Shown here: positions 1-64,000 of the stretch, piece after piece
Layout of the letters: every line of letters starts with the position of its first letter
Position numbering within the stretch: position 1 is the stretch's first letter
From: a virus
Strand: one strand, 5' to 3'
Length of the DNA stretch: 64,000 nt
Virus record (IMG/VR): IMGVR_UViG_3300044641_005643
Notes under the pieces: generated by a model
Seen by the model: only the letters and a program-made list of their open reading frames with translations
What the model was told of the DNA's origin: nothing
Databases searched by the model: none
Program-made: the position numbers and the translations under genes

Positions 1-3000
1 TGGAAAACTGGCAATGTGTTGGTTCTGAGTCCTGTCAGTGACTATATAACAATTTTTAATCCAACTGCAATCATTGATGAAGTGACCGGTTCTGCATACG
101 GTAGTAGAATTTTAGATATAAACTCTAAAGCCATTAGAAAAAACAGTTTTACTGTAACAAGAGATAATGGACTGTTCACTATCAAGTGTATTGCAAATGA
201 AACTATCGGGTTTGCCACGTTTGATTTTGTTCAATACGAACATTTACTTTTATTAGATAATACAACAGTTTTCAATGATGTAATTTATGTGCCTGAAACT
301 GGAAGCAGACAATCAAGATTGAAACTTGTTGGTAATAAAACAGGATTATGGAATGGCAGTTTGGAATTACCAGGATACATTTACAGCAACGAAACAGTTC
401 CAGAATGGCTTGCTGGTAGTGATTATCTCAAAGGCTCCTTGGTAACTTATAAATCTTCACTATACACTGCATTACAAAACATTATAGCTGCTGACACTTT
501 CCAGATTGCTTTTTGGCAAAAAATAGATAATAACGAATTACGCTCGGGATTGATAAACAATTTTGCCACTAACGCTTCTCAATCATTGAGATACTATGAC
601 ATTAATGATCAACCAATCAACGAAGAAATACAGTTGTTCAGTAATGGGTTAATAGGTTTCAGACCTAGAGAATATTTTACAAATCTAGGAATTGATGTCA
701 CAACTCAATCAAAATTTTATCAAGGATTGATAAAACAAGGAGGAACTCTTAACGCAATTGATGCATTGCAAGGTTCGCAATTCAACAATTTAGGCACGCA
801 ACCGCTGACTGTTTATGAAAATTGGGCCATTCGAGTAGGTGAATACGGTGCTTTAGAAACAAATAATTTTCTTGAATTTGTTTTACCTGAGCAATTTTTT
901 AGAAATAATCCGTCAGTGTTCCAACTTGCTGATGTCGAATCAAACACTGACGTAGATATCAAAACATTTACGCAGCAGTCTGTATATAGGCAAAGTAGCG
1001 CATTTCAAGTTGATTTCCTAAAAACAGTTGATTACAACGAACCAGTAGAATTTAAACCATTACCAGTGGCCGGCTTTGTGCATTTAGATGATATCAATAA
1101 CACAGTGTTTGATATCAAAAATTATGAAAGCTATAGAGAAATTGCTGACGAAATTGGAATAGGTTATACTATTTGGACTGCTCGAGATCTAAACGATGAA
1201 TGGAATGTTTATAGAGCCACCCCAGTTCCGGGTTTGATTTTTATTCTACGTTACCATCTAAATTCACAAGCAGAATTCGTGTCCAACGCACCTCATGGTC
1301 TCCAGGAAAATGATATAGTTGCTTTGAAAAATTTTGATCCAAGATACAATGGTATGTATCTTGTTCAATCTATCGTGGATGACACAAGATTTTTAGCCAC
1401 AATATACAGCAACTTACAAGAATTAATTGAAAGTCAAGCCGTTCTTGGACAGGGTTTGCTATACAAATTAACAAGCAGTAAGTTTGCTACTCCATTGGAT
1501 ATTGTAAATTATGCACCTAATTCGGGGCTGATAAGAAATGACAAGGTGTGGGTTGAGACTGTTGATGACAAAGACAACTGGGGCGTATATACCAAAACTG
1601 ATCCTTGGATCTATAGAGAAACCATACAGCTAGATCAATATTCAGGTTTTGATCATTTTGGTAGTGCAATTGCACTGGATTTTACATCAACATATCTTTA
1701 TGCATCAGCTCCCGATTCCGGATCAGGAAGAATAGGTGTTTATTCAAGAGATTCTCAGGATGAATTCACTTTAAGAGCTTCATTGTTTAGTAATCACATT
1801 TATTCTCAGATCAATCAGTTCGGCAAGGTTATTGCTACTGGAACAAAGAATAACGTCAATAGCTACTTAATAGCAAGTGATCCAACAGCAACCAACGACA
1901 CTGGTGTGGTGTATGTTTTTAAAGACAGACTTCTACAGTGTATATTAACTGCTGAGTCAGGTGTCTCGGGCGACATGTTTGGTCACTCGTTGGCCTTAAG
2001 CGATGATGCTCAGTATCTATATGTTGGGGCACCAGGTGCCAATAAAGTTTATTGTTATGCAATCGATTACGAAAGACAGTCGGCAGTGCAAGAACTAATA
2101 CAACCAGACAATGGTTCTATTACAACCTTGAGTTTGACTGCCTTGATTGATAATGCAACTGATATTGTTGTATCAGCATCTATTATTGCATCGCAGTTTC
2201 TTCCCTACATTGATTACAATCTTGATAACACCATTGATGCTTCTATTGAAACATTTACATTTTCAGGAACCGCAGCATCGGGAACTGCAAATTACATCAA
2301 TGTTTCAGCCGTCGGGGGCAGTGGCACTGGTGCAACCTTTGATGTAGCTAGATCAGGCGGCGTATATACAGTAACTCTGAACAATCCTGGAAAAGGATAT
2401 GTGTTAAATGATACCATTAGTATTCTTGGTGAAGAGCTAGGAGGGTCTTCTCTAACCAACGGTCTAACTATTAACATCACAAAAGTTTTGGTTGGAATAA
2501 CTGGTTATACTCAAACTGGAGACAGACCCGCTGCAGGTACGGAAGTATTTTATTACAATCGAACAGCAACAGGCGGCACTGGTACCGGAGCCAAGTTCAG
2601 AGTTTCATATAGTTCTGCATCAGATTTTTACACATTGGTTTTAGAAAATGCAGGTGTTGATTATTTGATAGGAGATGTTCTAACGATTGATGGTGCCACT
2701 GTTGGTGGTTCAACTGGAGTTCATGATATTACAATTACTGTTACTGCCGTGGGCGCAGTAACAAACTTGGTATTTGCAACTCCACCAGCCAGTTTCCTTA
2801 TCATGTCAGTGGTCAAACCAGCAGAAAAATATATATTTTTAGAAACTTTACCCAAGTCTTCTGAAGTTGCTATTAACAGTGAATTTGGATCAGCTGTAGT
2901 TTGTAATTCAGATGGATCGGTAATTGCAGTTGGTGCCAGTAACACAACTGTCAATGATGTGAGCGGTGCAGGAGCTGTATTTGTTTATCATAGAACAAAA

Positions 3001-6000
3001 ACTGAATTAACTACCACTGGCTCTTCGAACACATTTACACTACCTGATCCTTTTGGTAATTTTTACAGAGTTTATTTAGATGGAGTTTTGCAGTACGATT
3101 TTACAAACAAACCAGAAGATGTTGATGCAGATTACACAATAACTAGTATTAACCCATCTCAGATTACTTTTGGAGATCCTGGGTCATCGTTCCTAGAACC
3201 ACGTAGAAAATTATTTGTTGAGACTAATCAATTTGTTTATGATCAGGTTTTATATTCAAACCTGACAGGCTCATTAAGTGACAATTTTGGTAGCGGCTTG
3301 GCCATGTGTAACACCGGGTGCAACATTTATGTTGTAAGTTCAAAATATATTGAGGCCGACTATTCTCAAGGTCTGGTCACTAGATTTTTAAACGTGGGCA
3401 GAATCTATGGAACTATTTTGTCCACTAAAACCAATCCAACAGTGACTCCTGGCCAAAGTATTATTATCAATGACAGATTGGTACAATTTTCAGGATCACA
3501 GTTGGCCAATGTGATTGCAGATATCAACCAAGCACTTATTCCGGGAGTAACTGCTAGCAATGAAAGCGGCAAACTGAGAATCACCAGTGATGTTACTGTT
3601 GTAGGAAACCGGTTAAACATATTGAATGGAAATCAAGGTACTCCATTAGCGGATCTTGGTCTAGAAGATTATAAATTTGTACAAGTGTTTAAACATCCTG
3701 AAACTGAACAACAATTTTACGGAACCAGCATAGCAGTTGATCAAACTACCGGAGTTTTAGTTATTGGAAGTGAGGGCGGAGATTACGATTTGCCTATAAG
3801 TTTTGATCAAGGGTTGCCACTAATTACAACCTTTGATGGAAATACAACAAACTTTATAGATGTTCTTAAAGACAGCGGAGCTGTGTATGTTTATGATTTA
3901 TTAGAAAACCCCAATGAAGACATAGACAATCCTTCACTGTTTGCCTACAGTCAAAAACTTTTTGGACCAGCACTAGATGACAATGTGAATTTTGGATCAA
4001 GTGTGGTTTTGAACGGAAAATATTTAATAGCCGGATTATCAAATGCAAGAACTATATCAAGTGAAAATGGAGAACTTTTTTATTTTTACAATGAAGATGA
4101 ACAAAGCGGATGGGCATTGTCAAGATTCCGTCAGCCAAGAGTTGATACCAACGCTGTTTTAAGTAGTTTTTTATATAATGTAAATTCACAACAAATTTTA
4201 GATTTTTTTGATTATCTTGACCCAGCCAAAGGAAAACTATTAGGCGTAGTAGATCAAGAATTGGATTATAAAGAAGAATATGACCCCGCTAGTTACAATC
4301 AATCCAATAGAGCTGACACAATCAATAACACAAATTTTTATTGGTCAGACAAACAGGTTGGTAGAATCTGGTGGGATTTGAGCACAATTAGTTTTATTGA
4401 TTATGAACAAGACGAAATAACTTACAGAATTAAAAACTGGGGCTCTTTATTTCCAGGCAGTCTAGTAACAATTTACGAATGGGTAGAAAGCGACTTTTTA
4501 CCAAGTCAGTACGTAGATTCGGTAGGTGATGGTGCTCCTAGATATGCCGACAATTCTGCATATTCATCCGTAACTTTTATTGATCCAGTTACTGGAATTG
4601 TAACTCAAAAGTATTACTACTGGGTGGTAGGAAAATCCAACGTTGATGTTCTTAAAACCAAACGAACTATCAGTGCGCTGGCTCTGCAGAATTATATTAC
4701 CAGTCCCAAAGATCAAAATATACCTTATCTAGCTTTGTTGGCTCCTAATGCAGTTGGTCTATACAACATAGCAGATAAACTGTCAGGCGAGAACGTTGCT
4801 ATTCATTTTGATCTTGCTCAAATAAGAAATACAAATCTGATACACACTGAATGGCAGCTTGTACAGCAAGGAGCTTCGCTTACCAATTTGCCAACAAAAA
4901 TAATTAACAAACTGAAAGACAGTTTGGCCGGGTTCGATGAACTAGGAGCTATTGTTCCAGATCCGGCGTTGAGTGCTCAAGACAAGCCGGGTGTCAGTCT
5001 TCTACCTAGACAATCTATGGTGATTCATAGAAACACAGCTATTACCACCTATGTAGAAACACTCAATTTGATTCTAGTAGAATATCCTATTTTATTATTA
5101 AGCACTCCTACTTCATTAAAGTCAGAAGAACCATTGCCAGTGTCGGGATTTGATGAACAAACAGACAGTGTTGATAATTTAAATTATATTGATACAACCA
5201 CACTGCCAAACGGTTACAAAATATTAGTTCCTTCCGATACCAATCATAACGGAAAATGGACAATTTATTCGTACAATAGTAGCACTGGGGAATTTGATCT
5301 AGTAAGAATACAAAGCTACAAATCAACACTATACTGGACTGCGATTGACTGGTACGATACTGTTTATCAACCTGGTACCACAATAGCCTATACTCTGAAT
5401 ACCTATGCAGAGATACAGACCATAAGTCCAATTGCAGGCGATTATATCAAAATCCTAGATGGCGGTAACGGAACTTGGATATTGTATGAGACACAGGATG
5501 ACCTGAGCTTGACTTTGATTGGTGCACAAAATGGCACACTGCAATTAAACAGAGCATTATACGATCCATCACTTGGCGGAGGATATGATACTACAACCTA
5601 TGATGTATCAGGCTATGATCCTATTCCTACTGAAGAATTTAGATTGATTTATGACGGAATGGTTCAGCAGATTCTAGTGGGCGAACTCAGTGTTGAATTC
5701 AACAATTTGTTCTTTGCGATGTTGAACTACATTTTTACCGAACAAAAGAGTCCGGACTGGGTAATAAAAACAAGTTTGATTGACGTCGTGCATGGTCTCA
5801 GATCTTTAGAGCAATTTCCAAACTTCACAAGAGACAACCAGGTCTTTTATCAGGACTATATCAACGAGGTAAAACCGTATAGGACTCAAATAAAAGAATA
5901 TATTCCTAATTATTTTAAACAAGATAATTTAGATAGCAATATAACTGATTTTGATTTGCCAAGTGCATATGATGCTCGCTTTGATCAATTTAGAAGCCCC

Positions 6001-9000
6001 AGTTTAAGCAATCAATTTGACAATGAATTATTTGAGCAACCAATCTATTCTGACTGGGCGAATAATTACAAATTTCAAATTGTAGATTTTATACTTGGAA
6101 ATATTGGTTTAGATTATACATTCCCTCCAAATGTTGAAATAACAGGAGGTGGTGGATCAGGTGCATCTGCAATCACTACATTGTATTCAAACGGATCCAT
6201 ATCGGGTATCACAATCATCAATCCTGGCGTGGGATATACATCTGCGCCTGACGTTACAATCAACGGCGATGGTATAGGTGGTCAAGCATACCCAATTTTA
6301 AAAAATCAATATTATTCATTACAAAGCAATCTAAGTTATAATTTGGTCAAAAATATTTTCACTACTTTAAAATTTGATCGAACCACTTATAGCAGTAACC
6401 TGGTAACTTGGACACCAAATACTTCTTATTCAAACATTGTAATATCCAGCGACACTTTAGATCCAGGTAATTTGTATATTGTATCTGGAAATTTAGTTGT
6501 ACATGAAAATGAAGTTTATCTTCCACAGAATGCGAATGCAACACCTTGGTTGGTCAATACTTTGTATCCTATAAACAGTTACATTTCATTTAGTAACAAT
6601 GTTTATTCAACATCGGGTAATGTTTATGCAAGTAGTTTTGCTGCTGCTTCTGTGCAGGCAAACGTAGAAATTGTTTCACAATTTGACTTTACAAGATTTT
6701 CTATAATTCAAGATGGAAATGTTTTACTCAACGCACTAGATAGAATAACAGCATACTATGAACCTACCGTAGGAATGCCTGGAAAAAATATTGACGAGTT
6801 ACTGTCGGGTACAAAATACCCAGCATCAAAGGTAACTGGACCTACGTTTAGAGCCAATGCTTTTGAAGTTTCAAGCAATATCATTTCTTTCAATTATGAT
6901 GGTTTAACAATTAACAGTGGAAACACAGCACAGTTTGACTTTTTAGATTTGGGATTTGATCTAGACAAAACCATTAGAATCGAAGCCAACGTGCCTTTTG
7001 ACTTTCAAAATAATGGATATTTTAGAATCGTGGGAGTTGATAGAGACACCATGATTTTGACAGGTCAGCCTGTTGAAACAACATTTAAAGTCACATTGAG
7101 TCAAAACATCAATGCCAATGTTGGTGATTATCTTACTCAGGCCAATTCTAGTGGAAATGCCTGGGTGTTACAGTCTGTAACCAATTCTAATCAAGTTGAT
7201 ATCATTTATATTACACCTGGATTTTTAACTGTCCCGAGTGGTAATGTATATGCCAATTTACAAATTAGTAAAAATGGCACACCTTTAAACGCAAATGTAA
7301 CGTCAATATCTAATTTTGATAAAACATTTACACCAATTGCATCAGGCGGAAATGTTGAAGTAACTATTGCTTATCTTGATCAAGATTACATTGTTGATTC
7401 AAATATTTACAGCACATATTTAGATACTGAATTAGGCACAAGACCTGAAGATATCAATATAGTAGGCGGAGCCTATTTTGACATTTATTCAAGTCATGCT
7501 CCGGAAGAACTTGTGCCTGGTAGAATGTATGACGCCATGGAAATGCGTGTGTTTAGTAACACCGCTGGTAACACAGCCACTTACGGTTACAGAGTGTTCC
7601 AACCAATGAGCGCCAATATAACCTACAGTAGAATTAGTGCCAATGCTACCACAACACTCGCTAACAATTTGCTTTATTCAGATCAAGAAATTTTAGTAAG
7701 TGATGTGACCAAGTTACCTGAGCCAAATGTACCAGCTGGTATTCCTGGAGTGGTCTATATCAATGGTGAAAAAATTCATTATTACCAAAGATACGATGCA
7801 GTCAAACTGAGCACAGCAGTGGCCTGGACAGCAAACACTGAAATTGCAAAAAATTCTTTGATTGTGATCAACAGTAATACATTCTTAACACTAGGCAACG
7901 TATATGCAAATTCCGAGTCATATATTAATTCGGCAAATATACAATTAGTGAAAAATAATTCTTTGCGTCAATTGCGCAGAGGTGTAGATGGTACGGGCAT
8001 AAGTGCAAATGTTAGTAGTGGAAATTTAGTATCCGACGGTAGTGTGATTCAAACTATACCAGAGGCTCAAATAACCAGCGCACAAACTATCACCGGTAAT
8101 CTACATGTTACATCAAACGCCACTTACAGAGCAGTGCTATCCAGCCCAATCACAGCAAGCATAGGTGATTACATTACACAATTTGCAGGGAATACAGGTA
8201 ATGCAAGAATAGTAGGCGGAAATGTAAAAGGTTACAGATTGTTCTTGTCAGGAAATACCAGTCAGCTTGAAGGGAATGTTATTACTCAATTTGGTACTTC
8301 GAATGCCACAGCTACAATTGTTGAAACTGTCAATAACTCTACCACATTGATTGTGACACCAAACAGTAAATTTATCAGTTCTTTGGTTGATCCTGTGTAT
8401 GTCAATAACAAACTGACAGGTCTTTACATCACCAGAGTTGAAAAAGATATAATAGAAGATGATGTTGTAGCTGTTGATATTGTATCCCCAGGACTATGGG
8501 CAACTGCAAATCTTGATTATACTTTGACTTTGAGTAATGCAATTAGTGCTGCCAAGAACGATATAATAACACAGTTCTATGATCCAGATACTTACTTAGT
8601 GGAGTTTTCAAGTCCTATTACATCTAATGTGGGCGACTACATAACTCAGTTCCAAGGCAACACATACAGATTACAATTGGATAAGACTATAAGCGCAAAC
8701 ATCGGGGACTACATTACTCAATTTGTAGGTAATGTATCAAATCTTCAAGTTATTGATGCAAATGTAGTTTCAAATTTTGTTAATGTACAATTTGTCACGG
8801 GCAATGTAGAAAATCTAAAATTTGCTACCAATATTGGCACCAGAGTCAATATTGCTAACTTGTACAGTTTTGGTGGATCGGTGTTTAGCAATACTTCGGC
8901 CAACATTGTCAGTATCTATCAAAAAGCATTCTCACCGAGCGTTGTAAATGTTGGCAATGCCAACTTGCGTGTTACAAGAAGCAGTTTTAACAGTAATGTT

Positions 9001-9606
9001 ATACCAGTTCAATTTATTACCGGCGATGTTAATGTAATTAAGACAGCTGCCAATGTAGGCACTAGGGCCAATATTGCCAATTTGCAAGCAAATACATTTA
9101 ATTTTACAACAGCAAACATAGTTAGTATAACAATTGCACCTAATGTTAAAACTGTGTTTAGAGTGCGTTCAAATGTAAGCTCTTCATTTACAGTTCCAGT
9201 AGAATTCATATCTGGTAACACTGCCACGTTGAAACTGGCCACTAACGTTGCTACCAGAATTATTGATTCAACTAACTTTATAACCAATGCAAATGTTGTG
9301 TCTATAAGTTTAGACGGATTCGGAAGCAATACCTTTGGTAATGCTGACACAAGAATCAGCGTAGCAAGTAAAACTATTGGTGTAGTTAGCACAACTGCTA
9401 ACATTTTAACTTTACAACCAATTGGAGATATTACATTTACCAATAATTTACAGTATCCGAGAAGTTTGTTGTCGAATGGAAATGTAGTTCTAAACGGTGT
9501 AACAACTTTAAAGAGTAACATTTGGGAACAGTTTGGTGTCACATTACAAAATAGCACCACTGCGGCAGCACAATTTATTAGAGAGCAGACTAGTTATATA
9601 CCATGA
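1..9606 (+). CDS. Giant virion structural protein (baseplate/tail-associated), 5'-truncated by the window edge
   Basis: Frame is open from base 1 (tgg aaa act ggc aat gtg...), so the true start is upstream. Contains seven FG-GAP-like repeats, Gly-rich GxGY repeats typical of myovirus structural proteins, and C-terminal GDYITQ repeats. Lies at the head of the tail gene block. Confidence 0.75.
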   Translation, partial: WKTGNVLVLSPVSDYITIFNPTAIIDEVTGSAYGSRILDINSKAIRKNSFTVTRDNGLFTIKCIANETIGFATFDFVQYEHLLLLDNTTVFNDVIYVPETGSRQSRLKLVGNKTGLWNGSLELPGYIYSNETVPEWLAGSDYLKGSLVTYKSSLYTALQNIIAADTFQIAFWQKIDNNELRSGLINNFATNASQSLRYYDINDQPINEEIQLFSNGLIGFRPREYFTNLGIDVTTQSKFYQGLIKQGGTLNAIDALQGSQFNNLGTQPLTVYENWAIRVGEYGALETNNFLEFVLPEQFFRNNPSVFQLADVESNTDVDIKTFTQQSVYRQSSAFQVDFLKTVDYNEPVEFKPLPVAGFVHLDDINNTVFDIKNYESYREIADEIGIGYTIWTARDLNDEWNVYRATPVPGLIFILRYHLNSQAEFVSNAPHGLQENDIVALKNFDPRYNGMYLVQSIVDDTRFLATIYSNLQELIESQAVLGQGLLYKLTSSKFATPLDIVNYAPNSGLIRNDKVWVETVDDKDNWGVYTKTDPWIYRETIQLDQYSGFDHFGSAIALDFTSTYLYASAPDSGSGRIGVYSRDSQDEFTLRASLFSNHIYSQINQFGKVIATGTKNNVNSYLIASDPTATNDTGVVYVFKDRLLQCILTAESGVSGDMFGHSLALSDDAQYLYVGAPGANKVYCYAIDYERQSAVQELIQPDNGSITTLSLTALIDNATDIVVSASIIASQFLPYIDYNLDNTIDASIETFTFSGTAASGTANYINVSAVGGSGTGATFDVARSGGVYTVTLNNPGKGYVLNDTISILGEELGGSSLTNGLTINITKVLVGITGYTQTGDRPAAGTEVFYYNRTATGGTGTGAKFRVSYSSASDFYTLVLENAGVDYLIGDVLTIDGATVGGSTGVHDITITVTAVGAVTNLVFATPPASFLIMSVVKPAEKYIFLETLPKSSEVAINSEFGSAVVCNSDGSVIAVGASNTTVNDVSGAGAVFVYHRTKTELTTTGSSNTFTLPDPFGNFYRVYLDGVLQYDFTNKPEDVDADYTITSINPSQITFGDPGSSFLEPRRKLFVETNQFVYDQVLYSNLTGSLSDNFGSGLAMCNTGCNIYVVSSKYIEADYSQGLVTRFLNVGRIYGTILSTKTNPTVTPGQSIIINDRLVQFSGSQLANVIADINQALIPGVTASNESGKLRITSDVTVVGNRLNILNGNQGTPLADLGLEDYKFVQVFKHPETEQQFYGTSIAVDQTTGVLVIGSEGGDYDLPISFDQGLPLITTFDGNTTNFIDVLKDSGAVYVYDLLENPNEDIDNPSLFAYSQKLFGPALDDNVNFGSSVVLNGKYLIAGLSNARTISSENGELFYFYNEDEQSGWALSRFRQPRVDTNAVLSSFLYNVNSQQILDFFDYLDPAKGKLLGVVDQELDYKEEYDPASYNQSNRADTINNTNFYWSDKQVGRIWWDLSTISFIDYEQDEITYRIKNWGSLFPGSLVTIYEWVESDFLPSQYVDSVGDGAPRYADNSAYSSVTFIDPVTGIVTQKYYYWVVGKSNVDVLKTKRTISALALQNYITSPKDQNIPYLALLAPNAVGLYNIADKLSGENVAIHFDLAQIRNTNLIHTEWQLVQQGASLTNLPTKIINKLKDSLAGFDELGAIVPDPALSAQDKPGVSLLPRQSMVIHRNTAITTYVETLNLILVEYPILLLSTPTSLKSEEPLPVSGFDEQTDSVDNLNYIDTTTLPNGYKILVPSDTNHNGKWTIYSYNSSTGEFDLVRIQSYKSTLYWTAIDWYDTVYQPGTTIAYTLNTYAEIQTISPIAGDYIKILDGGNGTWILYETQDDLSLTLIGAQNGTLQLNRALYDPSLGGGYDTTTYDVSGYDPIPTEEFRLIYDGMVQQILVGELSVEFNNLFFAMLNYIFTEQKSPDWVIKTSLIDVVHGLRSLEQFPNFTRDNQVFYQDYINEVKPYRTQIKEYIPNYFKQDNLDSNITDFDLPSAYDARFDQFRSPSLSNQFDNELFEQPIYSDWANNYKFQIVDFILGNIGLDYTFPPNVEITGGGGSGASAITTLYSNGSISGITIINPGVGYTSAPDVTINGDGIGGQAYPILKNQYYSLQSNLSYNLVKNIFTTLKFDRTTYSSNLVTWTPNTSYSNIVISSDTLDPGNLYIVSGNLVVHENEVYLPQNANATPWLVNTLYPINSYISFSNNVYSTSGNVYASSFAAASVQANVEIVSQFDFTRFSIIQDGNVLLNALDRITAYYEPTVGMPGKNIDELLSGTKYPASKVTGPTFRANAFEVSSNIISFNYDGLTINSGNTAQFDFLDLGFDLDKTIRIEANVPFDFQNNGYFRIVGVDRDTMILTGQPVETTFKVTLSQNINANVGDYLTQANSSGNAWVLQSVTNSNQVDIIYITPGFLTVPSGNVYANLQISKNGTPLNANVTSISNFDKTFTPIASGGNVEVTIAYLDQDYIVDSNIYSTYLDTELGTRPEDINIVGGAYFDIYSSHAPEELVPGRMYDAMEMRVFSNTAGNTATYGYRVFQPMSANITYSRISANATTTLANNLLYSDQEILVSDVTKLPEPNVPAGIPGVVYINGEKIHYYQRYDAVKLSTAVAWTANTEIAKNSLIVINSNTFLTLGNVYANSESYINSANIQLVKNNSLRQLRRGVDGTGISANVSSGNLVSDGSVIQTIPEAQITSAQTITGNLHVTSNATYRAVLSSPITASIGDYITQFAGNTGNARIVGGNVKGYRLFLSGNTSQLEGNVITQFGTSNATATIVETVNNSTTLIVTPNSKFISSLVDPVYVNNKLTGLYITRVEKDIIEDDVVAVDIVSPGLWATANLDYTLTLSNAISAAKNDIITQFYDPDTYLVEFSSPITSNVGDYITQFQGNTYRLQLDKTISANIGDYITQFVGNVSNLQVIDANVVSNFVNVQFVTGNVENLKFATNIGTRVNIANLYSFGGSVFSNTSANIVSIYQKAFSPSVVNVGNANLRVTRSSFNSNVIPVQFITGDVNVIKTAANVGTRANIANLQANTFNFTTANIVSITIAPNVKTVFRVRSNVSSSFTVPVEFISGNTATLKLATNVATRIIDSTNFITNANVVSISLDGFGSNTFGNADTRISVASKTIGVVSTTANILTLQPIGDITFTNNLQYPRSLLSNGNVVLNGVTTLKSNIWEQFGVTLQNSTTAAAQFIREQTSYIP

Positions 9607-9613
9607 ATACCTC

Positions 9614-9621
9614 ACTAAATA
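9614..9621 (+). promoter_or_regulatory. Putative T4-type late promoter (ACTAAATA)
   Basis: TAAATA core just upstream of a structural gene start. Confidence 0.35.
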
Positions 9622-9626
9622 GTAAT

Positions 9627-10301
9627 ATGGAATCAAAAATGGAAAATTTACAACAAGATAAAGACAATAATACGAAGCCAGATGAAATAGGTGGCTTAAA
9701 TGTACAGGGTCACATCAAGATTTTTGACCCCGAATCAGGTGAAATTTTTATCGAAAAACGTAACGCCATTCATTATGAAAATATAAGTGAAGCGATTGGT
9801 TACACATTGGCCAACAAAGGACAAAGCTATATTTTTGAAATGCATTTTGGCAATGGTGGAACAAGTGTAGATCCTACTGGAATTATTAACTATTTGCCAC
9901 CAAACACAAACACAGGTAACAGTAATCTTTACAATCCAACTTTTGCCAAAATTGTAGATAATACCAGTGCTTTAAATGCTGACCCTACTAGAAACAAAAT
10001 GGAAGTCAGACATGTTCCTGGCCGTGTGTATAGCGATATTGTGGTCAGTTGTTTATTGGATTATGGCGAACCTCCGGGGCAAAGTGCATTTGATAATAGC
10101 ACAACCTTGGAAGATACCTACACGTTTGATGAACTTGGTCTAAAAGCCAGAAGTAATGATGGTACGTCGGGATTGACAACTACAGGAAAATTACTAACGC
10201 ATGTTATTTTCCATCCAGTACAAAAAAGTTTAAATCGATTGATACAGATTGATTACACAATTAGAATACAAACTTTAACCAATTTAAGTAGCATAGGATA
10301 A
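9627..10301 (+). CDS. Conserved virion/baseplate-associated protein
   Basis: ORF 9603..10301; ATG at 9627 follows an ACTAAATA box. C-terminal FDELGL...LLTHVIFHPVQKSLNR.IQIDYTIRI resembles tail-collar/baseplate proteins; structural gene context. Confidence 0.55.
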   Translation: MESKMENLQQDKDNNTKPDEIGGLNVQGHIKIFDPESGEIFIEKRNAIHYENISEAIGYTLANKGQSYIFEMHFGNGGTSVDPTGIINYLPPNTNTGNSNLYNPTFAKIVDNTSALNADPTRNKMEVRHVPGRVYSDIVVSCLLDYGEPPGQSAFDNSTTLEDTYTFDELGLKARSNDGTSGLTTTGKLLTHVIFHPVQKSLNRLIQIDYTIRIQTLTNLSSIG

Positions 10302-10305
10302 TATA

Positions 10306-11421
10306 ATGCCATATTTTGTGTCAAAAACAGATGGTACTGTTATAACTGTACAAGACGGTACTAAAGATACCACCAGCACCAGCTTAACCTTAATTGGCAG
10401 ATTGGCACAAAATTATGGTGATCAAACCAATGAGAATTTTGTAAGATTATTAGAAAATTTTAGTGCAAATACCGAACCGGCCTTTCCGATTACTGGTCAG
10501 TTGTATTTTGATAAAGGTAATACCAGTTTAAAAATTTATTCAATCAACAACACATGGATACCAGTTGGTAGCGTGATACAAGGTAATGTTGATATTTCTG
10601 GAAATTTAGAAATTGGTTCTAGCGGTTTCCGTATAAACGACACCAACGGCAATGTTCAAATTACCAACTCTTCTAACATTGGTAATGTAAGTGTTTTTGC
10701 TAATGTATCTGGGGTTAGCACAAGAGTGCTGCACATTAACGGTAGTAACGGTCAAGTTGAAGTGGCAGCTAATGCCACAAACAATTTTGGTTTAACAACC
10801 AAAATTTATGTTGATAGTCAATTGGCTTCTGTGTTAGCAAATACCACAAGCAGTTTTAATGCAAATATTAATGCAATCAATTCAAATCTGGCAGCTAGGA
10901 TTTCAGAAGAAGATCAACTGCGAGCCAATATTACTGCTGCCAATGCTCAGATAGCTCTTAGAGATACCATATCTCGAGTAGATACAATAAACAATACAAT
11001 TAATTCGTCTATTATTTCTAATGTAAATGTTATTAACTCCAACTTGGCATCAAGACTAAATCAAACAGTTGCAGTTGAAACAGCAATGTTGGCAAATGTT
11101 GGCGCTGCTAATCTTAGAGTAAATGCAGCCAACATCGATATCGCCGCCTTGAATACCAAGATAGATAACAACACAGTAGATCTTAACATAGCAATTTTAA
11201 ACAATGTTGCGACCAAGTCTGATTTAGTAAGTCCTGTTTTCACTGGAACTCCCGTCGCACCTACCGCATCCTTTGGTGCAAATACAACACAGATAGCCAC
11301 CACTGAATATGTAATGACCAGAAGCACCTTCTGGGACGGTAGCAGAAAGTTTGTTAGCACATCTGATCCTACTGTGAGCGATGGTAACAATGGCGATATT
11401 TGGTTCAAGTATATTCCGTAA
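10306..11421 (+). CDS. Tail/baseplate fibre-like protein with coiled-coil segment
   Basis: N-terminal TSTSLTLIGR...ENFVRLLENF...P..GQLYFD module shared with 12486..14141; Asn/Ala-rich coil; C-terminal SPVFTGTPVAPT...TQIATTEYV and GDIWF tail-fibre motifs. Confidence 0.7.
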   Translation: MPYFVSKTDGTVITVQDGTKDTTSTSLTLIGRLAQNYGDQTNENFVRLLENFSANTEPAFPITGQLYFDKGNTSLKIYSINNTWIPVGSVIQGNVDISGNLEIGSSGFRINDTNGNVQITNSSNIGNVSVFANVSGVSTRVLHINGSNGQVEVAANATNNFGLTTKIYVDSQLASVLANTTSSFNANINAINSNLAARISEEDQLRANITAANAQIALRDTISRVDTINNTINSSIISNVNVINSNLASRLNQTVAVETAMLANVGAANLRVNAANIDIAALNTKIDNNTVDLNIAILNNVATKSDLVSPVFTGTPVAPTASFGANTTQIATTEYVMTRSTFWDGSRKFVSTSDPTVSDGNNGDIWFKYIP

Positions 11422-11424
11422 AGT

Positions 11425-12429
11425 ATGCCAACAAAATTAATTTCTCGCGAATTTACAATTACATCAACTGGTAGGTTCGTGATCGAAATGCCATTCAAAG
11501 CAAATATCACTGCACACCTCTGGGGTGGCGGAGGCGGAGGTGGCGGATTTGATTCTGACAGTCCCTGGGGTGGAGTAGGATCGCCAGGTTTATATAATAC
11601 CACAACTTTTTCTGTTAATCGAGGCGACATACTTGAAGTGGTTGTCGGACAGGGAGGAAATGGAGGCGGGTCTATCAATGGCAGTTCGCCTGGTGGCAGA
11701 GCTGGAAATAGTAGAATACAAATAAATGGTAACAACAATTTAAGTTTTAATGGCGGCCAAGGAGGAAATTCAGGGCCAATTGGTAGCGGTGGTGCAGGCG
11801 GCGGTGGCGGCGGTGCATCAGCTATCTTGATCAATAGTGCTCTGGCTATTGTTGCAGCCGGGGGAGGTGGCGGCGGCGGTGCAGGCGATGGCGGTCAAAG
11901 TCAAGGACAAATAAGCAACGCATCTATACAGAACAACGCTACTGGGGAAGCAGCCACTGACTACAGAGGTGAAAACGGTCAAAATAAAACCGGAAATGGC
12001 GGCGGTGGCGGTGCTGGAGGTGGCGGTTACCCAGGTGGTCAGGGAGGTGCAATAGTTGGTTTAGATAGAACTGCTTATGCAGGACAATGCGGTGGTAACT
12101 TTCCAATATTTTCAGCCAATACTGGAGTGAATACACCCTACTATAAAGCCGGGTTCGCTGCCGGCGGCAGCAGCGGAGGCGGCAATGGGCAAAATGGTAG
12201 AGTGTTTGTACAGATTGAACCAACGGGCTTGTTTGGTATCAAAACTGGTGGCGAGTGGAGTCAAGTAAGCGAAGCATTTGTCAAAATAAGCGGCGCCTGG
12301 AAAGATATAGAAAAAATTTTTATAAAAGTTGATGATAATTGGAGAGAAGTGCAAGGGGCAGGACAAAGAAATTTAGATTTTGTAGCTAACACACAACTTT
12401 ACAGTACATCAATTCGAAGCTTTACCTAA
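11425..12429 (+). CDS. Glycine-rich tail-associated protein
   Basis: WGGGGGGG...AAGGGGGG glycine-rich domain; C-terminal repeated K.GG.W / VK.SGAW / KVDDNW motifs. Confidence 0.65.
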   Translation: MPTKLISREFTITSTGRFVIEMPFKANITAHLWGGGGGGGGFDSDSPWGGVGSPGLYNTTTFSVNRGDILEVVVGQGGNGGGSINGSSPGGRAGNSRIQINGNNNLSFNGGQGGNSGPIGSGGAGGGGGGASAILINSALAIVAAGGGGGGGAGDGGQSQGQISNASIQNNATGEAATDYRGENGQNKTGNGGGGGAGGGGYPGGQGGAIVGLDRTAYAGQCGGNFPIFSANTGVNTPYYKAGFAAGGSSGGGNGQNGRVFVQIEPTGLFGIKTGGEWSQVSEAFVKISGAWKDIEKIFIKVDDNWREVQGAGQRNLDFVANTQLYSTSIRSFT

Positions 12430-12452
12430 GCTTTTGGCGGCAAATTTTAATT

Positions 12453-12460
12453 CATAAATA
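12453..12460 (+). promoter_or_regulatory. Putative T4-type late promoter (CATAAATA)
   Basis: One mismatch to TATAAATA, intergenic, upstream of a GGAG SD and the tail gene at 12486. Confidence 0.5.
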
Positions 12461-12485
12461 ATAAACAGTTGGAGATTTTTTAAAA

Positions 12486-14141
12486 ATGGCATATAATATA
12501 ACCTTAACAAACGGATCTGCTTTGATTACCGGCGGATTAGTTGACGGCACTATTGACATCACATCAACAAGCTTGACTTTGGTAGGTAAAAACTATCCCG
12601 GATACGGTATATTTTTAAACCAAAATATGGTAAGATTGATGGAAAATTTTGCCAATGGATCGCAACCAACTGCACCTTTGCCAGGCCAACTTTGGTGGAA
12701 TTCTTCAACAAAATACTTGAATATTAATACAGCCACAACCAAAGGCACAGCAAATGCAATATGGAAAACTATTGCAACAATGACTTATGCTGGCAGTTTT
12801 ACTACTACACCGGTAGCAGGAGAGCAATGGTTTGATACAATCAACCAACAATTAAAAGTATGGAATGGAACTGCATGGGTTGTTATTGGCCCAGTATCTG
12901 CTACTGCATTGGGTAACACTGGTGCTATTCCTGACACGTTACAATCTGTATTGCCCGGCGGCGGAGCAGGACCAACCTATGTTGTACTAAAGTTTTTTAT
13001 TGATGGTACACTGGTTGGTATTTGGAGCAAAGATGTTCAGTTTAATACTAATGTATCTGGTTTTGCTACTGTGTCGCGTGGTTTAAATTTAAATACAGAT
13101 CTTAACCAACAGTTTTATGGAAATACAGCACTAGCCCTAGCTTTAAGTGTAAGTGGTGCCAGTGTGCCAGCAACATCTTTTTTAAGAAACGATCAGTCAG
13201 GTACAATTAACGGTTTCTTGGTAGTAGATGATGACAATGGAATTACAGTAGGCGAGGCAGGAGAATTTGTTGCATCCGTTGATACTGGTGTTGTAAAATT
13301 AAGGAATACATCAAACAATAAAGATCTTGTTTTAGGAGTTAAAAAAAGTGGAGTTGATCAAAACGTATTAAGATTAAATTACGATACCGGATTGCCAGAA
13401 GCGTATAGCAATCCTGTTTCATCATCCCCTGATTTAAGCCTTGCCACAAAGTTTTATGTTGATAGATTGTTGGGCGGTGGTACGTTTATCAGTACCTTTA
13501 ATGCAAGCTTGAATCCAGCTGCAAACGTTACCTTTACTTTAGGAAACACTACTAACAGATGGAGTAATGTTTTTACTCAAAGCATGCTGGTAGGTAATGT
13601 GTTTGCTGCCAATACATTTACTCATCAATCAAATATTACCGGAACAGTATTTGTGTCGTCTGACATCATGCCTGTGTCTAATACTACTTCTAATCTGGGC
13701 AGTATTGGTATGTGGTTTAATACAATTCACGGAAAATCAGTGCAAGCCCAATACGCTGACTTGGCAGAAAGATTTGCGGCAGATATGCCTTATGACCCAG
13801 GAACAGTTGTAGCCATTGGCGGTATTAAAGAAATCACAGCTGAAAAGAAAGAACTAAGTGAAGATGTATTTGGAGTTATTAGCACTAGAGCAGCCTATTT
13901 GATGAACGGCGCAGCGGGTCCAAACTCAACACATCCGCCAGTGGCTGTAAATGGTAGAGTTCCAGTTAAGGTGATAGGTTCAGTGAGAAAAGGAGACAGA
14001 CTTGTAAGTGCAGGCGATGGTTTGGCTAGAGCAGGTGCTAAACATGAACTTTCTCCTTGGAACGTTATTGGACGCAGTTTAGAAGATAAATTAGATACCG
14101 GCGAAGGCATAGTTGAAGCCATCGTAAAATTAAACAGTTAA
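12486..14141 (+). CDS. Tail fibre/spike protein with C-terminal peptidase-G2-like autocleaving chaperone domain
   Basis: C-terminal ADLAERF...PGTVV.IGG..EIT...GVIS...GRVPVKV.G.V.KGD.LV motif; N-terminal module shared with 10306. Confidence 0.7.
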   Translation: MAYNITLTNGSALITGGLVDGTIDITSTSLTLVGKNYPGYGIFLNQNMVRLMENFANGSQPTAPLPGQLWWNSSTKYLNINTATTKGTANAIWKTIATMTYAGSFTTTPVAGEQWFDTINQQLKVWNGTAWVVIGPVSATALGNTGAIPDTLQSVLPGGGAGPTYVVLKFFIDGTLVGIWSKDVQFNTNVSGFATVSRGLNLNTDLNQQFYGNTALALALSVSGASVPATSFLRNDQSGTINGFLVVDDDNGITVGEAGEFVASVDTGVVKLRNTSNNKDLVLGVKKSGVDQNVLRLNYDTGLPEAYSNPVSSSPDLSLATKFYVDRLLGGGTFISTFNASLNPAANVTFTLGNTTNRWSNVFTQSMLVGNVFAANTFTHQSNITGTVFVSSDIMPVSNTTSNLGSIGMWFNTIHGKSVQAQYADLAERFAADMPYDPGTVVAIGGIKEITAEKKELSEDVFGVISTRAAYLMNGAAGPNSTHPPVAVNGRVPVKVIGSVRKGDRLVSAGDGLARAGAKHELSPWNVIGRSLEDKLDTGEGIVEAIVKLNS

Positions 14142-14150
14142 GGATTAGCA

Positions 14151-15116
14151 ATGACATACGTGCAAGGTGGTTTAATTGAAGCCCAAGATTATAACAATCT
14201 ATTGGGAGGTAATGCAACATCTAATTCTAATACCTTAGATGCAGTATGGGCATGGGGGAATGGTAGTCGAGGATACGGTCAGGCCAACCTTGCCAATGTT
14301 GCAGTGACAGGCACAGTTACAGCTACAAACTGGGCTTCGCTAATAAACATTTTGAATAGTGCTAACTTACATATTAGGAATACCACATCTGGTTTAACTG
14401 CAAATACTGCAGGACAATTGATTGGACATTCAGGTTTTTTAACTACAGCTATCCAACGACTCAATCAAGATAGGTTACTGTTTGCAACCAATTCCGCGGT
14501 AATTGCCAATCATAATAGTCTAACATCATATCCCGCATGGCAAGTGGCAGATCCACTTGCTACACAAACTGTAACACGTAGTTTTGGTGCTAATGTGGCA
14601 TTTCAGAGTCCTGACAGAGCCAGATTCTTTTTCAACGCCGGCGGTCGTTTGAAGTTCAATGTATCTGCCACCAATAATCTTGGTGCAGGAGTTGCCGGAC
14701 AAAGATCCCAATCTATTGTCAATTTGTTTACCAATTTGGGTGGAGTGGCATTGATTGCAGCTAACACCAATGCTGGCAGAACTGGAGCTGGCGGAACCTT
14801 GGTGACTAATAATACTGCTTTAGGATATTACCAAGCCACAATTGCAAACACAGCTATAGTTTCAGTTACAGGAACTACAGCGGAATACACTACTGACTCG
14901 GCCACTATAACTTATCGTACCAATGGCAGACAAGGGCAACACAACGACAACGGATCTATATTGAGTTTTTGGGTGAACGTAACCAATACCACTGGAACCG
15001 GTACCGGATACAATGACGCAATTGATGTTACGGCAACAGTAACAGTAGATGTTTCCTACCCAGAAGTAACCAATCTCGCCAATACCTGGGGTGCCGTCAC
15101 TGTTACCAGACAGTAA
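14151..15116 (+). CDS. Virion structural protein
   Basis: Thr/Asn/Gly-rich 321-aa ORF (GYGQ, RFFFNAGG motifs) at the end of the tail block; AGGA SD. Confidence 0.55.
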   Translation: MTYVQGGLIEAQDYNNLLGGNATSNSNTLDAVWAWGNGSRGYGQANLANVAVTGTVTATNWASLINILNSANLHIRNTTSGLTANTAGQLIGHSGFLTTAIQRLNQDRLLFATNSAVIANHNSLTSYPAWQVADPLATQTVTRSFGANVAFQSPDRARFFFNAGGRLKFNVSATNNLGAGVAGQRSQSIVNLFTNLGGVALIAANTNAGRTGAGGTLVTNNTALGYYQATIANTAIVSVTGTTAEYTTDSATITYRTNGRQGQHNDNGSILSFWVNVTNTTGTGTGYNDAIDVTATVTVDVSYPEVTNLANTWGAVTVTRQ

Positions 15117-15182
15117 CAAAAAAAATTTACTTTTGTCAATTTTTATTGTAAAATTTAAGTATTTTACCTTTGAAAGAAAATC

Positions 15183-15497
15183 ATGACAGACGTAGATTCA
15201 TTAGTCCAAGAAGTCAAGTTGGCCACTGATTTCCAGATTAACAAAAAAATTCTAAAAGAAAAAATTCAGACTGATTTACATCTGACACACAACGGTGGCA
15301 TGTTCAAAATTACACCAGAGTTGTTGGCTTTTGTTCAAACTTGGCCGGTTGATGAATTATATTTAGAAGATGTTTATGAAAGTCCAATCAAGATTGATCG
15401 GCAAGCTTTTTTAATCACAGCACAACAACATTATCAAACAGTAATGAACAGATGGCATCAAGCATATGCAGAACTCAAACAAATTAGAAAAATCTAG
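15183..15497 (+). CDS. Hypothetical protein
   Basis: 104-aa ORF overlapping the next gene. Confidence 0.6.
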   Translation: MTDVDSLVQEVKLATDFQINKKILKEKIQTDLHLTHNGGMFKITPELLAFVQTWPVDELYLEDVYESPIKIDRQAFLITAQQHYQTVMNRWHQAYAELKQIRKI

Positions 15498-16248
15498 AGG
15501 AATTTTGGCGTTTGCATACAATGTTGATACAATTGATTACGAATCAATTGCATACAAAACTCTTGAAGTTGCAAGTCAAAAATTACAATTGCCCTACACT
15601 CTGATTACAGACAAAGAATTATCAAACCATACAGAAAATATTAGATACAGTATTGATGAACACGCATTTATAAAATGGAGAAATGTTGGCAGATATCATG
15701 CTTTTGAACTTTCACCTTATGATGAGACATTGGTAATTGATGTTGATTATTTAATTTTAGAAAATAATTTAAACAAGATATTTGACTGCGATTGGGATTA
15801 TCTATTACAGAGACACAGTTTTGCTCTCACACAACAATGGCCAAAACTAATGGGTACTTCGAGCTTGCCGTATATATGGGCAACAGTTTTTGCATTTAGA
15901 AAAACTAAAAAATCAAAATTATTTTTTGATCTAGTTGGTAAAATTCAAAGGAATTATTCCTATTATTATTCTTTGTTTAATGTCAATGAAAGAAACTATA
16001 GAAATGACTATGCGTTTTCAATAGCGGACATTATACTTAATGGTTATAACCTAGAAAGTCATACCATTCCAGGAAACATGCTGGCTGTGAACCAAGTCAT
16101 TGATACTATAAAATTATTCAATAACAGTTTAATAATTAAAGATTCTAAAAAATCCTATGTTGTTCCTAAAATGAATTTGCATATAATGAGCAAGGCATAT
16201 TTACAAAGTGACAATTTTGAAACATTCATAAACGAGATACTAGAATGA
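15466..16248 (+). CDS. GT-A-fold glycosyltransferase-like protein
   Basis: ELSPYDETLVIDVD (DxD) motif typical of GT8-like nucleotide-sugar transferases. Confidence 0.6.
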   Translation: MQNSNKLEKSRGILAFAYNVDTIDYESIAYKTLEVASQKLQLPYTLITDKELSNHTENIRYSIDEHAFIKWRNVGRYHAFELSPYDETLVIDVDYLILENNLNKIFDCDWDYLLQRHSFALTQQWPKLMGTSSLPYIWATVFAFRKTKKSKLFFDLVGKIQRNYSYYYSLFNVNERNYRNDYAFSIADIILNGYNLESHTIPGNMLAVNQVIDTIKLFNNSLIIKDSKKSYVVPKMNLHIMSKAYLQSDNFETFINEILE

Positions 16249-17066
16249 ATCATAAAGAACAATTGGGTTTTTTGACAGTGGCATGTAATAATGATATTGA
16301 TTATTTGCAATTGGCTTATGTACAGGCGTTGAATATTAAAAAAACTCAGAAACACAATAAATTTGCAGTGGTGGTAGATAATCATACCAAAAAATTTATC
16401 ACAAAAAAGCACGAACAAATATTTGATTATGTTATCCAGGCACCTGATCACGATTTTGGAAAATTTGGAACTGAAGCATTTTTATTTGAATTAACCCCAT
16501 TCAAAGAAACAATCAAAATTGAAAGCGATTTGTTATTCACAAGAAGTATAGATCATTGGGTTAATGCATTTAGATTACGAGACGTAGTTTTAAGTGTTGG
16601 GTGTAAAAATTATCGGCAAGAAACATCAGACGTAAGATATTATAGAAAAACATTTGATGATAACAATTTGCCAGATGTTTATAATGGTTTGATGTATTTT
16701 AGATTTACGCAGACTGCCAAAAGTTTTTTTGATAAAGTGAAATTAATTTTCGACAATTGGGTTCATATTCAAAGTTGTTTAAGAAATTGTAGAGAAGATA
16801 CTGCCAGTACAGATTTAGTTTTTGCCATAGCCGCAAGAATGATTGGTGAAGAATTATGCACTTTGCCTAGTGCAGATTTTATAAATTTTGTGCATATGAA
16901 ACCTGCTATTAATGAATTTGATCACAGTCTTGTTTTTAAAGAAGTTTTTGTTACTGAATTCAACGAAGGGATGATCAAAATAAACAATATCAATCAATAT
17001 CATCCATTACATTACTATGATAAAAATTTTATTACTCAGGAAATGATTGAATACTATGAACGATAA
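16245..17066 (+). CDS. GT-A-fold glycosyltransferase-like protein (paralog of 15466)
   Basis: ELTPFKETIKIESD, NGLMYF, STD..FA, HMK motifs parallel those of the upstream gene; ATGA overlap. Confidence 0.6.
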   Translation: MNHKEQLGFLTVACNNDIDYLQLAYVQALNIKKTQKHNKFAVVVDNHTKKFITKKHEQIFDYVIQAPDHDFGKFGTEAFLFELTPFKETIKIESDLLFTRSIDHWVNAFRLRDVVLSVGCKNYRQETSDVRYYRKTFDDNNLPDVYNGLMYFRFTQTAKSFFDKVKLIFDNWVHIQSCLRNCREDTASTDLVFAIAARMIGEELCTLPSADFINFVHMKPAINEFDHSLVFKEVFVTEFNEGMIKINNINQYHPLHYYDKNFITQEMIEYYER

Positions 17067-17427
17067 CTTTTGGGATGAAGTTTTTAAACTAGTAGAAGAA
17101 TTTGATGCCCAGCGACCTGTAGTTTGTAAGCAAAATAGGTTATACTATAACAATGATGGCAGTGTAATAGGTTACTATGAGACCAATCATCCTGCGGGTG
17201 ATAATTATATTATTCTAGATGATCCAAACCTATTCTTCAAAAACAACACTCATTTACTAAGAGTTAAAAATAAAAAATTAACCTTGTTAGATGTCAAACG
17301 GCCCAATAAAGTTAGATTGAAACGTGCTAGTTCGGGATTTAGCACAGTTAAAGGGCACTCTGCAATACTATTAGAACAAAACGAAACTTATAATGACGTA
17401 GATTATTATGACTACCAAAACGATTGA
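17047..17427 (+). CDS. Hypothetical protein
   Basis: 126-aa ORF overlapping both neighbours (start may be 17056). Confidence 0.55.
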   Translation: MNTMNDNFWDEVFKLVEEFDAQRPVVCKQNRLYYNNDGSVIGYYETNHPAGDNYIILDDPNLFFKNNTHLLRVKNKKLTLLDVKRPNKVRLKRASSGFSTVKGHSAILLEQNETYNDVDYYDYQND

Positions 17428-18337
17428 TATAGCAGATTTAGATTGTATTTTTTTAACATATGACGAACCTAAAAAAGAAGAGTTTTGGATACGTATTCAA
17501 AACATGGTACCGTGGGCAAAGAGAGTGGATGGCGTTAAAGGATCTGACGCTGCACACAAAGCAGCCGCTGCCGCAAGTGACACAGAAAGATTTGTTCTGA
17601 TTGATGGAGACAACATACCTGATCCTGGATTTTTTAACTTACAACTCCGGCTGGACGAAAGGAATCATGACCATGTTTTTAGATGGAAGGCACGTAACAT
17701 AATAAATGGTTTGCGTTATGGCAATGGCGGTGTAAGTTGCTGGACTCGAGAGTTTGTTTATAACATGCGCACTCACGAAGCAAGCGACGGCACAGAAGAA
17801 ACGGCTGTGGAGTTTTGTTTTAATCCAAAATACACAGCCATGCACAATTGTTATAGTACAACCTATCCTAATGGTAGTGCCAAACAAGCATGGCGTGCTG
17901 GCTTTCGTGAAGGTGTAAAGATGTGTCTTGATCGAGGTCACAAACCTTCCTTACAGGAATTTGAAGAGGGTGTGAATAAAAGAAACTACGATCACTTGTG
18001 TATATGGCAAAGCGTAGGCGCTGATGTGGAAAACGGTTATTGGGCCATGTACGGAGCCAGACTAGGCACATACATGATCATGCTAGAAGGTTGGGATCAT
18101 CATCAAGTACAAGATTTTGACATGTTAGAAAAGTTATGGTCAAGCTTCGGTAAAGAAGATCCTGCGGAAGGATGCGAACAAATTGCAAATTCATTAACTA
18201 CTAGATTAGGATTACCTATTGTCACTTATACCCCAGAACAGAGTCAATTTTTTAAACATCATTATTCAACTGGTCAAAGAAATAGTGAAATCATGATGAC
18301 TGAAATTGATGTTATTCGCAGGATCGAAGGATGGTAA
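17408..18337 (+). CDS. Glycosyltransferase-like protein (DxD)
   Basis: DCIFLTYDEP, GVKG...AH.AAA, VLIDGDN motifs; paralogous to the C-terminal domain of 33600..35423. Confidence 0.55.
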   Translation: MTTKTIDIADLDCIFLTYDEPKKEEFWIRIQNMVPWAKRVDGVKGSDAAHKAAAAASDTERFVLIDGDNIPDPGFFNLQLRLDERNHDHVFRWKARNIINGLRYGNGGVSCWTREFVYNMRTHEASDGTEETAVEFCFNPKYTAMHNCYSTTYPNGSAKQAWRAGFREGVKMCLDRGHKPSLQEFEEGVNKRNYDHLCIWQSVGADVENGYWAMYGARLGTYMIMLEGWDHHQVQDFDMLEKLWSSFGKEDPAEGCEQIANSLTTRLGLPIVTYTPEQSQFFKHHYSTGQRNSEIMMTEIDVIRRIEGW

Positions 18338-19707
18338 GCGATTTTCTATCTGCAGCAGAAAAAATGAAAGACCAATTGGGTCATAGTCTATGCTTGGCCA
18401 AGTGGCAACAGGTCAGTCTGCACCTTCCTACAGGATTGACCAACAGTTGTTATCATCCACCGTTACACGAAATAGATGCTACATTATTAAAGGACAATCC
18501 CAGTGCCTTACACAACACACCATATAAAAAAGAACAGCGTAAGATTATGTTACGTAATGAAAGACCGCAAGAATGTAGCTATTGCTGGACGCAAGAAGAT
18601 TTAGGAAATCTAAGTGACAGACATTACAGATCAGGTGAGCCCTGGGCCGCAGAGCATTTTGAAACAATCACAAATTTGTCGGGCAATGAAGACGCAATTC
18701 CAAGCTATGTGGAGGTCAATTTCAATCATGCTTGCAATCTCAAGTGTTCCTATTGTAGCCCTCAGTTTAGTAGTAGCTGGGATAATGAAATTAGACGTTA
18801 TGGAGGATATCCCACTAGTACTACTCATAATGATCCATCTCATTTTACCGGTCGTAGACGACCTATCCCCACTAGAGAAAACAATCCATATGTTGATGCA
18901 TTCTGGGAGTGGTGGCCAAGTTTATATCCAAAACTGAAACATTTTAGAATGACCGGCGGCGAGCCATTAATGGATCGTAATACCTATCGAGTGTTTGACT
19001 ATGTGTTGGCGTTTCCTAAATCAGATTTGCACATCGATGTCACCAGCAATTTCAGTGTAGAAGAAAAGTTGTGGGATCAATATTTAAATTATGTCAAGCA
19101 ACTATGTAATACAAATATTGAACATTTCATGCAATATGTTAGTTTAGATTCCTGGGGCGAACATGCAGAATACATTAGACATGGTATGGATTTTTGGAAG
19201 GTGGTTAAACGAGTAGATCATTATTTAGAAGAGATTCCTTCTCGTAACAGTTTAACTTTTATAATCACCATGAGTAATTTGAATATATTAGGACTGCGTC
19301 GTTTATTAGAACTGGTTTTAGATTTACGAGACATACACAGCAAAACGTATCAACGAGTTTGGTTTGATACTCCAATCTTGAGACAACCCACTTGGCAAAG
19401 TTTACAAATATTACCGCCGGTGTACACCAAACGATTACAAGATGTAGTTGATTGGATGCAAGCCAATTTGGAAAAACCACAACGCCCATTTCAAGGATTC
19501 AAAGATTACGAAGTGCAAAGAATGCAACGAGTACTAGATTGGATGCAACAAGGTAGCAAATTAGATCAAGAATATGTTACAATACAAAGAGCAGATTTTT
19601 TTAGATTTTTTAACGAACACGACAAACGCAGAGAAACCAACTTTTTAAATACATTCCCAGAAATGCGAGAATTCTGGGACCAGTGTAAATATTACGCCAT
19701 TAACTAA
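18331..19707 (+). CDS. Radical SAM protein with N-terminal twitch/SPASM-like domain (array member 1)
   Basis: CLAKW...CYH...CSYC N-domain; CNLKCSYC; TGGEP. Confidence 0.9.
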   Translation: MVSDFLSAAEKMKDQLGHSLCLAKWQQVSLHLPTGLTNSCYHPPLHEIDATLLKDNPSALHNTPYKKEQRKIMLRNERPQECSYCWTQEDLGNLSDRHYRSGEPWAAEHFETITNLSGNEDAIPSYVEVNFNHACNLKCSYCSPQFSSSWDNEIRRYGGYPTSTTHNDPSHFTGRRRPIPTRENNPYVDAFWEWWPSLYPKLKHFRMTGGEPLMDRNTYRVFDYVLAFPKSDLHIDVTSNFSVEEKLWDQYLNYVKQLCNTNIEHFMQYVSLDSWGEHAEYIRHGMDFWKVVKRVDHYLEEIPSRNSLTFIITMSNLNILGLRRLLELVLDLRDIHSKTYQRVWFDTPILRQPTWQSLQILPPVYTKRLQDVVDWMQANLEKPQRPFQGFKDYEVQRMQRVLDWMQQGSKLDQEYVTIQRADFFRFFNEHDKRRETNFLNTFPEMREFWDQCKYYAIN

Positions 19708-19710
19708 ATT

Positions 19711-20832
19711 ATGTCCGAAACTTTTTGTATAAAACCATGGGAGCATACTTGTATAAGAACTAATGGCAATTTTACACTCTGCTGTTTTAGTTCAGAATTG
19801 GCAAATCATAATATAAAAAGTTCTACTTTAGAGCAATGGTGGAATAGTGATTTTGTTAAAAACGTAAGACAACGGATGCTGGCAGGAGAACGTCCACATG
19901 CTTGTAATGTCTGTTATATACAAGAAGATAATGGAGTAGAAAGTTTTAGAATACGTTCAAATAGAGAATATAAAATTTTTGATGATGCAGTAGAGCACAA
20001 GCTCAAATTACTTAAATATCCAAAAAATCTTCCTGTTAATATAGAGATGCAACTTACAAACCTATGTAATCTTAAGTGTGTAAGTTGTAACGAGAGTGAA
20101 AGCAGCAGCATCCTGCATGAAAACAAAATATTAAAAATAAACTTAGAAAACCAATCGCAGTTTGACATTACTGATAATGAATTACATGTTTTGAAAGAAT
20201 TGTTACACACAGGATTGAGAAAATTGGTATTAAGAGGAGGGGAACCTTTGATTGTACCACAAGTCAAAGCCCTGCTAAAATATGCTGTAGATAATCATTT
20301 AATAGATAATACCATTATAGTGTTAGTTACAAATGGAACTAGATTTAATCAAGAATGGTTTGATATACTTTCAAAAATTAAAAAACTAAAAATACACATG
20401 AGTGTAGATGGTGTAGGCAAGTTAAATGATTATTTGCGATTTGGTAGCAATTGGAATCATGTTGAACAAAATTGTAAATTGATGTCAATGATACCAAATG
20501 TAAATTTTTTTATTCATGCTGCTATTTCAAATATGAATATTTTACATATAGATAAATTGATAGATTGGTGTGCGGAAAACAAATATTATTTAAATTATGA
20601 TTTAATTACTCAACCAGTAGAATTTGAAGTAACAAATTTGCCAGATGAATTAAAAACACTGGCTATAGAACGGTTAAAAAACAAAAAAGAAATGAGCAAT
20701 ATAATTAATAAATTAAAGAATAGTTTGGTTATTCGTAATTGGGAAAAATTTAAAAATACTATAAGCCTAAGAGAACGTGTTAGAAAAAATAGTATAATAG
20801 AAGTGGTACCTGAATTAAAAAATTACTTGTAA
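19711..20832 (+). CDS. Radical SAM protein with N-terminal twitch/SPASM-like domain (member 2, low GC)
   Basis: CIKPW...CC...CNVC; CNLKCVSC; GGEP. Confidence 0.9.
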   Translation: MSETFCIKPWEHTCIRTNGNFTLCCFSSELANHNIKSSTLEQWWNSDFVKNVRQRMLAGERPHACNVCYIQEDNGVESFRIRSNREYKIFDDAVEHKLKLLKYPKNLPVNIEMQLTNLCNLKCVSCNESESSSILHENKILKINLENQSQFDITDNELHVLKELLHTGLRKLVLRGGEPLIVPQVKALLKYAVDNHLIDNTIIVLVTNGTRFNQEWFDILSKIKKLKIHMSVDGVGKLNDYLRFGSNWNHVEQNCKLMSMIPNVNFFIHAAISNMNILHIDKLIDWCAENKYYLNYDLITQPVEFEVTNLPDELKTLAIERLKNKKEMSNIINKLKNSLVIRNWEKFKNTISLRERVRKNSIIEVVPELKNYL

Positions 20833-20838
20833 TTTGTT

Positions 20839-22179
20839 ATGACCGAAACCAATTTAGAATACAAAATTAGAGTCATTGATAGTAAATCAAAATCATTTTG
20901 TGGCGCGAAATGGTACAATGCAACTATATGGTTAGGAAGTGGTATGACAACCAGTTGCCATCATCCATTGCCTCATAAAATTGATCTGGATGACATTAAA
21001 AAAACGCCTTCAGCTTTACACAATACTCAGCAAAAGAAAATAGAGCGCGAACAAATGCAGCGCGGTGAGAAGCCAAAAGGTTGCGAATATTGTTGGAAAA
21101 TAGAGGACATTGGCAGAGATAACATTAGTGATCGGGTCTATAAAACTAAAATTTTTTCTGAAGAGGATTTAAATTATGCATTTAGAACATCAGCCTCAGA
21201 AGATATCAATCTTCGCACTCTTGAAATCAGTTTTGATCGTACTTGTCAGTTTGCTTGCTCTTATTGCAACCCTGCATTCAGCAGTACTTGGGTCAAAGAC
21301 ATTAATACCAATGGGCCTTATGTGGAACTTGAGTCTGACGGTAGGAACCATTTTACTCATAGTCATGATAGTGCTCAGTTGTTTAAATTTGGTCAAGATA
21401 ACCCATACGTCACGGCATTCTTCCAGTGGTGGGAATCAGATCTCCACCGAACCTTAGATGAATTGCGTATAACCGGCGGCGAACCACTCATGTCAGGTTA
21501 TACCTGGCAATTGCTTGATTGGTTTAAGGCCAACAAAGGAAAATCTAAAACCAGACTTGCAATCAACAGTAACCTAGGAACTCAAGTTGATCTCGATCGT
21601 TTATTTTCAAGTGTGGACGCACCCATTGACTTATACACTAGTAATGAAAGCGTCGGCGCTCATGCAGAGTATATTAGAAATGGATTGGCCTGGGACGATT
21701 GGGCTAGTACTGTAGAACTTGTTTGTGATAATTATAGTGGAAACAAATTGCGTGGCCTACACATAATGTGCACCATTAATGCTCTATGTTTAGAAAGTCT
21801 TACAGAGTTTTTAGATTTTATTGTTGATTGCAAAATGTGTTATGGAAAAAACTTTCCTAGCTTTACACTTAATATCTTACGATTTCCTTCTTTTCAAAGT
21901 CCTTTGATATTACCAGATGATATCAAAACTAAGTATAAATTAAACTTAGAAAAATGGTTAAGTTCGAATAATACAGAGTGGTTGCATGAACACGAAGTTA
22001 ATCACCTACAAAGACTAATTGATTATCTTGACGTAGTGAAAACGCCTCATGCTAATTCTGCTGAACAAATAATTTTACAAAAAGATTTTAAAAAATTTTA
22101 CGCTCAGTACGATCAACGAAGAAATAAAAATTTTTGCACCACGTTTACGGGTTTAGCAGATTGGTATAAAAGTATATGA
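20839..22179 (+). CDS. Radical SAM protein with N-terminal twitch/SPASM-like domain (member 3)
   Basis: CGAKW...CHH...CEYC; CQFACSYC; TGGEP; closest in motifs to member 1. Confidence 0.9.
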   Translation: MTETNLEYKIRVIDSKSKSFCGAKWYNATIWLGSGMTTSCHHPLPHKIDLDDIKKTPSALHNTQQKKIEREQMQRGEKPKGCEYCWKIEDIGRDNISDRVYKTKIFSEEDLNYAFRTSASEDINLRTLEISFDRTCQFACSYCNPAFSSTWVKDINTNGPYVELESDGRNHFTHSHDSAQLFKFGQDNPYVTAFFQWWESDLHRTLDELRITGGEPLMSGYTWQLLDWFKANKGKSKTRLAINSNLGTQVDLDRLFSSVDAPIDLYTSNESVGAHAEYIRNGLAWDDWASTVELVCDNYSGNKLRGLHIMCTINALCLESLTEFLDFIVDCKMCYGKNFPSFTLNILRFPSFQSPLILPDDIKTKYKLNLEKWLSSNNTEWLHEHEVNHLQRLIDYLDVVKTPHANSAEQIILQKDFKKFYAQYDQRRNKNFCTTFTGLADWYKSI

Positions 22180-23615
22180 ATAAATTAAACAAAACAGCTT
22201 ATGAATCTCTTGCTGGGGAAAATTGGCCAACTTATGAAGATTATTTAGAAGACAAAATTAATGACAACATTATCCGTTTAGAATTGAAACATCTCGAAAA
22301 AGAATCAGCAGAAATAAACAGAGGGTACGATTATAATTCTTTGAAGCCATTATATATAAATTTTAATGAATTGTCTGCTGATCAAAAATACAAATTGACT
22401 GAAAGTAAAACATTTTGTATGATGCCGTGGGTGCATATGCATGGTTTTCCGGACGGTCGTGCATATGTTTGTTGTTTTAGTGATTATTGGCATCCCGTTG
22501 GTGATTTTAGAAAAAATACCATGAAGGAAATTTGGAATTCAGATGGATACAAAGCACTTCGAAAAAATATGATAAATGACCAGCAATCAAAGGAATGTTC
22601 AAAATGTTACGAACAGGAAAAAAATGGATTTTTTAGTTTGCGAAATGATGCAAACAAAACTTATGGTCATCATATTAATGATATTCAAAAAACTAACGAA
22701 TCTGGAAATCATCCGGAATTTAAAATCAGGTATTGGGACGTAAGATTTAGTAATCTCTGTAATTTTAGTTGTAGATCGTGTGGGCCGGTGTTCAGTTCAA
22801 ATTGGTTTAATGATCATGTTAAACTTTACAATAGAAAACCAGATGTTCTTGGAAGGGAGATGTTAAGAGTAGAATACATTGCCGGTGACGAAGATGCAAT
22901 GATAGAACAAATGCTACCACACATTCCATATCTTGAACAAGTATATTTTGCCGGCGGCGAACCACTAATAATGAAAGAACATTATTTTTTATTGGAAAAA
23001 CTATTAGAACATGGGAAAACAGATATCCGTATTTTATATAACACAAATTTTAGTGAATTAAGATATAAAGATAAACACGTATTTGATTATTGGAAACACT
23101 TTAAAAATGTAGGAGTAGGTGCAAGTCTGGATGCTAGTGGTGCCAGAGGAGAACTGATGCGTAAAGGACAAAATTGGAAACAAACTTTAGAAAATCGTAA
23201 GTTGATGATTGAACAAGTGCCTCATGTTAATTTTTATATTAGTGCAACTTTAAGTGCAATGAATATTCTTCACATACTTGATTTTCATAAAGAATGGGTA
23301 GAGTTGGGCTTGATTGAACCAAAGGATTTTAACGTTAATATTTGTCAAAGTCCTGAATGGTATAGAATAGATATACTTCCAGAAGATTTTAAAAACAATG
23401 TTGTTATTCCTGCCTTTGAAAAACATATTGCTTGGTTGCAACCACATGATAAATTAGAACGTGCTACTAATGGATACAAAGCCGCTCTTAATTTTATTGC
23501 AGCAAATGATAACAGTCATTTGCTTCCTACATTTATCCAAGAAGTTGAAAAATTAGACTATGTTCGTAAAGAAAATTTTTGGAATACATTTTCTGAATTG
23601 CAATTTTTAAAATGA
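22176..23615 (+). CDS. Radical SAM protein with N-terminal twitch/SPASM-like domain (member 4)
   Basis: CMMPW...CC...CSKC; CNFSCRSC; AGGEP. Confidence 0.9.
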   Translation: MNKLNKTAYESLAGENWPTYEDYLEDKINDNIIRLELKHLEKESAEINRGYDYNSLKPLYINFNELSADQKYKLTESKTFCMMPWVHMHGFPDGRAYVCCFSDYWHPVGDFRKNTMKEIWNSDGYKALRKNMINDQQSKECSKCYEQEKNGFFSLRNDANKTYGHHINDIQKTNESGNHPEFKIRYWDVRFSNLCNFSCRSCGPVFSSNWFNDHVKLYNRKPDVLGREMLRVEYIAGDEDAMIEQMLPHIPYLEQVYFAGGEPLIMKEHYFLLEKLLEHGKTDIRILYNTNFSELRYKDKHVFDYWKHFKNVGVGASLDASGARGELMRKGQNWKQTLENRKLMIEQVPHVNFYISATLSAMNILHILDFHKEWVELGLIEPKDFNVNICQSPEWYRIDILPEDFKNNVVIPAFEKHIAWLQPHDKLERATNGYKAALNFIAANDNSHLLPTFIQEVEKLDYVRKENFWNTFSELQFLK

Positions 23616-24823
23616 ATTTACCAAGTACAATATGTATGTTACCTTGGATTAGCATAGAAACTAGTCCAATTGGCACTGCTAGACCCTGTTGTCTGGCTAG
23701 AGAAGAAATTACCAATAATGAAGGTGTCAAATTTGATCTCAATCAAGATAATCTGGAAACTATATACAACAGTGATTACATGCAAAAATTACGCAAGCAG
23801 TTTCGTGCAGGTCAAAAACCAGAAACATGCAAGTTATGTTGGGACGAGGAAGCTGCAGGAAGAACAAGTAAACGTATCAATAGTAGAATTAGATTAAAAG
23901 AATTATATTCAGAGGTTGATTGGGAAAATGATAAACCAAATCAACTTTGGTTCTTAGATCTCAAGCTAGGAAACATTTGCAATTTAAAATGCCGTATATG
24001 CGGATCCTGGTCTAGTAGTAAATGGGCTGCAGAAGAACTAGATTACATTCCAAAAAGTGCTGACAAAAAACAACATATTGCTTATCAATGGTTAAAACAA
24101 GGAGCATGGCCTCGGAATCAAGATACAAATTTTTGGAACAATTTAAAAGAATTGTTGCCTAATATTAAATATCTGGAATTTACCGGCGGAGAACCGTTCC
24201 TCATCCAGGAACATTTTGATTTGCTAAAATTTGCAGTTGATAATGGATATAGCAAAAATATAGATATCCATTACAATACAAATGGCACAGTAGATCCGGA
24301 CGAATCTCACTTATGGCAACATTTTGGTCGTGTTGATATTGCGTTTAGCATTGATAATGTTGGTAAGCGTTTTGAATACGAACGATATGGCGCTAAATGG
24401 GAAGAAGTAAACGATAACATTATATGGATTAGTTCCTACAAACAACATAACAACAACATTACTACTCAACTTTGCTTAACTGTGAATATACAAAATGTGT
24501 ATTATTTAGATGAATTATTAGCCTGGGCAGATAGTAAACCGTTTGATAACATTTATTTCAATATGATGCACAGCCCAGATCATATGAATATACAGCACAT
24601 GACCCCAGCCGCAAAGGAATTAGTTTTGAATAAACTAAAAACAACATTTTGGACTGCTAAACATTACCAACGTGAAATAGATAATATTATAAAATTTATA
24701 GAATTAGGTACAGGTAGCGATGGCGCAGAATTTTTACAAAGAATGAAACAAACGGATCTTTATAGAAATCAAAATTTTTCTGATACTCACCCAGAAATAG
24801 CACGAGCGATGGGTTATGATTAA
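23612..24823 (+). CDS. Radical SAM protein with N-terminal twitch/SPASM-like domain (member 5)
   Basis: CMLPW...CC...CKLC; CNLKCRIC; TGGEP. Confidence 0.9.
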   Translation: MNLPSTICMLPWISIETSPIGTARPCCLAREEITNNEGVKFDLNQDNLETIYNSDYMQKLRKQFRAGQKPETCKLCWDEEAAGRTSKRINSRIRLKELYSEVDWENDKPNQLWFLDLKLGNICNLKCRICGSWSSSKWAAEELDYIPKSADKKQHIAYQWLKQGAWPRNQDTNFWNNLKELLPNIKYLEFTGGEPFLIQEHFDLLKFAVDNGYSKNIDIHYNTNGTVDPDESHLWQHFGRVDIAFSIDNVGKRFEYERYGAKWEEVNDNIIWISSYKQHNNNITTQLCLTVNIQNVYYLDELLAWADSKPFDNIYFNMMHSPDHMNIQHMTPAAKELVLNKLKTTFWTAKHYQREIDNIIKFIELGTGSDGAEFLQRMKQTDLYRNQNFSDTHPEIARAMGYD

Positions 24824-26091
24824 TGCAAAATTTAAAGTTAATTACAGACGAAAAAATTTATAGAACATGGAAAGGTGCAGATTGGCCCTCTTATGATGAT
24901 TTTGTTAATCAGAATTACATAGTAAGTGACACTATACAAAAAGAAATAGAAAACTTTATAGATGTCATTTCAAAAAAATACAAAGATTTAACTGAGGCAA
25001 GAACTGAAGAATTATCTATAGCAAATCAAAAAAGACAAGGTCAAATATTTTTTAATAAAAAATACAAAGGGAATACCTATTGCAGGATACCATGGGATAC
25101 CATTGGTATTAATGCAAATGGGAATGTTTATATTTGTCAAAGCCCGTCCTGGGTGCCAATTTTTGTAGGTAACATTCTAGAGACAAATGATATATTTGAA
25201 ATTTTAAATTCAGAAATAGCTAGGAAAATTAGATTTCAAATTCTTAATAAGACATACCACTATTGTAATAGTACAATATGCAGTTATTTTCAAAAAATAG
25301 ATAAAAATAGATATGAAACATTTCCTACTAACAAGGAAGATTTAGTCAAAAAAGATTTTGTTGATTCTCCAGAATTATACCTTGCTAATATACCTAAAGA
25401 AATTATTTTTGATTTTGACTACACATGTAATCTTAAATGTCCCAGTTGCAGAACAGAAAATATTAATTGGAATAATGATTACGTAATCAGACCAACAAAC
25501 AATAAGATAGTAAAAAAAATTAAAGAATTAATAATAGATAAAATAGATAATAGTTTGACTACTATTCGTTGGTGCGGAGGGGAACCTTTCATGAGCGAAG
25601 TTTATTTAGATCTACTCGATTACATATCGAATAGTAATAAAACTAATATACAGAATGTAATACAAACAAATGGAAGTTTGTTTCAAGCAAAAGAAAAGTT
25701 AGTTTTAAAATTATTACCTTATATTTCTACACTTCGTATTAGTTATGATGCTGGATGCGAAGAAACTTATAAATTAACAAGAGTTGGCGGAGATTGGAAA
25801 AGACTTTTAGAAAATACAAATTTTGTTTTAACGCTCATTAAAGACAATAATTTTAGAACTTCTGTTCAAGCAGATTTTGTAGTTCAAAAAAATAATTATA
25901 AAGATATTCCTGAATTTATTAGTATTTGTAAAAATTTTAATATTACTCCCAATTTACAAAAAATGTGGAATTGGGGCACATGGGATGATGAGATTTTTGA
26001 AGAACAAAATATTTATAACGTGAATCATTCTTTATATAACAATTTAAAACAAATTTTTGAAATAGTCAATATACCTATTGCAAAAAATTAA
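24823..26091 (+). CDS. Radical SAM protein with N-terminal Cys-rich domain (member 6, low GC)
   Basis: CRIPW...C...CNSTIC; CNLKCPSC; GGEP. Confidence 0.88.
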   Translation: MQNLKLITDEKIYRTWKGADWPSYDDFVNQNYIVSDTIQKEIENFIDVISKKYKDLTEARTEELSIANQKRQGQIFFNKKYKGNTYCRIPWDTIGINANGNVYICQSPSWVPIFVGNILETNDIFEILNSEIARKIRFQILNKTYHYCNSTICSYFQKIDKNRYETFPTNKEDLVKKDFVDSPELYLANIPKEIIFDFDYTCNLKCPSCRTENINWNNDYVIRPTNNKIVKKIKELIIDKIDNSLTTIRWCGGEPFMSEVYLDLLDYISNSNKTNIQNVIQTNGSLFQAKEKLVLKLLPYISTLRISYDAGCEETYKLTRVGGDWKRLLENTNFVLTLIKDNNFRTSVQADFVVQKNNYKDIPEFISICKNFNITPNLQKMWNWGTWDDEIFEEQNIYNVNHSLYNNLKQIFEIVNIPIAKN

Positions 26092-26092
26092 T

Positions 26093-27388
26093 ATGAATAG
26101 ACCTGAAACACTTTGCATGGCACCCTGGACTCATACGTATCTTAGCCCACAAACAGAAAGGCGGATGTGCTGCGCTAGTCGCGAACCCGCACAAAACTTC
26201 GAACAGTATATTGATACAAAATCAGGCACAGGGCGATATATTCCTATTACGTTAGAAGAACATTGGAATGGGGAACATATGCGTTCAGTTCGCAGACGTA
26301 TGTTATCTGGAGAAATATTACCTGAATGTGAAGTTTGTAATAATAAGCTGTTAAATACAGACATTTACCGCAGTTATTTTAATTCTCTATTTGGACATAA
26401 GTACAAGCAAGTACTAGAACATACTGATGCGAGTGGTTATACTACTATGAAGCCGATCAGTTGGGACTACCGGTTCAGTAACTTATGTAATTTCAAATGC
26501 CGTATGTGCGGCGACATGTTGTCTAGTAGTTGGGAAAGTGAGCAACGACAAAACAACATGATCAATTGGTCAAATCCAAAGAACAATTGGATGCAACCTG
26601 AAATCAAGAAACAAATTGAACAGTTCCAGACTACTCAGATTGAAGCCGAGTTTGCAGCAGCAGTAGAGGACCACCGTGTAGAGGAAGTGTATTGGGTGGG
26701 AGGAGAACCGTTAATGTACGAACAACATTGGCGGTACATGCAGCGAATTATAGAACTGGGAGATGGACCACGTGTTTATGCTAGATACAATACTAATCTT
26801 AGCCGCATTGATTTTAGAGGTTGTAATCTTTATAGCGATATACTTGCTCATCTGCGCGACTGGCAAATCTGCGCAAGTATTGATGGTACAGGCCGAATTG
26901 GAGAATATATCCGAACAGGCCTTGATTATGAAACGTGGCTTGCAAACTTTAAGGCAGGAGTTGCATTTGCTCGCCACCGGCGACAAATGAGATTGGACTT
27001 CACACTTACCCTTCCGGGTATGTTTGAAGTGATCAAAATACAACGGTTAGCCAAGGAGTTAGGCGTTGATGTATTGGCCAAGGTTGTGTTTAGTTTTAGC
27101 CCGGACATAGTTATGTCACCTTTGGCTCTGCCTAGATCCGTTTTAGATTCCTGGCTAAATGAATTAATAGCCCAGATTGAAACAGGCACACTCAAAAACA
27201 TGTTAGTTCAACTCAAAACACGCCCTACCTTTCAAGAACAATATGGTAAGGATGCTTATTTTGAAGGGGTTGCTCGAGGCAAGTCTCGTATGTTACAATT
27301 AGAATCTATTCGTAGTCAATCTATAACTATGGATGAAATACTATCAAAGAGAGCTGATGTATATGAGTGGTGGACGGCCATCAATTAA
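26093..27388 (+). CDS. Radical SAM protein with N-terminal twitch/SPASM-like domain (member 7)
   Basis: CMAPW...CC...CEVC; CNFKCRMC; GGEP; ATG at 26093 preferred to the TTG at 26078. Confidence 0.9.
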   Translation: MNRPETLCMAPWTHTYLSPQTERRMCCASREPAQNFEQYIDTKSGTGRYIPITLEEHWNGEHMRSVRRRMLSGEILPECEVCNNKLLNTDIYRSYFNSLFGHKYKQVLEHTDASGYTTMKPISWDYRFSNLCNFKCRMCGDMLSSSWESEQRQNNMINWSNPKNNWMQPEIKKQIEQFQTTQIEAEFAAAVEDHRVEEVYWVGGEPLMYEQHWRYMQRIIELGDGPRVYARYNTNLSRIDFRGCNLYSDILAHLRDWQICASIDGTGRIGEYIRTGLDYETWLANFKAGVAFARHRRQMRLDFTLTLPGMFEVIKIQRLAKELGVDVLAKVVFSFSPDIVMSPLALPRSVLDSWLNELIAQIETGTLKNMLVQLKTRPTFQEQYGKDAYFEGVARGKSRMLQLESIRSQSITMDEILSKRADVYEWWTAIN

Positions 27389-28457
27389 AGTTGTACTTCG
27401 AAATCCTTTAAATTATAATGATAAAATTGATTACAATATATTACCTCACGACAACAGCCTTGCTCAAGATTGGATTGATGCCTTAAAACAGTTATTGAGA
27501 AATAAAAATTTAATAGAAAAAGATTTTTGTTTTTTAGGTTTTCCACATACAGCTCGTACCACTGAATATCTATGTAATGAACTTAATCAGGCAGTAAGCA
27601 CTATTAACAATTTTTTTAGTGATTATAAAATACACGATTACTTTACTCCAGATAATGTTTTGGCATATGATTATGCGCCAAATGGTCCTAATCATGAATT
27701 GTTAAATCAATTACATAATCATTTTGAAATACTACAAGGAACAGTATGGGAATTGAGTGATTACTATATTAGGGGAGATTACGAAACCAAATATGCTATC
27801 AGACAACTTAACACACTGTGTCACGAATTAGAATCCTTAATTTTAAGCAAAAGAAAATTTGCCACAATACCACAATGGGTAAGACCCAGTCAAATAACCA
27901 CTTTTATAAATGCCGCTCGATACGATTTAAAATTTACACATAGACAACTGTTTGCTATTAATGGATATGATAGAGTGTTAGGTGGAGTTTATATGCATTG
28001 GTCGCAAATTGGTAAAACATTATTTGAAGTATTTAGAGATGAAAATGCACCAGACCTAACAGAAACGGTGTGCCAAAGTATCACTGAATTAAAATATTAC
28101 AGTGGTGAATTTGACGTTGAATGGGGTAATAGTGTTGTTTATGGCAACAAAGATGTTTCGTGGCATACAGAAGAACAAAACAATTTTAGAGAGTGGTTGA
28201 GCAAGAATGGCAGAGATTATAAAGATGTTTCATTGAGTTGTGGTTATTTGCCAATTGGTCAAGTTGATTTACAAGGCAGTTTTGGTAACACAGATGGCGA
28301 AACAATATGGAAAATATTAGGCAATTATTTAGACATCTACAGCGTAGAAGTTGATGGTGTGACCAATATATTTGATTACAGTTGGGCCGATGCTGATTAT
28401 AAACAGATACAAATTAATAGGATGAAACCAGGATATGATTATAGTAGCCGGCGGTGA
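27333..28457 (+). CDS. Hypothetical protein
   Basis: 374-aa ORF (start possibly 27357 or 27363); LNQLHNHFE and LNTLCHELE His motifs. Confidence 0.6.
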   Translation: MKYYQRELMYMSGGRPSIKVVLRNPLNYNDKIDYNILPHDNSLAQDWIDALKQLLRNKNLIEKDFCFLGFPHTARTTEYLCNELNQAVSTINNFFSDYKIHDYFTPDNVLAYDYAPNGPNHELLNQLHNHFEILQGTVWELSDYYIRGDYETKYAIRQLNTLCHELESLILSKRKFATIPQWVRPSQITTFINAARYDLKFTHRQLFAINGYDRVLGGVYMHWSQIGKTLFEVFRDENAPDLTETVCQSITELKYYSGEFDVEWGNSVVYGNKDVSWHTEEQNNFREWLSKNGRDYKDVSLSCGYLPIGQVDLQGSFGNTDGETIWKILGNYLDIYSVEVDGVTNIFDYSWADADYKQIQINRMKPGYDYSSRR

Positions 28458-29274
28458 TAGTTTTGTATTTGGATCAGAATTAAAAGATCAATTTGGTATA
28501 GAGCCGAGTAAATTCACTTATCCTGCTTTATTAGCAAAGGAATGTAATTTTGAGTATAGGTGCATAGCCCGGCCAGGTAGCGCAAATAATGCTATTAGTA
28601 GATTAATAATTTCCGAGTGCGAAAAAATAAAAGAAAATAATATTGGCGTTATTGTAACTTGGACTTTTACACACCGTTACGAATTTAGATTTAATTACGA
28701 TACTCAACAAAGATACAGTCCTTGGTATAGCATAAACTCTTGGGTTACACTTGACGATCATGGTGAGATCTTGGACGAGTACCGCACTAAGAATTTATCT
28801 GAGTTAGAAATGCAAAAATCCTATTTTGAGCGAGCAAAAAAAATAGGAATATCTGATTTTGCAAAAACTTTTTATAAACATGTGGGTGCTAGCGAATATT
28901 ACGAATTATATACAAGTCTTAGAGAGATATTGTTCTTACAATTGTATTTTGAACAAAATAACATTCCTTATTTGTTTTTGCCAGCAGACAATCATTTTTT
29001 TGATCATCCAAATTATTATAGACAACGAGATGAGTATATAGATAGTTTATACAAACAAATAAAATGGAACCATTGGTTCTTTTTTGAATCAGGTACTCAA
29101 GCAAATGAAACTAAAGAACCAAGAGGTTTTTATCAATGGGCAATAGAAAATAAATATCCGGTAGGAGTAACACATCCGTTAGAAGCAGCTCATGCCGATG
29201 CTGCAAAATTAATTAAGGAAAAATTCAATGAACTGGTTAAAAAACCTTTGGAACAGAATTCAATTAGAAATTAA
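28435..29274 (+). CDS. SGNH/GDSL-like hydrolase or acyltransferase
   Basis: N-terminal GDSF, PGSANN block, C-terminal HP...H. Confidence 0.6.
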   Translation: MIIVAGGDSFVFGSELKDQFGIEPSKFTYPALLAKECNFEYRCIARPGSANNAISRLIISECEKIKENNIGVIVTWTFTHRYEFRFNYDTQQRYSPWYSINSWVTLDDHGEILDEYRTKNLSELEMQKSYFERAKKIGISDFAKTFYKHVGASEYYELYTSLREILFLQLYFEQNNIPYLFLPADNHFFDHPNYYRQRDEYIDSLYKQIKWNHWFFFESGTQANETKEPRGFYQWAIENKYPVGVTHPLEAAHADAAKLIKEKFNELVKKPLEQNSIRN

Positions 29275-29329
29275 ATATAGACGAAAACTACGAGAATTAC
29301 GTAAACGAGATCCTTTTATCTATAAATGA
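29228..29329 (+). CDS. 33-aa basic peptide MNWLKNLWNRIQLEIKYRRKLRELRKRDPFIYK (below ORF-track cutoff)
   Basis: Translated by hand; its TGA overlaps the ATG of 29326 (ATGA coupling) and it bridges the gap between two genes. Confidence 0.65.
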   Translation: MNWLKNLWNRIQLEIKYRRKLRELRKRDPFIYK

Positions 29330-29973
29330 TTTATGCAATAGGAGACAGTTTCACATACGGTGATGAATTGTCATCACAGGATTTGGCTTGGCCGGCTTTG
29401 TTATCAAAAAAATTAGGTAATCAAGTTATTAATAAAGGCCGATCTGCTACTGGAAATCATCGCATGGTCAAACGAGCATTAGATGCGGTAATCAATAATG
29501 CCAACTGTATTATTATTGGTTGGAGCAACTGTAATAGACAAGAGTTTGCAGATGATATAGGAATTTATGATATATGGCCCGGAAGAGACTATAGAGCATT
29601 TCAGCTCGATGATCCCACACATCGTATTACTCAAATAAAGTATATGACAGCCTACCACACGCCAAAATATTATTATGCCAATTGGCTAAGACAGATTATT
29701 CTAATACAGAATTTGTGTAAATCAAATAGTATACCTTGTGTCATGTTTATTGCTTGCGGTGCGCATAATGATCACAAAAGTTATTCTAGTGAATTTCCTA
29801 AACTTGTAAATGCAATCGATCATTCTGTTTTTGTTGACAATATGTTCACAAGTGTTGCAGAATGGACCTGGGGCACACCACATGGACCTAACGATCATCC
29901 TTTAGAAGCCGGGCACGAAATAATAGCGCAAAAAATTTATGAACATATTAGGAATAAGTGCCGGATTCCATGA
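29326..29973 (+). CDS. SGNH/GDSL-like protein
   Basis: GDSFTYG, ATGN, GWS, C-terminal DHP..GH. Confidence 0.6.
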   Translation: MIYAIGDSFTYGDELSSQDLAWPALLSKKLGNQVINKGRSATGNHRMVKRALDAVINNANCIIIGWSNCNRQEFADDIGIYDIWPGRDYRAFQLDDPTHRITQIKYMTAYHTPKYYYANWLRQIILIQNLCKSNSIPCVMFIACGAHNDHKSYSSEFPKLVNAIDHSVFVDNMFTSVAEWTWGTPHGPNDHPLEAGHEIIAQKIYEHIRNKCRIP

Positions 29974-31417
29974 TGCCGCGGCCACAGTTATTAACACACA
30001 AGGCGATATACTTTTTGCTGGTCATAGCGAACGATACAGTAAAAAGAAAAATGATCAAAATTTTTGTCAAGGACTACTTGATGATGTTTTACCCTACGGT
30101 CCAGAAACGGTTGCATATTACGAACGACCTTGGAAAAAGCAATTACGCAGATTTTATTCAGGCGAAGGTGTCAATTGGAATTCGCTAACAGTTAAACAAA
30201 TTCTAAAACAACAACTAGGTGGTTGGATAGAACCTGACCGTGTTTGTAGTTTTAATCATCACCTAAGTCATGCAGCAGCGGGTTTTCAAACTAGCCCATA
30301 TGATCGTGCAACAGTGGTTGTTATTGATGCCATAGGTGAATGGGATACGATTAGCATATGGGGTGCAGAATATGATAGTAGAGGTTATGCACACTATAAA
30401 CGTCTATGGGGACAACGATATCCTCATAGTATAGGTTTATTTTATAGTGCAATGACCAAACGAGTGGGTCTCAAACCCAACGAAGATGAATATATTCTGA
30501 TGGGTATGAGTGCATATGGTCGTAATAGCTATGCGACCTCTTTACAAGATTTGTATGTTGATAACGAATGGACAGCTACATTTAAACAAAATTTGCATAT
30601 AGGCTCAGATGAAAAATTTATACCAGACATACATGACTCGGATTTAGCACAAGCTGCACAAAAAGTTTTAGAAAGATTAGTGTATAATATAATGCGTCGT
30701 GCTAGAGACTTTGCGTGGAGCACCAATCTAGTATACATGGGTGGCGTGGCCTTAAACTGTTTAGCAAATAGAAACTTAGGAGAGTATTTTGAAAACATTT
30801 GGATTATGCCTAATCCTGGTGATGCTGGTAGCAGCCTTGGTGCTGCCGCACTTGAATATGGGCGTCGTGTTAATTGGGTTAATGCTTATCTTGGTCACCG
30901 TATACCGGGACCATATCCCGTTACGCCTATTCTTGACGCTTTGTTATCTGACGGGATTTGCGGTGTTGCTAGCGGTCGCGCTGAGTTCGGGCCTCGTGCG
31001 TTAGGTAATAGAAGTCTATTGGCTGATCCAAGAGGACCCAATATAAAGGATAGAGTAAATGAAATCAAACGCAGACAAAAATTTAGACCCTTTGCCCCTG
31101 TCATACTGGAAGAGATGGCTGATCAGTATTTTATTTTCCGCAACGGGTGGCATAATAGCCGTTACATGCAGTCAGTCGCTCAGTGTAGGTATCCTAACCG
31201 TTTTCCTGCTATATGTCATTATGATGGCACCAGTAGAGTACAAACAGTTCCGCGAGATGATTCAGGAATCAGAGAACTGTTAGAAAAATGGTTCATGCTG
31301 ACCGATTGCCCTATGTTGCTAAACACAAGTTTAAACATAAAAGGTGAGCCTATGGTCAATGATAGAGCTGATGCAGATAGATTTGAAAGTAAATACCATG
31401 TACAGGTGTTTTCATGA
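29939..31417 (+). CDS. Carbamoyltransferase (NodU/CmcH/TobZ family)
   Basis: HDAAA, ERYS..K, HHLSHAA, DAIGE, GGVALNC, GDAG, EFGPRALGNRS, FRPFAP, LNTSLN..GEP. Confidence 0.93.
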   Translation: MNILGISAGFHDAAATVINTQGDILFAGHSERYSKKKNDQNFCQGLLDDVLPYGPETVAYYERPWKKQLRRFYSGEGVNWNSLTVKQILKQQLGGWIEPDRVCSFNHHLSHAAAGFQTSPYDRATVVVIDAIGEWDTISIWGAEYDSRGYAHYKRLWGQRYPHSIGLFYSAMTKRVGLKPNEDEYILMGMSAYGRNSYATSLQDLYVDNEWTATFKQNLHIGSDEKFIPDIHDSDLAQAAQKVLERLVYNIMRRARDFAWSTNLVYMGGVALNCLANRNLGEYFENIWIMPNPGDAGSSLGAAALEYGRRVNWVNAYLGHRIPGPYPVTPILDALLSDGICGVASGRAEFGPRALGNRSLLADPRGPNIKDRVNEIKRRQKFRPFAPVILEEMADQYFIFRNGWHNSRYMQSVAQCRYPNRFPAICHYDGTSRVQTVPRDDSGIRELLEKWFMLTDCPMLLNTSLNIKGEPMVNDRADADRFESKYHVQVFS

Positions 31418-31845
31418 CAACTAGAATACTTATAATGGGGTTACCAGGTGCAGGAAAGACTACATTGGCCCTTAACTTACTCAATTACTTTAGTCCTGAT
31501 GTTCTTTGGCTTAATGCAGACGAAATTAGAAGAAAGTTTAATGATTGGGATTTTAGCTATAAAGGAAGAATTCGTCAAAGTCGGCGTATGCGAGAAATAG
31601 CAGATGTGTCAAATAGAGATTACATTATTGCAGATTTTGTTTGCCCACTTGAAGAAATGCGTGAAATCTTTGATCCTGATTTTCTAATATGGGTCGATAC
31701 AATCTCAGAAGGAAGATTTGAAGATACTAATCGAGCATTTGTACCACCTGATCAGTATGATGTTAGAGTAACAGAACAAGATGCAGATAAATGGGCAAAA
31801 ATAATTTATGAACAAATATCACATAAGATTCAATCACGAACATAA
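31414..31845 (+). CDS. Adenylyl-sulfate (APS) kinase-like P-loop kinase
   Basis: GLPGAGKTT Walker A; NAD..R...DWDFS..GR.RQ; DFVCP; short (143 aa). Confidence 0.7.
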   Translation: MTTRILIMGLPGAGKTTLALNLLNYFSPDVLWLNADEIRRKFNDWDFSYKGRIRQSRRMREIADVSNRDYIIADFVCPLEEMREIFDPDFLIWVDTISEGRFEDTNRAFVPPDQYDVRVTEQDADKWAKIIYEQISHKIQSRT

Positions 31846-32026
31846 CGGCACTGGCCTAGTATGGAGAGTGTTTGAAAATGGTGTTGAACATTTGGTAAAA
31901 CATTTAAATATTCAGGTACCAATGTCTGATGCCATAACTTACGAAAATGATATTGAAAAATTTAATGTATATTGTGAAGGATTTTTAAATATACAGAGCA
32001 ATACTGCCATTATAACCGGAGTTTAA
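31808..32026 (+). CDS. Hypothetical protein
   Basis: 72-aa ORF in the operon, overlapping the upstream gene. Confidence 0.55.
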   Translation: MNKYHIRFNHEHNGTGLVWRVFENGVEHLVKHLNIQVPMSDAITYENDIEKFNVYCEGFLNIQSNTAIITGV

Positions 32027-32028
32027 TC

Positions 32029-32472
32029 ATGAAAGAAAAATTTAAACAGGCATACATGCAAACTGCACAAACTTTTGCAGAATTAAGTCACGCTCGTAGA
32101 TTAAAAGTGGGCTGTATTATAGTCAAGGATGATAGGATAATCAGTATTGGTTACAACGGAATGCCAGCCGGCTGGGATAACAACTGCGAACACGAAATGA
32201 AATGGCCCAACGGCGAGATTAGATTTTTACAGACCAAAGAAGAAGTGTTGCATGCAGAATCAAATGCGATTGCTAAATTGGCCCGTTCTGTAGAAAGCGG
32301 AGAAGGTGCAAGTTTATTTGTAACGCATAGTCCTTGTTTGGATTGTGCTAAACTTATCTATCAGGCAGGAATTAAAAATGTGTATTATCTAAACGATTAT
32401 AGAGATGATACCGGTATTCAATTTTTAATCAAATCTACAATACAAGTTGAGAAAATGCAGAATCAAGATTAA
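32029..32472 (+). CDS. dCMP deaminase
   Basis: VGC.IV...IISIGYNG, HAE.NA, PCxxC zinc motifs. Confidence 0.92.
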   Translation: MKEKFKQAYMQTAQTFAELSHARRLKVGCIIVKDDRIISIGYNGMPAGWDNNCEHEMKWPNGEIRFLQTKEEVLHAESNAIAKLARSVESGEGASLFVTHSPCLDCAKLIYQAGIKNVYYLNDYRDDTGIQFLIKSTIQVEKMQNQD

Positions 32473-33601
32473 TTGTTAGCTCAGTCCAAACATCGTTGAT
32501 AAATTGTTTTGAATAAAATCTGTTAAAGTTGTGTTCTAAGGTATCTTCCATTTCTAACATTAAGTCAGACAAGTCGTGATGTGAAAGCTTACAAATATTT
32601 TCGACGATATCACATACTTTTGATAAACGTTGTATAGGATCTTTGCATTGGTCATAGCTTTCGTCCCACCATTTGTCAAAAGTTTTGAATCCATATTCTT
32701 TTAGATAAGATAAATTTCCTTCTGAACCTAGCAAAACAAAAGGCTGTTTTAGAACTATTGGTTTAAATATTTTTTCAGTTAAATGTTTTTTTTGGTCCCA
32801 AAAACAAGTTTCAGTAACTACATGTAAAAAACTTGATATTGACATAGATATAGGACCTACAGTAAAACTGTCATTTGTTATTTGTTCATTTATAGATCCG
32901 TCAATTCTAAGATCTGTGGCCAAGTGGTGCTCTATTAGATTATAAGATTCTTTTAAAAATTCGTTTGATACTCCATACTCTTTTGCATAAAGTAAATTTT
33001 TTTTCAAACTTCCATGAACCGGACAGTTTTTGCTATAACTGATCATTCCATCGTGCAAAATATTTCTACGAATTAATTCTGCTATCAGTAAAGATCTATA
33101 CACTCTACTGTTTCCTGTAATTCTATTAAAACTAATGTATTTTTTTTCAAAACGTCTTTGTTTAATAGGAGTAATTTTAAAATCGTATTCATATCCCCTA
33201 TACCAATCAGAGGCAGCTAATGCATGATAAAAATAATAACAGTCAATAAACGGAAATTCTTTTAATATCTTTTCTTTCTCTATGCTATCTTTTTCTGTGT
33301 TTAACAATATAATAGGGGTCAATTTAAGATCATATTTTTCCCAATTTACTTGTATTAATGGTAAAATATCAAATGATGCCTTTAAATTCACATCTGTAAA
33401 TAAAAATTTGTTATAATGATGAATTAAAGGTTCTTGATCATAACAAAACAAAACTGGACCAGGTTTGTCGTTAGTTCTCAATATTTCTACATTCTGTACA
33501 AGTGTTGCACCAAATGGGAATAGATATTTGACAGTTGGATTTTCTAAATGTAGCCTTGCGTACGAGTAAATATTTTCGTAATGACTATGAATATTATACA
33601 T
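32435..33601 (-). CDS. GT10/fucosyltransferase-like protein, inverted relative to its neighbours
   Basis: HVVTET...LTEKIFKPI...PF.LLG resembles the GT10 ENs..dYvTEK...vPv.G motif; low GC. Confidence 0.5.
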   Translation of the reverse strand: MYNIHSHYENIYSYARLHLENPTVKYLFPFGATLVQNVEILRTNDKPGPVLFCYDQEPLIHHYNKFLFTDVNLKASFDILPLIQVNWEKYDLKLTPIILLNTEKDSIEKEKILKEFPFIDCYYFYHALAASDWYRGYEYDFKITPIKQRRFEKKYISFNRITGNSRVYRSLLIAELIRRNILHDGMISYSKNCPVHGSLKKNLLYAKEYGVSNEFLKESYNLIEHHLATDLRIDGSINEQITNDSFTVGPISMSISSFLHVVTETCFWDQKKHLTEKIFKPIVLKQPFVLLGSEGNLSYLKEYGFKTFDKWWDESYDQCKDPIQRLSKVCDIVENICKLSHHDLSDLMLEMEDTLEHNFNRFYSKQFINDVWTELTINLDSAFSQLVL

Positions 33602-35423
33602 GCTTGATATTTTTTATTTAGGTTCAAAACCAAATCTTTTTGCGTTCGAAAAAGAAGCAGAGAGTATTTTTGCTGCTGCTAGGTATAGTAAAACAAAGTT
33701 TTACTGGTTTATTTATGGTTCCAATGATTACAGCAATTTTGATTTTGATTGGCGGCCTGCTCCTTGGGAACAACATCACATACACTGTTTTGGAACCCAA
33801 TGGCAGAGAACAGGTGGGGCTTATCTAGTTAATAAAGATACTGTGCATAATAAAGAATGGCATTTTAGAACAGAGCAAAAAGTCACACGCTGTGTTGAGA
33901 AATCTCGTTGGATCATACCTGACAATGTTGATGACTCGGGATTTGATTATAGTTGGCACCCAGATGAGTTAGAACCAGATTATGAATATCATTTTGCTAC
34001 CAATTGGCAACGCGACGGTGGTCCTATATATCCGGGAACGGCCGGAATAAAATATGTTGGCAGTCAAAAGATTCGTGCCAACGCAACTCAAATATTCTAC
34101 ATGGATTTCCTTAATGCCGAAAGCCAATCACAATATTCTAATCTGCAAAAAACATTTCCAGATATTAAACTTACTCGTTACGTTGATAATCACTTGAATG
34201 TTTTTAAGCGTATAGTAAATCTTGCTTCTACAGAATTCATATGGATTACCAGTAGTATTTGTGATTACAGCAAGTTTGATTTTACATGGCATCCTGATCC
34301 TTCGCAGCGAGAAATGGTGCATGTGTTTGCCAGCGGAACACAACGTAGAGGTGATACATTTTACATACATGTTGAATCATTCAAGCAACAATTGTATGAA
34401 TTGGAATTGTTAGATTGGTTCAATGTTATCAACTACTCTACAGATCAAACAGTTAATAGATTTCGAGAACCTACTGTTGTGTACGAAGGTGACACTATCG
34501 TTGATGCAGTCAAAAATTATCAATTTGATTTTCCTTATGCTACATTTATCAACAGCAATGAATTCGTATATCGGGAAGAAACTATTTGTTTATGGTCTGC
34601 AAAGGATAGAGTAGCCGTACCTATCACCTGTAATGCATCCACATCTGTAATTCCTAGAGATGCAAAAAGTTATGTGAAAACACAAATATATGATTATCCT
34701 TATATCGTAAAAGATACAAAAAAAACACCAAACAAACCTTTAGACATTGTGTTTATTAGTAACGGGGAACCAGATGAAGAATTGATGTTTCATCATACAG
34801 AATACATGACCAACAGTGATGTAAAATGGATCCGTGGTATAAATGGTCGCGTGGCAGCTTATCAAGCAGCAGCAAGAGCAAGCACAACACCTTGGTTCTT
34901 TGCTGTTTGGGCAAAACTTGAAGTAAGTGGAGGATCGTTTCCTTGGCGCGAGTGGCAACCAGATCTTTGGCAACAGCCTAAACATTACATATTTAATGCC
35001 AAAAATCCTGTAAATGGTCTGGAATATGGTCATCAAGGTATGGTAGCATATAATAAAAAATTAGTGCTAGAAAACAATAATCCAGGTATTGATTTTACGT
35101 TAAGCCAACCCCATGAATCTGTGCCGTTGCTTAGTGGAGTAGCAAGATTTAATCAAAATGCATGGATGACCTGGCGTACTGCATTTAGAGAAGTTCTCAA
35201 ACTAAAACATTTTATGGTTACTCAACCTACACTAGAAACCGAGTATAGATTAGATGTTTGGCCAAAAGTTGCAAATGGAGACTATGCCGAATGGTGTCTG
35301 CGAGGTGCTGCTGATGCCGAGATTTATTATAACGAAGTGAACGGCAATTATGACAAACTTATGTTGAGTTTTGAATGGGCATGGCTAAAAGACAAGTTTA
35401 ATTATCTATATAAAAACAACTGA
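33600..35423 (+). CDS. Multi-module glycosyltransferase-like protein
   Basis: Three FD(F/Y)xWxP repeats; C-terminal domain paralogous to 17408..18337 (LDIVFIS..EP, N..NGL.YG, WR.AFRE). Confidence 0.55.
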   Translation: MLDIFYLGSKPNLFAFEKEAESIFAAARYSKTKFYWFIYGSNDYSNFDFDWRPAPWEQHHIHCFGTQWQRTGGAYLVNKDTVHNKEWHFRTEQKVTRCVEKSRWIIPDNVDDSGFDYSWHPDELEPDYEYHFATNWQRDGGPIYPGTAGIKYVGSQKIRANATQIFYMDFLNAESQSQYSNLQKTFPDIKLTRYVDNHLNVFKRIVNLASTEFIWITSSICDYSKFDFTWHPDPSQREMVHVFASGTQRRGDTFYIHVESFKQQLYELELLDWFNVINYSTDQTVNRFREPTVVYEGDTIVDAVKNYQFDFPYATFINSNEFVYREETICLWSAKDRVAVPITCNASTSVIPRDAKSYVKTQIYDYPYIVKDTKKTPNKPLDIVFISNGEPDEELMFHHTEYMTNSDVKWIRGINGRVAAYQAAARASTTPWFFAVWAKLEVSGGSFPWREWQPDLWQQPKHYIFNAKNPVNGLEYGHQGMVAYNKKLVLENNNPGIDFTLSQPHESVPLLSGVARFNQNAWMTWRTAFREVLKLKHFMVTQPTLETEYRLDVWPKVANGDYAEWCLRGAADAEIYYNEVNGNYDKLMLSFEWAWLKDKFNYLYKNN

Positions 35424-35430
35424 GTGTGCT

Positions 35431-36408
35431 TTAATTATTTCCTAATTTGTTTTGCCAGTAATAAGAAGATCGAAACCACTCGTGATATTTTACGAATCCT
35501 TCTTCCACATTGGTGGTTGGAGCATACCCAAAGTCTTTGACTGCACGATCAATGTTCAATCTACCACGCTTGGGAAAGGCCAAGTCTCTATCTTCTATCT
35601 GTAGGCTACCTTGGCCAGCTATGTTTATTGCCAGTTCAGCTGCATCTTTTAAAGTGTATTGCTGCTCTGCACTGCGAGTGATATTGTAAATCTTGTTGGC
35701 ACTGTTTGCGCTTATGGTGGCCTGAACAATGCCCATGGCAGCATCTTGCACATAGGTAAAGTCCAACACTTCGTTGGCGCCTTTTACTCGTAACACATCA
35801 CCGCGCATAGCCGCTAACATAAACTTGCTGACCACTCGATCTTCTACGTCTAATTCACCATATACTGCACTGGGGCGAATGATCACCGATTCAAATCCGT
35901 ACTGGCGGGCGTAGTCTTCCACTAGTTTTTCGCCCATGTACTTCATGATGCCGTATTGACCAATTGGCCTACAGATAGCATCTTCATTCACATCTGACTC
36001 AAAGTCTCCGTACACCATGCTGGAGCTGATATATACAAATCTTTTGATCCTGTTAAATCTAGCTGCTTCCAATAGATTGATTAGACCGGTTGCCATAACT
36101 TCACTGGCAACCACAGGATTTTGACTGACAACTTTTTGTCTTGGAAAACTGGCCAGATGAACAACGGTGTCGCAGTTAAAGATGCCTATTCTGGTTCTTA
36201 AGTCGTCGGTGTTTCTGATATCAGCCACAAGCGGCACTGCACGTATTCTTTTAAATCTTTCTTTTAAAAGATAATCCAGTTCTGCCTGCGGCACAAAGCC
36301 GTATGTGGTTCTATTGTCAATACCAAAACATTCAATGCCACGTTGCTCAAAAAAACGCACAACATTGTGGCCAATGAATCCACCAGCACCTGTTATAAAT
36401 ATTTTCAT
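35431..36408 (-). CDS. NAD-dependent nucleotide-sugar epimerase/dehydratase
   Basis: TGAGGFIG, SSSMVYG, YGIMK (YxxxK), DFTYV. Confidence 0.9.
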   Translation of the reverse strand: MKIFITGAGGFIGHNVVRFFEQRGIECFGIDNRTTYGFVPQAELDYLLKERFKRIRAVPLVADIRNTDDLRTRIGIFNCDTVVHLASFPRQKVVSQNPVVASEVMATGLINLLEAARFNRIKRFVYISSSMVYGDFESDVNEDAICRPIGQYGIMKYMGEKLVEDYARQYGFESVIIRPSAVYGELDVEDRVVSKFMLAAMRGDVLRVKGANEVLDFTYVQDAAMGIVQATISANSANKIYNITRSAEQQYTLKDAAELAINIAGQGSLQIEDRDLAFPKRGRLNIDRAVKDFGYAPTTNVEEGFVKYHEWFRSSYYWQNKLGNN

Positions 36409-36635
36409 TGATATTTTAGTCTAAAATAAGTCGCTGCTTCAGGACTGAGCTTGCCTGTAATCACAACACGATAGCCCATTGTAGTTGGATCTGGTGTGAC
36501 ATGAAACACGGGTTGTTCTGTGACATTTGCCATCACCCACTTACCATGTTCGGTCTGTTGCCATTCGCCTATAGGGAATCCTGCATACAGATAAGGATCC
36601 TCCACATCAGGCATGTTAAATTCATGCAGTATCAT
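36405..36635 (-). CDS. Hypothetical protein
   Basis: 76-aa ORF coupled to both neighbours by ATGA overlaps. Confidence 0.6.
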   Translation of the reverse strand: MILHEFNMPDVEDPYLYAGFPIGEWQQTEHGKWVMANVTEQPVFHVTPDPTTMGYRVVITGKLSPEAATYFRLKYQ

Positions 36636-37549
36636 ACTGCCATTCGAGCCTTGATAGGTTCATGCGATTGATATCCGTCTAACACAATATCACCCATCGT
36701 AAATTCTGTAATTTCTTGTATGCCTGGACTTAATAGCAGTCGTGGAGCAGGTAATGGCTCACGCTTTAACTGTTCTTTTACCTGATCTACATGGTCCAGA
36801 TATATATGTGCATCGCCGAGTACATGAACAAACTCGCCTACATCGAGGCCGCACACATGAGCAATCATGTGTGTCAGCAAACTGTAGCTTGCTATGTTAA
36901 AAGGAACTCCCAAGAACATATCACAAGAACGCTGGTACATCTGGCACGACAACTTTCCATCTGCTACATAAAACTGTGCAAAACAATGACACGGCGGCAA
37001 AGCCATACGGTCCAGCTCTCCGGGGTTCCATGCAGTCAGTATTTGCCTACGACCGTAGGGATCAGATCGAATACCGTCAATCAACTGTTTTAGTTGATCC
37101 ACTTCTCGTACTTCAACATCGTTGCCTTGCCTGCGATATGCAACACCAAAGTCATCTCTAAACGTACCACCAGCAGCTCTGGGTTTAACAGTACGCCACC
37201 GACGCCATTGCACACCATACACACGACCAAGGTCGCCTTCAAATTTAGCACGAGGCCGCCAATAAGGAGCCATTGCATTTGGAGTCCAGATAGTTACCAC
37301 GCCGTCTCGAGTGCCGTGAGTAATTTCTGCGAGCCTACGCTCATCTCCGGATCCTTCAATCATCCACAACAGTTCGCCTACCACACTCTTCCAGGCAAGT
37401 TTTTTTGTAGTAACAGCTGGGAAACCTTGGCTCAAATCATATCGTTGTTGCATACCAAATTTGCTTATGGTGCCTACACCCGTACGATCATCTCTGCGTG
37501 TGCCTGTTTCTAATACATCACGTAAGGCCGTTAAATATTGTTGTTCCAT
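36632..37549 (-). CDS. thyA: Thymidylate synthase
   Basis: DRTGVGT, ELLW, YG.QWR, LPPCH, YQRSCD..LGVPFNIASY, DAHIY. Confidence 0.96.
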   Translation of the reverse strand: MEQQYLTALRDVLETGTRRDDRTGVGTISKFGMQQRYDLSQGFPAVTTKKLAWKSVVGELLWMIEGSGDERRLAEITHGTRDGVVTIWTPNAMAPYWRPRAKFEGDLGRVYGVQWRRWRTVKPRAAGGTFRDDFGVAYRRQGNDVEVREVDQLKQLIDGIRSDPYGRRQILTAWNPGELDRMALPPCHCFAQFYVADGKLSCQMYQRSCDMFLGVPFNIASYSLLTHMIAHVCGLDVGEFVHVLGDAHIYLDHVDQVKEQLKREPLPAPRLLLSPGIQEITEFTMGDIVLDGYQSHEPIKARMAV

Positions 37550-38056
37550 TTATAAAGGTCTAAAAATATCTACGTTTTTGTAGATACTAAAGTTTAACAT
37601 TTTATCTGCGCTAGGTCTAGAACTAGTAATCCGCATACCAGTCATAAATGCCCGCATATCTATTCTAACATCACTGAATGCGGCACCTTTCCTGTGCGTA
37701 ACATATGCGTAATCTATAAGGTCCTTGCATTCCATAATAATGTCCGGACCGCCAATGATAAAAACATTTTTGTTTGGATAAAGAGTCTGTAGTGCTCGAA
37801 TCTGCGTTTTATAATCACCTGACAATCTTCTAACAGTATTATAGCCCAGTGGTTTGTTTGATATAACACAGTTGATCCTGTCCGGTAAGGGCTTTTTCAT
37901 TTTGGGATCGTTCCAGGTGTTACGGCCCATGACCACAATTTGATTTAGGGTATGTTCGCGGAACCAGGCCATGTCTTCCTGATCGATAGGCCAAGGCAAA
38001 GTTCCACGATTACCAAATGTGCCCACTTGGTCGGTGGCAAAAATTGTACAAATCAT
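37550..38056 (-). CDS. folA: Dihydrofolate reductase
   Basis: G..GTLPW...DM.WF...T...VVMGRNTW, LPDR.N, IIGG; adjacent to thyA. Confidence 0.9.
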   Translation of the reverse strand: MICTIFATDQVGTFGNRGTLPWPIDQEDMAWFREHTLNQIVVMGRNTWNDPKMKKPLPDRINCVISNKPLGYNTVRRLSGDYKTQIRALQTLYPNKNVFIIGGPDIIMECKDLIDYAYVTHRKGAAFSDVRIDMRAFMTGMRITSSRPSADKMLNFSIYKNVDIFRPL

Positions 38057-38388
38057 AAGTTTTTCAGTAGTTCGTCGGTGGCAGGTTGCACTGCCTTTTG
38101 CACTGCTGCCACACTGATATAAAAATCAATGTCTTCAATTATATAGTCTAGAGCGGTGAGTTTGGTTTTCAACATTTTTTCAAGAACGTCTGGATCATTA
38201 CCTTCGTCTAACAGTTCTTTGATATTGATATTTACGATAGTGCCGTCTGTTAAATTAACTGACACACTTTCTAGTAGACCAATGGGAATCTCTTTTTTCT
38301 CTACCGATTTTAAAATTGATTCCCATTGTGTTTTGCTGTTTAAGTTAAGCCGCTTGCTTTTTTGTTTTTTTGGTTTCTGTTCCGACAT
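38053..38388 (-). CDS. Hypothetical protein
   Basis: 111-aa ORF coupled to folA. Confidence 0.6.
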   Translation of the reverse strand: MSEQKPKKQKSKRLNLNSKTQWESILKSVEKKEIPIGLLESVSVNLTDGTIVNINIKELLDEGNDPDVLEKMLKTKLTALDYIIEDIDFYISVAAVQKAVQPATDELLKNL

Positions 38389-39019
38389 TATCGACCTTTG
38401 GACTTAGACTTTGTGCTTCTGCTTTCAATCTTTCTGCTTCAGCCAACAACTGTTTGGCACTGGCTTCCATTTTTTGTGCCTGTTCTAAACGTTGTGAGGC
38501 CAAGTCTGAATCCGAAAGCATGCCGGACAACATGTCAGCTGCACTGGTATTGCCCTGTGCTTCTCGGGTACGACGTTCGCCAACTTCTTGGATTTCTGCA
38601 CGCCGTGGTTTTTGTTTGCCGGTCATGCCGCGACTGGCATCAATTTCTTGTAGTTTTTTGACAGCTTCTTCGCCTTTTTGCATCTCGTCCAAGATGTCGT
38701 TTAGTTCATCAAGGCGAACACTCGAATTTGATGTTGGAGTAACTAGAACTTGATTGGTAGGTACTTTCTTCATCAATCCGTTACGATGCAGACTTTCTAA
38801 ACAGTTATGTCCATCGGCCATGATTGTTCTGAATAGTACATCACTCAACTCTCTTGCTTCTTGACCCTGCGGACTTTCTAGTGCTCGCATGATTTCGTCG
38901 TGAATCATTCTTGGCAATAAGTCGCTGTAAACTACCAGTGCCATGTGATCTAGTTCGGGGATTTTTCTAAAGACAATGACACATCTCTTGTCGTTGTGTT
39001 TGCCGACATGTTTTAACAT
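38345..39019 (-). CDS. Hypothetical protein with C-terminal coiled coil
   Basis: 224-aa ORF with AGGAG SD. Confidence 0.65.
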   Translation of the reverse strand: MLKHVGKHNDKRCVIVFRKIPELDHMALVVYSDLLPRMIHDEIMRALESPQGQEARELSDVLFRTIMADGHNCLESLHRNGLMKKVPTNQVLVTPTSNSSVRLDELNDILDEMQKGEEAVKKLQEIDASRGMTGKQKPRRAEIQEVGERRTREAQGNTSAADMLSGMLSDSDLASQRLEQAQKMEASAKQLLAEAERLKAEAQSLSPKVDNVGTETKKTKKQAA

Positions 39020-39037
39020 AAAGTTTCTCCTTGATTT

Positions 39038-39259
39038 TTATACAGATTGTTCTGCGGGCTGTTCAGCGGGTGCTGATTTATTTATGGCGCCGCTGGCTTC
39101 TAAAAATTTATAAAGACGGTCATAAACTGTGCCAACAGCACTGAGTTCGTCGGCTTTGATAGCGCCGCGTTCGCTGGTTACTCGAATCAGATTTAGCAAT
39201 AATACTAGATCCGATAGAGCTAGATTTGGTTGTTCGGGTGTTTGAGGATTTTCGTCCAT
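39038..39259 (-). CDS. Hypothetical protein
   Basis: 73-aa ORF with GGAGA SD. Confidence 0.6.
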   Translation of the reverse strand: MDENPQTPEQPNLALSDLVLLLNLIRVTSERGAIKADELSAVGTVYDRLYKFLEASGAINKSAPAEQPAEQSV

Positions 39260-39263
39260 TTGT

Positions 39264-39295
39264 TCTCCATTAAAGTTACATATATTTAATGGAGA
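39264..39295 (-). promoter_or_regulatory. SD-sequestering hairpin overlapping a late-promoter-like box
   Basis: Perfect 11-bp inverted repeat tctccattaaa/tttaatggaga; the 3' arm holds the SD of 39259 and the 5' arm/loop holds ATTAAATA. Confidence 0.6.
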
Positions 39296-39314
39296 CAGGA
39301 TCTATTGAATTTTT

Positions 39315-39602
39315 TTATGTGTAGTAGGTTTGTTGGATTTGATCCAACATCAAAGAAAACATGCTGGCTTCACCGGCCAGTTCAAAGGCTGCACAAGCAG
39401 TCATGGCAATAGATCCACGTTCGGTTGGATAGTAAATGTCTCCAATCCAGAAACGACCTTCAAAGTTTTCCCAGATCCAATCGGTGATTTGTTTGTAGCT
39501 GTTGCGCAATTCAAATTTGACCTGTACAAAGTGCGGCGGACAGCGAGACAGTTCTCGCAGTCCATGTACAGTTAAAGGATTGGCTTCGCCGTTACGTAAC
39601 AT
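39315..39602 (-). CDS. Hypothetical protein
   Basis: 95-aa ORF in the operon. Confidence 0.6.
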   Translation of the reverse strand: MLRNGEANPLTVHGLRELSRCPPHFVQVKFELRNSYKQITDWIWENFEGRFWIGDIYYPTERGSIAMTACAAFELAGEASMFSLMLDQIQQTYYT

Positions 39603-39879
39603 TCTTATTGCTCTCAGCGTCGTCGGTTACCACCAGGATCTTTTGTTGATCCGCACTCACACTACTGTCAGGGCGTACCATACGATCCTTCAAGAAATCG
39701 TTTGACTGATCAATCCAGGTGCTGAGAATTTCTCGTTGTCCAGTTACTTGTACAATTTCAGCTGCTCTAGTGATATCTTCGAGCGCATCTTCGGTCAATA
39801 ACAGTCGCTCTTGTAATTCATAGATTAGTTTTTTAATTTTTTTACTGGCTTTGATTTCATCAAATTTGACTGGTTCCAT
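39592..39879 (-). CDS. Hypothetical protein
   Basis: ATG at 39879 with AAGGA SD, within ORF 39592..39918. Confidence 0.55.
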   Translation of the reverse strand: MEPVKFDEIKASKKIKKLIYELQERLLLTEDALEDITRAAEIVQVTGQREILSTWIDQSNDFLKDRMVRPDSSVSADQQKILVVTDDAESNKNVT

Positions 39880-39889
39880 GAGCGTCCTT

Positions 39890-40108
39890 TTAAAGTTGTT
39901 GCTGCCAATTGAAACCAATATAGTATTCCATCAGTTTCTCCATGGCAGCTTTGTATTCACGATTGGCCACAAGATCTTGTTGTTTGTATTCGGGTAGTTC
40001 TTTTACAGACTCCAAGTTCTTAATATCCGAGCAAAGGGTTTTGTAATCTTGTAAAAGAATACTTTTTACAATACCATCAACTGCCTCTCCATTGAGTTCT
40101 ACAATCAT
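39890..40108 (-). CDS. Hypothetical protein
   Basis: ATG at 40108 coupled (TAATG) to the stop of the VWA gene. Confidence 0.55.
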   Translation of the reverse strand: MIVELNGEAVDGIVKSILLQDYKTLCSDIKNLESVKELPEYKQQDLVANREYKAAMEKLMEYYIGFNWQQQL

Positions 40109-41361
40109 TATCGTCCTTTCGCTGCTTCTTCGTAATGTGCCCAAATGCCCCAGGGTGGCTCACAACCAGGATTGCCTTTGATGATCCATACTGTTTCGCA
40201 GTAGTTCTCATCACCCCACGAATCACATGGCATGCCGTCTGTAAACATGATAAACTTCTTTGGCTCAATGTCCTCTTGCTTCATGAACTCCCAATTGACT
40301 TCGAAGTCGGTACCTCCGCCGCCCATGGGTTCGTAGTTCTCAATGTCTTCGATGTTGTCTGACGTGTAAGTCTTGACATTATAAACTTCTGTGTCAAAGC
40401 ACCACAAGGTGATCTTGTACTCGTCGAATGCCTCCATGATTCCGCGGATCTCTCCCAGGAACGCTTTGCTATCTTCTTCGTCAATGGATCCGGACTGGTC
40501 CATGGCAATACAGATGTCAATCATCTCTCCCGGCTTGAGACCAGGCAAGATAGCATCAATGTGCCAACCTCTACGGTTAGGACGATTGAATGTATAGTCG
40601 TTCTTGATTACACTGGTGATCTGTTGTTGTAGCAGTTCCTTCCAACCAATTACAGGTGCAGTAATGTCTTTGAGCAGTCGCTTGACACCTGCGGGCAAGT
40701 TGCCGGCACCTGCAGCCTGAGCCGCTGCGATCACAGCACCCTTGATCTCGTCGCGAATAGCTTGTGCTTCTTCTTTGCTCAATTTAGGCTTGCCGTTGCC
40801 TTCTTCATCATCACCGCCACCATCGCCATCTTCTTCAAGGTGATCATCAAGGATCATCTTCTCCAGTTGGCTGATGTCTATCTTGTCTGAATTTTCATAC
40901 AGGTAGTCATACACTTCTTCGTAACTCCAACCTTTAAACTTGGCATCAAACAAGATTGGCACTACACTGATCTTTTCACCGATCCGCTGTTCTACTAGAT
41001 CTTGATTAACACAGTAGTCGGCGGCAATGTTGCTCAGTCGCGGCATACGATCTCCGCGACGTCCCATGTGATCATAAACCGCATGCAGGATCTCGTGTCC
41101 GACAAGGAACTCGAGTTGTTTTAGCGGCATCTTGAACACAAACTCACTGTTGTAATAAAACTTGCGTCCGTCTGTGGCCGCGGTCGAACACCAAGTATCC
41201 GCATTGGTCAGCGTCATTCGAGTGGCCAATTGTCCAAAGAACGGAGCCTTTAACAGCAGGCCAATACGAGCAGTGGTCAGTTTTTCACGAGCCGCCGCAT
41301 CCGTTTTAGGATCAGTCACTGTGACTGCTTTTGCTTTGTCAATCGCTGTAGATTCTGCCAT
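40108..41361 (-). CDS. Predicted metallopeptidase with VWA-like domain (DUF2201-type)
   Basis: TAATDG, HEILH (HExxH), acidic linker, DQSGS (MIDAS), GGGTDF, FTDG. Confidence 0.85.
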   Translation of the reverse strand: MAESTAIDKAKAVTVTDPKTDAAAREKLTTARIGLLLKAPFFGQLATRMTLTNADTWCSTAATDGRKFYYNSEFVFKMPLKQLEFLVGHEILHAVYDHMGRRGDRMPRLSNIAADYCVNQDLVEQRIGEKISVVPILFDAKFKGWSYEEVYDYLYENSDKIDISQLEKMILDDHLEEDGDGGGDDEEGNGKPKLSKEEAQAIRDEIKGAVIAAAQAAGAGNLPAGVKRLLKDITAPVIGWKELLQQQITSVIKNDYTFNRPNRRGWHIDAILPGLKPGEMIDICIAMDQSGSIDEEDSKAFLGEIRGIMEAFDEYKITLWCFDTEVYNVKTYTSDNIEDIENYEPMGGGGTDFEVNWEFMKQEDIEPKKFIMFTDGMPCDSWGDENYCETVWIIKGNPGCEPPWGIWAHYEEAAKGR

Positions 41362-41384
41362 GGCCTCTCCTTAATTTGTAATAC

Positions 41385-41413
41385 ATTATAGCATGTTTTG
41401 GATTTATGGTCAA
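41385..41413 (-). promoter_or_regulatory. Sigma70-type early promoter
   Basis: TTGACC-17 nt-TATAAT with TGn extended -10. Confidence 0.75.
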
Positions 41414-41727
41414 TTCCATTTCAACAACACATGGCTCAGCATTTCGTCATCCTTGATGTATATGTAGTTATTGTTGGGAAACTGTCTATCTATGTGCCAA
41501 CACCAAGGCGGGTCAAACGATCCGTGGTCTTTGAATCCCAATGCCGTGGCACTGTAGTAATCTCGTTCGCAGCTGGGTCCGTACAGTTCGGTCATCCAGA
41601 CTCGCAATTGATGAAACTGTCTGAATCTGTCGTGTTGGCTGGTGTATCTATCTTGAAAATACACTCGAGTCTTCCAGAACAAAGATCCATTGTATCTGCC
41701 ATCCAGTTTTTCTATCTTTAGTGTCAT
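41410..41727 (-). CDS. Hypothetical protein
   Basis: 105-aa Trp/Tyr-rich ORF between the AAA and VWA genes. Confidence 0.55.
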   Translation of the reverse strand: MTLKIEKLDGRYNGSLFWKTRVYFQDRYTSQHDRFRQFHQLRVWMTELYGPSCERDYYSATALGFKDHGSFDPPWCWHIDRQFPNNNYIYIKDDEMLSHVLLKWN

Positions 41728-41731
41728 AACT

Positions 41732-41765
41732 AAAAGGAGGTCTTACGGACTAGGTCCAGCCTCCT
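41732..41765 (-). terminator. Putative intrinsic terminator after the AAA ATPase
   Basis: aggagg...cctcct stem with inner ggac/gtcc stem, followed by a short U run on the - strand. Confidence 0.4.
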
Positions 41766-41784
41766 GCCTCACACGCGATGAAAC

Positions 41785-42891
41785 TTATTTACTTGAACCA
41801 GCTGCGGCTAACACATACTTGCCGTAACGCTGATGGAACTCATCGAAGCTTGGCATCTTGCCCGGAACCATTGGCAGGTTGTATGTGGTTAGTGCAACTC
41901 GCGCACCCATAACAGTAACTTCGGTTGTAAAGTTATCCATCATGAATCGCAAGAAGTTGTCAGCCATCTTGTGAAACTCGGCAATCTTGTCCTTGCCATT
42001 TTTTGTGTAATAGTCTTGCAACTCATAACACATACTGGTGGTCAAGCTATACATGGCCGACACTTCTTTGGTCTTGAGTTCTTTGACTTTGCCTGCCAGG
42101 ATGTCTTCGGGTTTGGGCAACGAACCAGCCACTTTGCGGTGAGCCATAAACTTGTGTGCAATACCCTCGCCCACACAGCCTGCAATAAGGTCCGTGAGTT
42201 CTGAAGCACTGACACCTTCGTCGTGGCAGAATTCACTTGCAAAGGTCCAAGTACGCGGTGTAGCAAACGAACGACTGTTGCTACGCGGATCAAAGTCAAA
42301 CATGTCGCTCTTGGCAAAGCTCAAATAACCCACAACATCCGCATGGATCTTGTTCTTTACAGCCCAATTCTGCCATGACTCAAAGTCTGGACGGACCTCC
42401 AAATGCACAAAGCGGTTGGCCAGCGGACTAGGCATACGATATGTAACACCCTTGTCGCTATCTCTGTTACCCGCTGCCACCATTACTACATTGTCTGGCA
42501 AATGATACTTGCCGATGCGACGGTTCAGAATCAACTGATATGCTGCCGCTTGCACAGCCGGCGCCGCCGAGTTCATCTCGTCCAACAGCAATACCACAAT
42601 AGGATATTGTGCTGCAAGTTCTTCGTCAGGCAATTCAATAGGCGGTGCCCAATCCATCTTGCCGTTGTCTTTGTTAAAGAACGGTATGCCGCGAATGTCA
42701 GTGGGCTCCATTTGACTCAGTCGCAAGTCAATCATGTGGCCACCTAGTTCGTGCGTAATGTCGGCAACCACTTCACTCTTGCCAACGCCTGGTGGTCCCC
42801 AAAGGAACATGGGTCGTTTGTGTTTAAACGACCGAAGAATACGACTACGAGCCTCCTCGGGCGTAACCGTACGAGTTTCTGTAACAGCCAT
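41785..42891 (-). CDS. MoxR-like AAA+ ATPase
   Basis: GPPGVGKS Walker A, LLLDE Walker B, AAGNR, LANRF, TPRTW. Confidence 0.9.
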   Translation of the reverse strand: MAVTETRTVTPEEARSRILRSFKHKRPMFLWGPPGVGKSEVVADITHELGGHMIDLRLSQMEPTDIRGIPFFNKDNGKMDWAPPIELPDEELAAQYPIVVLLLDEMNSAAPAVQAAAYQLILNRRIGKYHLPDNVVMVAAGNRDSDKGVTYRMPSPLANRFVHLEVRPDFESWQNWAVKNKIHADVVGYLSFAKSDMFDFDPRSNSRSFATPRTWTFASEFCHDEGVSASELTDLIAGCVGEGIAHKFMAHRKVAGSLPKPEDILAGKVKELKTKEVSAMYSLTTSMCYELQDYYTKNGKDKIAEFHKMADNFLRFMMDNFTTEVTVMGARVALTTYNLPMVPGKMPSFDEFHQRYGKYVLAAAGSSK

Positions 42892-42923
42892 TAAGTTTCT
42901 CCCTTATCAACGTGTGAAGCATT

Positions 42924-42952
42924 ATTATAATGTATTACAGAATTAAGGTCTG
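42924..42952 (-). promoter_or_regulatory. Sigma70-type early promoter
   Basis: CAGACC-17 nt-TATAAT upstream of the AAA gene SD. Confidence 0.6.
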
Positions 42953-42974
42953 TAGCATTTCTGCCACAGACCCT
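42945..42974 (-). terminator. Stem-loop (13 bp including G-U pairs, GAAA tetraloop) after 42980..43375
   Basis: agggtctgtggca-GAAA-tgctacagacctt on the - strand; weak U-tract. Confidence 0.55.
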
Positions 42975-42979
42975 CATTG

Positions 42980-43375
42980 TTAGATGCCGTTCTTTTCGCG
43001 CCATGCATCAGCCTTGACTTTGGCGTCAGCCATCCAAGTGTCAAAGAACTTGGCAGCATCCATGCCTGCTTTGTACTCTTTGGGTACTCGCTTGGCTTTG
43101 ACTGCAACCACTTGAGTAGTCTTTGCAGCCTTAACCTTAACAGTAGCAGGCTTTGCAGCCTTGGCGGCACGAGCTGGCTTTGTAGCAGCGATGCCTTGAC
43201 CATTCAGCCACTCTACTGCTTCATCTTTGCCCATTGCAAACGGCAGTTGAAGCATGTTGATGTCTGTGCAACCAAACCGCTCAAGTGCTTTGGCACGATT
43301 GGCGTCGTTCGCAAACTTATAAACAACTGCGCCATTCTCCGTGCAAGTACCTGCAAAAGTAAAAGTCTTGCTCAT
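42980..43375 (-). CDS. Small basic protein with Ala/Lys/Pro-rich (histone-H1-like) segment
   Basis: AATKPARAAKAAKPATVKVKAAK; AGGAGG SD; own promoter and downstream hairpin. Confidence 0.7.
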   Translation of the reverse strand: MSKTFTFAGTCTENGAVVYKFANDANRAKALERFGCTDINMLQLPFAMGKDEAVEWLNGQGIAATKPARAAKAAKPATVKVKAAKTTQVVAVKAKRVPKEYKAGMDAAKFFDTWMADAKVKADAWREKNGI

Positions 43376-43407
43376 TTAAAGCCTCCTTGTTAATTGACAA
43401 CATCAAT

Positions 43408-43436
43408 AGTATAGCAAAATGGGCTATTATGGTCTA
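43408..43436 (-). promoter_or_regulatory. Sigma70-type early promoter
   Basis: TAGACC-17 nt-TATACT with TGn extension. Confidence 0.7.
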
Positions 43437-43452
43437 CCATTTTACAGTGTTG

Positions 43453-43668
43453 TTATTTTGCAACACAACGGTATTCTTGCTGATATTGCAACTGTGTGTC
43501 TATTACACGATTTACAACATCAATATATTGTTGCGAATATGTTAAGCTGGGTACAAAAAACGGTGTTGCATAAATGCTACGAATTGCATTTTCGCAACTT
43601 TTTTGTGTGTCATAAGTGCCCATGTAAGCGGGCGGGTTAATTGCTAGTGCTAGTAAAATAAATTTCAT
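43453..43668 (-). CDS. Hypothetical small protein with hydrophobic N-terminus, probably leaderless
   Basis: ATG at 43668 lies 6 nt downstream of the -10 box; MKFILLALAI start. Confidence 0.55.
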   Translation of the reverse strand: MKFILLALAINPPAYMGTYDTQKSCENAIRSIYATPFFVPSLTYSQQYIDVVNRVIDTQLQYQQEYRCVAK

Positions 43669-43674
43669 ACTCAA

Positions 43675-43703
43675 ACTATAACAAATTGCCCAATTATGGT
43701 CTA
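43675..43703 (-). promoter_or_regulatory. Sigma70-type early promoter
   Basis: TAGACC-17 nt-TATAGT with TGn extension. Confidence 0.65.
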
Positions 43704-44036
43704 GCGTTTTTTGTGTTGCTTTTTAGCAACAGTTTTGGGTGTTGCTAAAGGTGCAACTTTTGTTGCATTTTTCAAAATATGAAACATGTCTGTTGCTTTT
43801 TTAAAATTAAAATTTGGATGCTTGTACATATAATCAATTTTGCGTTCTAAAACTTGCAAAACTTCTAACAAATCCATTTTTGTTGTAAAATCGCTATCCA
43901 TTAATATTTTGTTAATATCGTGCTTGTCTAACATATACTCTACCCATTTTGTTGTAGCGGGTATTTTGTAATATTGTACTATTGCTTTTTTGTTATTGCT
44001 GGTTGCATATTTGTTAATGTAAGTACGTGCTAACAT
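43701..44036 (-). CDS. Hypothetical basic protein (early gene)
   Basis: ATG at 44036 with AGGAGG SD; Lys-rich. Confidence 0.65.
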   Translation of the reverse strand: MLARTYINKYATSNNKKAIVQYYKIPATTKWVEYMLDKHDINKILMDSDFTTKMDLLEVLQVLERKIDYMYKHPNFNFKKATDMFHILKNATKVAPLATPKTVAKKQHKKR

Positions 44037-44062
44037 ACAGCCTCCTTTTAACAAGACTGTAT

Positions 44063-44091
44063 ATTATATGCAAAACGTGAATTATGTGCAA
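44063..44091 (-). promoter_or_regulatory. Sigma70-type early promoter
   Basis: TTGCAC-17 nt-TATAAT. Confidence 0.65.
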
Positions 44092-44097
44092 CGGTTG

Positions 44098-44463
44098 TTA
44101 AAGTTGCAAGTTGTCCAAGTACTGTTGCAAATTGTCCGCATGTAATTTGAGCATTACAGTTTCTTGTTCGCCTAACAGTACCACAAGATCAAGTTTCTGT
44201 ATATAGTACGGACAAGTCATCAGGCGACCAAGTTGTATGAGCGTTCTATTTCGTAAAGGTTCGGACAGCACACATTCATACACAGGGATCCGAGTAAATT
44301 TACGAATAAACTGTATTCCGGATTTGCTTAACCTGAGTGTGTTTGGATCAGTATGATTCCACCACCAAACTTTTATATACTGCGAATATTCTGCAACATC
44401 CCGACCTGCGGCCCTAAGGATGCCGGCGGTGTAATCGTGCTGATTATGGGTAGATTTGGTCAC
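44098..44463 (-). CDS. Hypothetical protein
   Basis: 121-aa ORF. Confidence 0.6.
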   Translation of the reverse strand: MTKSTHNQHDYTAGILRAAGRDVAEYSQYIKVWWWNHTDPNTLRLSKSGIQFIRKFTRIPVYECVLSEPLRNRTLIQLGRLMTCPYYIQKLDLVVLLGEQETVMLKLHADNLQQYLDNLQL

Positions 44464-44731
44464 CTTGTTTCATTAGGACCACGGTGAATTTGTCGGTCTT
44501 GAACAGAGTGTTGAGTTTTTTTGCTAGATTGATAGCATGCCCGCTATTACTAAAACTTACCTTTTTGTATTTGGGACCAGGATAAGCTACCAACATGTTA
44601 GAGCTTTTAAGATTGATTGGTTTGTTGTCGTAGAATACTGCCCAAATTCCTTCGCTGCTGAGAACTTGATCGCTTTTGTAGTTAGATTTATTTACATGTT
44701 CTAACAATACTGTGGGTTTAGGTCTAGACAT
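44444..44731 (-). CDS. Conserved phage hypothetical protein
   Basis: 95-aa ORF (MSRPKP...YPGPKYKK..FSN.GHA.NLA); preceded by CATAAATA. Confidence 0.65.
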   Translation of the reverse strand: MSRPKPTVLLEHVNKSNYKSDQVLSSEGIWAVFYDNKPINLKSSNMLVAYPGPKYKKVSFSNSGHAINLAKKLNTLFKTDKFTVVLMKQGDQIYP

Positions 44732-44751
44732 ACTTGAGTTCCTTGACTATA

Positions 44752-44759
44752 TATTTATG
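44752..44759 (-). promoter_or_regulatory. Putative T4-type late promoter (CATAAATA)
   Basis: Intergenic, upstream of the AAGGA SD of 44731. Confidence 0.5.
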
Positions 44760-44780
44760 CTAAAATATGGGTAGTTTAAG

Positions 44781-44990
44781 TTAAAAACCGCCACCGTCAA
44801 GGCTTATGTTTGTGGGCTGCTCGGGTTCTCTAGTGTTTTGCATTTCTGCTAGATTGGCCAACAAATTAAATATGTCTGCATGCAGGTTCCTTGCTTCTTC
44901 TGCACTCAAACTCAATTGTTTGCTGCCAGTCTGATTCATGACCTTTACACGGTCATTAAAATTTTTAACTGCTAAACTTAATTTTTGCAT
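44781..44990 (-). CDS. Hypothetical protein
   Basis: 69-aa ORF ending LDGGGF. Confidence 0.55.
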   Translation of the reverse strand: MQKLSLAVKNFNDRVKVMNQTGSKQLSLSAEEARNLHADIFNLLANLAEMQNTREPEQPTNISLDGGGF

Positions 44991-45438
44991 GGTGTTCTTT
45001 CATGGCCTCTTTGGTTTCAAATGGCCCTTGGAATTGGTATCTACTCAATGTAATGTTCTTGGGACAATAGTGTTCGGACCAGGTACCGTTGAGTTTGATT
45101 AGGTAGTATCCGGCACAGAACAAACTTTTACTTTTTGCAGTCTTGCTATAAATGGGCAGGCGTCTTTGAACATCCCATACTTCATTGTAAAACTTGCCCG
45201 ACACAGGATAACCATAAACTGTTCGACCGTGTTCTTTTTTGGCCTTGTCCGCAGATCCGAACTTGATATTGTGTTTCTGTTTGAGGTTTTTTACACTGGC
45301 AAAAAATTCTCGTTGTTCGTCATGCACATACACGAACCCGCCATCAGCTCTGGCCTGGATGGTAGCAATCTTTTGGCCGCGATCTTCTACGACCCAAAAT
45401 TTATTTTTTATAACTGGTTTGGCTACTCGTTCGGTCAT
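44965..45438 (-). CDS. Hypothetical protein
   Basis: 157-aa ORF, coupled to the upstream gene. Confidence 0.6.
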   Translation of the reverse strand: MTERVAKPVIKNKFWVVEDRGQKIATIQARADGGFVYVHDEQREFFASVKNLKQKHNIKFGSADKAKKEHGRTVYGYPVSGKFYNEVWDVQRRLPIYSKTAKSKSLFCAGYYLIKLNGTWSEHYCPKNITLSRYQFQGPFETKEAMKEHHAKIKFSS

Positions 45439-45728
45439 GTTTTCGCCAGTGTATGATGAATCACAATCTTGCCTAACTCTTGTCCTAGATCTTTAGTGTC
45501 GTCGATCACATACATGTCGCCTTCGTTACCATAACCATTTGATACTCTAACAACATAGCCGCCGTGGGCAGTATGTACGTCAAATGATATTTTTTTATTT
45601 GGTAGTTTTTTATCTCCAGACCATGGGTTTAAATCAACTTGTGTGTAAATATCGCTCACAGTAAGCGGGCCTAGTGTGGCAGGCGAACTGCCGGCCATGT
45701 TCATTGTATAGGTAGTTGATGAACTCAT
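45435..45728 (-). CDS. Hypothetical protein
   Basis: 97-aa ORF; its C-terminal half (A.GG..V...Y.I.D..D...) resembles that of the adjacent 45725 gene. Confidence 0.55.
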   Translation of the reverse strand: MSSSTTYTMNMAGSSPATLGPLTVSDIYTQVDLNPWSGDKKLPNKKISFDVHTAHGGYVVRVSNGYGNEGDMYVIDDTKDLGQELGKIVIHHTLAKT

Positions 45729-46000
45729 AGTTTCATTTGCTCTAACATAATTGCATGTGCCACTTGTCTGGCAAAATCTTCATCGTCGTGAATCATGTAC
45801 AGTGTGCCTTCGGTACGATCGGTTTTGGGATTATAATTACGAGATTCGAGAATATGACCACCCACTGCTTGATACAAACAAAAGTTCATACCGTTTTGTG
45901 CAGGTGCCGATCTATCTCTTTCTACTACCGTGGCTCGACTCATTTTAATTTCGTCTTCCTCATCGAGCCAACGGCGTAATTTTCGTCGTAACCAGTTCAT
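45725..46000 (-). CDS. Hypothetical protein
   Basis: ATG at 46000 with GGAGG SD. Confidence 0.6.
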   Translation of the reverse strand: MNWLRRKLRRWLDEEDEIKMSRATVVERDRSAPAQNGMNFCLYQAVGGHILESRNYNPKTDRTEGTLYMIHDDEDFARQVAHAIMLEQMKL

Positions 46001-46341
46001 TGTTTTTCTTCCTCCATGCATAACACCTTCATGATTTCAAACTTGTCATTTAAATCTTTCAAGCCAGGGTGTCGATCCATTAGATCCTTGAGTTGTGCGT
46101 CTTGTTGCATTTTGTCACGTGCCCATTCTAATATTTTTGTTGTTTCTGTGGTCAAATTTATTGTGACAGTGTTGGCCAACACATGCCAAGTTAGACCATT
46201 ATAAACTTCTACTTCACCGTTGTTTGGATTGTATCTCAAATGACCGGCACTCAAAGCACCCGGACTGAATTGATGTTGCGCCGGTGAATAGGATTGATGT
46301 ATTGCAAAATAATCTTGGTTACTGTGAATATTTTTAATCAT
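45997..46341 (-). CDS. Hypothetical protein
   Basis: ATG at 46341 coupled to the stop of the upstream gene. Confidence 0.55.
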   Translation of the reverse strand: MIKNIHSNQDYFAIHQSYSPAQHQFSPGALSAGHLRYNPNNGEVEVYNGLTWHVLANTVTINLTTETTKILEWARDKMQQDAQLKDLMDRHPGLKDLNDKFEIMKVLCMEEEKQ

Positions 46342-46712
46342 ATGTAATCCGCAGTTAAAAATGTTACTGTAAATCCAATGATCAAGTAAATCATTGCATG
46401 TAAGAATTGATCCAGGCCAATCCACAACCAAAAGGCGTTTGAATCCACACTCAAACGCACAGTGGCTCTACGATGCATGTAGTCAAAGATATAATGCATT
46501 ACACTATCAAACACGGCAATTATTATGCAGGCCTGTATGTTTAAAAAGTGCATGAGTATCACATAGGTAAGAGCACCATGCAGTCCCGCATGTTGAAGGC
46601 CACCCAATCTACCCAGGTGACCTTTGTCCTTAATCATACGATCACTTTGCCAACAGAAGTCTGCTAGAAAGTGTTTAAAAAATAATAGAGCTAATACTAG
46701 CCAAGTTATCAT
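46338..46712 (-). CDS. DUF3307-like membrane protein
   Basis: HFLADF..Q, HA.LH, HY..D, LDQ..H pattern with hydrophobic helices. Confidence 0.7.
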   Translation of the reverse strand: MITWLVLALLFFKHFLADFCWQSDRMIKDKGHLGRLGGLQHAGLHGALTYVILMHFLNIQACIIIAVFDSVMHYIFDYMHRRATVRLSVDSNAFWLWIGLDQFLHAMIYLIIGFTVTFLTADYI

Positions 46713-47779
46713 CGGTTAACTAAATCTTCTTTTTTAAAAAATTTTAACTTTTTACTAGTAGCAAATATTTCGTTATTCGTTTTCACCTCTGGACAAAATT
46801 TGCATTGATCAATTGGCAACACCGAATTATCAAAAAACGCTTGCAATTCCTTGATACTCATATTTGAGTTTCCTGGGATATATGAATAAAAAAGTTTTCT
46901 ATCCTCGTCAGTTACATCTATACTGAATTGACTATCTAATGTAGCAAAATGGCCCACTGTGTTACACTTATAAATTTTTCCTTCATATACTTCCATACAT
47001 AATTTATGTTCGCAACTTTCGTGCGCTATAATAGGATTACTGTTATGCACTTTAATTTTACTTGGAAACTCGTCAAAAATCAAGGCTCCATTTTCGAAGT
47101 AGTTAATTTTTTTTGCCGTTATTGTTACATTGTTACTGTCAACAAATTTGTAACCTTGTAACTGATCTGCAAACTTATCCGGGGAAAAATTGAAAACTTC
47201 CTGACATTCCTTCTTAATGTAATCTGGCAAATTTTGCCAGTCATCAAAACTATTACAATTTGGCCAACTATCAGCTTTGATATTATTATAGGAGTTCTTC
47301 CAATTTGTGAAAAATGAATTTATATCTTCAAGATTATCCGGATATCTTGTTGTTTGCACCGGTGGCACTAACCACGACGTAGTTACATTATTAACAAATT
47401 CTTCAATAAAGTTTATATTATGTAAACTTACAGATAATGAGACTCGTCCGTTAGTAGAAGCTACTAAATCATACAATTTTTTATTACCAGGGACAATCGT
47501 TGAACCGTTAGTAATTATTTTACCAGTAGCATCCGGAAAGTATCTAATTAAACCCAATACCCAATCTTGATATGAAGGATTAAGAGTAGGCTCGCCTCCT
47601 TCTAATTGCCATTTTTTGAGATCTATTAGATCGGCATACTTTGCAATGATATACTCGTAATCTTTCCAGTATTGATGACCAGTAACATTTAAATTACTAA
47701 GAGTATAACAATCTGTACAATTTAAATTACAGTAATTTGTAATATTAAATACTAAGGTATCAATTTTTATTTTTAACAT
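46709..47779 (-). CDS. Radical SAM protein with C-terminal Cys cluster (low GC)
   Basis: CNLNCTDC, GGEP, TNG; C-terminal C...C...YKC...CKFC. Confidence 0.88.
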   Translation of the reverse strand: MLKIKIDTLVFNITNYCNLNCTDCYTLSNLNVTGHQYWKDYEYIIAKYADLIDLKKWQLEGGEPTLNPSYQDWVLGLIRYFPDATGKIITNGSTIVPGNKKLYDLVASTNGRVSLSVSLHNINFIEEFVNNVTTSWLVPPVQTTRYPDNLEDINSFFTNWKNSYNNIKADSWPNCNSFDDWQNLPDYIKKECQEVFNFSPDKFADQLQGYKFVDSNNVTITAKKINYFENGALIFDEFPSKIKVHNSNPIIAHESCEHKLCMEVYEGKIYKCNTVGHFATLDSQFSIDVTDEDRKLFYSYIPGNSNMSIKELQAFFDNSVLPIDQCKFCPEVKTNNEIFATSKKLKFFKKEDLVNR

Positions 47780-47901
47780 GGATTGTTAAAGATTGTACTT
47801 TCGTCTTTGCTATTTGTAGGCATTGGTTGCGGATCATTTATTATTTTGTAAATTTCTTTGCTATCTTTAAAAAAAGTTGCATGACTGAATGGAAAAATCA
47901 T
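47773..47901 (-). CDS. 42-aa peptide MIFPFSHATFFKDSKEIYKIINDPQPMPTNSKDESTIFNNPC (below ORF-track cutoff)
   Basis: Translated by hand; its ATG overlaps the rnh TGA and its end overlaps the radical SAM ATG. Confidence 0.4.
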   Translation of the reverse strand: MIFPFSHATFFKDSKEIYKIINDPQPMPTNSKDESTIFNNPC

Positions 47902-48887
47902 CCTGGATACTCCGCGCCTAAAAATTCACTAAAACTTGAACTTTGCTCACTTAGTCTATTCAGCTCGTATTTGCCACAGAACTTCAAGAACTGTGCGCCT
48001 ACCATTGGACGACTCTTCTTAACAGCACCTGCTGTTATAGTTTCTGCAATCTTAGACTTAATCTCTGGCGGTTGTGCAGTAAGATCCACTAGTACTCGAT
48101 TGCGTTCATAGTCATCTAGCACTCGATGTTCCACACCGTTGTGATCGGTCCATCTTTGAAGCATAAGGTTATTCCAAGCATATCCTTTTTTATGTTTGTC
48201 AGCAAAAGCTTCAGTGAGACCAATTTTGTTCTTGGAGCCCTTGGTCCTGACACCCGGATATGCGCTAAAGATATTATCTGTTGGATCTCCGCGCATACAC
48301 TTCTCAAACAAGATCCATTGCGGATCAGGTATCACTTTGGGTTCTTTGGTTTTCTTATCAATGACCAGTTTGCCTTTTTTGTCTAAAATACCTGCCAGCG
48401 TGTGTAGTTCGTCACTAACACCGTTGTATTGCTCGACATTCGGCGCCAATAGCTGGTAGAAATCGGTGTCGGAAGATATAATAACGTGATGGTCATTGGG
48501 GTGTGCGTGTATGAATCCTGCAATAAGATCATCTGCTTCAAGCTCTGGATGTTGAAGAACTGTGCAATTAGTCTTTTCTGACAGGAACGTTTTAAGGTTA
48601 TCAAACGCTTCCCAAAAAAGTCGGTCCTCCTCCTGCTCGGCTTCAGTGAGGGCTGCACGAGCAACTGCACGATTCTTTTTGTACGGCTCATAGAAATCTT
48701 TTCGCCAACTTCGTCCCTCCAAACAGAATACCACATGATCGGCTTTCTGATCCCGCCAAGCCTTATTAACCGAACCGAGGGTAACATGGATAGCGAATCC
48801 TAATCTATCCCATGTGTCCGATTGACGGTGGGCCGAATGACGAGCACGAAAGAATGTGTTTGCAGTATCTACAATTAAATATCTCAT
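47898..48887 (-). CDS. rnh: T4-type RNase H / 5'-3' flap exonuclease
   Basis: LIVD, SWRK..Y..YK.NR, EADD, SSDTDF.QL, GD.TDNI. Confidence 0.88.
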   Translation of the reverse strand: MRYLIVDTANTFFRARHSAHRQSDTWDRLGFAIHVTLGSVNKAWRDQKADHVVFCLEGRSWRKDFYEPYKKNRAVARAALTEAEQEEDRLFWEAFDNLKTFLSEKTNCTVLQHPELEADDLIAGFIHAHPNDHHVIISSDTDFYQLLAPNVEQYNGVSDELHTLAGILDKKGKLVIDKKTKEPKVIPDPQWILFEKCMRGDPTDNIFSAYPGVRTKGSKNKIGLTEAFADKHKKGYAWNNLMLQRWTDHNGVEHRVLDDYERNRVLVDLTAQPPEIKSKIAETITAGAVKKSRPMVGAQFLKFCGKYELNRLSEQSSSFSEFLGAEYPG

Positions 48888-48893
48888 ACATTA

Positions 48894-48922
48894 ATAGTAG
48901 CATATTATAATAACCTGGTCAA
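48894..48922 (-). promoter_or_regulatory. Sigma70-type promoter for rnh (probably leaderless)
   Basis: TTGACC-17 nt-TACTAT with TGn; ATG 6 nt downstream; no SD. Confidence 0.6.
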
Positions 48923-49585
48923 GCGTGGTAAAAGAAATTCTGCCCATTTTCTATGCGCATCTGCTCTAAAATGGTAAGATTGATTTGATTCAAATCCCCG
49001 GTCCGACAGCCATTTATAATATGTCATGTCCGGATCGTATGGGTCTATGTATGAGTCATGCCATTTCAAAGGGTCTTGATTGCGGAAATCATTGTAGGTA
49101 TTAAAGAACAAATGCGGTATTTTTAAATCAGATAATTCAGTGTGTAGTTCGTGTATTTGGTTGTGTGCTAGCTTGGTAGCTTTGTTCCAATCCAAATTAG
49201 CAACATAATGTGTATATTTTTCTTTGATTGAATCGGGCCAGTCCGATCCAACACCACCTGCATTGACTTGCCAATATGCACCATCATGTAACCATTCTTC
49301 TCGTTCCCAGGTACTCCAACCAATTATGATGACATCTGGTTTGTTATTTTTTATGTATTCTCGTGTGGTTCTAATAATTCTTGAATTTGAACTAGCAGAT
49401 TCTGCATCACAATGTAATATGGCAAATAGTTCATTGGCTATATTACAACCATAGCTGGCTCGTTCATTGTCTGGATGGGGAATACGACCCAGGCTATAGA
49501 AAAATGGATCGTCTTCGGCAAAACAGTAGTCATTTACTGCTTCGGCTCCGGCACTATGGCTATCACCATTCACGTAGAGAATCAT
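48905..49585 (-). CDS. SGNH/GDSL-like protein
   Basis: NGDSH, SSN.RI, IGWS, C-terminal H...AH..WA. Confidence 0.6.
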   Translation of the reverse strand: MILYVNGDSHSAGAEAVNDYCFAEDDPFFYSLGRIPHPDNERASYGCNIANELFAILHCDAESASSNSRIIRTTREYIKNNKPDVIIIGWSTWEREEWLHDGAYWQVNAGGVGSDWPDSIKEKYTHYVANLDWNKATKLAHNQIHELHTELSDLKIPHLFFNTYNDFRNQDPLKWHDSYIDPYDPDMTYYKWLSDRGFESNQSYHFRADAHRKWAEFLLPRLTRLL

Positions 49586-49980
49586 GAGATCTCGGTACGC
49601 CCATTCCCTAAATCATTTCTATCTACCCGTCTTGGTCTTGCATCATATGGTTGATTGGCTTCCCATTGTTCAAAGTTTTCGTTTAGGATATTGCGACAAA
49701 TACTTTGAAACCAACGATCCACAATCTGATCATCGGTGTCGTCTTTGCGTTGCATGTAACCGGCCTTGACCAGTCTAGCAACAAATACGTCATTCCAATC
49801 TAGTTCAAATGACCCATTACCAATATCGTCAGGATCCAGTTCCACACTTAAAATACTGATATATGGCTCGCCTGCTTCGGTAGCAATCTCTTTGGCTGTT
49901 TTTGCTTTGGTTTTGACTTTTGGTGCTTCTGATTTTGCTTCAGGTTTTGCTTCTGGTCGTTTCTTTAACCAATCGAACAT
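49582..49980 (-). CDS. Hypothetical protein
   Basis: ATG at 49980 coupled to the queE stop; FELDWN motif. Confidence 0.6.
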   Translation of the reverse strand: MFDWLKKRPEAKPEAKSEAPKVKTKAKTAKEIATEAGEPYISILSVELDPDDIGNGSFELDWNDVFVARLVKAGYMQRKDDTDDQIVDRWFQSICRNILNENFEQWEANQPYDARPRRVDRNDLGNGRTEIS

Positions 49981-50828
49981 TATGTCCCCCATTCGTTCTT
50001 GAACAACGGTACTTGTAATCTATCACTATATCTTAATCCATGTTTCATTGCTAGTAGTGCAACTGCTCTATTGTTTAGCGAATATATACTTTCTACCCCA
50101 CCAACCGGCATCAGATATACGGATCCTCTAAATCCAGCATCTCTATATACTTTGACTGCTTTTAATGCATCAGCAACATCTTCTTCGGTAGCAACAACAA
50201 ATTTCAAGTATGTGTGGCCAACAGTTTGGTATCGATAAACAACGTCAGGACGTATGGCTTCTGACCATGTCTCACCACTAGCTGGCAGCTTGGCACTCAC
50301 ACTAAATGTAACTTCACGGCTTAAATTCAAGCCCGGCATTTGCCATTCCATTAGATATTCAACAAATTCTTCAGATAATTCTTGTGTGCCGTTAGTTTCA
50401 AAAGTAATTTCTTTTAGCTTGCGCATACGTGGATGATTCAACAAATCTGGATAAGCACGTTGCCAACCTAGCAATGGTTCTCCTCCGGTGATAACAAGAT
50501 GCTCATCTCGCCATTTGCCATGAGGCAGTATCTCCATGATACGATCCACAACTGCATTACTTGTTAGTACAGGACTAAGATCTTTAAATCTAGGATCCCA
50601 TGATGCATAACTGTCACATCCAGTTGATACTAAAGGCAGTTGTTCATACTTGGTATATTTGTCAGGATCTACACTGTCAGCTTCTTTACTTAGCTGGCCT
50701 CTAGGCATGCCAAAACCAGCACATTTAAAGTTACAGCCAAATGTACGCAGGAACACACTAGGTACCCCCATATATCTGCCTTCGCCTTGTATTGAATAAA
50801 ACAGTTCTGCTACTTTGATTTTACTCAT
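49980..50828 (-). CDS. queE: 7-carboxy-7-deazaguanine synthase (radical SAM)
   Basis: ELFYSIQGEG...G.PSVFLRT.GCNFKC...CDS, ITGGEP, ETNG, S.K, R.Q; adjacent to queD. Confidence 0.9.
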   Translation of the reverse strand: MSKIKVAELFYSIQGEGRYMGVPSVFLRTFGCNFKCAGFGMPRGQLSKEADSVDPDKYTKYEQLPLVSTGCDSYASWDPRFKDLSPVLTSNAVVDRIMEILPHGKWRDEHLVITGGEPLLGWQRAYPDLLNHPRMRKLKEITFETNGTQELSEEFVEYLMEWQMPGLNLSREVTFSVSAKLPASGETWSEAIRPDVVYRYQTVGHTYLKFVVATEEDVADALKAVKVYRDAGFRGSVYLMPVGGVESIYSLNNRAVALLAMKHGLRYSDRLQVPLFKNEWGT

Positions 50829-51343
50829 ACAAACAAGTCCTCATTCCATTCACGATGACCTTCACGAAATGCCATATTGCTTTGAGTTTCGCGTACTTCT
50901 ACTCGATAGCACCACAAACGTTCTGCTTCGCTCGGACCCCACATGTCAGGAATATACACTCCATTAACATATTTGTACAACATGTCTGCCAGTCCTTCAC
51001 AACCCAGTCTTGGTAATACAGTGAGCTTGGCCAACTTTTTTTCTTGTAACAGTTTAAAAGTTTCAAGTTCGGGATCGTCTTGTGCTACCAGCAAGGTATG
51101 GTCAAATTGGTCTTCTAGTATAGATTTAAGTTCTTTGAGACCACCATAGTCAGCGGCCCAGTTACGTACATCTAAATGATCTGTGCCAAAGAAAAACTTC
51201 ATACTAAATGAATAGCCATGAATTAGATTGCAGTGACTGTCGGCTCGCCATTGTCTATACGCACACGGAAATGCGTCATGGTATTCTTTCGTAGAAGTAT
51301 ATTTGTAAGTGCGTGGTTGTTGTATTTCGTTAAGATAAAGCAT
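50825..51343 (-). CDS. queD: 6-carboxy-5,6,7,8-tetrahydropterin synthase
   Basis: C.LIHGYS, DYG.LK, FDH, E.LA, V.ET motifs. Confidence 0.88.
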   Translation of the reverse strand: MLYLNEIQQPRTYKYTSTKEYHDAFPCAYRQWRADSHCNLIHGYSFSMKFFFGTDHLDVRNWAADYGGLKELKSILEDQFDHTLLVAQDDPELETFKLLQEKKLAKLTVLPRLGCEGLADMLYKYVNGVYIPDMWGPSEAERLWCYRVEVRETQSNMAFREGHREWNEDLFV

Positions 51344-51440
51344 TTTATTCTCCTATGTTAAGATTTTAGCATAGGCTTGCAGAATTTGTAAAGCGGGATG
51401 AATGCCAAGAAAGGCCGCTGTGTAGAATTGTATTTATACT
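51344..51440 (-). promoter_or_regulatory. Perfect T4 late promoter (TATAAATA, 51431-51438) plus structured 5' leader of queD-queE
   Basis: Hairpin agcgg/ccgct (51392-51419) and hairpin cctatg/catagg (51352-51375) covering the AGGAG SD. Confidence 0.6.
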
Positions 51441-51441
51441 G

Positions 51442-51990
51442 TTAGTTTTGCCACCAATTTTCCCAAGGGAAAACCACCCAACAGGGATCATCCAGTTTGT
51501 TGATGTTATGACTGCTATAGTCAATATTTTTAAAATTGCTAGATTCATTATTAATTAATACAGCAAATCTTACATTACGATTCCAGATGCCATCCCAGGC
51601 ATAATGCTGTGGCAGGCAACTGCTAGTCCAGTCTTTTTTGATCCACTCTAGTGTGGCACCTGAATCGTTAATGTCATCCACAATCAGAATATTTTTTCGA
51701 TAGGCAGGATCGGTATCAGCATCGCCTGAACCACGCTGATTTTTTGGGACATATCCAAATGCATGTTCGGCCATCCATAGATTACTTTCCGACTCACCGC
51801 CATCTCTCAAACTTACCTTGAGTGTTTCGCAAGGTACATTTAAGTAATGGCTAATCATTGTGGCAGCAGTCAAACCGCCTCTTGTGATACCTACAACATA
51901 GTCTGGGCGCCACTTGCTGTTAGTTATATCTCTACATAGAGTATTGACCATACCTTTTAGTTCTCTATTTGATATCACAAGCTGTTTCAT
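51442..51990 (-). CDS. Type I phosphoribosyltransferase (xanthine-guanine PRT-like)
   Basis: VGITRGGL, ILIVDDINDSGAT PRPP-binding loop, WVVFPWE. Confidence 0.88.
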   Translation of the reverse strand: MKQLVISNRELKGMVNTLCRDITNSKWRPDYVVGITRGGLTAATMISHYLNVPCETLKVSLRDGGESESNLWMAEHAFGYVPKNQRGSGDADTDPAYRKNILIVDDINDSGATLEWIKKDWTSSCLPQHYAWDGIWNRNVRFAVLINNESSNFKNIDYSSHNINKLDDPCWVVFPWENWWQN

Positions 51991-52259
51991 CAGTCCCTCT
52001 CCATGTCAGCAGCTTCTTTGATTAGACTGATCAATTGATCCATGTCTTTGCAAAGAATTTTAGCTGTTGCCCAATCTCCGTTGTCGTCGCGCCCGCTGAT
52101 TTCTAACATAAACCCATTGTCATACATATAGACACTAAAGTTGTCATTGACTTTTTCGATTTTTTCATTCAGTTTCATTGTAGATTCTCCATTAAATTTT
52201 GCATTGTTGAGGTTTTTATTTTGAGACGGCCAAGCTGCTAATGGTTTAGTCTTACTCAT
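51990..52259 (-). CDS. Hypothetical protein
   Basis: 89-aa ORF (YDNGFM.E..GR motif). Confidence 0.55.
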   Translation of the reverse strand: MSKTKPLAAWPSQNKNLNNAKFNGESTMKLNEKIEKVNDNFSVYMYDNGFMLEISGRDDNGDWATAKILCKDMDQLISLIKEAADMERD

Positions 52260-52265
52260 TTCCCG

Positions 52266-52493
52266 TTATTTCAATCCTTTCTTTTTCTTTGATTCTTCAA
52301 TACCTGCTGCAATCATTTTTTTGAAAATTAATGTTACTCGGCCTTTTTCCTGTTCGGTAAGGTATTTTACTAACATTAGTTTATCGTCGTAGCTGTTGGC
52401 TCCTTTTAAAAACTCCTCTGGTACTGCCAATTTGGGTTTCTTTGGTTTGTACTTTTTTAAATTGGCTTTTACATCGTCGTTGTTGTCTGACAT
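52266..52493 (-). CDS. Hypothetical protein
   Basis: 75-aa Lys-rich ORF. Confidence 0.55.
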   Translation of the reverse strand: MSDNNDDVKANLKKYKPKKPKLAVPEEFLKGANSYDDKLMLVKYLTEQEKGRVTLIFKKMIAAGIEESKKKKGLK

Positions 52494-52499
52494 TACGTG

Positions 52500-53177
52500 T
52501 TATTCTTTCCGATCTCCAAACAAGTGAAGCAAACTTAGAAACAAATTAATAAAATCTAAGTAAAGGGTAAGAGCACCCATGGCTTCAATTGCAGGACCAT
52601 CAGATTCCATCAACTGTTCTCTTATCTTTTGAGTATCATATGCTGTTAGGCCTAAAAAGATTACAACTGCTGCGGCACTAATTATGGTTTGAAGTAGAGA
52701 TGATCCTATAAAGATATTTACGATGCTTGTGATAATAATAGCGATTAGAGCCACAATCAAGTACTTTCCTAGGCTATCTAAACTTTGTTTGGTAAAATAA
52801 CCATACACACTCATGGTAGCAAATAGAATTGCTGCGCCAAAAAAAGCACTGACAATGCTGGCTGAAGTATATACAACAAAGATTGTGGCAAAACTTAACC
52901 CCATTAAGGCCGCAAAACCGTGAAGGCACAACTGCGCCACTGACTTACTGGGATTGTTTCCTAAAACGTATCCCACAGCAAATATAGCCGCTAGCGGAGC
53001 AAACAACACAATCCATTTGACAATTCCTGTAAATAGAAACGCCATTACGGCTGCATTAGATGATACCAAATAACTTACCACCATACTGGTGATTACCGCT
53101 AACGCCATGTTATTATAAACACGAATCATGGCATCATTGATTTCTGAGGCTGTTTTATAAGGTAAAGCGTATTCCAT
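52500..53177 (-). CDS. Bax inhibitor-1/YccA family membrane protein
   Basis: About 7 hydrophobic segments; AYDTQKI and GAL.LYLDFINLF; ATG at 53177 with AGGAG SD. Confidence 0.9.
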   Translation of the reverse strand: MEYALPYKTASEINDAMIRVYNNMALAVITSMVVSYLVSSNAAVMAFLFTGIVKWIVLFAPLAAIFAVGYVLGNNPSKSVAQLCLHGFAALMGLSFATIFVVYTSASIVSAFFGAAILFATMSVYGYFTKQSLDSLGKYLIVALIAIIITSIVNIFIGSSLLQTIISAAAVVIFLGLTAYDTQKIREQLMESDGPAIEAMGALTLYLDFINLFLSLLHLFGDRKE

Positions 53178-53187
53178 TTTAATCTCC

Positions 53188-53883
53188 TTATCTTGGTGCA
53201 AACTCTTGTTGCAGTTTGATGTTATCAAAAAATTCTTTCTTGACACTAGGGTCATCTTTGAACACACCTTTTAGAACTGTGGTCTGGGTGAGACTACTGT
53301 GTGCCATAATGCCGCGATTCTCGCAGCAACCGTGGGTGGCCTGAATGTATACAGCCACGTCTTTACTTCCAGTTGCAAATTCGATTTCTCTTGCAATGTC
53401 CATACAAAGCTCTTCCTGCAGAGTGCCTCTCCGGGCACACCACTGGGCGATTCTTGTATACTTTGAGAGACCAATGAGTTTGGGACCAGCAATAATCCCA
53501 ATATAAGCCACGCCAGTAACAGGCTGGTGATGATGGCTGCACACGCTTTTGAGCTCGCTTCGTACGACCAACATACCTTCGTATTTTCCATCAGTGTCAT
53601 TTGGAAATGCAGTTGCATTTGGAGTCGGTTCATATCTACCTGCCATCAATTCATTGTAATACATTTTGGCAAGACGCCGGGCTGTGCCTTGGCTGTTGGG
53701 ATCTGTAACTCTGTCAATAAGCAAAGTATCCAGCACTTGTTCAAATGCTTCAGTTGCTTCATCGATTAGCAAATCCTTGTCTGCATCATCAACATAACTG
53801 CTGATATTGTCTCCGGCCCAATATCTTTTGCCGTTTGCTTGCATTTGTTGTCTAATGCGATCACTTACTCGTGTGTATTTCAT
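53188..53883 (-). CDS. folE: GTP cyclohydrolase I
   Basis: T.RR.AKM, S.CSHH, GLSK..R, R..LQE, H.C...RG. Confidence 0.93.
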   Translation of the reverse strand: MKYTRVSDRIRQQMQANGKRYWAGDNISSYVDDADKDLLIDEATEAFEQVLDTLLIDRVTDPNSQGTARRLAKMYYNELMAGRYEPTPNATAFPNDTDGKYEGMLVVRSELKSVCSHHHQPVTGVAYIGIIAGPKLIGLSKYTRIAQWCARRGTLQEELCMDIAREIEFATGSKDVAVYIQATHGCCENRGIMAHSSLTQTTVLKGVFKDDPSVKKEFFDNIKLQQEFAPR

Positions 53884-53903
53884 AATCACCTAAATAAAAA
53901 TTA

Positions 53904-54437
53904 TTATACTAAAAATCCAGAAACTTGTAAAGTATATTTTACTTCCATTCCTGCATTGGTGCTCAAATGCAACACATTCGAATCCCAGATAAAACCGTCT
54001 CCTGCTTGCCAATTTACACTAGTTGTATATCCGTTATTCTCTTGATATTGAATAAATTGCCCAATTTTATAATCTTCCAGGTATATATTTGCTCTTACTT
54101 TTAACTCTGTTCTGTTAGGAAATCTTTTCGAAATCTGATAAAAAGTATCGCGATGCAAAGGAACAGTGCATCCTGGCGGTTGCATTATTGTACTTACTGT
54201 CACTACTTCAATTCCTAATTGATTGCCTAATTGTTTATAATCACACTGGGATTCATCCCACCATAATTGGTGTATTTTTGTGTTTTCAAAAACATATGAT
54301 TGAGGAAATCCTCCGTACTGTTCATGTATATCTGTTAATTCATAAACTTGATGTTTAATGCAACTACTACAATTTTGTGAATAATCTGCCTGTAAAAATT
54401 GGGTAAAATCATAATCAATATGTATTTTTTTAAGCAT
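53904..54437 (-). CDS. 2OG-Fe(II)/cupin dioxygenase-like protein
   Basis: PLHRD...H..TNAG...KYTLQ (HxD...H); paralog of 57001..57525. Confidence 0.6.
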   Translation of the reverse strand: MLKKIHIDYDFTQFLQADYSQNCSSCIKHQVYELTDIHEQYGGFPQSYVFENTKIHQLWWDESQCDYKQLGNQLGIEVVTVSTIMQPPGCTVPLHRDTFYQISKRFPNRTELKVRANIYLEDYKIGQFIQYQENNGYTTSVNWQAGDGFIWDSNVLHLSTNAGMEVKYTLQVSGFLV

Positions 54438-55002
54438 TATTTTGCCTTGTGATATTGTTTGTAAAGTTATTTAGATGGGTTAACACTTGTTCTTTATTAA
54501 CCTCCCCAATTTTTTTCACAGGTGTTCCGCCATAAATTACCCACGGATCCAAATCTTGATTGACCAGACTATGAGCACCAATTCTTGTGCCTGTATTAAT
54601 AGTAATACCCGGTAGAACTGTAGATTTAGTTCCTAAAATAACATGTTCTTTCAAAGTAATATCACCATATTCCAAACCTTGTTCTACATTGTTATTATGC
54701 ACTATATGAAGTCCTGTTTGAAAATTATGGGTACCGCACATAAGAGTGCTATTACTACAAATGCAACTGTAAGGACCAACTGTTATTTTATTGTTTTGTC
54801 CGCCCATTAACACACTACCTGCTTCAATGGCACTGTGTTCATTTAAAATCAAACCTGTAGAGATAAAACAAAAATCATCAATTATAGTATTGTCGTGTAG
54901 TTCTACCAGTTCTGGAAAACGTATTCTAACAGTTTTACCAATTATAACATTCTTACCGATAAATTTTAATTTTTTTATATCAAAAAAGATATTATCATTC
55001 AC
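54430..55002 (-). CDS. Hexapeptide-repeat sugar acyltransferase
   Basis: IGKNVIIG repeats, VILG..STVLPGITI..GTRIGA.SLV..D, GTP.K. Confidence 0.85.
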   Translation of the reverse strand: MNDNIFFDIKKLKFIGKNVIIGKTVRIRFPELVELHDNTIIDDFCFISTGLILNEHSAIEAGSVLMGGQNNKITVGPYSCICSNSTLMCGTHNFQTGLHIVHNNNVEQGLEYGDITLKEHVILGTKSTVLPGITINTGTRIGAHSLVNQDLDPWVIYGGTPVKKIGEVNKEQVLTHLNNFTNNITRQNNA

Positions 55003-55615
55003 GTATTTTTATCTTTCTGCAGTCTGGATAATTGTATAATGAATCAACCTGTTCAACAAATTCATCATTAAGTAATTTATTCAAGCCTACAACACATTCT
55101 TCTGGCTTCAAATAATAATGGTATCCTATATCAAACTCCTGTTGCGTAGCCCAGTCGCGATATTTAAAAATGTCTCTACCGTCGTAGCGCATTCTACTTG
55201 CTTTTTCATATAAATTTTTGTCATCTGTTAATATACAACCGCCTTTACCAATTTCCAAAGGTTTAGTACGACCAAAACTAATGCATTGAATAGAATTTTC
55301 TACATACATATTTTTTTGAAAGTATCTTGCACAATCCCAAATATTACTGCCTTGAAAAACGTAATAATTTTTCCAATCTAGATCTAGCAAATCATAGGGA
55401 ATATTTAGTTTATGCATTATTTGTAAAACACTCAAATATGTTCTACACGGAAAACTAATTTTGTTATTTTGATAAGTTAATCGAAATGAAATTTCAATTG
55501 CATGAGTACAGCAATCAGTTGTAACAGCATAAGGAGCACCTGTAAATTCAGCTATTTCATGCTCAAATTCTAAAATAGCATCGAAAGCATTGTTATAGTC
55601 ATTTAATGTTTTCAT
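54995..55615 (-). CDS. DegT/DnrJ/EryC1-family PLP aminotransferase, short form
   Basis: FE..IAEF.GA.YAV....CT.A, D.A, SF..TKPL..G.GG; about 206 aa from the ATG at 55615. Confidence 0.75.
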   Translation of the reverse strand: MKTLNDYNNAFDAILEFEHEIAEFTGAPYAVTTDCCTHAIEISFRLTYQNNKISFPCRTYLSVLQIMHKLNIPYDLLDLDWKNYYVFQGSNIWDCARYFQKNMYVENSIQCISFGRTKPLEIGKGGCILTDDKNLYEKASRMRYDGRDIFKYRDWATQQEFDIGYHYYLKPEECVVGLNKLLNDEFVEQVDSLYNYPDCRKIKIRE

Positions 55616-55619
55616 TAAA

Positions 55620-55973
55620 TTATTCTGATAGGTGATCTTTTTTAATTTCTTTGACTGAACAATGCAAGATATCTGCAATTGTGTTCTTGATATCTATTCT
55701 AGTGTTATTTAAATTTCTAATTTGGATCGCTCTTGATCCAATTTCTTCTAGTGAAAGATTTGATTCATTGCCTGATTTAAGTTCAGCTTCAAGATTCCAA
55801 ATGGCTATATGTATGCTATACAGTTTTTCAAATTCTTTATCAATCAATTCCCATTGAAATTTTTCAACAGCAGTTGAATAAAAATTATATTCTTGATAAT
55901 TGGCTCCGTTAGTTTTACCATATTTTAGTTTTGCAATTGCATATCTATCTATAAGTTCTATAACCGGAAACAT
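55620..55973 (-). CDS. Hypothetical helical protein
   Basis: ELIDR..I..LK...IW.LE...N..R...KN motif. Confidence 0.6.
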   Translation of the reverse strand: MFPVIELIDRYAIAKLKYGKTNGANYQEYNFYSTAVEKFQWELIDKEFEKLYSIHIAIWNLEAELKSGNESNLSLEEIGSRAIQIRNLNNTRIDIKNTIADILHCSVKEIKKDHLSE

Positions 55974-57001
55974 TATAAGTAAAGACTTTCTAAATTTTGT
56001 GGTTGATCTATTATTTTTTGTATTTGAATATTACTTATGTTGGGCCTGCATGGAGCACAAAGATTAACATTTGTTTTGTTGTAAATTTCATTATGCCTAT
56101 CATTTAACCAAAGATCTCTAAAATCTCCTGTATCCCAACTGCCTAATTCAAATTTGGTATTTCCTTTTCCTTCACAACACACATATATTTTTCCATTCGC
56201 ACAGAATACAGGAAAATGATACATTTGATGACATTTTTTATAAGTTCGAGAAAGTGTTTTATTAATATTAATTTTATAATTTTGTTGATAGGTCTCACTT
56301 AAGTCTTTTAAAATAGATAATGTCGTTTCACTTATAGAGTATGCCTTATTGTTTAATATCACCGGACGGAAATAAAGAGTTCGTCCACCTAATTTCTTTA
56401 CTAATGCAAACAAATCATTAAAAGCTTCAAAATTATCATTGTGCTGATTGATTAGACATTTAAAATCAACATTACATCCTAAATCTATTAATGACTTGGC
56501 ATTGTCGCATACCTTATCAAACAAACTTTTTGAAGTTAAACTTCTTCTAATGACTTCGTATAAATTTTTTTCTCCAGCATCTATGTCTATACCAATCCAT
56601 GCAATTTTTTTTAATTTGTCAATTGAAACATTATCTCGCAGTTTATCTAAATTTGATCCATTTGTAGTTATGCTACATAAAAAACCCAAATCAATAGTGT
56701 GTTCAATAACTTTTTCGTAACCACTTAGAACAGTAGGTTCCCCACCACCGGGATATGTAATAGTATGTGTGGTTCCATAACTCTTTGGGCTGTGTGATCT
56801 CCAAGTTGATATTTTATCTAACAAAGAAATATATTCTTTATAATTTTTTTGCACAGGTTCTTTTTTACGAAATTCATAGGAGTTACAGTAAAAACAATCT
56901 TGATTACACACATTCGTCAAATCAATATCTACCTGTGCAGGCAGTATTTTCATTTGATCTTTATTTGACATCCAATGCACCAATTCAGCAAATTGATACA
57001 T
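55973..57001 (-). CDS. Radical SAM/SPASM protein
   Basis: CNQDCFYC, GGGEP, TNG; C-terminal C...G.IYVCC...F.DLW...C.PC. Confidence 0.88.
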   Translation of the reverse strand: MYQFAELVHWMSNKDQMKILPAQVDIDLTNVCNQDCFYCNSYEFRKKEPVQKNYKEYISLLDKISTWRSHSPKSYGTTHTITYPGGGEPTVLSGYEKVIEHTIDLGFLCSITTNGSNLDKLRDNVSIDKLKKIAWIGIDIDAGEKNLYEVIRRSLTSKSLFDKVCDNAKSLIDLGCNVDFKCLINQHNDNFEAFNDLFALVKKLGGRTLYFRPVILNNKAYSISETTLSILKDLSETYQQNYKININKTLSRTYKKCHQMYHFPVFCANGKIYVCCEGKGNTKFELGSWDTGDFRDLWLNDRHNEIYNKTNVNLCAPCRPNISNIQIQKIIDQPQNLESLYL

Positions 57002-57525
57002 TAGATTCTTTCCACACCAGTTATTTGCATGGTATATCTAGGTTCTATTCCAATGTTTGCAGCAAAGTGAGAGGTGTTGTTGTTCCAAACTACATAGTCC
57101 CCTCTTTTCCAATTAACAAAACCTTGTCCATCAATTTCAAAATAATGTCCGCTTTTCCAATCTTCTAAAAAAACAATACAACGCCAAATTTTTGACGGAT
57201 CTTCTATATTATAAAGTTTTCTGTATGTAAGGTAACTATCATAATGTAGAGGAAACATGTTTAATGTTCGTTGGCAATAATAATTAATTGTCACATGATC
57301 CCAATCGAACATTGTTAAAAAAGGAACAGCGTACTCTGGCATATTTTTTTCTAAAGTTGGCATATTTACTGTCATGCCATTTAGTGTTACACCTACATAT
57401 CCTTGGCCACGCCATCTATCTTCGTCAAAAGTATTTTTAATTGGCAAATATTGAAAGTCTAATTGTTTAAAGGAATCATCCCACCAAGGATCAATATGAC
57501 CAAATTTGTATGAATGTGTTTGCAT
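57001..57525 (-). CDS. 2OG-Fe(II)/cupin dioxygenase-like protein
   Basis: PLHYD...FLEDW..GH...H.AANIG...RYTMQITG. Confidence 0.6.
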   Translation of the reverse strand: MQTHSYKFGHIDPWWDDSFKQLDFQYLPIKNTFDEDRWRGQGYVGVTLNGMTVNMPTLEKNMPEYAVPFLTMFDWDHVTINYYCQRTLNMFPLHYDSYLTYRKLYNIEDPSKIWRCIVFLEDWKSGHYFEIDGQGFVNWKRGDYVVWNNNTSHFAANIGIEPRYTMQITGVERI

Positions 57526-57535
57526 TATAAAATAC

Positions 57536-58495
57536 TTATTTCATGTACCATTTATAAGCGGAATCTACTATTTGATCAAGTGTAGAATAACGTGGTTGCC
57601 ATTTTAAAATGTTTTGCGCTAAACTTGCATTAGCCACAAGTTGATCAGGATCGCCTGGACGTCTAGGTCCTATCTGTACTTTTACAGGTCCATAATTTAA
57701 AATTATGTAATCTATAATTTGTTGATTGCTTATTCCTTGATTTGTTCCTAAATTAAACACTGCCCAACGACCATCTGTGTTCCATTGGATAGCACGATAA
57801 TGTGCATCTGCCAAGTCCCAAACATGTATGTAATCTCTTATACATGTTCTGTCTGGTGTAGCATAGTCGGTACCGTTCAAAGTAAAATACTGGTCATTTA
57901 TTTTAGATTCTAACAATCTGGCAATAATATGATTAGCCCCAGATTCTTGACCAAGATCATAGTTGTGGGGTTCGGCTCCGGCAGCGTTAAAGTATCTAAA
58001 GCACACACTGGCTAGTCCATATGCCTGATTATAGTTTTGTAAAATCACTTCAACGATATCTTTTGAATGACCGTACGGAGTAATAGGTTTTACCCTGTCT
58101 GTTTCAACCAATGGAACACGATCAGGGTTGCCGTACACACTAGCACTAGAACTAAAAAGAACAAGCGGTTTCTTTTTATAATCCTTAACATGATTTAAAA
58201 ATGTAATAGTCTTTGCCACATTGTTGTCATAATATTTTGCAGGATCAAGCACACTTTCTCCAACAGAAATATCTCCAGCACAATGTACAATGACATCGGG
58301 TTGTAATTCATCTAACCATAATAAACTTTGTCGTGAAACATAATCAGTATGTAAGAAACCATCAACATTTTTTAGTGTGTGATCTCTACGTTCGCGATCA
58401 ATAATATACACACTAGAGTTTTCAATGCGTTGTTTTAGATAGCGGGCGATGTGGCTACCAATGTAACCACATCCACCTGTAATTACAATTTTCAT
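57536..58495 (-). CDS. galE: UDP-glucose 4-epimerase
   Basis: TGGCGYIGSH, SVGES...P.KYY.NN, SSSA.VYG, YG.SK, RYFNAAGA, IRDYIHV.DLA. Confidence 0.9.
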   Translation of the reverse strand: MKIVITGGCGYIGSHIARYLKQRIENSSVYIIDRERRDHTLKNVDGFLHTDYVSRQSLLWLDELQPDVIVHCAGDISVGESVLDPAKYYDNNVAKTITFLNHVKDYKKKPLVLFSSSASVYGNPDRVPLVETDRVKPITPYGHSKDIVEVILQNYNQAYGLASVCFRYFNAAGAEPHNYDLGQESGANHIIARLLESKINDQYFTLNGTDYATPDRTCIRDYIHVWDLADAHYRAIQWNTDGRWAVFNLGTNQGISNQQIIDYIILNYGPVKVQIGPRRPGDPDQLVANASLAQNILKWQPRYSTLDQIVDSAYKWYMK

Positions 58496-59700
58496 TAATA
58501 CTTGCTTTCGTGCGTGTGTTTTCTGTAGTCTGTACTCATTCGCAACCAGGATTCTCCGTTGCCTTGGAGAATATCGCAGATCCTGTCAATTGTGAGATCA
58601 TTCCACGCACTGAATCGACCCATGTTTGGGTGCGGATGTTGTAAGAGGGGTACAAGTTTTTGTAGTGCATCTCTAATCGACCACGGGACATAAAGTCTTT
58701 CGCTATCATTTGCAAAAGCTTCTGGGAAACTTCTGTAGGCGGGGTATAATATATTAGCTCCAAGAGCGTCCGCTTCGCTTGCAGTATTTGAAACCCAATC
58801 CTGAAGAGCACAATTAAATAACACTCGCGTATCGTTGAGTAAAGCATAGTAATCATTCTTTTCAAGATCTTCATACACAGTCAGTTTTCCTTCGGCCTGC
58901 AGTCTGCGAGTACGATCCATGTAACTGCTATTGTTCGACCGCAATTTACTACCACTAAACACACAGAATTCAACTTGAGGCCAATTGTTATAAGGCATTG
59001 CTTGAAGTCTGTGATACTCTTCAATCAAATCCATGTAGAAGTCTGGTTGCTTCTCTTGATCCCAACGTGCTGCAAATCCCACACGGTACGCTCGATCTGC
59101 AAACTTTTTGAGTTCTCCGGGCACACGACCGCGAACTTCGTCCTTACCAAATGCCAATCCACTAATGTTATAAATCTTGCCCTTCCAGCCTGCAACCTTC
59201 ATGTGCATGACCATTTCTTCATTGGTAGCAAGAACAATGTCAGCAAAACTATCTACCATCTTTTCATAATGCCCCATCCATTCCTGCATGCCCCATACAT
59301 GAACAAAGTCATCAGGATCAATAGTTTGTGCAAGACAACGAACGGCAATGCGAGGACGCATATCGCTAGGCACTTGATCGAGAATGTAAGGTAGGCTCTC
59401 GATGCCGGGTTGAAACATGTCTTCAAAGTAGATAACATCTTCACTGGTAACTTCTCCTGCTTTCATCTTGCGAACCAGATTCATAAGTTGGCTCATGCCA
59501 AAATATGTACGACCGTGTGCATCCAACACTTGTCCTGTAACAATGGCTTGGTCATTGCTCAGTGTTTCGCCGGGTACAATTTCATAATTGATACCACGAC
59601 GTTCAAATACAGCACGATTCCACTCTTGCAATTGTAGTGTGTATCTTGCTTTGTAAGGCTCAAGGCCCATGTACCATAACTTACGCATCTCTCCACTCAT
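58495..59700 (-). CDS. GT-B-fold glycosyltransferase
   Basis: VGFAARWDQEKQP and C-terminal FN.ALQDW......EA..LG...LYP...SFPE resembling the GT4/Glycos_transf_1 signature; ATG at 59700 coupled to the upstream stop. Confidence 0.7.
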   Translation of the reverse strand: MSGEMRKLWYMGLEPYKARYTLQLQEWNRAVFERRGINYEIVPGETLSNDQAIVTGQVLDAHGRTYFGMSQLMNLVRKMKAGEVTSEDVIYFEDMFQPGIESLPYILDQVPSDMRPRIAVRCLAQTIDPDDFVHVWGMQEWMGHYEKMVDSFADIVLATNEEMVMHMKVAGWKGKIYNISGLAFGKDEVRGRVPGELKKFADRAYRVGFAARWDQEKQPDFYMDLIEEYHRLQAMPYNNWPQVEFCVFSGSKLRSNNSSYMDRTRRLQAEGKLTVYEDLEKNDYYALLNDTRVLFNCALQDWVSNTASEADALGANILYPAYRSFPEAFANDSERLYVPWSIRDALQKLVPLLQHPHPNMGRFSAWNDLTIDRICDILQGNGESWLRMSTDYRKHTHESKY

Positions 59701-59960
59701 AGCCAGCCCCCAGCTCTCGCAATACCAATTGCGCCAACAAAAATCCAGAAACCATTTAACAATGTATAGGCCTTGTCTTTCTTTAACATAGCACAATAAG
59801 TTAATAATATAGCGTCTAAGGTATTAACGATCCAAACTAACATAAATGGGCTAGCTGGTCCTAACCATGACACTAAACTAAAACAAAAAATACGCATAAC
59901 TACCCCAGCCATTTCCATCTGAGATATATTATTTTTAATGAAGTCAGTGATTAATTTCAT
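59697..59960 (-). CDS. Small membrane protein
   Basis: 87 aa, three hydrophobic segments. Confidence 0.6.
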   Translation of the reverse strand: MKLITDFIKNNISQMEMAGVVMRIFCFSLVSWLGPASPFMLVWIVNTLDAILLTYCAMLKKDKAYTLLNGFWIFVGAIGIARAGGWL

Positions 59961-60175
59961 GTGCGTTCTTTTTTAGCATACCACATGTTGCGCGGTTCAC
60001 GACCTTTGAGACTGCGTTGAAAATCACCCCAGGGAGTTTTTTCATTGTATAGATGACGTTCGTCAAACGGGTGTCCGTATTGCACACAAAATTCACGATA
60101 ACGTTCGAGGTCATCAAAAATTTGATTGACTTCGGGTTTCATAGTCAAATACTTCTTAAGCCATTTAGCGGCCAT
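59957..60175 (-). CDS. Hypothetical protein
   Basis: 72 aa, IFDDLE.YR.FC..YG..FDE..LY; AGGAG SD. Confidence 0.65.
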   Translation of the reverse strand: MAAKWLKKYLTMKPEVNQIFDDLERYREFCVQYGHPFDERHLYNEKTPWGDFQRSLKGREPRNMWYAKKERT

Positions 60176-61151
60176 TTCGTTCTCCTTGGAAGTGTTGTTT
60201 AAGCTGAATAATTATTGGATCAAAAATTAATTTTTTAATATCGTTTGATATAAGTCTTTGTTGATTATATAGTCTTCTTTGATAAGTTTCAAATTTAATT
60301 TGTTCATGATCTAAAGTTGCTAAATGATCTAAGACTTTATGCATCTGAATAATTCGATGTTGCCAATCGTCGATGTTGTCATAGAATTGATGATCAACAA
60401 TATCATCAAATACATCAAATCCTAAATTTCTAAGAAGTTGCACAGCACCTTTTCTTGCGCATAATATTGGAATTTGTCCTACATGAAAAACTTTGTAGGT
60501 TTTTTCGCTAATATACAAATCCTCAACAGTATTTTCGGCAACAATATGAAATAGGCTTTCTTGGTACACTGGAAGATCAACAGCATACATAGACTCTACT
60601 ACATCAGTTTCAACAGTGGGCCATGTATAGTACTCTTGTTCAATTTGTTTAACAAATGAATAAAATTCTGTATCTTTTGCATACCAGTTAAGTTCAAATG
60701 GTGAATGTAATTTGAATTTAGAAATAAGAATTTGGTTAAAATATGATTTTTCTTTAAGTTTTAAATAGTTAAATATTTTTCCCGGGCGATAATTATTAAA
60801 ATTTCTTGATGCACAGGAAAAAAGATAATTTGTCTTAATTAGGCTAATATCTCTGATAATAATTGACTGAGTAAGCCACATAAACAAATAAATGCAGTAA
60901 TAAAATATATTGTTTTTTGGTTGAGTTATAAATTCTGTATCAAAAGTAAAAATAAAAACATTTGGTCCTATATTTTCCGGTATATCTAATTTACCATGGA
61001 ATTTATACAAAAAAATTATATCTTCTGTGGATGAATAGATATAATCTTCAACTGGAAAACATTGGGCCTTCTTTATTATCTCGAATAAATCTTTATCGTA
61101 GTTTTTAATGTATTGAACTAATGGTAAAAAATGAGAATTGTCAACCCACAT
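60165..61151 (-). CDS. GT10/fucosyltransferase-like protein (low GC)
   Basis: FHIVAENTVEDLYISEKTYK....QIPIL; paralog of 32435..33601. Confidence 0.5.
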   Translation of the reverse strand: MWVDNSHFLPLVQYIKNYDKDLFEIIKKAQCFPVEDYIYSSTEDIIFLYKFHGKLDIPENIGPNVFIFTFDTEFITQPKNNIFYYCIYLFMWLTQSIIIRDISLIKTNYLFSCASRNFNNYRPGKIFNYLKLKEKSYFNQILISKFKLHSPFELNWYAKDTEFYSFVKQIEQEYYTWPTVETDVVESMYAVDLPVYQESLFHIVAENTVEDLYISEKTYKVFHVGQIPILCARKGAVQLLRNLGFDVFDDIVDHQFYDNIDDWQHRIIQMHKVLDHLATLDHEQIKFETYQRRLYNQQRLISNDIKKLIFDPIIIQLKQHFQGERNGR

Positions 61152-61153
61152 TG

Positions 61154-61588
61154 TTAGATTTTTATTGATAGAGAGGGTTGATGAGTTGCGTAAGTGATAG
61201 TACAACCGTTTTCGTTGTCTTCACTTACACTGATTGTGACATCGCGTCCAGGATACCTGTCGGCAATTTGAATATACAAATCATCTGCGATCATTTCGCA
61301 GCTTTTGTAATCTAGTTCTAGAACCGCGTTCCCACCACTATACAGCCCTTCCAACCATCGTTTGAATTGGATGAACTCGATTTCCCGATCATTATGGAAC
61401 ACATCGATTGACACCCTAAAGTGGAAGATGTGACGATGAGGGTAACCAAGAAAACTAACGTCCGCAAGACCAGGATCCTCCAATGCTGCTGGGTATTTAT
61501 GAACGCCTTCCTTTTGAAAGGTAACCCATATTTGTCTTGCAGCACGGCCCATAATTCTATCAGCAGTTTCTCTTTGTTCTTGATTCAT
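61154..61588 (-). CDS. dpdL: QueD-paralog T-fold protein, DpdL-like (candidate CDG decarboxylase)
   Basis: LGYPHRHIF matches the LxxxHRHxF signature I recall for DpdL; also DR.IEF, SCE.IA, V.ED.ENG; lies in the dpdA/folE/queD/queE locus. Confidence 0.65.
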   Translation of the reverse strand: MNQEQRETADRIMGRAARQIWVTFQKEGVHKYPAALEDPGLADVSFLGYPHRHIFHFRVSIDVFHNDREIEFIQFKRWLEGLYSGGNAVLELDYKSCEMIADDLYIQIADRYPGRDVTISVSEDNENGCTITYATHQPSLSIKI

Positions 61589-62100
61589 CGAATAACCTCA
61601 TCGTTTGTGTATTTTGACCAATCAGTAAAACAATTTTCTCTTTGCATTAAATCGTGGACACTATGACACCAGACACCAGGATTGGTGCCTGCAAAGTCTT
61701 TGTCATCAAGTTTAATTGTAGCATTATATCCTAGTTGTTGTATATAGGGCAATTTAACCGATATCATTGGAATGAATTTGTGATATTCTGTCAAACTGGT
61801 TTCTCTCAATCCTTCTACTTCACTAACAGCTAGATCCAAAGTGCACCAATAACCGCGACTTATAAAAGGCATGATCATATTTTCCCAACGAGTCCAATCT
61901 GAACTAGTAGATCTTCCGTTTGGAAAACTTTGGTTAGCACCAAAATATATGTGTGTGCATTTATGTGCAATTGCTGCGGCGTCAATTAGGTCTTTGTCTT
62001 GTACGCCAACTACAAATAATGTTTTTTGGCCGTATGCAGGAGTGTGTTCAACTTCTGATCCTACAAAAAGTTTTGTATTCGTATGTCCTTGTCTATTCAT
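61585..62100 (-). CDS. Conserved hypothetical protein between dpdA and dpdL
   Basis: EVEHTP..G..TLFV, HIYFGANQSF, K.DD.DF..TNPGVW.H motifs. Confidence 0.6.
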   Translation of the reverse strand: MNRQGHTNTKLFVGSEVEHTPAYGQKTLFVVGVQDKDLIDAAAIAHKCTHIYFGANQSFPNGRSTSSDWTRWENMIMPFISRGYWCTLDLAVSEVEGLRETSLTEYHKFIPMISVKLPYIQQLGYNATIKLDDKDFAGTNPGVWCHSVHDLMQRENCFTDWSKYTNDEVIR

Positions 62101-62305
62101 TACCGTATCCAATTCTTTGTGTGTCCTCTTCCCATTGTAGTCGATTTAGTTTGCTGATTTCATCTTTAAGCAGCAACTTTTTCTTTTTTAATTCTGCTAA
62201 ATGTTCTACATCAACTCCTGGATGATTTGTTTGCATTTCGTTTATTTGTTTGTCGAGTAATTTATGCATTTCTTCTAAATGTTTAATTCTACTTTTATAA
62301 CTCAT
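62093..62305 (-). CDS. DUF465/YdcH-like small coiled-coil protein
   Basis: L...H..LD.QI......LKKKKL.LKDEI. Confidence 0.7.
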   Translation of the reverse strand: MSYKSRIKHLEEMHKLLDKQINEMQTNHPGVDVEHLAELKKKKLLLKDEISKLNRLQWEEDTQRIGYGNE

Positions 62306-62306
62306 A

Positions 62307-63845
62307 TCACTCCTCCAAATGAGATTGAATTAGATTTGATGCCTCTTGATCTGACATTTCATTTTCGTCATCTTCAACTACTTCAAACAGTGCATTGAAC
62401 ATTGTGTTACTGTTTTTGGTTTTTTTACCTTTAAATCCTCTTGTGCCAACAATGTCCATCCAATATCTTTCATAATGTTCAATGATAGATTCGGAAGTTG
62501 CTCTATCTGGTGCTGCAAATATAGCCTCAACAATGTCTTCAAATTTTGAATGATCACCATTGCGATACCATAACATGGCCGGTCTTTGTCCAGAATCAAA
62601 AGTTCTATTGGCTCGTTGCACACTTTCAATATGCATCCAAACATTATGACTCATCATTAATGCGTAACTAAAACTATCCCAACTGGTGCGACCTTCCTTT
62701 CCGTTTTTGTTTAGATCACCAGGCTTGTATATACAAACGTCTTTTATTGATAAATGCTTGCTAACGGGCGATTCATCAAACACATCAAAAATTCCATCCT
62801 GCAATACTGCGTCTCGAAATGTTCTGGTGTCTGTAGCGTATTTCTTGTCGTCGGCACTGGGTGACATTCTGTAACACCATTTTGCGTCATGAGGCAAGTC
62901 AATTTGATGATACATCTGTCCGTTGGCTGTGGCCAGAAACGGACTGGCACAATCAAAACTGATAGTAAAAGCAGGATTGACATACTTGCGTACTGCTCTC
63001 TGTACTACTGTTAATAATACTGCCCATTCTAATTTACTTGTTCCCAAAAAGTGCATCCAATCATGCACGCCTTCTTGAAGAAGGTTATCGTATTTTAACG
63101 CAATCAAACGTTTCAGCACAAGATGTATATCACACATGTTCTGTCCGCCCATAGCCCATCCGTCAAAATGTGTGTCTGGGTACTTGGCAGGATCACAAAA
63201 CTCTTTCATTTCTTCGTACCACTCATTGGCACTGGTATGATTGTCGCCTTGTAAAACATTTAAAAACTTTGCACCACCATTTTTCTTACCTCGACGATGC
63301 TGCATGAAATAGTTGTTGTTGAACTTTGTGGCATCAACGGCTTCTTCGAGTGTTGATATACCACAAGCGGCACTTGCCTTCTTGTCATGTATTACCCAGG
63401 TGGGAATATCAAGAATCATGCCATAATCAGCAATCCCATCGAGCCATTTAAGAACTGCTGAACGTTTTTTTTCAGCCTTGGCACAACCTGAGTTGGCACG
63501 CCAGTCACCTTCCCACAAGCCCTTGGCAATTTGGAATCCACCCGAATCACCTAGCATGAAAGTGCCGGGCTCGCGTTTGCGAACCATATCTTCACTGGCG
63601 TCTTCTTTGTTGAGATCTAGGTTGGCGTGACCACCTGAGTACAGACTCCATCTGTAAGGAAACAGGGCCTGTTGGCTGTTGAGCCAATTGAACTGTTCCA
63701 TGTCTTGTAACGCCGGTGGCATACGAGCAGGATCAACATAGTCATTACTAACACGTTGCTTTCCTATAAAAGTTGCGTAAAAACCAGAAATAGCAGGCAA
63801 GAACACTGCATAATCTGATTGTTTTACTGTTAAATTATCCTGCAT
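62307..63845 (-). CDS. dpdA: TGT-fold DNA guanine transglycosylase (DpdA-like)
   Basis: DSGGFQ, M.LDIP, NVLQG, GWAMGG, HFLG, SFD.ASP and HN motifs of the TGT fold; no CxCxxC zinc site; phage context with folE/queD/queE. Confidence 0.8.
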   Translation of the reverse strand: MQDNLTVKQSDYAVFLPAISGFYATFIGKQRVSNDYVDPARMPPALQDMEQFNWLNSQQALFPYRWSLYSGGHANLDLNKEDASEDMVRKREPGTFMLGDSGGFQIAKGLWEGDWRANSGCAKAEKKRSAVLKWLDGIADYGMILDIPTWVIHDKKASAACGISTLEEAVDATKFNNNYFMQHRRGKKNGGAKFLNVLQGDNHTSANEWYEEMKEFCDPAKYPDTHFDGWAMGGQNMCDIHLVLKRLIALKYDNLLQEGVHDWMHFLGTSKLEWAVLLTVVQRAVRKYVNPAFTISFDCASPFLATANGQMYHQIDLPHDAKWCYRMSPSADDKKYATDTRTFRDAVLQDGIFDVFDESPVSKHLSIKDVCIYKPGDLNKNGKEGRTSWDSFSYALMMSHNVWMHIESVQRANRTFDSGQRPAMLWYRNGDHSKFEDIVEAIFAAPDRATSESIIEHYERYWMDIVGTRGFKGKKTKNSNTMFNALFEVVEDDENEMSDQEASNLIQSHLEE

Positions 63846-64000
63846 AAAATTTAATTGAGTTGATGAGTTTGTAATCTTCGACAAAATATTTTTCTAGATT
63901 ATAAAGGTATTTAGAATTTTGTTCAATGGCTTTTGTAAAAATAGTTTTAAACTTTTTTCTTTCCGGATCGTGATCTGAAATATGTTGATAATCATAATTG
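63835..64000 (-). CDS. 3' end of a CDS running off the window (possibly sulfotransferase-like)
   Basis: Translated by hand: ...NYDYQHISDHDPERKKFK...LEKYFVEDYKLINSIKFYAG*; stop overlaps the dpdA start region. The functional guess rests only on a Y..D..L-like tail. Confidence 0.4.
   Translation of the reverse strand, partial: NYDYQHISDHDPERKKFKTIFTKAIEQNSKYLYNLEKYFVEDYKLINSIKFYAG

Follow-up and report, generated by a model that had tools for sequence, protein, structure and literature searches.

The window, by which we mean the whole stretch of 64,000 nucleotides of an uncultured giant phage analysed here (IMG/VR virus record IMGVR_UViG_3300044641_005643), carries at 18331-27388 on its plus strand seven radical SAM genes that abut or overlap with junctions of -14 to +6 nt, exactly where the initial annotation had placed them (Table 1). 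The Pfam Radical_SAM domain is present in 7/7 members, weakly so in member 3 (E 1.3e-3), and chance is excluded as the source of the array because the seven neighbours reach E-values of 1e-29 to 1e-117. Together with genes for glycosyltransferase-like proteins, two SGNH proteins, a carbamoyltransferase and a small kinase, the array forms one tightly packed operon, in which the junctions from the 104-aa gene to the kinase gene measure -56 to +6 nt with a single exception of +51 nt. Three more radical SAM ORFs on the minus strand (46709-47779, 49980-50828 and 55973-57001) bring the total in the window to the ten previously counted, although the QueE among them is a candidate at the level of its radical SAM domain only.

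Table 1. Genes of the radical SAM operon and its flanks, with positions in the window.
Feature	Position	Strand	Remarks
Tail-fibre-like protein	12486..14141	+	Directly upstream of operon; PHROG tail fibre 8e-5, virion structural protein 1.4e-6
321-aa Asn/Thr/Gly-rich protein	14151..15116	+	Behind fibre gene; homologues in 32 loci
104-aa conserved protein	15183..15497	+	Head of overlapping gene run; 36 loci, including distant L047
GT8-like glycosyltransferase, first of paralogous pair	15466..16248	+	Present in 39 loci
GT8-like glycosyltransferase, second of pair	16245..17066	+	Same family cluster as first
126-aa conserved protein	17047..17427	+	Between GT8-like pair and putative GT-A; 37 loci
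309-aa DGD-motif protein, putative GT-A glycosyltransferase	17408..18337	+	Most conserved gene of block
Member 1, N-terminal-twitch radical SAM	18331..19707	+	458 aa; core orthologue group; CxxKW / CYHP subtype
Member 2	19711..20832	+	373 aa; accessory copy, minimal architecture
Member 3	20839..22179	+	446 aa; core group; subtype as member 1
Member 4	22176..23615	+	479 aa; core group; ~75 additional N-terminal residues
Member 5	23612..24823	+	403 aa; core group; structure-modelled member
Member 6	24823..26091	+	422 aa; divergent accessory copy
Member 7	26078..27388	+	436 aa; core group; TTG start as listed, in-frame Met 5 codons downstream
374-aa protein, family c2	27333..28457	+	Directly after member 7; cyclophilin-like beta-barrel + helical-bundle insert
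SGNH/GDSL-like protein	28435..29274	+	N-terminal GDS motif; no Pfam match of its own
SGNH/GDSL hydrolase-like (DUF6071)	29326..29973	+	DUF6071 E 6.5e-10; Lipase_GDSL E 8.3e-5
Carbamoyltransferase, NodU/CmcH/TobZ type	29939..31417	+	Carbam_trans_C E 6e-47; Carbam_trans_N E 1e-38
Small P-loop kinase, APS-kinase-like	31414..31845	+	APS_kinase E 4.3e-7, N-terminal half of model only
388-aa protein, family c1	32435..33601	-	Paralogues interspersed in other phages' arrays
607-aa protein	33600..35423	+	Present in 24 loci

In every member, a four-cysteine twitch domain (residues 6-149) precedes the CxxxCxxC core, and the alignment of the seven shows all cluster ligands intact. The twitch-type cysteine set, in which a cysteine is followed by 9-15 residues, a glycine, four residues, a second cysteine and then a CxxC pair, lies N-terminal to the core in 7/7. 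Invariant positions in this alignment (member 1 numbering) are C21, C82 and C85 of the twitch domain, C135, C139 and C142 of the core, and the GGEP motif; an additional hairpin cysteine is present in each protein. Across 135 family members, C8, C73, C123, C127 and C130 are invariant, and C27 and C76 are at least 90% conserved. The Cys-rich N-domain ahead of CxxxCxxC and GGEP, as initially described, is found in all seven, which keep four twitch and three core cysteines, while the SSxW stretch said to usually follow the core motif occurs in 5/7 and is missing from members 2 and 6. Alignment and tree also confirm that members 1 and 3 represent one subtype (CxxKW and C(Y/H)HP).

The initial annotation had further called this domain twitch/SPASM-like and permuted, and the profile comparisons agree. 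The Pfam SPASM model PF13186 is placed N-terminal to the core in members 2, 4, 5, 6, and 7 (5/7): it covers residues 6-68 of member 2, where Radical_SAM follows at residues 114-286, and residues 81-145 of member 4 (E 3.8e-12), and in member 6 the two models score E 8.9e-9 and 8.4e-11, respectively. In AlbA, StsB, and the tungsten-cofactor maturase, it is the C-terminal SPASM part to which the N-terminal domain aligns, and its match to PF13186 spans the whole model. Judged by sequence, this is genuine twitch/SPASM homology, with the domain permuted to the N-terminus. Enzymes of the canonical SPASM/twitch subfamily carry the auxiliary-cluster domain on the C-terminal side of their core (Haft & Basu 2011; Grell et al. 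2015); we rejected this order here, since the auxiliary domain comes first in every member. A second auxiliary-cluster cysteine group (CxxCx5Cx3C, then a final C; 7-8 Cys in total) is absent from the seven and across the 135-member family. Because no conserved cysteine follows the CxxC pair in either set, the domain is a twitch rather than a SPASM domain, and a full SPASM domain with two auxiliary clusters is ruled out.

An AlphaFold2 model of member 5 (pLDDT 95.8, pTM 0.92) finds its best solved-structure matches, over the core only, in BlsE (Z 12.7), SkfB (12.2), and anSME (12.0), with CteB, ChlB, viperin, MoaA, and QueE as further fold matches. The lead of BlsE over SkfB, anSME, and viperin is below one Z unit, and the aligned range is again the core alone. 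Canonical twitch/SPASM enzymes (BtrN, BlsE, MoaA, anSME, SkfB) share the cysteine pattern and the partial TIM-barrel core (Z 11-12.7), whereas the array enzymes carry the auxiliary domain at the N-terminus and an extra helical domain at the C-terminus. This N-terminal instead of C-terminal placement confines structure alignments that follow the sequence order to the core (TM 0.35-0.41).

The architecture had been taken as one without a named family, but NCBIfam already lists it under NF033640 (N_Twi_rSAM, "twitch domain-containing radical SAM protein"). This is a catalogue entry only: our literature look-up turned up neither a tested member nor a publication on the family, which is without known function rather than the characterised family of known, unrelated function for which the initial annotation had allowed. 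Against the curated cut-off of 170 bits, members 1-5 and 7 score 325, 297, 292, 392, 349, and 282 bits in full-length matches (6/7), and member 6 falls below it with 101 bits. NF033640 and array members alike run from the twitch domain through the CxxxCxxC core to a helical C-terminal part; bacterial members are mostly single genes, in contrast to the seven in tandem here. Member 4 is closest to the bacterial proteins in the tree, and it has 5621 metagenomic relatives at E <= 1e-10 among 8000 candidates scored. The viperin family NF038283 (cut-off 180 bits) was rejected, its best score being 44 bits for member 6. Outside NF033640, the nearest sequence families are mostly peptide maturases (SkfB, PapB, MftC, DynA, AlbA).

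The array is not a recent amplification, and comprises five old, distinct orthologue groups and two add-ons. Members 1, 3, 4, 5, and 7 have one-to-one orthologues in 37 related IMG/VR phage loci, where their order never changes, with median identities of 66-75% and clade support of 99-100. Orthologues of member 1 (at least 45% identity; clade support 99-100) occur in 40 loci, those of member 3 in 46 and those of member 7 in 44 (median identity 75%), and members 1 and 3 share a phage-only clade of 27 rows. Paralogues within the array are only 20-33% identical in the seven-member alignment, so that the array stems from old duplications whose products were retained. Members 2 and 6, initially singled out as low-GC later additions, indeed have the lowest GC (28.7% and 26.4%, versus 32-41% in the other five), long branches in the tree and a patchy distribution: no orthologue of member 2 was found at 45% identity or more in 70 loci, and member 6 has orthologues in only 4. 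Related phages carry 4-12 N_Twi copies per array, which together with these accessory copies bears out the suggestion that the array is expandable.

Among the neighbours, the tail-fibre-like gene is syntenic in 24-28 loci and encodes a chaperone/autoproteolysis-like C-terminal part (Peptidase_G2 IMC, E 7e-4). The 321-aa protein behind it has no family match in Pfam or PHROG, and neither the 104-aa nor the 126-aa protein has one in PHROG. The first GT8-like protein lacks a direct Pfam match; the profile of its family reaches glycogenin-1 (E 6.8e-4), and glycogenins make up 19 of the 20 matches listed. The 309-aa protein is 92.6% identical to its counterpart in locus L013. Its nearest ESM Atlas clusters, named "Glycosyltransferase 2-like", are a lead only, and neither a profile search against solved-structure sequences nor hhalign against GT2 was significant. 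Glycosyltransferase calls within the window are accordingly weak (GT8 E 7e-4; 309-aa protein not significant; c1 without a match). An orthologue of the 607-aa protein (L058:10121-11890) matches the 309-aa protein at 25% identity, and both fall into one loose cluster. The two SGNH/GDSL-like proteins cluster as one family present in 49 loci; the carbamoyltransferase is shared by 43 loci, and the 11-12-copy arrays of L059 and L062 are likewise followed by one. The operon itself contains no nucleotide-sugar synthesis gene, flippase or polymerase.

The c2 protein has no Pfam, NCBIfam or PHROG match. Its model (pLDDT 92.9) matched cyclophilins at Z 8-9.7, while Foldseek gave no match, and its helical-bundle insert carries conserved His and Glu residues; H128, N160, H164, G217, and K228 are invariant in the family. 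The cyclophilin fold is best known for peptide binding. c2 adjoins an N_Twi gene in 41/44 phage loci, occurs also in Bacteriovoracaceae loci, and in the metagenomic protein P0270 occupies the N-terminal place of a fusion with an N_Twi enzyme. The c2 protein is probably a functional partner of the radical SAM enzymes. The c1 protein, which adjoins an N_Twi gene in 35/53 loci, has no Pfam, PHROG or solved-structure sequence match; it was rejected as a radical SAM protein on testing, and may, by motif resemblance alone, be a glycosyltransferase.

In relatives elsewhere, in phages and in bacteria, the neighbouring genes again point to sugar chemistry, with other company around some of the bacterial ones. 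One distant phage array encloses a UDP-glucose/GDP-mannose dehydrogenase (9e-19), and such arrays also hold GT7 transferases (4e-17), an SDR and a B12-dependent radical SAM protein. In the bacterial locus L103, an N_Twi gene is followed by a c2 relative and an ABC-2 permease and ATPase, and a second N_Twi gene adjoins two PMT_2 GT-C transferases. GT2 transferases stand beside N_Twi in L126 and L129, and one GT2 lies within the cluster in L108; the order in L126 is ABC exporter, N_Twi, PqqD (E 2e-14), and then the GT2 genes. The commonest bacterial neighbour is a TMD+NBD exporter (23/73 loci). Paenibacillus combines N_Twi with an ACP, two ketosynthases, a ketoreductase, an acyl-AMP ligase and GT2, and in Flavobacteriales, N_Twi relatives lie beside haem synthesis genes. 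We counted the PqqD of L126, the ACP, ketosynthases and acyl-AMP ligase of Paenibacillus and the haem genes as evidence against a sugar substrate, and likewise the cyclophilin-like barrel of c2 and the prevalence of peptide maturases among the nearest families.

From what is observed of the enzymes, their ligands, age, order and gene company, we infer through guilt by association what class of substrate they would act on, on which acceptor and by what chemical steps. A single substrate class (virion glycan, structural proteins or a peptide) had been proposed initially, and among these the gene company points to a glycan or glycoconjugate beside tail-fibre genes. In our estimate there is an even chance that the enzymes tailor a phage glycoconjugate step by step through radical chemistry, probably at the virion. 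The one-to-one orthology and fixed order of the five core members speak for distinct, non-redundant roles. The link to the virion comes from the tail-fibre PHROG matches directly upstream of the operon, with synteny conserved in relatives. Given their intact ligands, all seven proteins should be active radical SAM enzymes, each predicted to bind a [4Fe-4S] cluster at CxxxCxxC, which cleaves SAM, and a single auxiliary [4Fe-4S] cluster in the pre-barrel twitch domain. The transferases would first assemble a sugar chain on an acceptor, for which a virion protein, the fibres for instance, is the most plausible candidate. Each radical SAM enzyme would then abstract hydrogen from a different unactivated sugar carbon and so make an edit of its own, be it epimerisation, oxidation, dehydration/deoxygenation, decarboxylation or the formation of a C-C bond. 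Decoration with acyl, carbamoyl and phosphate (or sulfate) groups would follow, and the 374-aa c2 protein would act in physical contact with the enzymes. The substrate of BlsE is a glucuronic-acid nucleoside; as top match of the model, BlsE weakly favours a sugar substrate, and it ties with peptide maturases.

Alternatively, the enzymes could modify amino-acid residues (cross-links, D-residues) in fibres, another virion protein or a small exported peptide, with c2 as substrate-recognition subunit and the transferases glycosylating the same polypeptide. We regard this as unlikely, even though the nearest sequence families are peptide (RiPP) maturases, SkfB, anSME, CteB, and ChlB are among the structural ties, and fibre genes lie directly upstream. 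Also in its favour, exporters are the commonest bacterial neighbours, L126 combines PqqD and an ABC exporter as in RiPP systems with an RRE/PqqD partner, and the cyclophilin-like c2 takes in P0270 the N-terminal place that peptide-recognition domains have in RiPP maturases. However, that RiPP partner is a winged helix and not a barrel, and scans of the phage operon proteins (Pfam, NCBIfam, PHROGs) found no PqqD/RRE and no candidate precursor. No candidate substrate protein is common to all array-carrying phage clades. Moreover, copy number here is far above that of RiPP clusters, a peptide system seldom calls for 5-12 distinct radical SAM proteins, and the UDP-sugar dehydrogenase and SDR inside arrays are explained more easily by sugar chemistry.

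It is improbable that the array serves hypermodification of nucleotides or DNA-attached sugars, protecting the genome from host nucleases. Such a role would suit the radical SAM and sugar genes in the 7-deazaguanine region on the opposite strand of the window, the kinase, dCMP deaminase and thymidylate synthase just downstream, and the nucleotide- or nucleoside-acting viperin, MoaA, QueE, and BlsE among the fold matches. Yet the operon continues from co-oriented tail-fibre genes and is not co-oriented with the minus-strand nucleotide-metabolism genes, dCMP deaminase is found in only 18 loci, and the bacterial relatives stand beside polysaccharide exporters and membrane GT-C transferases, not DNA enzymes. 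There is a similarly small chance that the product of the operon is a small molecule, either diffusible or bound to a membrane, that alters the infected cell or its surface and not the virion; a glycolipid, a compound resembling an aminoglycoside or some other secondary metabolite would be examples. TobZ/NodU-type carbamoyltransferases decorate aminoglycosides and Nod factors, and the Paenibacillus context and the frequent bacterial exporters fit as well; the phage block, however, is without a carrier protein, ketosynthase, exporter or lipid gene, and its conserved place after structural genes is better explained by a virion product. That most copies are redundant or decaying duplicates without separate function is very improbable, since despite the divergence, low GC and patchy distribution of members 2 and 6, all seven keep every cluster ligand and GGEP, the five core members hold their fixed order at 66-75% median identity in 37 loci, and paralogues are so dissimilar.

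Extending the glycoconjugate reading, we tentatively propose, as a possibility that falls clearly short of an even chance, that a modular, expandable N-twitch set builds heavily edited virion sugars in large uncultured phages by radical chemistry new for glycans, with a c2 partner that is fused in some genomes, and that gain and loss of copies diversifies the coat in an arms race with hosts. Such a surface structure might matter for the recognition of hosts, for escape from their defences or for the stability of the particle. Radical SAM enzymes carry out some of biology's hardest reactions, NF033640 has thousands of environmental members, and many large aquatic phages share a fixed set of five enzymes that can expand to 12; together they would represent abundant uncharted chemistry, probably on the virus-particle surface.

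As cited in PMC12619734, mycobacteriophage glycosyltransferases glycosylate virion proteins (Freeman et al. 2023). Glycosyltransferase genes lie beside structural genes in those systems as they do here; the systems as cited there have glycans on virion proteins, compared with genes alone in our case, and are without radical SAM enzymes. An uncultured T4-like environmental viral genome with 12 radical SAM genes was reported previously (Nishimura et al. 2017, mSphere, PMC5332604), and its unusually high number of such genes was noticed there; the genes are listed as Fe-S-related only and their family, tandem order, orthology and context are not described. Cultured carriers include the Vibrio phages K566/K567 and the Ralstonia phage RsoM2USA, which, along with the c2 partner, make the question testable at the bench.

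The seven radical SAM genes lie in tandem on one strand, encode proteins of 373–479 aa, and are separated by junctions of −14 to +6 nt. Pfam detects a Radical_SAM domain in all seven members, with a weak match in member 3, and a full-length match to the SPASM model (PF13186) ahead of the core in members 2, 4, 5, 6, and 7. Against the full-length NCBIfam family NF033640 (N_Twi_rSAM), defined by a twitch domain upstream of the CxxxCxxC core, members 1–7 score 325, 297, 292, 392, 349, 101, and 282 bits; only member 6 thus falls below the cut-off of 170 bits. The permutation is also seen in NCBIfam comparisons: in members 4 and 5, it is N-terminal residues that pair with SPASM regions situated at the C-terminus in the tungsten-cofactor maturase, StsB, and AlbA. 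All seven members keep the four twitch cysteines (C, about 12 residues, G, 4 residues, C, a gap, and CxxC), the three core cysteines, and the GGEP motif. In an alignment of 135 family sequences, conservation of the twitch and core cysteines is complete or reaches at least 90%. Since no second cysteine group follows the twitch cysteines in this family alignment, the N-terminal domain is predicted to be a one-cluster twitch, not a full SPASM domain.

These data confirm the array of seven radical SAM genes with an N-terminal twitch proposed in the initial annotation. Its finer points stand as well: a CxxKW/C(Y/H)HP subtype unites members 1 and 3, five of the seven members have SSxW after the core motif, GC content is lowest in members 2 and 6 (28.7% and 26.4%), and three additional radical SAM ORFs are present elsewhere in the window. 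Two radical SAM proteins in the window fall outside the N_Twi family; one of them, located within a sugar and 7-deazaguanine region, has a faint SPASM match (E 0.0097) at its C-terminus, the ordinary domain order. Alternative-frame ORFs inside the array, which appear "conserved" across loci, are most simply shadows of strongly conserved coding frames. Coordinates are collected in the table.

Coordinates of the features discussed, by sequence of origin
Feature	Sequence	Coordinates	Strand
ORF of >3200 aa, extending past the 5′ end	window	1-9606	
Syntenic block	window	12465-35420	
Single string of overlapping genes	window	15183-31845	
Radical SAM members 1–7	window	18331-27388	+
Alternative-frame ORF	window	18614-18934	+
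Alternative-frame ORF	window	18634-18921	-
Alternative-frame ORF	window	21173-21454	+
Alternative-frame ORF	window	26714-27046	-
Alternative-frame ORF	window	26929-27207	-
374-aa protein (family c2)	window	27333-28457	+
c1 family protein	window	32435-33601	-
Radical SAM protein outside N_Twi	window	46709-47779	-
Radical SAM protein outside N_Twi, C-terminal SPASM match	window	55973-57001	-
796-aa N_Twi protein with extra part	L047	7612-9999	
764-aa B12-binding radical SAM protein	L047	11103-13394	
174-aa Peptidase_S74 ORF	L103	4604-5125	
VPHK566_0308	L150 (phage K566)	14457-15728	-

With member 4 as query, we retrieved 70 viral loci from IMG/VR, many of them located on contigs 200–518 kb long, as well as 5621 metagenomic relatives at E <= 1e-10 among 8000 candidates scored. 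An HMM built from the seven members found at least four family genes in 64 of the 70 viral loci and 10–12 in three, a range of copy numbers that bears out the suggestion of an expandable array. In a FastTree phylogeny of 99 family members, members 1, 3, 4, 5, and 7 each form a separate clade (support 99–100), with a single ortholog per related phage. All five occur at >=45% identity in 37 loci, always in the order 1-3-4-5-7, and paralogs within the array share 20–33% identity. Members 1 and 3 fall inside a clade of 27 rows, all of them from phages in this sample; bacterial sequences nest close to member 4 and also close to members 2 and 5. Long branches and a patchy occurrence mark members 2 and 6: at >=45% identity, member 6 has orthologs in four loci and member 2 in none of the 70. 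The array is thus an old, fixed five-enzyme core with swappable extras, which argues for distinct roles of the core enzymes over a gene-dosage function.

The AlphaFold2 model of member 5, computed from the 135-row family alignment, has a pLDDT of 95.8 and a pTM of 0.92, and predicts an N-terminal hairpin-plus-helices module, a partial TIM barrel, and a C-terminal helical domain. Foldseek and VIA-align recovered only the generic radical SAM core among solved structures (BlsE, Z 12.7; SkfB, Z 12.2; anSME, Z 12.0; viperin, Z 11.9; CteB, Foldseek E 1e-7, TM 0.35) and no close relative.

The 374-aa protein encoded downstream of member 7 belongs to a family with 669 representatives at E <= 1e-3, which adjoins an N_Twi gene in 41 of 44 phage loci. 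In the metagenomic protein P0270, it is fused ahead of a complete N_Twi enzyme (272 bits for the enzyme part with our HMM). The model of the 374-aa protein (pLDDT 92.9) has no Foldseek match among solved structures, and VIA-align returned cyclophilin-like barrels alone (Z 8–9.7); the predicted barrel is broken by a helical bundle (residues 70–180) that holds the conserved residues H128, E132, N160, H164, and E167. No significant hit came from a profile search against solved-structure sequences, and complex prediction with member 7 yielded no verdict (score 0.00), which counts neither way on binding. The same family forms the C-terminal half of 712–775-aa proteins (P0194, P0199, P0201, P0210, P0216, P0225, and P0229), whose N-terminal halves of ~390 aa match neither the window families nor Pfam.

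The block containing the array is syntenic in 25–45 loci. It opens with tail-fiber-like genes (PHROG), followed by genes for a 104-aa protein, two GT8-like proteins (family profile against glycogenin, E 6.8e-4), a 126-aa protein, and, directly ahead of the seven enzymes, a 309-aa protein with a DGD motif whose nearest Atlas clusters are named GT2-like. After the 374-aa protein come two SGNH-like proteins, a carbamoyltransferase (E 6e-47), and an APS-kinase-like P-loop protein. Since a profile search of the 309-aa protein against solved-structure sequences and hhalign comparisons of the 309-aa and GT8-like families with Pfam-verified GT2 proteins were not significant, its assignment as a putative GT-A glycosyltransferase is a lead only. 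In more distant phage clades, arrays and carbamoyltransferase are retained, and the array also encloses a UDP-glucose/GDP-mannose dehydrogenase; further additions in these clades are GT7 transferases, an SDR, and two other radical SAM proteins, one B12-binding and one plain. The B12-binding protein occurs in 17 loci; at one of them, L047 from a more distant clade, it lies inside an array that also encodes a family member with an extra part. The c1 family adjoins N_Twi genes in 35 of 53 loci and gave nothing significant in a profile search against solved-structure sequences; its window representative, grouped with the radical SAM proteins by single linkage, was rejected as not being one. The ORF at the 5′ end of the window has one FG-GAP repeat as its sole Pfam match and lies ahead of the tail-fiber-like genes, and so may encode a giant virion protein.

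In bacteria, where genome contigs were searched with a four-member alignment, the family is usually single-copy. On an 859-kb Bacteriovoracaceae contig (L103), an N_Twi gene is followed by a c2 relative and then an ABC-2 permease and ATPase, and a second N_Twi copy faces two PMT_2 (GT-C) transferases. An ORF with a Peptidase_S74 (endosialidase chaperone) domain beside the ABC-2 cluster echoes the fiber-chaperone-like C-terminus upstream of the phage operon. Anderseniella (L126) combines an ABC exporter, N_Twi, PqqD, two GT2 proteins, a nucleotidyltransferase, and DUF6625; at L129, a GT2 gene directly follows N_Twi. In Paenibacillus (L108 and L113), a single family member shares a run with a GT2, an acyl-AMP ligase, a carrier protein (an ACP in L108), a FabG-like ketoreductase, and two ketosynthases, which looks like a glycolipid or polyketide-type cluster. 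A shorter branch of about 350 aa in Flavobacteriales/Vicingaceae (L121, L123, L130, L139, L142, L144, L145, and L148) lies among hemB, hemE, a class-III aminotransferase gene like hemL, and ChaN, and may be a tetrapyrrole-related subfamily. Glycosyltransferases are the common thread among the bacterial neighbors, but the company varies. Six of the top "MAG" matches (L071–L076; labeled Legionellales, Porticoccaceae, Flavobacterium, Rickettsiales, and Haliscomenobacter) are probably phage contigs misbinned into bacterial genomes: they carry 4–6 family genes each, with 44–50% identity to member 4, and four of the six have phage-type neighbors (the GT8-like pair, the putative GT-A, and/or the 374-aa family).

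The reading we favor, with roughly even confidence, is that the enzymes tailor sugars of phage-made glycoconjugates, probably on virion proteins encoded just upstream, each core enzyme making a different radical edit. Modification of protein or peptide residues, the main rival, would fit the PqqD context, the cyclophilin-like partner, and the families nearest in sequence. Against it stand the sugar-nucleotide dehydrogenase found within arrays, the lack of any RRE match among phage operon proteins scanned with Pfam, NCBIfam, and PHROGs, and the failure to find a substrate gene common to the phages; we hold it to be rather unlikely. We consider it improbable that the array serves DNA or nucleotide modification, and equally so that it makes a small-molecule or lipid product; decaying or redundant copies are in practice excluded.

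A near-identity DNA search against GenBank phages gave no close phage for the window. PHROG matches comprise a tail fiber, thymidylate synthase, exonuclease, and ATPase; the ATPase and its counterpart in the 287-kb Pseudomonas phage PA5oct share 50% identity. The T4 late-promoter word TATAAATA occurs three times against 7.9 expected by chance and is absent from the operon head; scans for sigma-70 promoters and terminators stayed at chance level. Because the architecture is that of the catalogued family NF033640, observing a permuted twitch is in itself not new. Nishimura et al (2017; PMC5332604) had likewise counted 12 radical SAM genes in an environmental genome of T4-like type. We found no paper on the N_Twi family, its tandem arrays, or its function. 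The point of interest is the chemistry. Members of the family number in the thousands, and carriers have been cultured: Ralstonia phage RsoM2USA and Vibrio phage K566, the latter with a cluster of four copies. In K566, VPHK566_0308, annotated as "hypothetical protein", scores 86 bits with our HMM and adds a fourth family-like radical SAM gene beside the three annotated ones.

Follow-up and report, generated by a model that had tools for sequence, protein, structure and literature searches.

A cassette of small early genes in the 64,000-nt stretch of phage DNA analyzed here (the window) is purged of the dinucleotides GA and TC, and this purge affects both strands, operates at the dinucleotide level, is maintained by selection, and is limited to one gene family plus a gene that is inserted after it. 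The depletion is a robust finding and an unusual one. We hypothesize that the phage marks guanine at GA in its own DNA and that the cassette is spared this mark, a reading that we consider plausible while stopping short of calling it probable. The stretch belongs to an uncultured giant phage and is present in lake-water metagenome runs of 20 studies, with no RNA run among the public runs listed as containing it, and its near-complete relatives measure 330 to 353 kb; no near-identical cultured phage was found.

Between positions 43441 and 44160 the window holds 9 GA and 22 TC, against the 78 expected from local base composition (35.8 and 42.5, respectively). These are the same counts as in an initial annotation of this DNA, which had put the expectation at about 75. 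Sliding odds ratios, a check proposed in that annotation, were computed for 720-nt windows advanced by 120 nt at a time over the full 64 kb (mean of 0.90, standard deviation of 0.12) and reach their minimum, 0.396, in this segment. GA/TC density is back to normal from 44187 onward. The scarcity includes the intergenic pieces of the island (9 GA/TC against 19 expected) and the segment at 44098 to 44186, where the end of P0004 lies within the island (5 against 10.4). All GA/TC contexts are scarce (TCA, GAA, GAT, CGA, and AGA), not a single site, and the strongest triplet depletion relative to the flanks is that of TCA/TGA, GAA/TTC, and ATC/GAT. The tetramer GATC, initially described as missing from about 42350 to about 44186, is by our recount absent between 42346 and 44187 in a window that contains 280 sites at a mean spacing of 229 nt. 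A gap of this length would be expected by chance about 0.09 times among 280 intervals (hand estimate), and its right half is without sites because GA and TC have been lost there. The placement of the island among sigma70-type promoters is likewise upheld, with 14 promoter-like sites between 42500 and 45500 against 6.9 +/- 2.8 in shuffles. The features discussed here are listed in Table 1.

Table 1. Coordinates of the GA/TC-poor island, the genes and signals in and around it, and the 7-deazaguanine-related genes of the window
Feature	Position	Strand	Basis or remark
P0003, 131 aa, Ala/Lys/Pro-rich middle	42980..43375	-	Ratio 1.10, P(GA+TC) 0.82: not purged at fixed amino acids
GA/TC-poor island, both strands depleted	43396..44186 (approximate edges)		Plus-strand GA only 9 between 43396 and 44187
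P0003 promoter module, TAGACC N17 TATACT, near downstream island edge	43408..43436	-	Promoter scan
P0002, accessory gene, 71 aa, signal-peptide-like N terminus, also purged	43453..43668	-	GA/TC counts
P0002 promoter module, TAGACC N17 TATAGT, extended -10	43675..43703	-	Promoter scan; conserved in alignment
P0001, core purged gene, 111-aa ORFan, helical bundle with basic C-terminal tail	43701..44036	-	IMG/VR orthologues, AF2 model
P0001 Shine-Dalgarno (SD) sequence, GGAGG within AAGGAGG	44041-44045	-	Sequence
P0001 promoter, sigma70-type, -35 TTGCAC/TGCACA, -10 TATAAT	44063..44091	-	Promoter scan and sequence
P0004, 121 aa, last ~90 nt within island	44098..44463	-	Ratio 0.97, normal overall
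QueE-like and QueD-like genes (7-deazaguanine precursor pathway)	49980..51343	-	PHROG 1.7e-52, 2.4e-36
FolE-like GTP cyclohydrolase I	53188..53889	-	PHROG 4.8e-44
Candidate DNA transglycosylase, DpdA-like, 525 aa, putative TGT fold	62307..63884	-	Consensus motifs and ESM-Atlas lead

The core purged gene, P0001, carries 11 GA on its coding strand against 16.3 expected and 2 TC against 8.6. Ten of the 11 GA belong to Asp or Glu codons, which together with the two TC matches the initial description of this gene exactly. The accessory gene P0002 has 5 GA against 8.9 and 4 TC against 9.6, and a single avoidable coding-strand GA is left in each of the two genes. P0001 also contains no GGC or GCC, with 2.8 to 3.9 expected, and its GG/CC is reduced. 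When synonymous codons were redrawn from window usage, leaving the amino acids fixed, the observed values were 13 against 25.4 for P0001 (z = -4.1) and 10 against 19.6 for P0002 (z = -3.5), making these the two lowest of the 71 window genes; the depletion thus persists under an amino-acid-preserving null, where the initial annotation had allowed that it might vanish. With codon usage taken from AT-rich genes only, the probability of a GA+TC count at or below that observed is <1/2000 for P0001 and P0002 alike, and the other AT-rich genes of the window have ratios of 0.82 to 0.97 under the amino-acid-preserving null.

The initial annotation had proposed that the first genes transcribed by host RNA polymerase were purged, which is too broad: the purge concerns one family and an inserted gene, and P0003 and P0004 are normal, even though P0001, P0002, and P0003 have in common a sigma70-type module, CATAAT-N12-TATAnT. 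The genes from 32 to 64 kb in the window lie on the minus strand, an AAA ATPase and a DUF2201/VWA protein are encoded beyond the four small genes, and there is no tRNA or Rfam match within the 64-kb window. We note that a 95-aa ORFan at 44444 to 44731 (minus strand) is 88 to 100% identical across relatives, against only 40 to 80% for its neighbors; it is the best-conserved small protein of the block, yet its ratio is 1.11 and it is not purged. The stop codon of P0001 (TAG, 43701 to 43703) doubles as the opening triplet of the -35-like box TAGACC of P0002, an overlap kept in most orthologues. Two terminator-like hairpins on the plus strand (43714 to 43731 and 43741 to 43757), in which GTTGC...GCAAC is followed by a T-run, are antisense to the 3' end of P0001 and could halt antisense transcription.

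The IMG/VR collection holds 50 loci orthologous to P0001 at 75 to 97% amino acid identity, and in nearly all of them the lowest 720-nt window lies over the P0001 orthologue. The averaged profile shows a dip of 300 to 800 nt, beginning ~120 nt ahead of the start codon. The purge holds down to ~70% amino acid identity and is retained in more than 35 distinct orthologues from two phage lineages; in the lineage of loci L035 to L038 the homologue is purged and has no flanking genes in common with the window. With amino acids held fixed, the orthologue is the most depleted gene in two long relatives (of 156 and of 196 genes) and the third most depleted of 428 in a complete genome of 353 kb. The complete relative G006, with 352.8 kb, carries its homologue at 248.6 kb. 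Homologues of P0001 span ratios of 0.42 to 0.98, some lineages being nonpurged (0.82 to 0.98), and depletion of the gene correlates with that of its flanks too weakly to be of use (rho = 0.34, P = 0.003, uncorrected for relatedness).

Codon choice in the 35 distinct P0001 orthologues reflects the same avoidance. Phenylalanine is encoded by TTT 149 times and by TTC 12 times, serine by AGY 101 times and by TCN 20 times, and arginine by CGY/CGG 136 times against 6 AGA and 8 CGA, despite a gene GC content of ~31%; ATC accounts for only 6 of 209 codons and GGA does not occur. Other C-ending codons are used freely (TAC 41%, AAC 35%; TAC, AAC, and GAC make up 35 to 41% of their respective pairs). Codon junctions of the form G|A number 31 against 233 expected (0.13), and of the possible synonymous transitions, those that would create GA or TC occur in orthologues in 29% of cases, against 57% for neutral ones (Fisher P = 0.008).

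P0002 is present in only 17 of the 50 related loci and is unrelated to P0001, yet it is purged, which indicates that the property belongs to the cassette or its position and not to one protein. The site between the P0004 and P0001 homologues (44037 to 44097 in the window) is a gain/loss hotspot for small early genes, with insertions of 0.8 to 3 kb in L014, L023, L029, L032, L046, and L050. Elsewhere, other patches poor in raw GA/TC, both in the window and in giant fiber-like genes of the relatives G3 and G1, disappeared under the amino-acid-preserving null. A 3,166-aa giant gene of G006 (L099 to L116; 234905 to 244405) is GA/TC-poor under this null (0.76, z about -8.5), unlike the giant gene of the window (16 to 9606), which has a ratio of 1.03.

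The P0001 protein finds nothing in Pfam or PHROGs, its relatives (135 close ones and 46 distant ones) are without exception unnamed proteins, and no homologue was found in cultured phages. A first AF2 model from close orthologues only was unusable (pLDDT of 49.5); with a deeper alignment, the protein is modeled as a small helical bundle with a pLDDT of 85.8. Searching with this model returned no Foldseek match in the PDB at E <= 0.001, a sole return in BFVD, an uncharacterized phage protein, and Z scores of at most 7.5 against generic helical bundles in a VIA-wide comparison. The protein does not look like a nuclease and, being strongly conserved, may be a host-takeover factor that binds other proteins. 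The basic tail at its end resembles the middle segment of P0003, where residues ~64 to 97 form a histone-H1-like Ala/Lys/Pro-rich stretch, and both may bind nucleic acid. The possibility that P0001 is an inhibitor of the anti-END type that is spared the mark was also considered and rejected: gp52 of phage PA5oct is without similarity to P0001 and is nonpurged, its ratio of 1.06 ranking 86th of 121.

Genes for the 7-deazaguanine precursors (FolE, QueD, and QueE) are present in the window and have homologues in its relatives. They lie upstream, in the region from 50 to 64 kb, together with sugar-tailoring genes and the 525-aa candidate transglycosylase. The candidate itself has no Pfam match (TGT included) and no PDB sequence or profile match, and the Pfam TGT model misses this family even in complete relatives. 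Its assignment draws on one ESM-Atlas lead (0.93, with a TGT annotation on 17% of cluster members) and on a family consensus that contains GDSGGFQ, AMGG, FLGTS, and FDCASP, which we take to be TGT motifs. The 7,600 matches to the family carry no source-given function, and no Pfam domain occurs among the 120 matches listed. The complete relative G006 has no match to PF06508 (QueC, which is required for preQ0), and a CDG-derived base in place of preQ0 would be consistent with this.

The initial annotation had suggested comparing phages with and without the modification genes, expecting the purge in the former only, and this expectation was borne out in part. A TGT-like gene (61 to 80% identity) and QueE occur in all five near-complete genomes that have a purged copy. 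In the relative G9 (141 kb, 85% complete), no FolE, QueC, QueD, QueE, TGT, or 525-aa candidate was detected, and the P0001 homologue is still the most depleted of 189 genes (P < 1/3,000), with a weaker purge (0.66 against 0.45 to 0.52).

The P0001 cassette, comprising the promoter, the gene, and whichever gene directly follows, is held as free of GA and TC as the protein permits, with GG/CC and GGC also low in the window lineage. As the most likely reason, we hypothesize that the phage modifies its own DNA with a 7-deazaguanine transglycosylase that recognizes the GA/TC step, so that the cassette would stand nearly unmodified amid a genome otherwise marked at GA. A modified G within it may be costly either for the expression of this very strongly promoted early gene or through exposure to a factor acting at marked sites. 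We infer that GA is the motif of the enzyme, that the DNA carries any modification, and that modified G in the cassette comes at a cost. Depletion on both strands implies a reader of GA at the level of DNA. Relatives with a purged gene retain the -35 boxes TTGACA and TTGACC, which contain GA, and promoter recognition is therefore not what is protected. These boxes count against reading the purge as avoidance of the phage's own mark, as do G9, the normal neighbors with the same promoter, the early region of PA5oct, and the GA-containing palindromes, whose avoidance across the genome is not relaxed. The mechanism offered in the initial annotation, a modification-free island that reveals the DpdA target motif, is accordingly the best available and partly supported: it agrees with a purge that affects both strands and is under selection and with GA as a published motif, and it is unsupported for early genes generally and for the promoters, as well as by G9 and PA5oct.

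Alternatively, GA/TC may be read by a factor unconnected to deazaguanine, such as a host or phage nuclease, or a defense factor that acts at very short sites containing GA, in which case the purge would serve survival or escape regardless of modification. We consider this unlikely. The purge is specific to a gene and not common to a gene class, and it tracks the gene family into G9 (G009; L091 to L098), in which neither que nor TGT genes were detected and which shows strong classical restriction-site avoidance, with CCGG at 0.00 and GGCC at 0.17 of expectation. On the other hand, the DpdA enzymes are the only factors known to us to recognize a bare GA in double-stranded DNA, and G9 is an incomplete genome in which the purge is weaker. 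An ordinary restriction site as the avoided word was rejected, every GA/TC context being depleted and GA-containing palindromes being no different genome-wide; these palindromes are avoided no less than others across the genome, and relaxed avoidance as a sign of GA protection was not significant.

Selection on the mRNA, against Rho-loading pyrimidine-C steps, runs resembling SD or anti-SD sequences, or RNase sites, seems improbable to us. It would account for the coding-strand values of the window lineage (TC 0.23, CT 0.35, and CC 0.66), for the most avoided junction triplets (AGG, TCT, GGA, and CCT), and for the setting of a gene whose promoter and SD are near consensus. Avoidable coding-strand GA is equally purged, however, and the dip sets in ~100 nt ahead of the likely start site. 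The sister subfamily, at ~45% identity, has TC at 0.29 and GA at 0.73 overall, the latter at an estimated ~0.4 with Asp and Glu codons set aside, whereas its CC, GG, and CT are not low (CC 1.35 and CT 1.16). The GA/TC duplex step is thus what the two subfamilies have in common on both strands, which points to DNA and not mRNA. A Rho-evading transcript, in which both TC and CC would be depleted and the depletion would be confined to the coding strand, was rejected on the same GA and sister-subfamily CC values, and avoidance of SD-like runs misfits because the triplets most depleted relative to the flanks are the three pairs named above for the island.

An overlapping cis element, such as an origin, an operator array, or a packaging site, whose own rules happen to exclude GA and TC merits equally little credence. 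Codon identity at conserved residues is 0.76 to 0.84 in the purged gene, against 0.45 to 0.65 in its neighbors and 0.575 at saturation, and 15 copies of GTTGC/GCAAC were counted in the window island, where a first-order Markov model predicts 3.3 and a second-order model 5.4. A restricted codon repertoire alone lifts codon identity, however, and in the sister subfamily the purged islands show no enrichment of GTTGC/GCAAC (7 against 18), which makes a conserved cis element unlikely; we therefore rejected these pentamers as a conserved binding array and take them to be lineage specific. A conserved mRNA structure was likewise not supported, as no RNA covariation was found (RNAalifold covariation term of +0.16, compensatory pairs 2 of 54). 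Recent import, or a compositional relic of a GA-poor donor, fits the AT-rich island (33% GC against 47 to 49% alongside) and its location at a hotspot of gene gain and loss, and is very improbable given the retention of the purge across the orthologues of two lineages, the underrepresentation of GA/TC-creating synonymous changes, and the ratios of the other AT-rich genes, so that this alternative from the initial annotation is rejected.

If avoidance of the phage's own guanine mark is the correct reading and that mark reads GA, the modification motifs of uncultured phages (here GA, perhaps with GGC or GG) could be inferred from sequence alone, and hypermodified DNA would have a local cost that phages work around; the cost of the mark at particular genes would then have shaped codon choice and protein composition. 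In its general form, with one early gene cassette of giant freshwater phages spared their own 7-deazaguanine mark and the motif and the cost following from this, we put the reading forward more tentatively than for the cassette of the window. If another factor reads GA, an unfamiliar one with dinucleotide specificity would be implied.

Among known systems, the PA5oct-like jumbo phages (Wroclawvirus) resemble the window lineage in several respects. The AAA ATPase adjoining the island has its best cultured match there, at 50% identity, and PA5oct, by this match the nearest cultured relative though a distant one, carries QueE and PTPS genes and a restriction resistance that suggests modified G in GA and/or GG (PMC12191111). 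They differ in that P0001 has no homologue in cultured phages and that the first 45 kb of PA5oct, the early region that includes the anti-END gene gp52, contains no comparably purged gene. The closest parallels for the motif are two characterized DpdA enzymes. That of phage iggy modifies G strictly in GA, at >=97% of sites (PMC10484667), and that of CAjan modifies G in GA and also in GGC (PMC7544227), which agrees with the CAjan motif given in the initial annotation. The likeness lies in the same duplex step, GA, in the loss of GGC from P0001 as well, and in the presence here of FolE, QueD, QueE, and a TGT-like candidate. The differences are that modification is putative here, that the candidate is missed by Pfam TGT, and that QueC was not found in the complete relative G006. 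The term-matched passages of these two papers make no mention of motif-free zones (PMC10484667, PMC7544227).

Restriction-site avoidance offers a further comparison, since the window shows the same kind of local scarcity of a short word that neither composition nor protein sequence explains. The first-step-transfer region of phage T5, for example, which enters the cell first, is not known to contain EcoRI sites. When phages avoid short motifs, the usual interpretation is that they evade restriction enzymes; here the avoided word is a bare dinucleotide and not a site of 4 to 8 bp, and it is purged from both strands of one gene cassette only and kept out by selection across relatives.

Follow-up and report, generated by a model that had tools for sequence, protein, structure and literature searches.

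A conserved pseudoknot leader of uncultured phage queD genes as a candidate translational riboswitch

The queD locus and its gene context

Genes of the 7-deazapurine pathway are present on the minus strand of the window, a term used here for the whole 64,000-nt stretch of viral DNA that was analysed (IMG/VR record IMGVR_UViG_3300044641_005643). These genes are folE (53188-53889), a purine-phosphoribosyltransferase-like (PRTase) ORF (51442-51990), queD (50825-51343) and a queE-like radical SAM gene (49980-50828). The 172-aa queD product belongs to the PTPS/6-carboxytetrahydropterin synthase family (Pfam PF01242, E = 2e-14; PHROG 2389, QueD-like). The queE-like gene shares 4 nt with the end of queD, so that its translation is probably coupled to that of queD. 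Between the stop of the PRTase-like ORF and the ATG of queD lies a gap of 98 nt (51344-51441, minus strand), as had been noticed in an earlier interpretation made from the letters of this DNA (hereafter, the sequence-only reading). To judge from its position, queD would be the gene gated by the leader that this gap encodes.

A gene for a Bax1-I/YccA-like membrane protein (52500-53267, minus strand; Pfam E = 5e-51) is located between folE and the PRTase-like ORF, and its ORF call overlaps that of folE by about 80 nt. The que genes are adjoined by thyA and a DHFR gene. Sugar-nucleotide modification genes, encoding NAD-dependent epimerase/dehydratases, a DegT-type aminotransferase, a hexapeptide acyltransferase and a radical-SAM protein whose similarity to the viperin family is weak and below threshold, are found on the minus strand at 54430-58495 and 35431-38056. 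On the plus strand, an ORF of about 3200 aa (1-9606), open at the 5' end of the window, heads a long series of ORFs in the same orientation.

The 7-deazaguanine pathway is used by phages to modify their DNA against host restriction. Neither QueC nor TGT/DpdA was detected by tblastn in the window or in 222 loci, nor by Pfam searches in five related contigs of 108-217 kb, which are 31-60% complete. In 40 loci the PRTase gene is found as a neighbour. The set of 7-deazapurine genes seems incomplete, with hints that the route may stop at CDG, or make a 7-deazapurine nucleotide instead of carrying out a DNA base exchange.

The motif described below is tightly linked to queD. The gene located downstream of it encodes a PTPS/QueD protein (Pfam) in every sampled subfamily, with identities to the window QueD that fall to 23%, and of about 160 distinct leaders only one is not immediately followed by such a gene. 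This association also holds for those copies that were recovered with a pattern search blind to the downstream gene. In the exceptional locus (L015, 2076-3003) a gene for a 276-aa SAM-methyltransferase is placed between the leader and queD. Upstream of the leader, folE is present in 55 of 57 loci, and queE follows downstream in 52 of 55; this arrangement suggests that the leader gates the committed step and not the whole pathway.

Three loci (L034, positions 2160-2830, together with L159 and L197) show a different arrangement, in which a 183-aa ORF begins directly after the 5' half of the motif, that is, P1 5' strand, L1, P2 5' strand, L2 and P1 3' strand. The half motif is preceded by a sigma-70 promoter, and a complete motif with queD is located about 630 nt downstream. 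The N-terminus of this ORF is GIY-YIG-like, as judged by eye, and the insertion looks like a putative homing-endonuclease cassette that entered the leader immediately behind its P1 3' strand.

Structure and distribution of the motif

Folded as a single sequence, the leader is unremarkable (-15.7 kcal/mol; z = -0.59 vs shuffles). The structure becomes apparent by comparison of relatives. In loci fetched from IMG/VR the sequence before queD is conserved in nearly all 80, regardless of which gene lies upstream. The sequence-only reading had described two separate hairpins, the first with an outer stem AGCGG/CCGCT and an inner stem GCC/GGC, and the second formed by CCTATG and CATAGG. Compensatory changes in the outer stem can be seen by eye in the 80 fetched loci, and so can a helix of another kind, in which the GGC of the supposed inner stem pairs with a GCC just upstream of hairpin 2.

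The copies collected from viral contigs amount to 190, of which 151 are distinct. Three alignments were evaluated for the outer stem (P1) and the new helix (P2). A MAFFT alignment of 49 copies has 90% of its cells paired (P1, 99.6%; P2, 81%), while the model-based alignments A2 (94 copies) and A3 (100 copies) reach 96% (97.7% and 94%) and 92.5% (99.8% and 85%), respectively. When the 3' partners were slid by 1-3 columns, pairing dropped to at most 61% of cells, and none of 500 column shuffles attained the observed value. Covariation affects all five pairs of P2, with changes on both sides, and up to three of the five pairs of P1. The check that the sequence-only reading had proposed, covariation in queD leaders of related phages, has therefore come out in favour of a conserved structured cis-regulatory leader tied to queD, and its outer stem is borne out as well. 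The inner stem, in contrast, was rejected: only 64% of its cells are paired, which is the level of shuffles, it shows no covariation, and its GGC takes part in P2 instead. Consequently, the architecture is not that of two independent hairpins but that of one H-type pseudoknot made by P1 and P2.

A blind test was carried out with a pattern that comprised the 3' half only and barred G from the middle of the P1 3' strand, so that the commonest form, CCGCU, was excluded. Viral contigs yielded 102 distinct matches, about 94 of them with a compensated 5' strand (AGAGG/CCUCU, AGUGG/CCACU) and also with a queD-type ORF; the other matches, about 8, are due to chance and lack both the 5' arm and such an ORF. 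The 151 distinct copies show three types of middle P1 pair, A-U (53), C-G (52) and U-A (46), and nothing else. The QueD protein tree implies at least 32 changes from one type to another, and the pair is never left unpaired; the number is an estimate, because the protein tree may differ from the history of the RNA. In P2, G.U pairs are frequent (15 and 25, for example, at two positions of A2). Read from the opposite strand they would become A.C mismatches, which places the RNA in the queD sense.

In the window the motif occupies 46 nt (51374-51419, minus strand), and it measures about 44-50 nt across copies. The P1 5' strand AGCGG (51415-51419) pairs with the P1 3' strand CCGCU (51392-51396). 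Between the P1 and P2 5' strands, L1 (CCUUUCUU, 51407-51414) starts with a conserved nCU that is followed by a variable spacer; in the 151-copy alignment it is 3-9 nt long, column 11 being C in 138 of the 151 copies and column 12 U in 123. The P2 5' strand GGCAU (51402-51406) has its partner in the P2 3' strand AAGCC (51374-51378). This helix is composed of 4-7 Watson-Crick pairs across copies; in the window, four of five pairs are formed, with an internal A.A mismatch.

L2, UCAUC in the window (51397-51401), has U24, C25 and C29 in every one of the 151 copies and A26 in 148 of them. Its final C (51397), which is the invariant C29, lies directly 5' of the P1 3' strand and is preceded by U in 125 copies, C in 24 and A in 2. 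L3 (UUACAAAUUCUGC, 51379-51391) is an A-rich loop of 13 nt ending in UCUGC, with A37, A40, A42, U44, C45 and G47 invariant in the distinct copies. Altogether, 12 positions are counted as invariant in the 151 distinct copies, seven of them in loops and the other five in the two innermost pairs of P1; most of the remaining loop positions are nearly so. The leader combines covarying structure at the 5' end of a message with conserved unpaired nucleotides, which is what is expected of a riboswitch.

A further relation concerns column 39 of L3 (51388), which tracks the middle P1 pair (columns 7/32; 51417/51394). This column is a pyrimidine in 49 of the 52 copies with C-G, and A in all 99 copies with A-U or U-A. 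The position may lie in the P1 groove as part of an L3-P1 base triple; however strong the correlation, it comprises only 3 well-supported independent contrasts (p = 0.25).

With respect to distribution, a covariance model finds one copy in the 64-kb window (51373-51423, 65.4 bits, E 1e-19; the next best hit scores 10.9 bits) and one full copy per locus in 190 loci. The window QueD has at least 589 relatives in IMG/VR contigs, and its best cultured relative belongs to Acidovorax phage ACP17 (54% identity). A DNA search of the GenBank phages (about 50,000 deposited genomes) with the 1.5-kb locus and three aptamer variants gave chance matches only. The motif is also absent from the queD loci of the cultured phages ACP17, BUDD, R5C, PhiXhv-15, Phosso, Me-ZS1, Motura and HTN2, where the best score is 6.5 bits and most loci have no gap before queD. 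A pattern scan of representative genomes of 185,579 prokaryote species returned 22 stretches with only five true copies, all of them on short MAG contigs that are phage-like in look and promoters; no true copy is carried by the isolate bacterial genomes among these representatives. The motif is found only in uncultured phage contigs.

Rfam 15, searched at E <= 10 with 1.2 kb of the locus, the 87-nt leader and 16 other loci, returned spurious matches only, located on the SD/ATG flank. These were preQ1-II (16.5 bits, with its 69-nt core deleted), Mu-gpT-DE and freshwater-2, and, in the other loci, unrelated eukaryotic families. The motif is not described in the literature searched either. By these searches, it is kept by hundreds of uncultured phages and stands outside every catalogued RNA family.

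Expression platform and promoters

The P2 3' strand AAGCC acts in two alternative pairings and is called here the switch strand, since its CC also opens the arm that covers the Shine-Dalgarno (SD) sequence. Hairpin 2 of the sequence-only reading holds: CCUAUG (51370-51375) and CAUAGG (51352-51357) enclose a 12-nt loop (whole hairpin 51352-51375, minus strand), and the 3' arm pairs the AGG of the SD AGGAG (51350-51354). This sequestering hairpin is present in 49 distinct leaders, called class A, in which its sixth pair is GC in 39, GU in 4 and AU in 4.

Similar arrangements are found throughout the relatives. When the region from the P2 3' strand through codon 4 was folded alone in 161 distinct leaders, the switch strand paired with the AUG in 102 and with the SD in 55 (157 of the 161), and the alternative helix took at least 2 nt of the P2 3' strand in all 161 and at least 3 nt in 139. 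In the 79 leaders of class B (...GUCAUC.../...GAUGRC...) the four final nucleotides of P2 find partners in the G of the start codon and in positions +4 to +6, at frequencies of 100, 92, 99 and 76%, respectively. There, 211 of 237 cells pair, a value reached by none of 2000 shuffles, and G-C to C-G exchanges are present.

Because the P2 3' strand is shared, P2 and the sequestering helix cannot coexist. Compared as bare duplexes, the sequestering one exceeds P2 in stability in 98% of the leaders (median 3.3 kcal/mol), which points to OFF as the default state. Formation of the knot should free the ribosome-binding site, that is, the wiring would be ON, since hairpin 2 shares its CC with the P2 3' strand. 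The SD-sequestration platform of the sequence-only reading is retained in so far as a helix over the ribosome-binding site exists; what changes is its direction, because it is not a simple ligand-induced sequestration and the SD would be free when the knot is formed. The window belongs to class A, where P2 and the sequestering helix overlap only at CC (51374-51375); given this 2-nt overlap and the A.A mismatch of P2, the competition is weaker in the window than in class B. A scan of the leader for terminators found none, and a platform based on transcription termination was ruled out on this ground.

Upstream of the motif, the T4-late-type box TATAAATA that had been read as a promoter is present (51431-51438, minus strand). 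The whole box occurs 3 times in the window vs 7.9 expected, that is, more rarely than by chance, while ATAAATA occurs 9 times, 4 of them within the 5.6% of non-coding DNA. The intergenic copies, at 12454 (plus strand) and 39079, 44752 and 51431 (minus strand), are each located at most 90 nt upstream of a gene on the same strand. This enrichment in intergenic DNA makes a promoter box plausible, and ATAAATA is likely a promoter element of this phage. In relatives, a TAAATA/TAAGTA box or a sigma-70 -10 box is found ahead of P1, in most cases with its end 5-11 nt away, and some of the sigma-70 boxes carry a TTGAC -35. The RNA would then probably start a few bases before P1, and T4 geometry predicts a start about 5-6 nt before it.

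A second promoter-like site lies inside the leader (51363-51392, minus strand). A promoter scan identified TTTACA, an 18-nt spacer and TGcTAAAAT, a 10/12 match to the sigma-70 consensus plus the TG. The -35 (51387-51392) falls in L3, and the extended -10 (TGn followed by TAAAAT, 51363-51368) falls in the loop of hairpin 2. TGnTAnAAT recurs in the loops of 42 out of 49 class-A leaders, where TTTACA or TATACA precedes it by 17-18 nt; class B has no internal promoter and still keeps the aptamer. A transcript from this site is predicted to start in the 3' arm of the hairpin, to lack the anti-SD and to leave the SD free. The earlier argument that promoter choice alone could not free the SD is for this reason doubtful, and in class A the internal promoter could bypass the switch during part of the infection cycle.

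Proposed mechanism, rival readings and known systems

We propose that the queD-queE message carries at its 5' end a riboswitch-like RNA that acts on translation, with an aptamer at 51374-51419, an OFF default and an ON state promoted by a candidate ligand, and we assign this reading a probability of roughly 0.55. The elements of the RNA would be transcribed in the order P1 5' strand, L1, P2 5' strand, L2, P1 3' strand, L3 and P2 3' strand. In the absence of the ligand, the CC of the P2 3' strand would open the CCUAUG/CAUAGG hairpin over the AGG of the SD in this phage, and in other phages the P2 3' strand would pair instead with the start codon and codon 2. Binding of a small ligand through the invariant loop nucleotides would make the knot more stable, and this would draw the switch strand off the ribosome-binding site and turn on QueD translation; QueE translation would follow by coupling to QueD.

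The invariant cytosine suggests that the ligand presents a guanine-like face; 7-deazaguanines, guanine nucleotides and pterins would all qualify. The most likely candidate has a 2-amino-4-oxo face, and could be a 7-deazaguanine or a GTP-derived pterin such as H2NTP, the substrate of QueD. ON wiring and the position after folE would favour a precursor such as H2NTP. A more specific version, tentative and possible at best, is that of a virus-only riboswitch class whose ligand is not preQ1 but an upstream intermediate (H2NTP, which is the FolE product, CPH4 or CDG) that activates translation of QueD. If so, the leader would exert a feed-forward, metabolite-gated control over a phage pathway for DNA hypermodification or for a 7-deazapurine nucleotide.

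To our knowledge, few riboswitches occur in phages, and the known ones copy bacterial classes. The motif described here is abundant in uncultured phages and is predicted to gate the committed step of 7-deazaguanine synthesis. A point against the proposal is that ON control of biosynthesis is out of the ordinary for the preQ1 family. We know of no preQ1 switch whose wiring is not opposite to the one predicted for the phage motif. If a ligand is found, the motif would represent a new pair of aptamer fold and ligand, the first metabolite-gated control of phage DNA modification, and, for engineering, a compact ON switch of some 70-80 nt. With a short, well-delimited motif and 151 natural variants to draw on for mutagenesis, the question can be addressed directly at the bench.

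The competing helices could be real and yet work with no small-molecule ligand, as an operator for a phage or host protein, as a co-transcriptional folding timer or as an element sensitive to Mg2+ or temperature. In favour of this explanation, which we consider rather unlikely, the knot is transcribed first and the sequestering helix is thermodynamically favoured, so that the message could be ON at the beginning and turn OFF upon refolding to the stabler helix. An A-rich L3 over a G-C-rich P1 is also typical of self-stabilised, ligand-free pseudoknots, and the possible base triple at column 39 would suit such a structure. However, a pure timer does not need invariant UCUGC and UCAYC loops. The seven invariant loop nucleotides, in an RNA far more conserved than the proteins encoded next to it (23% identity), resemble metabolite aptamers, and no conserved candidate binding protein was seen beside the motif in all loci.

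A further rival, judged improbable, is that the motif is a divergent member of preQ1-I (RF00522) that binds preQ1 or preQ0 and represses queD. Both RNAs are small H-type pseudoknots of the order P1-L1-P2-L2-P1'-L3-P2', with an A-rich L3, and both are placed before 7-deazaguanine biosynthesis genes and act at the ribosome-binding site. In preQ1-I, of which the RNAs of B. subtilis queC, T. tengcongensis and C. antarcticum are among the examples of types I-III, a cytosine precedes the P1 3' strand as UC in type I and as AC in types II/III (PMC11625349). The phage motif has a C at this place in 151 of 151 copies, in most of them after U as in type I (PMC11625349) and in others after C, and its role in binding is predicted. 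The differences are nevertheless numerous. RF00522 gave no match at E <= 10 in the 1.2 kb, in the 87-nt leader or in the 16 other loci, and the sequence-only reading had likewise set the leader apart from preQ1-I; none of preQ1-I, -II and -III is recovered by Rfam beyond the spurious hit mentioned above. The phage motif is longer (about 44-50 nt vs about 34 nt); its L1, of 3-9 nt, carries the conserved nCU, whereas that of preQ1-I is short (UU in types I/III), and its 13-nt L3 ends in the invariant UCUGC. Furthermore, P2 contains the SD in preQ1-I, while the phage P2 does not, its 3' strand being the anti-RBS, so that knot formation should free the ribosome-binding site. Binding of preQ1 or preQ0 represses in preQ1-I, whereas the wiring of the phage motif predicts activation. 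The motif is best described as a new phage-only riboswitch candidate, built like preQ1-I but outside that family.

Very improbable is conservation at the DNA level only, with promoters or a protein-binding or homing site being retained and the RNA structure incidental: a sigma-70-like promoter does overlap L3 and hairpin 2 in class A, and the GIY-YIG-like ORF that three loci carry inserted directly behind the P1 3' strand indicates that conserved DNA can be a homing target, but two mutually crossing helices show compensatory changes, G.U is tolerated on one strand only, and class B dispenses with the promoter while keeping the aptamer.

The riboswitch-like reading has partial counterparts in other known systems. 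THF-II (the folE motif) is likewise a leader RNA on a gene of a GTP-derived pterin pathway, for which a ligand with a 2-amino-4-oxo face is plausible. It differs in being a simple hairpin with an internal loop that belongs to bacteria, while the phage motif has no Rfam match.

In T4 genes e and 49, the hairpin that occludes the SD contains a promoter, and a short transcript without the 5' arm is translated freely. The window leader has the same combination of a hairpin over the SD with a promoter-like site inside, here a consensus match only. In T4, however, the internal promoter is late, whereas in the window leader the late-like box stands upstream and the internal site is sigma-70-like (early); besides, the internal site is found in class-A leaders only.

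The adenine riboswitch of Vibrio vulnificus add is a translational ON switch based on a three-strand competition. As proposed for the phage leader, an aptamer helix and a helix that sequesters the ribosome-binding site compete for one switch strand, and the ligand-stabilised aptamer frees the SD or AUG. The aptamer of add is a three-way junction, whereas that of the phage motif would be a pseudoknot.
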